Source: Gammaproteobacteria bacterium | GTDB taxonomy: Bacteria; Pseudomonadota; Gammaproteobacteria; BMS3Bbin11 | Assembly: GCA_036986095.1 (NCBI GenBank) | Contig: BTQX01000002.1 | Span: forward strand, 1 to 38,598 | DNA: 38,598 bases | Direction: 5' to 3' | Part shown: positions 1-38,598 of the stretch, piece after piece | How positions within the stretch are numbered: position 1 is the first letter of the stretch | Layout: each line of letters opens with the position of its first letter | Translations under genes and position numbers: made by a program | Notes under the pieces: generated by a model | What the model saw: only the letters and a program-made list of their open reading frames with translations | What the model was told of the DNA's origin: nothing | Databases searched by the model: none

Positions 1-719
1 AACTTGCTGCGCTGGCCGCGCTGGAAGCGGCTAAAAATCAACAGCTATACAACCTCAATCGCCTGATGAATATTCCTGCATCAACACAATTCACTTCCAG
101 ACTGAATTACAGTAAACAGGACGTCCCTTCCCGCAAGACATTGCACGATGAAGTATTCAATTACAGCCCATCACTTAGCAAGGCGTACGCCAGCAAAAAA
201 GTTGCCGAGAGCAACATCCAAATACAGCGTGATAACAAAAGGGACGTCATTGATATCATTGTCTCAGTGGGTGCCAGAGTAAAAACCGGACCCGCCGAAA
301 ATACTGATATCGACAAATCTGATCTTGCCGGTAAAGTAGGCCTGGAATATCGTGCCGCGCTGGACAAGCAGGGCCTTCATGCCACCTTGCAGCAGGCTCT
401 TTTAAGCAGAGATATCGCTGACAACCAGATCCGCCAGCTAGATATCGATCTGAACAATGAGATTGATCGTTTGCGTGGTTTGATTGATGATCAGAAAAAG
501 TCGATTACCAGTAACATCCGCCTTAAGCGGGCCGAACAAAAGAAATTCAATGAGGCAGTCTCCCGCTTTCGCACCGGGCGCACTACAACGGCTGATTTGA
601 TTATCTTTGAAGAAGATCTTTCCCTGGCGGAATCAGCACTGGCAAATTCACAGGTTGATCTTGTTAGTACACTGAATGAACTGGCGCGGTTGCGCGGGGT
701 TATTTGGGAAGACCTTTAA
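1..719 (+). CDS. Outer-membrane efflux factor (TolC/OMF family), C-terminal part; the 5' end lies upstream of the window
   Basis: The frame is open from nt 3 (LAALAALEAAKNQQLYNLNRLMNIP...), so the listed ATG at 66 is internal. The sequence has long Ala/Leu/Gln-rich helical repeats and a C-terminal ...AESALANSQVDLVSTLNELARLRG motif typical of OEP repeats. It sits 105 nt upstream of an RND pump gene on the same strand. Confidence 0.6.
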   Translation, partial: LAALAALEAAKNQQLYNLNRLMNIPASTQFTSRLNYSKQDVPSRKTLHDEVFNYSPSLSKAYASKKVAESNIQIQRDNKRDVIDIIVSVGARVKTGPAENTDIDKSDLAGKVGLEYRAALDKQGLHATLQQALLSRDIADNQIRQLDIDLNNEIDRLRGLIDDQKKSITSNIRLKRAEQKKFNEAVSRFRTGRTTTADLIIFEEDLSLAESALANSQVDLVSTLNELARLRGVIWEDL

Positions 720-723
720 CGGC

Positions 724-741
724 AGATGAAGGATGAAAGAT
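724..741 (+). repeat. 18-nt repeat AGATGAAGGATGAAAGAT, copy 1
   Basis: Identical 18-mer recurs at 3914-3931. Related units are GATTAAAGAT (746-755) and TCCTTAATC (793-801, 807-815) in the same spacer. Confidence 0.7.
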
Positions 742-824
742 GCGGGATTAAAGATAAAACCTGAACTACAACACTTGAAACTTATCACTTAGTCCTTAAT
801 CACGAGTCCTTAATCTGATTTTCT

Positions 825-3800
825 ATGCGAACAATAATAAAATTCCTCGTCAACCGCCCGCTGATCATAAACATGGTTTCCTTTTTTATGCTGGCGCTTG
901 GCCTGTATGCGGTGCTTGAAATCAATCGCGAAGCATTCCCAAATGTTAATCTTGATCGAATCCAGATTGATTTTGGCTACCCCGGGGCCTCACCTGAGGA
1001 AGTAGAACGGCTGATCGTCATACCGATAGAACAGCAGCTGAAATCAACCAGTGGCATCGACAAGATGACGTCAACCTCATTTCCCGGTTCAGGACGCATC
1101 AATCTGGAGATCGACCCGGAAGCGAGTAACCGTCAACGCATCGTCAGCGATGTACAACAGGCGGTTAATCAGGCGGACCTGCCCTCTGATCTGCCCTACG
1201 ACCCGTTTGTGACCGAGATCGATGGATCGGTGTTTCCTGTTATCAATCTGGCGGTCTCTGCCAAACGCAGCGACCTGGAGCTGCACCGTCTCGGCAAAGA
1301 TATGGTCGATGAGTTGCTGCAAATCGACGGGGTCGCCAGAGTCCTCGTTCAAGGGCAGCGCAAAGCTGAAATTCGGATTACTCTCAATCCTGAAAAGATG
1401 CGCAAGGAACGTATCGCTACCGGTGACGTGGTACGCGTCATCGAATCATGGAATGTCAGTGTCCCGGGCGGTGACCTGGAAACCAGTGAACAAAAATATA
1501 CAATACGAATTACGGGTGAACTGAAAGGCGCTGAAGATGCCGGTGAGCTGGTTTTACGATCAAATGAACGCGGCGATGCCCTGCGGCTTAAAGACATTGC
1601 AAGCATTACTGAAACACTGGAGAAACCCTCAAAAATTTATGATGTTCAGGGTCAGCCTGCCTTAGCCATCGTCATTCTTAAACAAACTAAAGCTGATATC
1701 ATTTCTACCGTCGATCGTATCCGTGACTATATTTCCACTGTTGCTGACAGACATGGCGCAGACATTCGTATTGATACCTATCAGGATTTCTCCCGTTTTA
1801 CCCGCCTGCGCCTGAGAGTACTGATCAATAATGGTATCGTGGGACTCTTCCTGGTACTGACTTCACTGGTTCTTTTTCTGCGCCCCTCTGTCGCCTTTAC
1901 CACCACTCTCGGCCTGCCAATTGTCTTCTCCATCGGTCTGTTTTCCCTGTATACAGCGGGGATCACCTTAAATCTGGTCTCTATGCTCGGCTTCATCATG
2001 GTATTGGGCATGCTGGTCGATGACGCCATCATTGTTGGTGAAAATATTACCTGGCATATGGAAAGAGGGAAAAATCCAATTGCTGCCGCGGTAGATGGTT
2101 CGATTGAAATCATCGGACCGGTAAGCGCAACCATACTGACCACAGTGGTAGCTTTCGGCCCATTGATGTTCATGGAGGGCATCATCGGAAAATTTATTAT
2201 TGCGGTGCCGATTGTTGTCATCACGCTGTTGTTATACTCCTGGCTGGAGGCCTTTCTGATCCTGCCGGGTCATGTCGCCCATTTTGCCAGTCCCGATAAA
2301 CACCCCGAGGAACGTCACTGGATTACCGCCATAGAGAACACCTATCTTGCCATCCTCAGACAGGCCATACGATTCCGCTGGATTACCGTCATCCTTGCCT
2401 TACTGCTGTTATTCGGTAGCTTTTATCTGGCCGCAACAAGGATGTCTTTCCAGCTTTTTCCTGCCGCCGGTATTGACCAGTATACGGTTCGTGTTACCGC
2501 TGCTGCCGGTACGCGCCTTGATGTCATGCGGGCGAAGATGATCGAGATAGACAAAGCCATCAGGGAGCGCACTGACGACACGGTACTGGAAACCACGCTG
2601 ATCAGTACTGGACAGATCGCTATCGATACCGGTGATCCTCTGACCCAGCGCGGTGCGCGATTTGGTCAGATCTCTGTCATCTATCAGCCTGCCATCTCAC
2701 GTGAAGGCCATAATGTCATGGTGGATATGCGGAAAATTGAGAAAGAGGTTACACCGCTATTCCCTGAGATGAAGCTGGCCTTTGCGGAGCTAAAACCGGG
2801 TCCGCCAGCCGGACGCGCGCTACAGGTAGAGATTTCACAGGGAGAAAATGCCGACACCAAAAAAGCCTCTGAGCAATTGATGGAATACCTGAAAGGCATC
2901 GATGGTGTCACCTCCATAGAAAGCGGCTCCCAGGCTGGTGATGAATCACTCCATGTAGTGGTCAACCGGGCACTGGCCACCTATGCCGGAGTGTCATTAA
3001 GTACCATAGCCTCGCATGTGCGTGCCGCTGTGGGTGGACTCAGGGTCGCAACCACACGGCGTGGTACCGAGGAAATTGACATCACCGTTCGCTACCCGGC
3101 AAATCCGGCCAAACAGCGCGAGTATCTGGAGAATCTTCTAATATCTAATACCCGCGGCGGCCTGATACCCCTGAAAGAGATCGCCAGACTCGAAGAACAG
3201 CCGGGCTTTACCACTATTCGACACAAGGAAGGTATACGCGTCATCCACGTTGTGGCAAATATCGACAACGATATAATTACCAGTTCGGCACTGAACAGCC
3301 TGGTAGCGAAAGATGAACTGAAATGGCTGGGTAATCTACAGGACAAGGTCGTCGTTAATTATGGTGGCGAAGAAGAGAAAAACCAGGAATCCGTCAAGGG
3401 ACTGATACAGTCCCTGGTATTCGCTATGCTGGGGATATATATCATCCTGGCCATCCAGTTCAATCGCTTCAGTTACCCCTTCTATGTCATGCTGGCCATT
3501 CCTTTCGGAGCCATTGGCATCATCATCGGCTTCTATCTGCATGACATGTACTGGCGACCTTTGCCATTGTCATTCTTCGCCCTGTTGGGCGGTGTGGCAC
3601 TGACCGGCGTAGTCGTTAACAGTTCACTGGTGCTGCTGGTCTTTGTCCAGCGTGCTATTGAACAGGGAATGAATACCTTCGATGCCATCATGGAGGCAGG
3701 TCGCCGTCGCTTACGGGCCGTGATACTGACTGCTACCACCACCGTAGTGGGGCTGTTGCCAACCGCCTACGGCTGGGGCGGCATGGATCCATTTGTGTCA

Positions 3801-3926
3801 CCGATGGCACTGGCACTGTCTTGGGGTTTGATCTTTTCGACTTTAATAACCTTAATCGTGATTCCGGCAGCTTTTGCTATTGGAAGGGTTGGGAAAAAGG
3901 CGAAGACGACTGAAGATGAAGGATGA
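825..3926 (+). CDS. RND family efflux transporter permease (AcrB/CzcA-like)
   Basis: 1033 aa. Topology is one TM segment, a large loop and a TM cluster, repeated twice. The TM4 proton-relay motif GMLVDDAIIVGENI matches the AcrB-family LVDDAIVV signature. It follows an OMF gene. Confidence 0.9.
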   Translation: MRTIIKFLVNRPLIINMVSFFMLALGLYAVLEINREAFPNVNLDRIQIDFGYPGASPEEVERLIVIPIEQQLKSTSGIDKMTSTSFPGSGRINLEIDPEASNRQRIVSDVQQAVNQADLPSDLPYDPFVTEIDGSVFPVINLAVSAKRSDLELHRLGKDMVDELLQIDGVARVLVQGQRKAEIRITLNPEKMRKERIATGDVVRVIESWNVSVPGGDLETSEQKYTIRITGELKGAEDAGELVLRSNERGDALRLKDIASITETLEKPSKIYDVQGQPALAIVILKQTKADIISTVDRIRDYISTVADRHGADIRIDTYQDFSRFTRLRLRVLINNGIVGLFLVLTSLVLFLRPSVAFTTTLGLPIVFSIGLFSLYTAGITLNLVSMLGFIMVLGMLVDDAIIVGENITWHMERGKNPIAAAVDGSIEIIGPVSATILTTVVAFGPLMFMEGIIGKFIIAVPIVVITLLLYSWLEAFLILPGHVAHFASPDKHPEERHWITAIENTYLAILRQAIRFRWITVILALLLLFGSFYLAATRMSFQLFPAAGIDQYTVRVTAAAGTRLDVMRAKMIEIDKAIRERTDDTVLETTLISTGQIAIDTGDPLTQRGARFGQISVIYQPAISREGHNVMVDMRKIEKEVTPLFPEMKLAFAELKPGPPAGRALQVEISQGENADTKKASEQLMEYLKGIDGVTSIESGSQAGDESLHVVVNRALATYAGVSLSTIASHVRAAVGGLRVATTRRGTEEIDITVRYPANPAKQREYLENLLISNTRGGLIPLKEIARLEEQPGFTTIRHKEGIRVIHVVANIDNDIITSSALNSLVAKDELKWLGNLQDKVVVNYGGEEEKNQESVKGLIQSLVFAMLGIYIILAIQFNRFSYPFYVMLAIPFGAIGIIIGFYLHDMYWRPLPLSFFALLGGVALTGVVVNSSLVLLVFVQRAIEQGMNTFDAIMEAGRRRLRAVILTATTTVVGLLPTAYGWGGMDPFVSPMALALSWGLIFSTLITLIVIPAAFAIGRVGKKAKTTEDEG

Positions 3927-3994
3927 AAGATAAAGGATAAAGAAAATCAGCCAGAGTCCATCTAGGCCGCTAATATCTTTAATCTTTCATCCTT
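3914..3994. repeat. 18-nt repeat copy 2 (3914-3931) plus an inverted 13-nt copy (3982-3994), forming a long-loop inverted repeat between convergent genes
   Basis: AAGGATGAAAGAT at 3919-3931 is the exact reverse complement of ATCTTTCATCCTT at 3982-3994. The first copy encodes the last residues and the stop codon of the RND gene (T E D E G stop). Confidence 0.6.
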
Positions 3995-4011
3995 AATCTT
4001 TTGTCTATGGT

Positions 4012-4752
4012 CTATGGTCTTTGCGAAGCAAATACCCTCAACCCCTGCAGTACCAGATCTGGCTGTAAAACAACTGGCATTGTCAGATACGGTACCAGTT
4101 TCTCCGCATCCCCGCCTGTCATATAAATAACGGGTATCCTGTCAATCTCTGATGACTGATCTCTGACCACCCTCTCTATCCCACCAGCAAGGCCAAATAG
4201 AACACCGGCCTGCACAGCCTTCTCTGTTGATAGCGCGGTAGCATTAGCGACAGTGCTTGTGTCGCTAATCTCTTCAACGGCATCAGTATCAGCCCTTAGA
4301 CTTTGAAAAGCCGTATTCAAACCAGGCATGATGACACCACCGACAAAGAGACCCCTGGCATTGACTAAATCGATAGTAACCGCTGTTCCACAGTCTACGA
4401 CGATTACCGGGTCTTGCGTCATTCGATACGCTGCCAGCATCGCCATCCAACGGTCAACACCAAGTTGCTCCAGCTTACGGTAACTGTTTGTCAGGCCGCA
4501 ACAGCTCTGGCTACTGACTATAAATTCCGTATCAAGCTGCCATAGCTCAGCTACTGCTTTTCTTATTTCACTGGCAACACTTTCCCCCGCCACATTCGAG
4601 ACAATCGCCCGAGCAGGGACATCGCAGTTTGCCCATTTTTCGTGCAAACTGGAGACAGCAATTGTGAGACACTGACCTCCTATGATGAACGATTCATCCG
4701 TTGCCAACGCCCACTTTATAAAGCTGTTGCCACTGTCGATGAGTAGGTTCAT
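4012..4752 (-). CDS. coaX: Type III pantothenate kinase
   Basis: N-terminal LLIDSGNSFIKW (DxGNS phosphate-1 motif), VVDCGTAVTID (DxGTAxT motif) and a C-terminal MTGGDA motif. The start overlaps the birA stop (ATGA, 4749-4752). birA-coaX linkage is common in proteobacteria. Confidence 0.85.
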   Translation of the reverse strand: MNLLIDSGNSFIKWALATDESFIIGGQCLTIAVSSLHEKWANCDVPARAIVSNVAGESVASEIRKAVAELWQLDTEFIVSSQSCCGLTNSYRKLEQLGVDRWMAMLAAYRMTQDPVIVVDCGTAVTIDLVNARGLFVGGVIMPGLNTAFQSLRADTDAVEEISDTSTVANATALSTEKAVQAGVLFGLAGGIERVVRDQSSEIDRIPVIYMTGGDAEKLVPYLTMPVVLQPDLVLQGLRVFASQRP

Positions 4753-5732
4753 AAAACCAACCTCAGGCTGACATCACCCGACAAAAATCTGCTGAATGGC
4801 TCTTTCCCTTCATCCAGCAACAAGGCACCAAACTCATCAATACCCATCGCGATACCTGAAAAAGATGCTTCACCTCTAATCACCTTAACTTCTCTGTTGT
4901 AGAGGCAGTCGTAATCTGTCCATAAGTGCTGAAAACTTTCAAAACCTGAAGAGGTATACGTTTCAAACAGTTCTGTCAGCGCACGAATCAGATCTATTAC
5001 AAGAGAATTGCGGTCAATGGCATTCTTCGTGATTTGCTCAAGACTAACACAAGCCTGATCAATACTTTTTTGATCTTCTTCAGACAAAGCAAGATTTAAA
5101 CCCAGGCCCAGTACAGCAAGGCAGGGCCCATCGTGTTCACCTCGCACATCAATCAACAAACCACCCAGCTTGCTATCGTTCCAGACTATATCATTTGGCC
5201 ACTTGAGCCCTATGTCTCTGTCCAACCCAGCCTCATGCATTGTCCTGGCTATTGTTATCCCTGCTGCTATACCCAGTCCCGAGAGGCCTGCCATACCCTC
5301 ATCAAAGCACCAGCCCATGGAGAGTATAATATTCCGGTAGGGAGTAGCATGCCATTCTCTCTGACGTCGCCCTCTGCCGCTATTCTGGCATTCTGCGAGA
5401 CAGACAGCCCGGTTGATATCTCTAGATCCTGATTGCTGAAGAAGATAGTCACTGGTGGATTCGATTTGCTGCAAAATCTCTATATGACTGTTCAGGGAAG
5501 CAGTTTCACTCAATGCTGAGCAAATCACTTCCTTATCAAGCAATTGTATTGGAGACTCTAACTGGTACCCTTTACCTGACACTGCCGTTATATTCAATCC
5601 ACGCTGATTAAGACCTTTTATTGCTTTGGAGACGGCCATGCGGCTGATGCCCAGTGTTTGGCCTATTAATTCACCTGATAGAGAATTCCCGCTGGCAAGC
5701 ATATCCAGCACCTGAAGCGATGTTTTTGACAT
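4749..5732 (-). CDS. birA: Bifunctional biotin-[acetyl-CoA-carboxylase] ligase / biotin operon repressor
   Basis: N-terminal wHTH (GQTLGISRMAVSKAIKGLNQRGL) and the biotin-binding loop GRGRRQREW (E. coli BirA has GRGRRGRKW). 327 aa, typical of class II BirA. Confidence 0.9.
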   Translation of the reverse strand: MSKTSLQVLDMLASGNSLSGELIGQTLGISRMAVSKAIKGLNQRGLNITAVSGKGYQLESPIQLLDKEVICSALSETASLNSHIEILQQIESTSDYLLQQSGSRDINRAVCLAECQNSGRGRRQREWHATPYRNIILSMGWCFDEGMAGLSGLGIAAGITIARTMHEAGLDRDIGLKWPNDIVWNDSKLGGLLIDVRGEHDGPCLAVLGLGLNLALSEEDQKSIDQACVSLEQITKNAIDRNSLVIDLIRALTELFETYTSSGFESFQHLWTDYDCLYNREVKVIRGEASFSGIAMGIDEFGALLLDEGKEPFSRFLSGDVSLRLVL

Positions 5733-5741
5733 GGGTTTTAT

Positions 5742-5906
5742 TATAGGGCACCTCTATTACACATGAATATTCATCTCACATACAAAATCGTCCATCTCTG
5801 CGTTAAGAATCTTCGCAATAGCTAACTATTACGTGCGATCCTTGCCTTGATATGAACAATTTTGCATGCAATCTGATCTATCCATAATTAATAGAGGTGC
5901 CCTATA
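5742..5906. repeat. 165-bp element bounded by perfect 18-bp terminal inverted repeats (TATAGGGCACCTCTATTA), MITE-like
   Basis: 5742-5759 is the exact reverse complement of 5889-5906. The interior carries short palindromes (ATGAATATTCAT, TTGCATGCAA). A solo copy of the terminus is at 26945-26962. Confidence 0.55.
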
Positions 5907-6015
5907 GAGTGAATGGACAGAGACAAGCGCCAGGTTTAACGACTCATGATATTTTAACACCTTCATGGATCCCGAGAGAGTATTCAGCTATCCGTTTTTG
6001 GATTAGAATCTTAGT

Positions 6016-7605
6016 ATGGTAAGAAATAAAATAATTCACCTGATCTGGCCTCCTCTTTTAATTTATCTTGTTTACCTGTTATCGAAACTAGTCTGGTACG
6101 ATAGTCTGTCAAGCCTGGCCAATGACAGCGTACATTATCTGGTAATGGCGAGGCATTACTCTCCCTGGGCAAGCGAATCAAACGCTATTGCGTCAGCCTG
6201 GCTGCTACAGGATTTTCCACCATTTTTCCCCTGGTTACTGGCATTTTCGGGAGCGGCTCACTCATTGTTATATGCTCATCTGCTCGTCGCAGTGATGGGG
6301 CTGGTCAGCTTGTATTTCTATTATTTGTTGGCGTGCCAATGGCTGAATGATCGGGTGCTGGCAATTTTTCCGCTGCTAGTTTTTTCCTTATCGCCTGGAT
6401 TCCTGCTGGGCCTGCAGGGAATATTAAGCGAGTCCTTATATCTATTGCTAGTACTTATTTTTTTACTGGTATACACAGCTGAGAGAAAAAGATCTGGTGG
6501 CCAGCTCATTCTGGTAATTTTATTACTCGCCGCCATTATGCTGACGCGTACGACTGGCATAGTATTGGGCCTGGCTATAGTGGCACAGTCATTTTTCGCC
6601 AGTATTGCGCAAAAAAGGCTTCAATTTCAACCAGCCCTGATCGTGGTGGCATCCCTGGTACTTTATTTATTATTGATGGCACTATGGGGACCAGTAAAAC
6701 AAAGCCATTATCTGGGTATATTAATTCAATACATTTCCGGTGTAGATTTGTATGCCTCGGGCAGTGATACCCCTGTTCATTTTTCTCTAATGACACAGCT
6801 AAAATACCAGCTGGAGTCCTGGGCAAGTTTCTGGCTGATACACTGGAAAACAGACGTATTCTCAGTTTCCTATTTTGTCATACTACTGCTAGCTCTAGCG
6901 TCCCTGTCAGGACTTTTTCTACGCCTGCTCAAGAACAAATATGATGCCTGGTATGTACTTTTCTTTGTTTTGATATTGCTAGTCTGGCCATACCCCGGAC
7001 AGTTATTTCGCCTGGTCTTCCCGATTATGCCACTGCTGCTGATCTACGCGGGTTATGCAATCAAGAAACTGCTGGAGCTGAAAAAAGAGAATAAGAAGAA
7101 AGGACTCGTACTGGCCAGTTTCTATCTGATTGTTTTAGCGGCGACTCTGCCCTCTCATGCATTCATTCATGCACGGCTGGCTCTAGCCTCTGGGAAACAG
7201 CTGGTTCCTGTCTATGAAATTTTTCGCCAGCCAAGTCAATACGTGGCATCTAAACAGCTGACACTGCAAAATCAGATGCTAAAAGATTTTATATATGTAA
7301 AAGACACCGTTCCAGAAGATGAAAAGCTGTTGTACTTCAAACCCTCATATCTCGCTGTATTGAGCGACAGAACAGGTGTGACAGCCCCTTCGCCGATTGA
7401 TGAGGCCAGTTACCGTTCACTCTCAAACAGCTCGGGCGCCCGTTATATTTTCCTGACCCGGCTTCATCCCCGAAATACGCGTCTGGGATACAGCGGATTT
7501 CAGGGCATAGAACATCTGGATGGATGGACGAAGTTAGTCTGGTGCAGTCAACTTGCTGATGGGGACCTTGCTTCATGCCTGTTTAGGATTGAGCCTGCAC
7601 TATGA
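6016..7605 (+). CDS. Polytopic membrane protein, probable GT-C fold glycosyltransferase (ArnT/PMT-like)
   Basis: 529 aa with about 10 or more hydrophobic segments in the first 390 aa and a soluble C-terminal domain. It is convergent with a DPM1-like GT2 gene. No specific catalytic motif could be verified by eye. Confidence 0.5.
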   Translation: MVRNKIIHLIWPPLLIYLVYLLSKLVWYDSLSSLANDSVHYLVMARHYSPWASESNAIASAWLLQDFPPFFPWLLAFSGAAHSLLYAHLLVAVMGLVSLYFYYLLACQWLNDRVLAIFPLLVFSLSPGFLLGLQGILSESLYLLLVLIFLLVYTAERKRSGGQLILVILLLAAIMLTRTTGIVLGLAIVAQSFFASIAQKRLQFQPALIVVASLVLYLLLMALWGPVKQSHYLGILIQYISGVDLYASGSDTPVHFSLMTQLKYQLESWASFWLIHWKTDVFSVSYFVILLLALASLSGLFLRLLKNKYDAWYVLFFVLILLVWPYPGQLFRLVFPIMPLLLIYAGYAIKKLLELKKENKKKGLVLASFYLIVLAATLPSHAFIHARLALASGKQLVPVYEIFRQPSQYVASKQLTLQNQMLKDFIYVKDTVPEDEKLLYFKPSYLAVLSDRTGVTAPSPIDEASYRSLSNSSGARYIFLTRLHPRNTRLGYSGFQGIEHLDGWTKLVWCSQLADGDLASCLFRIEPAL

Positions 7606-7626
7606 AGTGCCTTAAGGAGTCCGTAG

Positions 7627-8337
7627 TCAACGTGCCCAAATATTATATTTAAGAATACACCAGATTGCCGCAATTCCGTCTTTCCAGTCTATCTTCTTTC
7701 CTTCTTCGTAGGTTCTGCCGTAATAGCTGATACCCACCTCATAGATTCGTAATCTGGGCTTATAGGCGGCTAACTTTGCAGTTACTTCAGGTTCAAAACC
7801 AAAGCGATCTTCGTTGATTTTAATATTCTGGATGATGTCCCTACGGAAAACCTTGTAACAGGTTTCCATATCAGTCAGATTCAGATTGGTCATCATATTT
7901 GAAAATAGCGTGAGAAACTTATTTCCCATACTATGCCAGAAATAAAGTATGCGCTCAGCCTGTGCACCCTTAAAACGTGAACCGTAAACAATATCAGCAA
8001 CACCATCCTCAAAAGGTTTTATCAAACCAGGGTATTCTCCCGGGTCATACTCAAGATCGGCATCCTGGATGATAACAATATCACCAGTCGCATGAGATAT
8101 CCCCGTTCTTAATGCCGCTCCTTTGCCCTGATTTTTATCATGATGGAATATTTCTATTTCAGACTGTTCCTTGTATTGTTCAAGCACAGCGAGTGTCCCA
8201 TCAGTGGAGAAGTCATCAATAACAATGATTTCTTTTTGGTAGGGTATCGGAGCATTGATAACTGCCGTTATCAAATCATGTATAGTTTCTGCTTCGTTGT
8301 AACAGGGGATAATGATAGAAATGGCCTTTATTTTCAT
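7627..8337 (-). CDS. GT2 glycosyltransferase, dolichyl/polyprenyl-phosphate hexose synthase-like (DPM1/Ppm1-like)
   Basis: [27 protein letters not shown] and the DxD-type motif [11 protein letters not shown] place the start at Met43 of the listed ORF (ATG 8337), which gives the canonical GT2 N-terminus. The listed upstream extension has no GT2 counterpart. Confidence 0.8.
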
Positions 8338-8476
8338 GATCAATGCTTTGGTATGAGACGTAAGAACAAAATATATTATATTACAACCTGAAAACCCAAC
8401 AGAAGTAACAAATACTTGCGACATGTAATAAAAATCTGCACAATTCGCCGAGGTTCTGGACAACAGGCAGTAGAGA

Positions 8477-8986
8477 ATGAACGATCAAAATAACGCAGAC
8501 ATTATCAAGATCGGTGTCGTCATGGGCAGTGATAGTGACTGGGATGTGATGCAGCATGCCTGCCGCACGCTTGACGAGTTTTCTATTCCCTATGAGCCTC
8601 AGATTATTTCTGCTCATAGAACCCCGGACCTTCTGTATCAGTATGCTGAATCAGCCATCGACAGAGGACTGCAGGCAATCATTGCAGGTGCTGGCGGTGC
8701 TGCACACCTGCCAGGCATGCTGGCGGCAAAAACGACACTTCCAGTGCTAGGCGTTCCCGTCAACAGTCGCCACCTTAAAGGCATGGATTCACTGCTATCT
8801 ATTGTACAAATGCCAGCGGGCATACCGGTGGCTACCTTTGCTATCGGCCAGGCCGGTGCCAGGAATGCGGCGCTATTCGCTGTCTCTATCCTGGCTGCAT
8901 CGGATCAGGGATTGATGCAGAAGTTGATTGATTTCAGACAGGCTCAAACCGATAAAATCATCGCACACAGCCTGCCTGCCCTCTAA
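8477..8986 (+). CDS. purE: N5-carboxyaminoimidazole ribonucleotide mutase
   Basis: 169 aa with VMGSDSDW and [10 protein letters not shown] motifs. Adjacent purK indicates a class I PurE. Confidence 0.95.
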
Positions 8987-9000
8987 GAATTGATTCAATA

Positions 9001-10149
9001 ATGATTTTACCCGGAGCAACACTCGGACTGCTTGGTGGCGGCCAACTTGGTCGAATGTTCACCGTTGCGGCACGCACTATGGGCTACGAAGTCATAGTAC
9101 TGGACCCTGACGTTGGCAGCCCGGCCGGCGCTTTCGCAACCGAACACCTCTGTGCCGCCTACGATGATGAGGCCGCTCTTGTGCGTCTGGCCACTGAATG
9201 TGCTGCCGTGACGACAGAATTCGAGAATGTCCCAGCCACCAGCCTGGAAATCATTGCACAGCATATTCCCGTCAGGCCTTCTGCTACGGCCATCCATATT
9301 GCACGTGATCGTATTCTTGAGAAACAGGCTATTCGTGATTTTGGGCTTGATACCGTTGACTACTATGTCATAGAAAACGATGCTGACCTCGAAGTAGCAA
9401 CCGAAGCCATCTCTTTTCCTGCCCTTTTGAAGACCGCAACACTGGGTTACGACGGCAAAGGTCAGAAATTCGTTGCGAATGCCACAGAGCTGGTGCCCGC
9501 TTTTCATCAACTGGGGTCCATATCATGCGTGCTCGAGCAATTTATTGAACTAAGCTGTGAAGTTTCTGTAGTCCTGGCACGTAGCGTTTGTGGCCATATT
9601 GAAACCTTTGCCATCGCTGAAAACAGGCATGCCGATGGCATACTGGATATGAGTATAGTCCCGGCAAGGGTAAATCCAGAGATCGCGGCCAGGGCCGAGA
9701 AAATGGCTCGCATCCTGGCAGAGGAACTCGACTACTGTGGCGTACTGGCTGTGGAGTTCTTTGTTGATGTGAATGACCGCCTGATGATCAATGAAATGGC
9801 ACCACGGCCCCATAATTCGGGCCACTATACACTTGATGCCTGTCTGACCGACCAGTTTCAGCAGCAAGTTCGTACTCTTTGTGGCTTCAAACCAGGTAAA
9901 ACAGATCTCACAACACCTGCTGTAATGGTCAATATACTCGGTGATCTCTGGTCAGGGGGGACACCGGTATGGGAAGCGCTATTAAAATATCCGGGAGCAT
10001 TTCTTCATCTCTATGGGAAAAAAGAGCCCATGCCCGGCCGTAAAATGGGACACTTTACCCTTGTGGGTGACGTTCCGAAAAGACTGGTGGAAACTGCAGC
10101 CTTGCTAAAAAAAGCACTCGTGCAGTCAAATAACTCATCATTGGACTAA
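9001..10149 (+). CDS. purK: N5-carboxyaminoimidazole ribonucleotide synthase (ATP-grasp)
   Basis: N-terminal LGGGQLGRM, ATP-grasp core (GYDGKGQ) and NEMAPRPHNSGH motif. It lies 14 nt downstream of purE. Confidence 0.9.
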   Translation: MILPGATLGLLGGGQLGRMFTVAARTMGYEVIVLDPDVGSPAGAFATEHLCAAYDDEAALVRLATECAAVTTEFENVPATSLEIIAQHIPVRPSATAIHIARDRILEKQAIRDFGLDTVDYYVIENDADLEVATEAISFPALLKTATLGYDGKGQKFVANATELVPAFHQLGSISCVLEQFIELSCEVSVVLARSVCGHIETFAIAENRHADGILDMSIVPARVNPEIAARAEKMARILAEELDYCGVLAVEFFVDVNDRLMINEMAPRPHNSGHYTLDACLTDQFQQQVRTLCGFKPGKTDLTTPAVMVNILGDLWSGGTPVWEALLKYPGAFLHLYGKKEPMPGRKMGHFTLVGDVPKRLVETAALLKKALVQSNNSSLD

Positions 10150-10212
10150 TCTGGATAGAGTTTACCCAGGTTTACCCAGCTTATAGTAAAGGTGAAGGCC
10201 TGAATCAAACCG

Positions 10213-10953
10213 ATGTCATTATTTGATAATTATTTTAAGAAACTATACCAACGCACTATGGAACAGGCTTATGGCAACGCTCAATCAGCGATTGTAGATG
10301 CCATGCAAAATGGGGGGAAAATCCTGGATTGCGGCTGTAGCCATGGCCACATGTACGATCAGTTATCGTCCGCTGTCGATATAGCGCTCGATAATTATTA
10401 CGGTGTCGAGTGGAATACTGAGCTTGTGAAGAAATGTAATGAAAAAGGCATTCACGCGACACAGCACGACCTAAACCATGCTTTACCCTATGAGGATGGA
10501 ATGTTTCGCTGCGTGTTTGCCTTATCTGTACTTGAACATCTTTTGTTCAGCTGTCGATTCATGCGTGAATCAGCCAGGGTACTGGAAAAGGGTGGCACAC
10601 TCGTTCTTCTAACGCCAAATATAAGCACCCTGTTCACCATTGTGCAATTAATGACAGGTAAAATGCCATCATCTGGTCCACATCCTGACTCTCTCTTGCT
10701 GCTAGAAAATCAAAATACAATTAAAGTATCAAACCCTGACCTTGTCAGTGATGTCGAATCAGACAGACCCGAACATCGACACCTTATTATTTACAGTTTT
10801 CGAGTCCTGAAAACCTATCTGAAACTGCTCGGTTTTACTGATATTCAAGGATATGGCTTCGGGCTTTACCCCTTCCCGAATTTCATGCAAGCTTTGCTTG
10901 AAAATATCGACCCTTATCACTGCCACCAGATGGTGTTTATTGCAAAAAAATAA
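10213..10953 (+). CDS. Class I SAM-dependent methyltransferase
   Basis: Motif I-like ILDCGCSHG, followed by VFALSVLEHL and GGTLVLLTPN, typical of the Methyltransf_11/23 fold. Substrate unknown. Confidence 0.6.
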   Translation: MSLFDNYFKKLYQRTMEQAYGNAQSAIVDAMQNGGKILDCGCSHGHMYDQLSSAVDIALDNYYGVEWNTELVKKCNEKGIHATQHDLNHALPYEDGMFRCVFALSVLEHLLFSCRFMRESARVLEKGGTLVLLTPNISTLFTIVQLMTGKMPSSGPHPDSLLLLENQNTIKVSNPDLVSDVESDRPEHRHLIIYSFRVLKTYLKLLGFTDIQGYGFGLYPFPNFMQALLENIDPYHCHQMVFIAKK

Positions 10954-10965
10954 GTTTCGTATCTT

Positions 10966-11230
10966 ACTAATCCGAGCCATAATTAGGCGACATTCAGCTT
11001 AGCTGTGCTTTATTCACGGCGAGGCATCGGAACGCCGCTGTAGTCATTCTACAGTAAGTTTCGATAACGATGTCCGTGGGTGAAGCACAGCTAAGCCCAA
11101 AGGGAGAACCCAAAATGATCCAGCTCTGCGTTGCGACTCTTGACAAGGGCCAGCCATTGCCTGCGAGCCGCGTCTTGATCTGAATCATTTTGGGTCCTCT
11201 GAGTGTCGCCTAATTATGGTTCGGGTTAGT
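10966..11230. repeat. Palindromic MITE-like element, family copy E1
   Basis: The outer inverted repeat is about 33 bp with 3 mismatches (ACTAAtCCGAgCCATAATTAGGCGACAtTCAG against its partner ending at 11230). Nested inverted repeats are GCTTAGCTGTGCTT/AAGCACAGCTAAGC and ACCCAAAATGAT (11108-11119)/ATCATTTTGGGT (11184-11195). The second pair encloses a roughly 49-nt core (11129-11177) shared with the elements at 13885-14050 and 38254-38523. Confidence 0.7.
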
Positions 11231-12317
11231 ACACCTTAACAAAGGGCAAACACGATTCAATAATTTTTTCGCTCGGTTTGACATCCAGCTCCTTAAATGA
11301 AAACTGATGATCATCGATAGTACTGATAAATTCTTTTATCCGCTCAATGCTATATTCACTGAGCAGGCAATTCTCTCCAAGACCATCATGGCGCTCGGTC
11401 ACCTTGCGCAACAGGATTATCGGCTTGCCCATATAGTAACACTCCTCCTGGTTACTGCCGCCGTCGCTGATCACAAACTCAGCGCTTTTAATTAACTGAA
11501 TAAAACCAAAATAATCATAGCGCTCGCGAAATTCGATATTTGTATTCTCCACCAGACGCTGATGCCAGTTGAACTGGTGTATTTTTTTCTCAGTAGGTTT
11601 GTGCAGGATAAATAGAAGGAAATGTGTTTTGCTAATTTCTTCTACCAGCCTCATTACACGATCTAGTGCATCCTGCCGGTAGATATTTTCATGTCGATGT
11701 AAAGAAACAATAGAATATTGCCGAGATGGTATCTCTGATTGCGATAATACGTCAGGAAAATGATTAGACAAACGTAGAGAATCATACAATGTATTGGCAA
11801 CAGTATTGATCTTCTCACCTCTGTAGCGTTTTAAATTCTGTATCGCCCTGTCGTCCGGGCAGAAGTAATAATGCGCCAGGGAAAATGTCATTAAACGCGT
11901 GATCTCTTCAGGAAAAGGCTGGAAAAGATCAAATGAACGCAACCCGGATTCAACATGACCAATTTTCAATCCAGCGATGCGCCCCATTATCGCGCCAAGG
12001 AGGGTAGAAAGTGTATCCCCGTGAACCAGGACTATACCCTCTTTATCACCACGAAAAATTTCTTTCTTTTTTCGTATCGTGCGCCAGATGATTTTAACTG
12101 ACCACGCCATCATTTTTTGTATAGAGGTTATGTCATCCGCTTCACAGAGTGCATAATCAGGTTGACGCAAACCAAAATTGGTCAAAATATCATCGATTTT
12201 TGCCTTATGTTGCCCGGTGGAAATATAGTTATATGGAATGTTTCTCTGCTGTAAATAATAGAGTATCGGTGCCATTTTGATAAGCTGCGCTTTTGTACCG
12301 ATAACAACATGAATCAT
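11226..12317 (-). CDS. UDP-N-acetylglucosamine 2-epimerase family protein (WecB-like)
   Basis: MIHVVIGTKAQLIKMAPI, STGQH and HVESGLRSF match the WecB signatures GTRPExIKMAP, TxQH and HVEAGLRT. Start set at the ATG at 12317, which has an AGGAGG 5 nt upstream; the listed ORF begins 8 codons earlier. Confidence 0.85.
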   Translation of the reverse strand: MIHVVIGTKAQLIKMAPILYYLQQRNIPYNYISTGQHKAKIDDILTNFGLRQPDYALCEADDITSIQKMMAWSVKIIWRTIRKKKEIFRGDKEGIVLVHGDTLSTLLGAIMGRIAGLKIGHVESGLRSFDLFQPFPEEITRLMTFSLAHYYFCPDDRAIQNLKRYRGEKINTVANTLYDSLRLSNHFPDVLSQSEIPSRQYSIVSLHRHENIYRQDALDRVMRLVEEISKTHFLLFILHKPTEKKIHQFNWHQRLVENTNIEFRERYDYFGFIQLIKSAEFVISDGGSNQEECYYMGKPIILLRKVTERHDGLGENCLLSEYSIERIKEFISTIDDHQFSFKELDVKPSEKIIESCLPFVKVY

Positions 12318-12354
12318 GAGACCTCCTGTAGACAATACCACTTCAAATCATACA

Positions 12355-13884
12355 TTAGTCATGTGCCTGAAGAACGATTCCATCCTTACCTTTATACAAA
12401 ATATCCATATCCATATTAGCGCTTAATTCAGCTAAGCTCGGTAAATATGTACGGTAGGAAAACGCATAAAAATATATGAGAATTGCATCCTTATCTTTGA
12501 ATTCCTGCTGCAATTGATGTAGGGAGTTCTGAAAATTTTCATTTATTTTTTTACTCGTCGCACTTTCTCTCTGAGGGAGAAACTTACTTTTCCTTTTTAG
12601 GTGAATTTCGATAATTTCTGGCGCGTTTGTATAGATTAAGCGGCGGCCTGTCTGCTCATTTCTAACATAAGCTAATGTATCAGATTCAACCCATTGACGA
12701 CTAAGAAAGCCAACCCCATTTGTAGAAAAGTAGGTCACTAGCGACTGTAGATGCGTTATTTGTACAAAACTGAGAATCAACACAACAAGAAATGCTGATA
12801 TATTGAATAATCTGCAAAGAGAGGTGCCTGCTGTGATTGAACTTAAACCCAGAATCAATGCAATCATAAGAAAAAAATAGACCGGGATTAATATTCTTGA
12901 ATCCAGAGGGGTATGAGCATCAAAAAAGGAGATGGATATCACCAGAAATATCAGATAAAGAGGGACGAATAAAAATAGTATTTTTTTAAAAATTTCAGCT
13001 ACTGTTAACTGGCTGGAATCGGCCGTTCGGCAACTCACGGTCAAAAATATGTAACTGATCAGAAAAATACTGAGCAAAACCCATGACGTCGTCGATGATA
13101 AATAAAACCAGCCAAGCATTTCTTCAATACCCGAACTCAGTTTTTCAATGCTTATCGGATGATAGGCAAAAACACGTGGGATTCCAGGTTCTTGTGTGAC
13201 CTGCCCCCAAATTATCCACAGCAACATCGGTAAGAGTGACAGGAATGTGAAGAATCCTGCATTCTTTAATCTTTCTGACCAGTGCTTTTTTGAGAAAATG
13301 ATCAAACCGAGGATGGCAGTGCCTATGGGTACGATGCCAACATACCGTGTTGAAAATGCGAGTGCAAAGAATACGGCACTCCAGATCAATATAGATTTTT
13401 TTTGATTAGATATAAAATGTGCAAGAAAATAAAACCCGGCCAGTGTAAGCAGGAGAAACAATGGCTCAGACCATGCCATCATATAAATTGAAAATAGATG
13501 GGGGGCTGTGAAAATAACAAATATCCCGATAAACACCCATCCGGTGCCTTGATCAGTGATTCTCTTAAGCATTACTGCCAGTGAAATGATCGTAGACAGA
13601 AATATCAATATTTGAATCCATCGTGCAGAAATTAAAGTATCATCAACAACAACAGATGGAAGAAAAAGTAGAAAACTGTATAGCGGTGGATAATGTTGGG
13701 AAGAATCCGCAGCGTTTCCTGTCGCGAGACTCTCTGCAATCCTGATATATATCAGTGAATCTGGGGTAAGACCAACACCCCAGTACATTGAGATATAAAT
13801 CAGGGCGAAGGAAAAAATGACGAAAGCAGCAATAATGATGAAATAGAGTTTGTCGCTAATAATCTTTTTCATTACTGTATTCAT
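12355..13884 (-). CDS. Polytopic membrane protein, probable GT-C glycosyltransferase (PMT_2/ArnT-like)
   Basis: 509 aa. The first periplasmic loop after TM1 carries GLTPDSLIYIRIAESL, a D-x-x-x-Y type acidic loop as in ArnT/PMT_2 proteins. About 11 TM segments are followed by a soluble C-terminal domain. It is co-oriented with the epimerase gene 37 nt downstream. Confidence 0.6.
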   Translation of the reverse strand: MNTVMKKIISDKLYFIIIAAFVIFSFALIYISMYWGVGLTPDSLIYIRIAESLATGNAADSSQHYPPLYSFLLFLPSVVVDDTLISARWIQILIFLSTIISLAVMLKRITDQGTGWVFIGIFVIFTAPHLFSIYMMAWSEPLFLLLTLAGFYFLAHFISNQKKSILIWSAVFFALAFSTRYVGIVPIGTAILGLIIFSKKHWSERLKNAGFFTFLSLLPMLLWIIWGQVTQEPGIPRVFAYHPISIEKLSSGIEEMLGWFYLSSTTSWVLLSIFLISYIFLTVSCRTADSSQLTVAEIFKKILFLFVPLYLIFLVISISFFDAHTPLDSRILIPVYFFLMIALILGLSSITAGTSLCRLFNISAFLVVLILSFVQITHLQSLVTYFSTNGVGFLSRQWVESDTLAYVRNEQTGRRLIYTNAPEIIEIHLKRKSKFLPQRESATSKKINENFQNSLHQLQQEFKDKDAILIYFYAFSYRTYLPSLAELSANMDMDILYKGKDGIVLQAHD

Positions 13885-14050
13885 CTAAGGAACCTCTGAT
13901 TACATGCCATGTCTCTGTGAGACCTGAAGCATACCGCTACAGGGCGCTTGGCAGCGAATGGTCTGGTCCTTTGCAAGAAGCGCAACGCCGTAGATGCAGG
14001 CTTCAGCCAGTGAGCCAGAGATATGACATAATCAATCAGAAGTTCCCTAA
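13885..14050. repeat. Palindromic MITE-like element, family copy E3 (core on the minus strand)
   Basis: Termini are CTAAGGAACCTCTGATTACATGCCAT (13885-13910) and ATGACATAATCAATCAGAAGTTCCCTAA (14023-14050), an imperfect inverted pair. The inner inverted repeat is CTGAAGC/GCTTCAG. The reverse complement of the core at about 13943-13987 reads CGTTGCGCTTCTTGCAAAGGACCAGACCATTCGCTGCCAAGCGCC, clearly related to the E1 and E2 cores. Confidence 0.6.
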
Positions 14051-14191
14051 TATTATTTCGAAGAAAGTACTCGCATAGGGTCAAGGTCATCAATAACAAC
14101 ACATTTTTATCACGTGCTACAATTCTGAATGTCTTTTCTTCAAAAAAATAGACGCCTATACTCATTAAATTAGGACCGACTACTATTATCT

Positions 14192-14407
14192 ATGATCATC
14201 AAACTTGTCATACTGTTTATTATTGTATGGGTTGGATTACGTATCTACCACACGATTCAAAAGAAAAAACCAGAGCCTCTTATGAAAAAGAAAACGCAAG
14301 ATATGGTCAGTTGCGCAAAATGCGGGATTCATATTCCTGTCGATGAAGCCGTGAAAGATAAGGGTAAATATTTTTGCAGTCAGGACCACATTCATAGAGA
14401 AAATTAG
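14192..14407 (+). CDS. Small membrane-anchored zinc-ribbon protein (PP0621-like)
   Basis: 71 aa with one N-terminal TM helix, then CAKCGIHIPVDEA...YFCSQDH. This architecture is the small protein often found directly upstream of pilS/pilR-type two-component genes. Confidence 0.5.
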   Translation: MIIKLVILFIIVWVGLRIYHTIQKKKPEPLMKKKTQDMVSCAKCGIHIPVDEAVKDKGKYFCSQDHIHREN

Positions 14408-14437
14408 CATCAGCTCTTCAGGGCATAGTCACTTTCT

Positions 14438-16099
14438 ATGAGAAAACCAGGACAATATATCTTCAGTAGCAGAATCCTCTCTGACTCTACACCCAGGGAA
14501 GGTACTACTGAATATTGGCGCTCATTATTCTATTTAAACCTTTACCGCATGTTACTGGCAGTTTTTCTCTCCACTGCCAGTCTTACCAGCGTTAGTGTTG
14601 GCAGTCTTGGTAGCAGACACCCTGAACTATTCATCTATACCAGTTTTAGCTATGCATTTTTAAGCCTTCTTTTCGCATTTTTAATACATTATGACTGGCC
14701 AGGATATATTATCCAGTGCCGCCTTCAAATACTGGTAGATATTATCATCACCATACTCCTGTATAATGCCAGTTCAGGTAGAGGATCAGGGATTGAAATA
14801 CTTTTTTTTATTACAGTTTCAGCTTCCGGGATTCTGCTTGGAGGCAGAGCTGCGCTCATTACAGCCTCGACGGCGACAATACTCCTGATACTCGAACATT
14901 TTTATGAAATCTTAATAAACCAACGGCCACCTGGTGGTTTCACCTCCCTCGGGTTTATTGGCAGCGGCCTGTTTATCACCGCATTTATTATTTACTACCT
15001 GACACTACTGCTAAGAAAAACGGAAATTGAAATTGCTGAGAAAAACATTACTTTGCAAAAGATGGGACATATTAACCAGCTCATTGTTGAACAGCTCGAA
15101 TCCGGCATTATTGTCGTCGATCAGTCGTCTCAGGTAATTTTATTCAATAACAGCGCCAGAGAGCTACTGACAGCTCCGGACAGCCTCAATATACCATTAC
15201 CACTCGATTCCCTACTCAATAAAATAAGTCTGGATGATGCATACTTTAGCAAGATATCTCATGAAAAAGAATCAAAAATTGAACTACCATCAGGTAAAAC
15301 GATTCTCACTCGCTACAGGCCCTTAGGTGACAAAGCTGAAAATGGCTATCTAATTTTATTCGATGACTATAGTCAGATTGAAAAAGAAAAAAGGAATGAA
15401 AAATTTATTGCCATGGGAAGGTTATCAGCCAGTATTGCTCATGAAATTCGAAATCCACTGGGGGCAATATGTCATGCAGGACAATTGCTCGCTGAGTCTC
15501 CCGGCATCTACAAGGAGAATATTCGACTCGTTGAGATTATCGAAGGCCAGAGCAGGCGCATCGACCAAATCATTAAAACCGTACTGGGATTAGGGCAGCA
15601 GAATGAGCAAAAGCTTCAGAAAATACCCATACATGACTGGCTGGACAGGATCATAAATGATTTTACACGTGAAACCCGGCTCACTGAGGATTCTATCCTT
15701 CTTAGTGGAGACTGTGTTACTAGCGCCTACGGCGATCCCGATCAGCTGCGGCAGGTGATTCAAAATCTGTTAACAAACTCTTTACGCTATGCTGACACAT
15801 CAAAATCACCCATCGTAATGATAGATATTTCTGAAAACACATCGGGTGAAGGCTGTACCATCAAACTATCTGACAACGGCCCTGGCATCGACAGATCCAT
15901 CCAGGATAAAGTGTTCGAACCCTTTTTTACAACCTCATCAACTGGCAACGGTCTGGGGTTATTTATTGCCAGAAAGATTTGTTTAAGCAATGGAGCTTCT
16001 CTCGAGTATATTCATATAGAATCTGGCAACGGCTATTTTGTACTAACGCTGGCCGACAAAAATACTTACCACAGGCTCAAAAATCACCAACAGGAATAA
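14438..16099 (+). CDS. pilS: Sensor histidine kinase PilS
   Basis: N-terminal LNLYRMLLAVFL motif and six TM segments as in PilS, followed by a PAS-like linker. The H-box is SASIAHEIRNPL, with N and G boxes LLTNSLRY, DNGPGI and GNGLGL. It is followed 2 nt later by a sigma-54-dependent response regulator. Confidence 0.85.
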   Translation: MRKPGQYIFSSRILSDSTPREGTTEYWRSLFYLNLYRMLLAVFLSTASLTSVSVGSLGSRHPELFIYTSFSYAFLSLLFAFLIHYDWPGYIIQCRLQILVDIIITILLYNASSGRGSGIEILFFITVSASGILLGGRAALITASTATILLILEHFYEILINQRPPGGFTSLGFIGSGLFITAFIIYYLTLLLRKTEIEIAEKNITLQKMGHINQLIVEQLESGIIVVDQSSQVILFNNSARELLTAPDSLNIPLPLDSLLNKISLDDAYFSKISHEKESKIELPSGKTILTRYRPLGDKAENGYLILFDDYSQIEKEKRNEKFIAMGRLSASIAHEIRNPLGAICHAGQLLAESPGIYKENIRLVEIIEGQSRRIDQIIKTVLGLGQQNEQKLQKIPIHDWLDRIINDFTRETRLTEDSILLSGDCVTSAYGDPDQLRQVIQNLLTNSLRYADTSKSPIVMIDISENTSGEGCTIKLSDNGPGIDRSIQDKVFEPFFTTSSTGNGLGLFIARKICLSNGASLEYIHIESGNGYFVLTLADKNTYHRLKNHQQE

Positions 16100-16101
16100 A
16101 A

Positions 16102-17475
16102 ATGCCAACATCCTCACCTCTTGTTCTGCTTATCGATGACGAACCTGACATCCTGGAACTTTTATCTTTAACGCTTAGTCGCATGGGATTGAAATCTGAA
16201 ACGTCTGACTCAGTCAAAGATGCCATTGCAAAATTGAATAGCAGAAACTTTAACCTATGCCTGACTGACTTAAGGCTACCCGATGGCAATGGGCTGGAGA
16301 TCGTCAATTTCATTCAACAGTCAATGCCGGAAATACCTGTCGCTGTTATTTCAGCCCATGGCAACATGCAGGCTGCCATCGATGCCATGAAAGCCGGGGC
16401 TTTTGATTTCGTCTCCAAACCTGTCGATCTTAAGCAGCTACGCGCGTTAATTGAAAGTGCCCTCGCACTCGGTACTAATATAGACAGGAAATACAGCGAT
16501 ACCAGTGGCCCCCGCTTGCTTGGTCAGTCTGCCTGTATCCAGAAAATCAGGGAACAAATTCGCAAACTTGCCAGAAGCATGGCACCTGTTTACATTCATG
16601 GCGAATCAGGGACAGGTAAAGAGCTTGTTGCAAGGTTAATACATCACAATAGCCCCAGAAGAGAGAGGGCATTTATTGCCGTCAATAGCAGCGCCATTCC
16701 AGCCGAACTCATGGAAAGCGAATTTTTTGGCCACCGCAAGGGAAGTTTTACAGGAGCCGTTTCAGACCATCCAGGTTTATTCCAGGCAGCTGAAGGTGGA
16801 ACCCTGTTTCTTGATGAAATTGCCGAGCTGCCTCTTTCCATGCAGGCAAAGCTGTTAAGAGCCATACAGGAAAGAGCCATCCGCCCGGTAGGTAGTCACA
16901 AAGAACTGCCTTTTGATTGTCGTATATTAAGTGCCACCCATCAGGACCTGGGTTCGCTGGTGAAAAGTGGTAAATTTCGTGAGGATCTCTATTACCGCAT
17001 CAATGTTATTGAGCTGGATGTCCCCCCATTACGCGCCCGCACTGAGGACATAGTGGAACTGGTGGAGCATATTTTACAAATAATTTCGGACCGAAATGAT
17101 ATTGCTCTGCCTGAGATAGCCCCCGATTTTTATAAAAAAATGCTCTCCTATTCATTTCCAGGAAATATTCGCGAACTGGAAAATATACTTGAACGAGCCG
17201 TTGCACTAGGTGAAGGACACACCATTAGCGCCGATGACCTGAATTTTCCATTGCCGGAGATGGCTTTGCATGAAACAGCGGGGCCGTCTGGCAACCCAGC
17301 GGGAAACAAGCCTTTGCCCAACGAATCACTGGATGATTTTCTGTTGCGCATCGAAAGGGAAGTGGTACAGCAGGCACTGGAAAAACACAGCTTCAACAAA
17401 ACGCGAACTGCCGAGTCTCTAGGTATTTCTTTCCGTTCATTCAGATATAAATTAAAAAAATTATCACTCGATTAA
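16102..17475 (+). CDS. pilR: Sigma-54-dependent response regulator PilR (NtrC family)
   Basis: Receiver domain (LLIDDEPDI ... LCLTDLRLPDGNG), AAA+ domain (GESGTGKE; GSFTGA, the GAFTGA sigma-54 contact loop; ELPLSMQAKLLR) and a C-terminal Fis-type HTH (NKTRTAESLGISFRSFRYKLKK). Start set at the ATG at 16102; the listed ORF start at 15979 would overlap pilS by 120 nt. Confidence 0.9.
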   Translation: MPTSSPLVLLIDDEPDILELLSLTLSRMGLKSETSDSVKDAIAKLNSRNFNLCLTDLRLPDGNGLEIVNFIQQSMPEIPVAVISAHGNMQAAIDAMKAGAFDFVSKPVDLKQLRALIESALALGTNIDRKYSDTSGPRLLGQSACIQKIREQIRKLARSMAPVYIHGESGTGKELVARLIHHNSPRRERAFIAVNSSAIPAELMESEFFGHRKGSFTGAVSDHPGLFQAAEGGTLFLDEIAELPLSMQAKLLRAIQERAIRPVGSHKELPFDCRILSATHQDLGSLVKSGKFREDLYYRINVIELDVPPLRARTEDIVELVEHILQIISDRNDIALPEIAPDFYKKMLSYSFPGNIRELENILERAVALGEGHTISADDLNFPLPEMALHETAGPSGNPAGNKPLPNESLDDFLLRIEREVVQQALEKHSFNKTRTAESLGISFRSFRYKLKKLSLD

Positions 17476-17494
17476 TACTCTGCACACATGTTTA

Positions 17495-17529
17495 TGACAA
17501 ATTCAGGCAAACACTTCAAAATATTGTCA
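17495..17529. promoter_or_regulatory. Candidate upstream activator (PilR-type) half-sites TGACAAAT ... AATATTGTCA
   Basis: The same two half-sites are fused into a perfect palindrome upstream of the second pilin gene (18375-18389). They lie about 170-200 nt upstream of the sigma-54 promoter, a typical enhancer distance. Confidence 0.35.
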
Positions 17530-17694
17530 CCTTCAAGCACATTCTCAACGAAGCTTAGCTTTGATACAGTCGATCAGGATTATATTTTTATCTGTTTAAC
17601 ACCACAAAATGAATTATTATTTTATATATATCAATATGTTATAAGTTAAAAACATTTATTTCATCCCCCCCACCAGCAATATGCCTATAGCATT

Positions 17695-17710
17695 TGGTAC
17701 ACAAATTGCA
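17695..17710 (+). promoter_or_regulatory. Sigma-54 (-24/-12) promoter of pilin gene 1
   Basis: TGGTAC-ACAAA-TTGCA matches TGGCAC-N5-TTGCW in spacing and in 10 of 11 consensus positions. It ends 97 nt before the ATG at 17808. Confidence 0.6.
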
Positions 17711-17807
17711 GCAACTATAAGGAAAATCAACGTGGCAAACCTATTTAATGTGTGTCTGTGTACTGGCGGGGCAGCGAAAAATGACAACGAGAAAGCTAGC
17801 AGGGGCA

Positions 17808-26973: not shown

Positions 26974-27924
26974 TCAAATTTTGTCATCAACTAAATATCC
27001 TATAATGTCGTTTATATCTGATTGAGCCTTCCAGCCAAGTATATTCATCACCTTTTCCGGGTTAGCACGACTGATCGTTAGATCAGTCGGCCTCAATAGC
27101 GCATCATTTATTATGATATGTTTTTCATAATTTAATTCAAATGCCGCAAAAACCAATTCGATAAACTTGATCAGACTAATGCTTACACCTGTTGCGACTA
27201 CAAAATCATCAGCAGTATCTTGCTGTAACATCATCCACATCACCTCCACATATTCAGGTGCCCAACCCCAGTCACGAACGATGTTGACATTCCCTAACTC
27301 AAGCTTCTCTTTAGAACCCAGGGAAATTTGTCGTGCAGTATCGACAATTTTTCTTGTAACAAAACGTTTTGGTCGTAAATTTGATTCGTGATTAAACAGA
27401 GTACCTGAGCAGGCATATAAGCCATAAGCCTCACGATAATTTGACAATTGCCAGAAAGCAGCCGACTTGGCTACAGCATAAGGACTCCTCGGCTTAAATG
27501 TCGTATCCTCATTAGCTTTACCGTTTCCTGTATCTCCAAAACACTCGCTGGACCCCGCATTATAGAAACGAATATTACCCCCAAGAAAGCGTATTGTCTC
27601 GAGTATGTTAAGCGTGCCTATTACTATACTCTCGATGGTTTCTACTGGCTGCTCAAATGATAGTCCTACCGAACTTTGTCCCGCTAAAAAATAAACTTCA
27701 TTGGGCTCAGCTAAGCTAAATGCCTGAAGGACACTTCGAAAATCTGTTGGTGCCATTGATAACAAGCGTACGTCATTGAATATCCCCAGACGATGCAGAT
27801 TACCAAATAATGATATATTTGCATCACGTGATGTCCCATAAACATCGTAGCCTTTGAGTAATAAGAATTTAGCCAGATAGGCGCCATCCTGACCACTAAC
27901 ACCACAAATAAGAGCCCTCTTCAT
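26974..27924 (-). CDS. gmd: GDP-mannose 4,6-dehydratase
   Basis: GVSGQDGAYLAKFLLLKGYDVYG, RSPYAVAK, LFNHES, FVTRKI, RDWGWAPEYVEVMWMMLQQ and DFVVATG are all close matches to conserved E. coli/P. aeruginosa Gmd blocks. The start codon directly abuts the stop of the upstream GT4 gene. Confidence 0.9.
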   Translation of the reverse strand: MKRALICGVSGQDGAYLAKFLLLKGYDVYGTSRDANISLFGNLHRLGIFNDVRLLSMAPTDFRSVLQAFSLAEPNEVYFLAGQSSVGLSFEQPVETIESIVIGTLNILETIRFLGGNIRFYNAGSSECFGDTGNGKANEDTTFKPRSPYAVAKSAAFWQLSNYREAYGLYACSGTLFNHESNLRPKRFVTRKIVDTARQISLGSKEKLELGNVNIVRDWGWAPEYVEVMWMMLQQDTADDFVVATGVSISLIKFIELVFAAFELNYEKHIIINDALLRPTDLTISRANPEKVMNILGWKAQSDINDIIGYLVDDKI

Positions 27925-29040
27925 TCAGTAAGCTCGCAACGATTGTTCGTAAACATTTAAGGTTACTCTTGCACATTTTTCCCAGCTGAAAGAATGTATT
28001 CTTTTTGCACCTTTTTGCCGGAGATCCGTTAACAGGTCATTCGATTGTATTATTTTTTCGATCACGTCACGTATTGAGTCAGCATCCTCAGGATCAAAAA
28101 AAGCTGCTGCTGTCCCTGCAATTTCTGGAATAGAACCTGCATGACTACAGGCAACAGGGCAATTATTTGACATTGCTTCCAGCAGTGGGATTCCAAATCC
28201 CTCATACAATGATGGAAACACAAATAATTCAGCATCCTGATAATATTTAGCGAGTAATTGGTCGCCTCCGGCTATTTGCTTTATCTGTTTACTGGATAAC
28301 TTAAGTTCAAGAAAGCGTTCATTCTCACAAGCTTTAAACGGGCCTCCGCCAAAACAGACAACCATGAAGTTTTCTCGTAAGAATGATGAGGCTGCATACG
28401 CTTGCAGGAATTTTGTAAAGTTCTTGTATCCATGCCTTTCACCAACATAAAGTAGGTACTTCATATCGTCATAGCCAGCTTTTTTCTGAGGCATTTTCAC
28501 GTCACTAATTTGCATTTCAAAACCAAGATGCACAACACTAACCTTTTCCTCAGGTATATCATATAATTTCAATAAATCATTTTTTGTATTCTCAGATATA
28601 CAAATTACCCTGTCAGCTTTCTCTACCGCAGCCTTTTTCTGTTCTATGACCTGTAATTTTCCGGGGAAATTATCCGGAAATAATTCGTGAATCATGTCAT
28701 AGACAGTCACAACGTGTAGCGCTTTACGTGACCAGTTTATATATCGGGAGAAATAGGTTTCATGAATAATGTCAGGAGAAAAACTGCGCGCCTGAATTGC
28801 GCCGAGGAACTGATTGCCTGCACGTAAGTAATTTCCAAGTAAGGGGAGTCGATTTATCCGCCTTCCACTAACAATGCCGGCGGGTAGTTGATCAAGGTAG
28901 GCATTCAGGTGGAACGGGGCGATGATCTTTGCGTCAACCTCGGGCATTTTTGACAGTCCTGATGCAAGACTGGATATATATCGAGAAACACCTCCATATG
29001 TCTGTGAACTGAATATCTGGGAATCAAATAATACTTTCAT
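27925..29040 (-). CDS. GT4 glycosyltransferase (mannosyl/rhamnosyltransferase-like)
   Basis: N-terminus MKVLFDSQIFSSQTYGGVSRYI is typical of O-antigen mannosyltransferase-type GT4 enzymes. The C-terminal motif is FPSLYEGFGIPLLEAMSNNCPVACS (EX7E). Confidence 0.75.
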   Translation of the reverse strand: MKVLFDSQIFSSQTYGGVSRYISSLASGLSKMPEVDAKIIAPFHLNAYLDQLPAGIVSGRRINRLPLLGNYLRAGNQFLGAIQARSFSPDIIHETYFSRYINWSRKALHVVTVYDMIHELFPDNFPGKLQVIEQKKAAVEKADRVICISENTKNDLLKLYDIPEEKVSVVHLGFEMQISDVKMPQKKAGYDDMKYLLYVGERHGYKNFTKFLQAYAASSFLRENFMVVCFGGGPFKACENERFLELKLSSKQIKQIAGGDQLLAKYYQDAELFVFPSLYEGFGIPLLEAMSNNCPVACSHAGSIPEIAGTAAAFFDPEDADSIRDVIEKIIQSNDLLTDLRQKGAKRIHSFSWEKCARVTLNVYEQSLRAY

Positions 29041-29677
29041 AAATTTTCATACAGACAGATTAAGCATTTTCGATCATATCCTTTCAGCTACCCAGCCATC
29101 TTCTTCGGCCTCTGTAAATCCTCCAGAAAGTTTCTGCTTTCCATTGAATATTATCATCAATAGACTCAGAATAGTGAAACAAGCTGTATCGAATAATTTG
29201 TGCTGGAGCATTGACGCTTTATACACGACTAACATACTCAACCCGCAGGGAACTACTGGTATCCATGTAATACTGATGATGAATAAAAACTGATTCGGCC
29301 TTGTGATGGGTGGATCAAAATTCAGTATTGAGAAAATCACTTCTGCCGGATATTTCCGGAAGTACGGCTTACAGACAAACTCCGTACAGTAGCAGTTTCT
29401 TTCCTGCCTGAGCAGGCTGGGATTGAAGCGTGGGTCAAGCTTGCAGTGCAGCTTGACTCACCAACAGGGAGAAATGGCGTTTTTTTATTTTAAACCTGTC
29501 TGTTATAGTTATTTTCAAACAACTTTTCTGGACACGAGGGTTTGCTGTTTTAAAGAACTTTGTCCTGTGGAGAAATAAAAACGATTAATTTGAAATGGTG
29601 ATAGAAGAGGCGCTTTCCGTTTCTGTCTCGCCATCAATATCTGATAACAGTGAAATAAAATGATAGTGTAATAATCT

Positions 29678-29692
29678 ACTATCAGTGATAGT
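29678..29692. promoter_or_regulatory. 15-bp perfect palindrome ACTATCAGTGATAGT (tetO-like operator core) with flanking TGATAG half-sites
   Basis: The central 13 nt CTATCAGTGATAG are identical to the core of the TetR operator. Extra TGATAG half-sites are at 29661-29666 and 29698-29703. It lies about 180 nt upstream of the RmlC-like gene, in an 0.8-kb non-coding strand-switch region. Confidence 0.4.
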
Positions 29693-29868
29693 CGCCATGA
29701 TAGAAGTCTGTATGTTCGCACTTCCAGGCTTCATAACACCAGTCAAGGAATATACCGGTTTTAGATTTTCAATCGAAAATGATGAAGAGAGAAAATTTCA
29801 GATAAAGGTATATAGGGAGCCTGATATTCCTCATTTTAATCCAAAGGAAAAATCCAACTTGCAGCATC

Positions 29869-30399
29869 ATGAAAGTACAACCTCTGAAAATTAATGATAT
29901 GTGCTTACTTGAAGAAGAAGTATTTCAGGATAATCGGGGTTCTTTTGAGGTGTTCTGGGAATCTGAGTGGGTCACAGACTTGCTGCCTGATTTTTCAATT
30001 ACAAGCGCTCATCATTCTTATAACAGGAAATCTGGCACGATACGTGGACTACACTACCAGGCTTCACCTGACCAACAGACGAAGATAGTTTCTTGTGTGG
30101 CGGGTAAGGTTTGGGATGTTGTAGTCGATATGAGAAAGAATTCAACGACTTATCTTAAATGGTCTACAGTTGAGCTGGAAGCCGGTACTGGCAGGTCGCT
30201 CATGATACCTGGAGGGTGTGCGCATGGATTTGTAACTCTGATGGATTGCACAACTATTGCATATCTTATTGACGGGGAATACGAGCCATCTTCAGCCCGG
30301 ACAGTAAGATGGGATGACCCCCTGCTGAATATTCCCTGGCCAGTTTCTGACCCGATACTTTCCGAGCGCGATCGAAATTCACCGATGATCTGTCAATAA
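29869..30399 (+). CDS. NDP-4-keto-6-deoxyhexose 3,5-epimerase family protein (RmlC-like cupin)
   Basis: FQDNRGSFEVFW, RGLHYQ, KIVSCVAGKVWDVVVDMR and GCAHGF match the RmlC-family blocks (DxRGxF, RGLHxQ, KLVRxxxGxxxDVxVDxR, GxAHGF). Confidence 0.85.
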   Translation: MKVQPLKINDMCLLEEEVFQDNRGSFEVFWESEWVTDLLPDFSITSAHHSYNRKSGTIRGLHYQASPDQQTKIVSCVAGKVWDVVVDMRKNSTTYLKWSTVELEAGTGRSLMIPGGCAHGFVTLMDCTTIAYLIDGEYEPSSARTVRWDDPLLNIPWPVSDPILSERDRNSPMICQ

Positions 30400-31322
30400 T
30401 GAAAGTACTTGTAACTGGCGCGAGTGGATTCCTGGGGAATACTGTGATTAATCCACTTATTCAGCGAGGGCATGAAATAGTTGCACTTAACCGCCGGACA
30501 ATAGATCAAAATAAGGTTAAAGTGTCATGGGTGAAAGGAGATATTCATTCACCTGCAGAAATTGATACTATAATAAAGACTGAGAAACCCGAAGGTTTAT
30601 TGCATCTGGCATGGGACACCACTCACGGTAACTACTGGAACAGCAACAGAAACTTATGCTGGACAGCGGCAAGTTTGTATTTAGCTGAGTCATTTATTCG
30701 ACATGGCGGGAAGCGGATTGTAGTAGCAGGAACAAGTGCTGAATATAAATGGGGTCACAATCGATTACTGGAAGAAAATAAATCAGAATTTTCCCCTGAT
30801 AGCCTATACGGAATAAACAAGTACTCGTTGCGCGAAATTATTCAGGCAAGTACGATCCTGAACGATGTATCATGGGCATGGGGACATATATTTAATATTT
30901 TCGGTCCGGGTGAGAAGAGAGAACGCCTGATACCCAGAGTCATTGTAAAACTGCTTAACGATGAAAAAATTATTTTTGATGATGGAATGCTCTACAGAGA
31001 TTTTCTATATGTTGACGACGCGGGTAGTGCTTTCGCTGCCTTATTCGATTGCAATGTCCAGGGGTCTGTAAATATTGCTTCAGGCAAGGCAATATCAGTA
31101 AGATATCTGGTACAGACAATTGCAAAAATACTAGGAAAACCAGGCCTTGTTCAGTTTGATGAGCATAAATCATTAACCACTGAGCCTGCCTACGTTGTCG
31201 GCTCTGTTGAGAGACTTAGAAAGGAAGTTCGCTGGTCTCCGGAAATAAATTTTTATCAACGACTGCAGTACACCTGTGACTGGTGGAAAAATAGCATAAA
31301 AGAAAATATTGAGGAAATATGA
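30399..31322 (+). CDS. NAD(P)-dependent epimerase/dehydratase family SDR (probable 4-ketoreductase)
   Basis: MKVLVTGASGFLGN Rossmann motif and catalytic YGINK (YxxxK). 307 aa. The start overlaps the stop of the epimerase gene (TAATG). Confidence 0.75.
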   Translation: MKVLVTGASGFLGNTVINPLIQRGHEIVALNRRTIDQNKVKVSWVKGDIHSPAEIDTIIKTEKPEGLLHLAWDTTHGNYWNSNRNLCWTAASLYLAESFIRHGGKRIVVAGTSAEYKWGHNRLLEENKSEFSPDSLYGINKYSLREIIQASTILNDVSWAWGHIFNIFGPGEKRERLIPRVIVKLLNDEKIIFDDGMLYRDFLYVDDAGSAFAALFDCNVQGSVNIASGKAISVRYLVQTIAKILGKPGLVQFDEHKSLTTEPAYVVGSVERLRKEVRWSPEINFYQRLQYTCDWWKNSIKENIEEI

Positions 31323-32560
31323 AAAATTATAAGTGCATGAATTGCCGCAGTACAAATATCGAACGATTTATCGATCTTGGCCGGCAACCCAATGGTAATC
31401 ATTTTCCATCATCTGGCGAAGTTGAATCTGAGCCTAAATTTCCTTTTGCTATGGCTGTATGTCAGGATTGTTGGCAAGTACAGATAGAAGAATTTCCTTC
31501 AGCTGAGTTTATGTTTACAAACCATCCATACATAACAGGAGTAAACATGCCTGTCGTGACACATTTTGACACGATGGTGACAAGGACTATCGAGAAATTT
31601 AACATATCCGAAAATAGCCTTATTCTGGATATTGGAGCGAATGATGGGACATTGCTATCAAACTTCCGCAGAAAAGGTATGCGTGTTCTGGGAATAGATC
31701 CTGGGCAAAGAACAGGAAGACTTGCCAAGGAGAATGGCATTACAGTATGTGAAACATTCTGGGACAAAAATACGGCTAATAGCTTAAAGCAGCTTGGTAT
31801 CCAGCCAGATCTAATAACAGCTACTGCTGTTTTCTATCATGTAGAAGACATACACAGCTTCGTTGAAGGGCTATCGAACTTAATGGACGAAAATACGGTA
31901 TTCCTGACGCAGTGCGTGTATCTCAAGGATGTCATCGAGAAAGTACAGTTCGATCACTTTTATCATGAGCACACGATGATACATGCGATTGCTCCTTTGA
32001 AAAGGCTTTTTGGAGAATATGGCCTGAAAATACTTGATGTGGATTTCTACTCTGTTCACGGTGGCTCGTTTGTTCTATATGTTGGTAAGGATGGATCTCC
32101 ATATAAATCATCGCCCAATGTCCAGAAAGCAATTCATGCTGAGAAAGAGGCAGGGTTGCAAGATATGTCCACGTACATGAAATTCACTAAATGTGTGGAA
32201 AAAAATAGAGATGACCTTAACGCGTTATTAGATAAGATAACTGCTGAGGGAAAGTCAATATATGCCCTTGGTGCACCATTAAAAGGAAGTACGTTGCTGA
32301 ACTATTGCGGAATCGGAACGGACTCAATAAAGCTTGCAACTGAGGTAAACCGGTTCAAAATCGGCAAATTAACACCAGGCACTCACATTCCGATAGTTTA
32401 TGAGGAATCAATCGGAGAACAGCCGGATTATTACCTGGTACTATCCTGGAACTTTCTCGATTACTTCATCGATAAATATAAAGACTATTTGAGAGCAGGA
32501 GGTCAGTTTATTATCCCTCACCCGGAAGTCAGAGTTATTGGCCATAAAACAGAACTGTAA
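31319..32560 (+). CDS. NDP-hexose C-methyltransferase (TylCIII/TcaB9-like)
   Basis: An N-terminal four-Cys zinc ribbon (CMNC ... CQDC) is followed by the SAM motif ILDIGANDGTLL and a C-terminal domain of about 150 aa. This three-domain layout is characteristic of sugar C-3 methyltransferases. ATGA overlap with the upstream SDR gene. Confidence 0.7.
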   Translation: MKNYKCMNCRSTNIERFIDLGRQPNGNHFPSSGEVESEPKFPFAMAVCQDCWQVQIEEFPSAEFMFTNHPYITGVNMPVVTHFDTMVTRTIEKFNISENSLILDIGANDGTLLSNFRRKGMRVLGIDPGQRTGRLAKENGITVCETFWDKNTANSLKQLGIQPDLITATAVFYHVEDIHSFVEGLSNLMDENTVFLTQCVYLKDVIEKVQFDHFYHEHTMIHAIAPLKRLFGEYGLKILDVDFYSVHGGSFVLYVGKDGSPYKSSPNVQKAIHAEKEAGLQDMSTYMKFTKCVEKNRDDLNALLDKITAEGKSIYALGAPLKGSTLLNYCGIGTDSIKLATEVNRFKIGKLTPGTHIPIVYEESIGEQPDYYLVLSWNFLDYFIDKYKDYLRAGGQFIIPHPEVRVIGHKTEL

Positions 32561-32593
32561 CAATTAAGACTGAAACTACGCAGGTTTGGCAGG

Positions 32594-33826
32594 ATGGTAA
32601 GTCGCTTATTGATTGTTGAGGAAGCCTTGAAAAATCGAAATGGCCATTGGTATGAATATACTAAGGCTATTATTGAAGAAGCAAGGTCTCGCGGGATTGA
32701 TGTAACACTACTTGTACACAAAGATATAGAGACAGATATTTGTGATGAGTTAGGAGCGACACCCTGGTTTCCTGTGACCAGTTGGGATCAAGTGTACAGC
32801 CGTTCAAATCCAGCAATACGATATTTTGGGTTTTTAAGACACAACTTCCTGGTTGCACGATGGATGACACGGCATTTCAGGAAAAACCCACCTTATGACA
32901 TTGTGTTAGTACCCACGGTCGTTCTCTATCATTGGTTGGCCTGGCGATGGCTGGTTATTCCAGGATCAGGTTTCTGGTTTAAGAAAGTTACTCTAACCAT
33001 AAGAACTAATGTCGGGAAATACAACCCGGAAAAAAATAGTTACAGCTTTAATTTATCAACGAAAATATTTGGAAAAATATTAAAAACATTTAAACAGTTA
33101 GTAAAAAATAACAAAGTGGTATTTGCAACTGATAGCGATAAACTTGCAGAACAATATCAGCTATTATCCGGCATTCCATTCAGAACCTACCCTCATCCGC
33201 GGACTATAAAAAATCTGCCTGAGAGAGATAGTAAGGCAATCAAGGATAAGTGCATCGTGTTATCGGCTTTAGGCCCGCCACGATACGAAAAAGGTAGTGA
33301 TTTAATCATTGGCGCGGTGAGCAACCTCATAAAATACACTCCACAACTACCTGTAAAGTTCGTACTGCACTGGAATAAAACCGACGTTCTCCATGACGGA
33401 AATGAGGTATGTATTCCAGATGAAATCAATGAAGCGGGAAATATCGAAATTATTCGTAATAATATGAGTAGTCAGGAATATCAGAAAAGAATCGATGAGA
33501 CAGACTTGATGCTTCTGCCATATCGGCGTCATGAATATCATGACAGGCTATCCGGTGTCGCAATTGAAGCCTTTCAGTCAGGTGCCTCATGTATTTGTAT
33601 CTCAAATACATGGATAGAAGATTGTATGAATGAGGTTGGTTCCGGTATATCCATCAAAGAGGAGTCAGTGGATTCCCTTACCCGGGGAATTCTGGAATAC
33701 ATTGAAAACTACGAAAAATTTAAATTATTGGCAAATAACAATATACAAACGGCCCGGAATTTTCATTCATCGGCAGCCTTTGTAGATACCTTGTTCGATA
33801 TCCAACCGCACCAGTGTCCGGACTAA
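32594..33826 (+). CDS. Hypothetical protein, possible GT-B fold glycosyltransferase
   Basis: 410 aa, last gene of the + strand sugar operon. The C-terminal segment LLPYRRHEYHDRLSGVAIEAFQSGASCICIS loosely resembles the GT4 E-x7-E donor-binding region. The assignment is weak. Confidence 0.35.
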   Translation: MVSRLLIVEEALKNRNGHWYEYTKAIIEEARSRGIDVTLLVHKDIETDICDELGATPWFPVTSWDQVYSRSNPAIRYFGFLRHNFLVARWMTRHFRKNPPYDIVLVPTVVLYHWLAWRWLVIPGSGFWFKKVTLTIRTNVGKYNPEKNSYSFNLSTKIFGKILKTFKQLVKNNKVVFATDSDKLAEQYQLLSGIPFRTYPHPRTIKNLPERDSKAIKDKCIVLSALGPPRYEKGSDLIIGAVSNLIKYTPQLPVKFVLHWNKTDVLHDGNEVCIPDEINEAGNIEIIRNNMSSQEYQKRIDETDLMLLPYRRHEYHDRLSGVAIEAFQSGASCICISNTWIEDCMNEVGSGISIKEESVDSLTRGILEYIENYEKFKLLANNNIQTARNFHSSAAFVDTLFDIQPHQCPD

Positions 33827-33996
33827 GAGACTGGAATCAAGTCATGGGAATTCTGATTGGATGATTTCAATACAGAAATACGTCTTTGAAAGCTGTTTCC
33901 TGTATGAAAAGATTCAAGGTAAGGGTACCTTAATCAGCACTTGTCTGACTCAATCCCGCATACACAGGAAGCCGAACAACAGATGATTCAGCACAT

Positions 33997-35346
33997 TTAC
34001 TCCTCACGGCCTTTTACAAGAAGGTACGAATAGAATGCCCGGGTTTTCATCCTGAATATAGCCCTTGTTTTCCTGTTGAATAAATCAAATATATAGGCCG
34101 CGACAAAATGAGACAGGAGTGTGCCAATAGCTGCACCTGTAACACCTATCCATGGAATCAGGAATAAATTCAAAACAATGTTTACAACTACACCTGCCAG
34201 TGACCTGTATAAAAAAAGTTTTTGAAGGTTTTCATTAACAAGCCACATGCTGCTGGCGATTCCCAATGATACAAATATTCCTGACCAGATAAGCACTACG
34301 AGAACAGAGCCTGCATCCGCATATTCTGAACCAAATAATAATGTAACTACCCAGTCAGAGAAAAAACTTACCAGTATTGCAACAGCAATACCAAGCATGA
34401 CCACCAAATTAAAAAGTTTTTGGAAAGATGCTATATATTTACTCTCACTCTTATCTTTTAACTTTATCACTGACGGGAATACCGATGTGGCGATAGCCAT
34501 GGGTACGAAATACCACACCTCGCTGATGCGCACAGCAGCACTGTATATACCAACGGCACTGTTACCAAGCATTTGCCCCAGCATAATTTGATCAATACGC
34601 ATATAGACAATAATTGCCATTCCAGTAAATAACAATGGCCAACTGTCCCGTAACAGGGTTTTGCTGCGTTGATAGTTAAATTTCCAGGAGCCGCTCCCCT
34701 CGGCCCGCCAGATATACACAGCAAATAATCCTATGAAAACCGATAGACTACTCGCCACAGTCACCCACACAAACCCCATAATGGGTGCCTGATACAGGAT
34801 CAGAAGAACCTGTGCGGCTGACATAAGAAGAAATGCACCATTCTCCACCCAGACGGTATATTTCGACATTACCTGGGATTCAAACCAGTACTTAACAACT
34901 TCAGATGCTTTAAATACCAGAGTAAGTCCCAAAACCATGACGATCAGGCGAAGCAAATCGTTCTCTGGCTGAAGCAGAATGATAGTAACCACAACAAGTA
35001 TATATGCCAGAATGCCAGACAGGAACTGAAGTAAAAAAGCTGTTCCTAAAATTGTATTTGCATTTTCTGGCTGATTTACCAGTTCACGTACCACCAGGCC
35101 GCTAAAACCCAGACTGGCAACAACGCCAAAAAGTGCAACAAATGCCATTGCATAGTTAAGCAGGCCAAACATTTCCGGGCCAAGATATCGAGCCACCCAT
35201 ATGCCGACTATCACGCCTACCCCCATGCGTAATAGTTTGTCTCCAAATAGCCAGGAGGTATTTAATATAATATCCTGCAGGCTTTTACTGTTTCTGATAC
35301 TCTGCTGCAAATTGACTGGCAACAAATTGAAAATAGTCTTTTTCAA
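33997..35346 (-). CDS. wzx: Polysaccharide/oligosaccharide flippase (Wzx, MOP superfamily)
   Basis: 449 aa with about 12-14 TM segments. The N-terminus NTSWLFGDKLLRMGVGVIVGIWVARYLGPEMFGLLNYAMAF is typical of Wzx-type polysaccharide biosynthesis proteins. TTG start as listed. Confidence 0.75.
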   Translation of the reverse strand: MKKTIFNLLPVNLQQSIRNSKSLQDIILNTSWLFGDKLLRMGVGVIVGIWVARYLGPEMFGLLNYAMAFVALFGVVASLGFSGLVVRELVNQPENANTILGTAFLLQFLSGILAYILVVVTIILLQPENDLLRLIVMVLGLTLVFKASEVVKYWFESQVMSKYTVWVENGAFLLMSAAQVLLILYQAPIMGFVWVTVASSLSVFIGLFAVYIWRAEGSGSWKFNYQRSKTLLRDSWPLLFTGMAIIVYMRIDQIMLGQMLGNSAVGIYSAAVRISEVWYFVPMAIATSVFPSVIKLKDKSESKYIASFQKLFNLVVMLGIAVAILVSFFSDWVVTLLFGSEYADAGSVLVVLIWSGIFVSLGIASSMWLVNENLQKLFLYRSLAGVVVNIVLNLFLIPWIGVTGAAIGTLLSHFVAAYIFDLFNRKTRAIFRMKTRAFYSYLLVKGREE

Positions 35347-35384
35347 GGTAAAATTATCGTAGTTATTACTGGCTTATTTCAGTA

Positions 35385-35951
35385 TTAATGTTCAACTTCT
35401 TCTGCCTTCTCTTTTCCTTCCCATATCAAAAGCACTGCTCTGTTCTCCATGATCTTTGAATCTTTTTTAAATTCTTCAGGTGTGAATACCAGCGTTCTTA
35501 TCTTTCGTTGTATATACTTTTCAGTTTTTCTGACAAGGTCTCTCAGATTAACCCAGTCAATATCACCAACTAGAACCAGATCAATCAATCCACTATCTTT
35601 TCCTTCTGCATAATCATCAACCACGAAAGCTAGCTCAAGATTTCCAAGACGCATCGCTATACTCTCCAGTATCCTGTCCATACCCATGGCCTTTTTCACC
35701 ATCGAGTGCAGTTCAGGAAACAAGCTATGGCTCGTATTGGCAGAATAGTTTATTTGTCGTCCCCCTTTTTCTCTACTTAACAAACCGACACTACTAAGGT
35801 TGTCGAGCTCTTCCTTGATCTGGCTCGGGGATACGTCGAACTCCTTGGCCAGTTCACGAAGATAGGCATTCTGATCCGGGTTTAGGAACAAACGCATGAG
35901 AATGCGGGCACGCACCTTTGAGGTAATCAGACCATTGAAGACATCTAGCAT
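35385..35951 (-). CDS. Winged-helix (ArsR-like) transcriptional regulator with a C-terminal nucleotidyltransferase-like domain
   Basis: N-terminus SKVRARILMRLFLNPDQNAYLRELAKEFDVSPSQIKEELDNLSSVGLL is an ArsR/wHTH pattern. The C-terminus YAEGKDSGLIDLVLVGD resembles the GS-x-DxD motif of the minimal nucleotidyltransferase fold. There is no SD; the ATG abuts the heptamer repeat. Confidence 0.6.
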   Translation of the reverse strand: MLDVFNGLITSKVRARILMRLFLNPDQNAYLRELAKEFDVSPSQIKEELDNLSSVGLLSREKGGRQINYSANTSHSLFPELHSMVKKAMGMDRILESIAMRLGNLELAFVVDDYAEGKDSGLIDLVLVGDIDWVNLRDLVRKTEKYIQRKIRTLVFTPEEFKKDSKIMENRAVLLIWEGKEKAEEVEH

Positions 35952-36041
35952 ACGGGTTACGGGTTACGGGTTACGGGTTACGGGTTACGGGTTACGGGTT
36001 ACGGGTTACGGGTTACGGGTTACGGGTTACGGGTTACGGGT
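35951..36041. repeat. Perfect tandem heptanucleotide repeat (TACGGGT) x13
   Basis: I counted 13 uninterrupted 7-nt units from 35951 to 36041. The first base is the complement of the A of the regulator's ATG. Confidence 0.95.
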
Positions 36042-36084
36042 GCTGCCATAGCTACCGCAGCCACATATCGTTCTGTTTTATAGA

Positions 36085-36113
36085 ACAATAGACATTGAAT
36101 AGAATTTTGTCAA
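36085..36113 (-). promoter_or_regulatory. Candidate sigma-70 promoter for the wHTH regulator
   Basis: The minus strand reads TTGACA (36113-36108), a 17-nt spacer, then TATTGT (36090-36085). It lies 43 nt beyond the distal end of the heptamer tract, so the tract would be transcribed as the 5' leader. Confidence 0.3.
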
Positions 36114-36544
36114 GTTTACGACTACAATAAGAGAAACAGCTGCTCTTGCTTGCTGCTATGTGCGTAAAGGAAAACCTTTGTTACCGAAAACGGCTATAAA
36201 TATTTATCTGTTGGCCACTGAAAATATCAGTGGACATAAGCACAGTATTATCTCGCGGAGCTCGCAGGGGGAGAGTTCATGGGAAAAGCATTTTAAACAT
36301 TTCTAAATCTTCATGCTTTTGCTATCCCGCATTGCTGATTTAATTGTAGAAAACTGGCTTGATACCAGACCTTTGTTTAAATATTTTGTGGCTTATATCC
36401 ACTCGTCAGCTTTCCTGTAGGTTCTGTAAAATACTTAAATAATCCTTAAAAAACAGTTGGCTAACTGGTAAATCTCATCTATTATCTGATAAAGTCTCAC
36501 AAAGACGTGAAAACTATCGAAAAATAAAGTTATACTGATAACAT

Positions 36545-38257
36545 ATGTCCACTCCCGCAACTGCAATGACACTTACTGGTCTGCCACTCCGACTGGTGGG
36601 AAATGGTGTATTCTTCGAGGATGAAGTTCTAAAGCTACTAAAGAGTGTTGAGGGTAAAAAGAAATCTTTTTTTACCGCTGCAATTGAAAAAAAACCCTCT
36701 AAAAATACAGACATCTGCTTCAATGCCGCTGAAGAATATGGCCTGCCGCTGATTGATGTCCGGGCGCTCGACCCTGAAGCTCTCGAAGCAGGGCTATTGA
36801 GCGAAAAAATTATACGCAAACACCAAGTTCTCCCCATCCAGAAACGTGGCAACAAACTCTATGTTGCTATCTCCGATCCCACGAATCTTGCCGTACTGGA
36901 TGAAATCCGCTTCAGTACAGGTACTGCTGTTGAGGCTATCGTCGCTGAACCGACTAGACTGGAAAAACTAATTGATGTATCGCTTGATAAGGCTGATACA
37001 TCGCTGGCCGACCTGGCAGGCCAGGATCTGGATGACATCGATATTGGTGTTAATGAGGATGAATCAAGCGCGGGAGCAGCTGATGAAGCACAAGCTGATG
37101 CCCCGGTAGTACGCTTTGTGAATAAGGTAATTCTTGATGCTGTAAATACTGGCGCATCAGATATCCATATCGAACCTTATGAAAAAACATTCAGAATACG
37201 CTATCGGGTTGATGGTGTATTGCATGTCATTAATACCCCTCCACCTGCCATGGCCAGGCGCCTGGCGGCCCGTATCAAAATTCTATCCAGGCTCGATATC
37301 GCTGAACGCCGAGTCCCACAGGATGGCCGCATGCAAATGCGTTTGTCGAAAAATCGCACTATCGATTTTCGTGTCAGTACCTGTCCAACCATGTACGGGG
37401 AAAAGGTGGTTATTCGCGTCCTTGACCCTTCTGCCACAACCGTAGGGGTAGAAAATCTCGGCTTTGAGCCGGAACAAAAAGAATTATACATGGATGCCAT
37501 TGAACGTCCGGATGGCATGGTGCTGGTAACAGGACCAACGGGCAGTGGTAAAACAGTGACACTCTACACTGCCCTGAGAATACTCAATTCAGATGAAAAA
37601 AATATCTCTACGGTTGAAGACCCGGTAGAAATCAATCTGACAGGCGTAAACCAGGTGCAGATTAATGAGAAGGCAGGTATGCTGTTCGCCACTGCACTGC
37701 GCTCATTCCTGCGTCAGGATCCTGACATCATAATGGTCGGGGAAATACGGGATCTTGAGACGGCTGAAATTGCAATTAAAGCAGCCCAGACAGGGCATTT
37801 AGTACTTTCCACTTTACATACCAATGATGCCCCATCAACCCTTACAAGATTAGTAAATATGGGGGTCCCTGCATTCAACATCGCATCTTCGGTTCACCTT
37901 ATTATTGCCCAGCGGCTAGCCCGCCGCCTATGCACCGTATGCAAGAAAAAAAAGGAATACCCGGAAAGCGTTCTAACAACTGCAGGCTTTAAGCCGGATG
38001 AACTCGAGAGTTTAGAAATATATGAACCCAAAGGCTGTGATAACTGTACAAATGGCTACAAAGGGCGTGTAGGTATTTTCCAGTTACTGCCTCTCTCTGA
38101 CACTATGGCCGAGTTAATAATGAAAGGTGGAAACGAAGCCGACATAACCAGGTTGACTGAGGAAGAGGGCCATGCAAACCTCCGACAGGCTGGACTGGTC
38201 AAAATGCGACAGGGTCTGACAAGCCTGGAAGAAATTGAAAGGGTGACAAACAACTAG
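36545..38257 (+). CDS. pilB: Type IV pilus assembly ATPase PilB (GspE family)
   Basis: 570 aa. Walker A is GPTGSGKT, Walker B/Asp box is DPDIIMVGEIRD, and the His box is TGHLVLSTLHTND. The tetracysteine zinc motif is CTVCKKK ... CDNC. The N-terminal GSPII-type domain includes PIQKRGNKLYVAISDP. Confidence 0.92.
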   Translation: MSTPATAMTLTGLPLRLVGNGVFFEDEVLKLLKSVEGKKKSFFTAAIEKKPSKNTDICFNAAEEYGLPLIDVRALDPEALEAGLLSEKIIRKHQVLPIQKRGNKLYVAISDPTNLAVLDEIRFSTGTAVEAIVAEPTRLEKLIDVSLDKADTSLADLAGQDLDDIDIGVNEDESSAGAADEAQADAPVVRFVNKVILDAVNTGASDIHIEPYEKTFRIRYRVDGVLHVINTPPPAMARRLAARIKILSRLDIAERRVPQDGRMQMRLSKNRTIDFRVSTCPTMYGEKVVIRVLDPSATTVGVENLGFEPEQKELYMDAIERPDGMVLVTGPTGSGKTVTLYTALRILNSDEKNISTVEDPVEINLTGVNQVQINEKAGMLFATALRSFLRQDPDIIMVGEIRDLETAEIAIKAAQTGHLVLSTLHTNDAPSTLTRLVNMGVPAFNIASSVHLIIAQRLARRLCTVCKKKKEYPESVLTTAGFKPDELESLEIYEPKGCDNCTNGYKGRVGIFQLLPLSDTMAELIMKGGNEADITRLTEEEGHANLRQAGLVKMRQGLTSLEEIERVTNN

Positions 38258-38523
38258 TGTTCCTTCAGCCTGATAATGACGGGTTCAGCGTCCCTGTGGT
38301 GTTTCGCAGCAAGGCGCAGTGCGAAGGCAATGGTTATTCCCCTGGCAAGCGCTGGAACGAAGCAGCGAGACGCCACAGGGACGCCCTTTGGGTTAGCTTG
38401 TCAACGCCCATGGACTACGTTGCGCCTCTTGACAAGGGAATAACCATTGCCTGCGAGGCGCGCCTTGCCATGAGCCTTGACAAGCTAACTGAACCCGTCA
38501 TTATCAGGTTGAAGGAGCACTAG
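38254..38523. repeat. Palindromic MITE-like element, family copy E2, inserted at the pilB/pilC junction
   Basis: The 35-bp terminal inverted repeats have 2 mismatches (CTAGTGTTCCTTCAGCCTGATAATGACGGGTTCAG against CTGAACCCGTCATTATCAGGTTGAAGGAGCACTAG). Two internal hairpins are CGTCCCTGTGG.../...CCACAGGGACG and TTAGCTTGTCAA/TTGACAAGCTAA. The family core is at 38418-38467. CTAGTG is present at both junctions. Confidence 0.75.
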
Positions 38524-38598
38524 TGGCTAAAAAACCAGCAGCAAACAAAAAAAAGGCCCAGATATACGTCTGGACTGGCGTTAATCGTTCCGGCAAGA
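38523..38598 (+). CDS. pilC: Type IV pilus platform protein PilC, N-terminal 25 codons (continues beyond the window)
   Basis: GTG start with GGAG 5 nt upstream. VAKKPAANKKKAQIYVWTGVNRSGK matches the PilC N-terminal pattern (basic tail, then F/Y-x-W-x-G-x-N-x-x-G-K). It lies directly downstream of pilB. Confidence 0.6.
   Translation, partial: MAKKPAANKKKAQIYVWTGVNRSGK

Follow-up and report, generated by a model that had tools for sequence, protein, structure and literature searches.

The regulator gene and its genomic context

The DNA analysed here (the window, 38.6 kb) belongs to a deep-sea gammaproteobacterium that has not been cultured and whose relatives include the BMS3 bins and Arenicellales. 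The gene of interest lies on the minus strand (35385..35951) and encodes a regulator of 188 amino acids. Its N-terminal part is a winged helix of the ArsR/SmtB type, and its C-terminal domain (~100 amino acids) has no match. Comparison of the fold with those of SmtB, CzrA, HlyU, SqrR, and NolR gave a Foldseek probability of 1.0 over ~90 residues. Because its sequence HMM scores fall below the curated cut-offs, we assign the regulator to an uncharacterised ArsR/SmtB subfamily. The annotated ATG is supported as the true start by more than 100 homologues that begin with M-x-x-x-F-N-G-L-I-T-S-K, with little or no variation at F5, G7, I9, T10, S11, and K12. Further, the pN/pS ratio of the gene (0.04-0.08) shows that it is under purifying selection, indicating that the repeat-bearing leader described below supports expression.

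A gene for a Wzx-type flippase (Polysacc_synt; 33997..35346, minus strand) lies 38 nt downstream of the regulator gene on the same strand, and no terminator is predicted between the two. From this arrangement, the flippase is probably co-transcribed with the regulator and thus placed behind the same leader. On the other side, and outside the element considered here, pilB (T2SSE/MshEN; T2SSE match, 4e-148; 36545..38257, plus strand) is transcribed divergently and starts 504 nt from the repeat tract. In a sister strain, the operon comprises at least 12 co-directional glycan genes. This glycan operon, which varies among strains and forms an insertion that separates pilA from pilB, begins with the regulator gene. 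The initial annotation, which had placed a winged-helix regulator, divergent from pilB, at the border of a surface-glycan/pilus island, is borne out.

A perfect heptanucleotide tract in the leader of the regulator gene

Tandem Repeats Finder reported 13.0 copies of TACGGGT at 35951-36041 (period 7, 100% matches, 0 indels, score 182), which confirms the perfect 13-copy repeat described originally. On the minus strand, the 91-nt tract reads (ACCCGTA)13, and its mRNA sense contains 39 C and 13 G, making it C-rich and G-poor; the plus (template) strand is (GGGTTAC)n. The tract is the only perfect simple sequence repeat (SSR) of at least 14 nt (units of 2-9 nt) in the window, the probability of its arising by chance is ~1e-46, and the two-unit 14-mer, allowing up to 2 mismatches, occurs 12 times inside the tract and once elsewhere in the window, where 0.12 occurrences are expected. 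The tract was also recovered by both SPAdes and MEGAHIT from several read sets of a related strain and, because these assemblies are independent, it is no artefact of the window contig.

The tract and the regulator ATG (35951-35949) overlap by one base, the final A of the 13th ACCCGTA unit. We found no GGA, AGGA, GGAG, or GAGG at positions -25 to -1 before this ATG and hence no Shine-Dalgarno (SD) sequence. The tract itself contains neither a start codon nor a -10-like hexamer, and a TAA closes each of its three frames once per 21 nt, the in-frame TAA lying 5 codons upstream of the ATG. The fusion to the start codon, the missing SD sequence, and the position of the in-frame stop therefore all hold as annotated.

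Beyond the tract lies a σ70-type promoter, TTGACA-17-TATTGT (36085..36113, minus strand; 10/12 score), whose block is identical across all close relatives, whether repeat-bearing or repeat-less. An extended palindrome, TATCGTTCT-N7-AGAACAATA (36066..36090), with the core GTTCT-N7-AGAAC at 36070-36086, overlaps the -10 element and is conserved in 38 of the 43 closest orthologues at a median distance of 15 nt before the start. A winged-helix fold together with a palindrome overlapping the protein's own promoter is the combination expected of an ArsR/SmtB autorepressor, and the palindrome is thus probably the operator through which the regulator represses its own gene, a prediction from sequence. 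We infer a transcription start site at ~36078. Because promoter and operator are upstream, the tract contains no start codon or -10 element, and it runs into the ATG, the tract must be transcribed, within a leader of about 125-127 nt counted from the inferred start site, and the leader of about 125 nt proposed earlier stands. It falls in neither the ORF nor the -35/-10 spacer of the promoter. No Rfam family was matched in the window.

Between operator and tract, repeat-bearing alleles, and only these, carry a G-rich segment, GTGGCTGCGGTAGCTATGGCAGC (36042..36064, minus strand), which holds two pentamers complementary to CCGUA (UGCGG and UAUGG). A 10-codon upstream ORF (36049-36020, minus strand) begins in this segment.

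Origin and copy number of the tract

The tract is lineage-specific and evolutionarily labile, as judged from its absence in equally close strains. Four repeat-less alleles (L087, L207, L310, and L311) have an identical promoter/operator block and heptad-periodic leaders, and pS of the regulator gene between the window and repeat-less alleles (0.05-0.06) is the same as that between the window and the repeat-bearing sister-strain allele L081. In the repeat-less close strains, the leader is an ordinary one of 27-35 nt with degenerate AACCnnn heptads (the L001 leader reads GCAGC-CGTCAAC-CGTAAAA), and the tract took the place of these last 27-35 nt of the ancestral leader. Comparison of the alleles suggests that the array probably grew locally out of the AACCnnn heptads. 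The sister strain has ACCCATA as its first unit where the window has ACCCGTA, which indicates that the array has turned over. The breakpoint of homology between strains is at the 3′ end of the regulator gene, away from the tract.

Thirteen copies are present in five assemblies from two lineages that are 5% diverged, namely the window and the sister-strain assemblies L081, L082, L083, and L317, a uniformity more readily expected of a tract that is stable or under selection for length than of one that varies freely. Nine copies are present in one MAG contig (L084, identical to contig L318), which matches the 13-copy alleles over 3.96 kb with 0 mismatches, the sole difference being a 28-nt (4-unit) gap. 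The 9-copy periodic run measures 58 nt, the length to which de Bruijn assembly at k = 55 would collapse the 86-nt run, and the count of nine may thus be an assembler collapse. The three SNPs separating L081 from L082 fall outside the overlap with L084, and the 9-copy contig is therefore not assignable to a separate sample. The evidence that copy number varies among related strains is slight. In the JGI metagenomes, a search with the junction pattern gave no match and one with the operator pattern recovered one repeat-less allele; the regulator and PilB sequences of the window had no exact match.

Predicted structure of the leader RNA

The leader is predicted to be less folded than 192 of 200 shuffled sequences (z +1.7). 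A long-range helix between nt 7-25 and nt 125-143, predicted to sequester the AUG, is equally probable at 1-25 copies, and the modelled accessibility of the AUG is flat (0.19-0.28) over the same range; with 5 copies or more, the 35 nt preceding the AUG are identical. In the model, pairing of the G-rich 23-mer is confined to the AUG region and the two units nearest to it. In the orthologue L036, which has an array of its own (see below), the leader has a z of ~0, and the anti-repeat pairs with units at the start of the array instead of those at its end. The mRNA contains a single C>G bubble, which coincides with the tract (91 nt; C 41-42% and G 14-17% in 78-nt windows), and the length range of the tract matches the criteria for Rho-utilisation (rut) sites, which are 60-80 nt long and contain YC dimers (PMC6144790).

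The tract as a possible graded modulator of a putatively autoregulated operon

Our preferred explanation, to which we give a probability of about 0.5, is that a slipped-strand microsatellite has expanded in place in the transcribed leader of an autoregulated ArsR/SmtB-fold repressor and that its length acts as a graded modulator. The (ACCCGUA)n RNA would provide an unstructured, C>G-skewed platform devoid of an SD sequence, and gain or loss of units would alter the leader length in 7-nt steps. Leader length could then modulate translation initiation, mRNA fate, and/or Rho loading in a graded manner and would never turn the gene ON or OFF through frameshifts. As the regulator encoded by the first cistron probably represses its own transcription, less translation of it would raise transcription of the whole operon and thereby move the set-point of the flippase and glycan genes transcribed along with it. 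In favour of this explanation, a 61%-identical orthologue (L036) has an independent (AACCTTC)15 array in the same place.

It is possible, if doubtful, that the tract is instead a near-neutral passenger, in which slippage expanded a proto-repeat in a tolerant leader and copy number has no physiological meaning. Because the regulator family initiates without SD sequences, its leaders may tolerate almost any sequence: most orthologues lack an SD sequence and have short and variable leaders. (The initial annotation had taken the missing SD sequence to be a consequence of the repeat; this causal step fails, since most orthologues sharing the operator lack one likewise.) The commonest short tandem repeats in orthologous loci are heptamer arrays. 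We do not claim a family-specific enrichment of arrays in the regulator leader: across 80 loci, an array was seen in L036 and, in weaker form, in L063 and L016 only, which is near the intergenic expectation.

The same unit is also found far from this gene family. Exact (ACCCGTA)3 occurs at at least 119 sites across phyla in GTDB representative genomes, and ACCCGTA arrays lie upstream of housekeeping genes in many phyla; exact (ACCCGTA)n is found within 30 nt upstream of ordinary genes, such as those for EamA, NagB-like, dehydroquinase, PitA, LipA-like, pseudouridine synthase, and similar proteins. In viral contigs, ACCCGTA gave 16 matches, compared with 12, 47, 7, 17, and 2 for the composition-matched control heptamers ACCCGAT, ACCCTGA, TAACGCC, CAGCATC, and CACGACT, respectively. 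A sequence-specific, widely conserved element is thereby ruled out and, because the unit is no commoner than the controls, arrays of this type may be tolerated passengers. The flat modelled accessibility of the AUG points the same way. However, 13 copies in two lineages ~5% apart are unexpected for a neutral hypermutable tract. Further, sequence changes directly before an AUG usually affect expression, and here ~90 nt of C-rich RNA have been added directly before the AUG of the operon's first gene. The orientation of ACCCGTA arrays before genes also argues against neutrality, the C-rich sense being favoured by 20 to 8 (p = 0.036).

The constancy of 13 copies in both lineages would likewise suit a module of fixed length, in which an RfaH-type, ops-like site is followed by a C-rich, Rho-utilisation-like spacer of ~13 units under stabilising selection, the two together providing antitermination and ribosome recruitment for a glycan operon without an SD sequence. 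We regard this as unlikely. Inside the pre-repeat segment, at 36058-36051 on the minus strand, the sequence GCGGTAGC matches the RfaH-contacting core (G2-C9) of ops at 8 of 8 positions, in the sense orientation and on the non-template strand, and does so in repeat-bearing alleles only. A first gene without an SD sequence and a long co-directional polysaccharide operon (here the glycan genes seen in the sister strain) are hallmarks of RfaH targets, which include the JUMPStart-bearing LPS, capsule, and pilus operons (PMC5995543), and the 91-nt C>G bubble compares with a rut footprint of 60-80 nt. On the other hand, the full ops 12-mer, GGCGGTAGCGTG, is matched at 8 of 12 positions only (positions 1 and 10-12 mismatch) and was not recovered when up to 3 mismatches were allowed, and the pause-inducing dinucleotide T11-G12 is one base out of place. 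The window contains two copies of the 8-mer where 0.65 are expected, no RfaH gene or other NusG paralogue is present among the annotated ORFs of the window, and known ops leaders contain no SSR. The motif was also recognised after the fact. As a feature of the family it is ruled out, since CGGTAG/GGTAGC is absent from the leaders of 80 other orthologues.

A DNA-level role seems very improbable to us. The template strand, (GGGTTAC)13, could by modelling fold into up to 3 G-quadruplexes (G4s), which might hinder transcription or replication, or promote recombination at the edge of the island, in the manner of the pilE G4 of Neisseria. All 10 overlapping canonical G3N1-7 ×4 motifs of the window are on the plus strand and in the tract, G4-aware folding gains ~11 kcal/mol, and ordinary DNA hairpins are weaker than in shuffled sequences (z +3.5). 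Nevertheless, the independent AACCTTC array of L036 has no G-runs, and the strain breakpoint is at the 3′ end of the regulator gene and not at the tract. Further, the non-G3 control CAGCATC is as frequent in viral contigs as the G3-complement units ACCCGTA and ACCCGAT (counts above), indicating that G3 content is no guide to abundance.

Classical ON/OFF phase variation by frameshift, which the original annotation had allowed for, and an assembly artefact have nothing in their favour beyond the presence of a long SSR and are refuted by the sequence, the former because the tract is outside the ORF, has TAA in every frame, and is followed by a conserved N terminus that begins at the ATG, and the latter by the recovery of the tract with two assemblers from several read sets.

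Relation to known repeat-bearing leaders

The tract is a real slippage-type leader microsatellite, kin in kind to those of hmw1A, uspA2, and the TAACTGA arrays. In Haemophilus influenzae, hmw1A and hmw2A carry (ATCTTTC)n in the 5′ UTR and are expressed in a copy-number-dependent manner (PMC12721329). Both systems have a heptamer SSR between promoter and start, in the leader (given the predicted transcription start site here), at a surface-structure locus, and both have a pyrimidine-rich sense strand and a nearby G-rich segment complementary to the units. There is, however, no sequence relationship, and the tract here abuts the ATG of the regulator that heads the operon, whereas the hmw repeats precede an adhesin gene. 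The G-rich segment here is 5′ of the repeats, spans 23 nt, and pairs with 2 units, whereas the hmw hairpin involves ~10 repeats. The hmw repeats show RNase III processing and an inverse dose-response; for the present leader, no stable long hairpin of the hmw1A type (an RNase III substrate) is predicted, the leader being less structured than random. The analogy drawn in the initial annotation is thus apt in position and unit length (PMC12721329) but does not extend to a long repeat hairpin.

According to the summary in PMC4679880, uspA2 of Moraxella catarrhalis has (AGAT)n in its 5′ UTR, with 6-23 copies among strains and an expression optimum. As described there, this 5′-UTR SSR acts as a rheostat and not a switch; it differs from the present tract in being a tetranucleotide, in a pathogen, before a surface-protein gene, and unfused to the start codon. 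By analogy with such systems, a rheostat function of the (ACCCGTA)13 tract is plausible.

The TAACTGA arrays of marine Beggiatoaceae, cyanobacteria, and some Bacteroidetes (MacGregor 2015, PMC4679880) resemble the tract in being forward heptamers that end within a few nt of the start, with no canonical ribosome-binding site, in environmental non-pathogens; they differ among strains in 7-nt steps (PMC4679880). The genes downstream are functionally unrelated, as also seen for (ACCCGTA)n elsewhere. Against this, the unit here is ACCCGTA (rotation TAACCCG), with only TAAC in common, and 13 copies compare with a typical 2-6. Further, many sets occur per genome there, whereas the window has one and an extra 20 kb of the sister strain has no further array.

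To our knowledge, SSR contingency loci are known almost solely from host-adapted pathogens, and if the length of the tract varies and affects expression, stochastic tuning of surface glycans would extend to free-living chemosynthetic communities. The locus is a concrete test case for the unexplained start-abutting heptamer arrays of Beggiatoaceae, cyanobacteria, and Bacteroidota, and the material for comparison makes the question directly testable: alleles with and without the repeat that share one promoter and operator sequence, the separate array of an orthologue, and the same unit in cultured bacteria. Among these cultured carriers are Pedobacter agri MADA_1818, whose array adjoins the ATG of an EamA gene, Paenibacillus phytohabitans LMG 31459, and Marinobacterium nitratireducens. 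A broader proposal, which we put forward as a long shot, is that the tract, together with the G-rich, ops-like segment on its 5′ side, represents a leader module of a new kind, in which ~90 nt of C-rich heptamers would serve as a length-tunable platform for Rho loading or ribosome standby before an autorepressor gene without an SD sequence, unit number would set the gain of the feedback loop that controls a pilus-associated glycan operon, and that start-abutting heptamer arrays (ACCCGTA, AACCTTC, and TAACTGA) might represent a widespread, unrecognised class of translational/termination control in environmental bacteria.

Finally, Mazel et al. are said to have reported in 1990 the cyanobacterial STRR heptanucleotide repeats, tandem heptamers in intergenic DNA with several units per genome. 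Intergenic heptamers of differing units are likewise seen in L016, L071, L094, and L155, although in another phylum and with other units.

The repeat tract and the start codon of the regulator

As the initial annotation had described, TRF resolved positions 35951-36041 as (TACGGGT)13 with 100% matches, no indels, and a score of 182, and this tract is the sole perfect simple-sequence repeat (SSR) of 14 nt or longer within the 38.6-kb window. When the window was scanned for the two-unit 14-mer with up to two mismatches, 12 occurrences were found in the tract and one elsewhere (0.12 expected); the expectation for the whole tract by chance is ~1e-46. Read on the minus strand, the tract is (ACCCGTA)13, and its final A is indeed the A of the ATG of the regulator gene (35385-35951, minus strand; 188 aa). 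This ATG is the true start of the regulator: more than 100 homologues share a MLDVFNGLITSK-type N-terminus at their starts, and an alignment of 34 sequences shows little or no variation at residues 5-12. The proposed in-frame TAA 5 codons upstream was also recovered, and a TAA closes each frame every 21 nt. Since the tract abuts the ATG and contains neither a start codon (ATG, GTG, or TTG) nor any -10-like hexamer, the regulator can be expressed only from an upstream promoter.

Promoter, probable operator, and leader

The promoter-like site suggested previously, TTGACA-17-TATTGT (36113-36085, minus strand), matched at 10 of 12 positions in a promoter scan. Transcription from this site would place the tract within a leader of ~127 nt, 90 nt of which are repeat, in keeping with the mostly repetitive leader of ~125 nt anticipated from the sequence. 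An extended palindrome at 36066-36090, conserved among the closest orthologues, does not differ between the window and any close relative, whether repeat-bearing or repeat-less. Of the 43 closest orthologous loci (L001-L043), 38 have a palindrome (GTTCT-N7-AGAAC) 3' of a TTGACA/TATAAT-like promoter, often extended to 9-10-bp arms that take in the -10 element, and the start codon in orthologous loci lies a median of 15 nt past the palindrome end. An ArsR/SmtB-fold dimer on a palindrome over its own -10 element is the textbook layout of an autorepressor, and the element at 36066-36090 is a probable autoregulatory operator, to which the regulator would bind. The initial annotation further attributed the lack of a Shine-Dalgarno (SD) sequence to the repeat. 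We found no SD-like 3-5-mers between -25 and -1 of the regulator, so the absence stands, but most palindrome-bearing orthologues also lack an SD sequence, so that its absence characterises the family and does not stem from the repeat. In a more distant subfamily (L044-L080), the palindrome is absent and SD sequences are present.

The regulator as the probable first gene of a glycan operon

The regulator belongs to an uncharacterised family of the ArsR/SmtB fold with 2,534 homologues. It fell below the curated thresholds of ArsR-type HTH models in a profile search; its AlphaFold model (pLDDT 77) matched SmtB, CzrA, HlyU, SqrR, and NolR with a Foldseek probability of 1.0 over the N-terminal ~90 residues, the remaining ~100 C-terminal residues lying outside the match. 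Among named relatives, bacterium BMS3Bbin11 and BMS3Abin11 (both unclassified) and Arenicellales MAGs at 79-82% regulator identity are the closest. Within the window, pilS and pilR (14438-17475) are followed by two pilin genes (17748-19196), two large adjacent ORFs (19358-21238 and 21240-23180; 626 and 646 aa) with no Pfam match at E<=1e-5, and genes for glycosyltransferases, sugar-nucleotide enzymes, methyltransferases, and a Wzx-type flippase (23189-35346); pilB (36545-38257) is divergent from the regulator. Because the flippase gene, in the same orientation, starts 38 nt past the regulator stop and the gap holds no predicted terminator, and because a sister strain carries at least 12 co-directional glycan genes 3' of the regulator, we conclude that the regulator is probably the first gene of a glycan operon, the content of which is strain-dependent. 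Homology between the window and the sister-strain contig L081 stops at the regulator's 3' end, and the C-terminal tails of the two regulators differ. These strains have pilB, the intergenic region, the tract, and the regulator in common, and the glycan genes directly behind the regulator (window 33997-35346; L081/L316 10597-20582) are wholly different: the flippase and a GT1 in the window, versus an MBL-fold protein, an MptE-like protein, a GT2, a CMP-sugar synthetase, dehydrogenases, and methyltransferases in the sister strain. A terminator-like hairpin, CGCAUUCUCAUGCG then UUUGUUCCU, within regulator codons 16-23 (35893-35906, minus strand) probably arose by chance, with 0.9 such matches expected in the scan, as these codons are conserved for protein reasons.

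Alleles and copy number of the tract

Relatives with a protein identity of at least 90% fell into two groups. In the repeat-bearing group, contigs L081, L082, L083, L316, and L317 carry ACCCATA+(ACCCGTA)12, and L084 (the same contig as L318) carries ACCCATA+(ACCCGTA)8; two Logan contigs end inside the tract. In the group without the tract, the leader reads ...GAACGATAT-AATAATCGTAAATCGGAAAAARGTCCT-ATG in L087, L207, and L310, AATGTAACCGGAAATCGTAAGTCGAAAAAAGTCCT in L311, AATAATGCAACCATGAACCGAAWAAAAGCCCT in L309 and L312-L315, and TAATGCAGCCGTCAACCGTAAAATTTCCC in the Arenicellales locus L001. The repeat-less leaders contain degenerate heptads (AATCGTA/AATCGGA, AACCGGA/AATCGTA/AGTCGAA, AACCATG/AACCGAA, and CCGTCAA/CCGTAAA), and, judged by these alleles, a proto-repeat of this sort was most likely the seed from which the array grew in place. 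The coding pS of the window is 0.05-0.06 against repeat-less L310 and L311 and 0.061 against repeat-bearing L081; gain or loss of the tract is thus recent. In the same comparison, the pN/pS of the regulator is 0.04-0.08, indicating that it is functional behind the tract.

L084 and L081 align over 3,959 nt with no mismatches and one 28-nt gap. The periodic run of the 9-copy contig (L084) is 58 nt, whereas that of the 13-copy sister strain is 86 nt; we infer that the former has exactly the length that a k=55 de Bruijn collapse of the latter would leave, and the SNPs checked did not assign the 9-copy contig to a sample of its own. Neither the 86-nt nor the 91-nt run is itself a default-SPAdes collapse length (58 and 56 nt at k=55; 79 and 77 nt at k=77), and the window's 91-nt run is likewise no collapse length for the default MEGAHIT k-list. 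Thirteen copies were found in four sister-strain assemblies (SPAdes and MEGAHIT k127; several read sets) and also in the window strain, which is ~5% diverged. The evidence for copy-number variation is therefore weaker than at first sight, and the copy numbers favour a stable modal length of 13 no less than they favour hypervariability.

How the leader might act

Our preferred reading, to which we assign a probability of about 0.5, is graded modulation and not ON/OFF switching: leader length and composition would grade expression of the regulator and its operon, and autorepression would amplify or buffer this effect. The main rival reading, which we consider less likely, is that the tract is a near-neutral passenger. 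Of 200 shuffles, 192 are predicted to be more structured than the leader (z +1.7). A long-range helix is predicted in which the pre-repeat segment (nt 7-25) pairs with the last unit, the AUG, and codons 2-5 (nt 125-143); this helix would sequester the AUG. Helix probability and AUG accessibility are almost unchanged from 1 to 25 copies in the folding model, so thermodynamics alone predicts no rheostat. Within the mRNA, C>G skew is confined to the tract (C 41-42% and G 14-17% in 78-nt windows; 26 YC dimers). Rho loads onto 60-80 nt of unstructured YC-rich RNA, with an ideal Rut window of 78 nt, and the tract agrees in composition and length with this published description (PMC6144790). Nine units come to 63 nt, at the low end of the 60-80-nt footprint, and 13 units come to 91 nt; hypothetically, the two arrays would straddle the ideal Rut size.

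The pre-repeat segment, a G-rich 23-mer (GTGGCTGCGGTAGCTATGGCAGC; 36042-36064, minus strand) seen in repeat-bearing alleles only, contains the start of a 10-codon uORF (36049-36020) and, on the non-template strand, GCGGTAGC, the RfaH-contacting core of the loading site ops (PMC5995543). Against a role as ops, the 12-mer matches here at only 8 of 12 positions, and the core 8-mer occurs twice in the window; no ops-like motif was found in the leaders of 80 other orthologues and no NusG paralogue among the window ORFs. The plus (template) strand, (GGGTTAC)13, carries the window's only canonical G-quadruplex motifs.

The tract resembles the (ATCTTTC)n leader of Haemophilus hmw1A/hmw2A in position and unit length but is not predicted to form the hairpin of those leaders (PMC12721329). 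TAACTGA arrays also abut start codons without an RBS (PMC4679880); the unit here is a different one, and the window has a single (ACCCGTA)n array. The uspA2 (AGAT)n repeat is likewise a 5'-UTR SSR. The tract is best filed under this already known kind of 5'-leader SSR, for which its placement before a probable autoregulator in a free-living deep-sea bacterium is unusual. Every factual element of the initial annotation was confirmed and its interpretation was partly supported: the tract is a real, clean, and testable feature of a known kind, and its contingency role remains a proposal.

Heptamer arrays in other genomes

Exact (ACCCGTA)3 occurs at 119 or more places in GTDB representative genomes of many phyla. 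The genes after (ACCCGTA)n elsewhere are ordinary (NagB-like, dehydroquinase II, deacetylase, PitA, radical-SAM, pseudouridine synthase, methyltransferase, and hybrid kinase), and leader arrays across the 80 orthologous loci are not clearly above expectation; C-rich-sense arrays lie within 30 nt 5' of an ATG-initiated ORF of at least 100 aa in 20 cases, versus 8 in the opposite orientation (p=0.036; 9% for random positions). In the cultured Pedobacter agri MADA_1818, the array runs directly up to the ATG of a gene for an EamA transporter. Further, a 61%-identical orthologue (L036) has an independent (AACCTTC/AACCTTA)15 array of ~15 copies (3890-3996) in the equivalent position, after the same promoter and palindrome; the array fills the leader, stops 4 nt short of the ATG, and has on its 5' side AGGTTTGAG, in which the repeat unit is inverted.

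We rejected ACCCGTA as a conserved motif because, in viral contigs, control heptamers of matched composition occur at comparable frequencies (16 for (ACCCGTA)3 versus 12, 47, 7, 17, and 2 for ACCCGAT, ACCCTGA, TAACGCC, CAGCATC, and CACGACT). The 47 stretches of the (ACCCTGA)3 control in IMG/VR contigs (L238-L284) are three times the target and the other controls. Exact arrays of 3-14 copies were seen in representative genomes of Bacteroidota, Chloroflexota, Planctomycetota, Actinomycetota, Bacillota, and Pseudomonadota, often beside arrays of related or different heptamers (L088-L206; e.g. L093 5852-5909, L157, L113, L102, and L127); Paenibacillus phytohabitans LMG 31459 is a further cultured carrier. 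Heptamer arrays in general are common: they dominate among the short tandem repeats of the orthologous loci (546 kb), and 7 is the most frequent repeat period over the 80 loci. Some Desulfobulbaceae and Desulfoluna loci hold several different heptamer arrays within a few kb (L016 1010-1098, 2592-2670, and 3846-3866; L071 189-220 and 2112-2143). Elsewhere in the window, the convergent acrB-like and coaX genes are separated by a heptad-periodic 32-nt inverted repeat (3908-3939/3974-4005), the arms of which are 84% complementary across a 34-nt spacer, and (GTCTATG)2.6 at 4003-4020, just after it, overlaps the coaX stop; the inverted repeat at 3908-4005 may be a bidirectional terminator made of degenerate heptamers.
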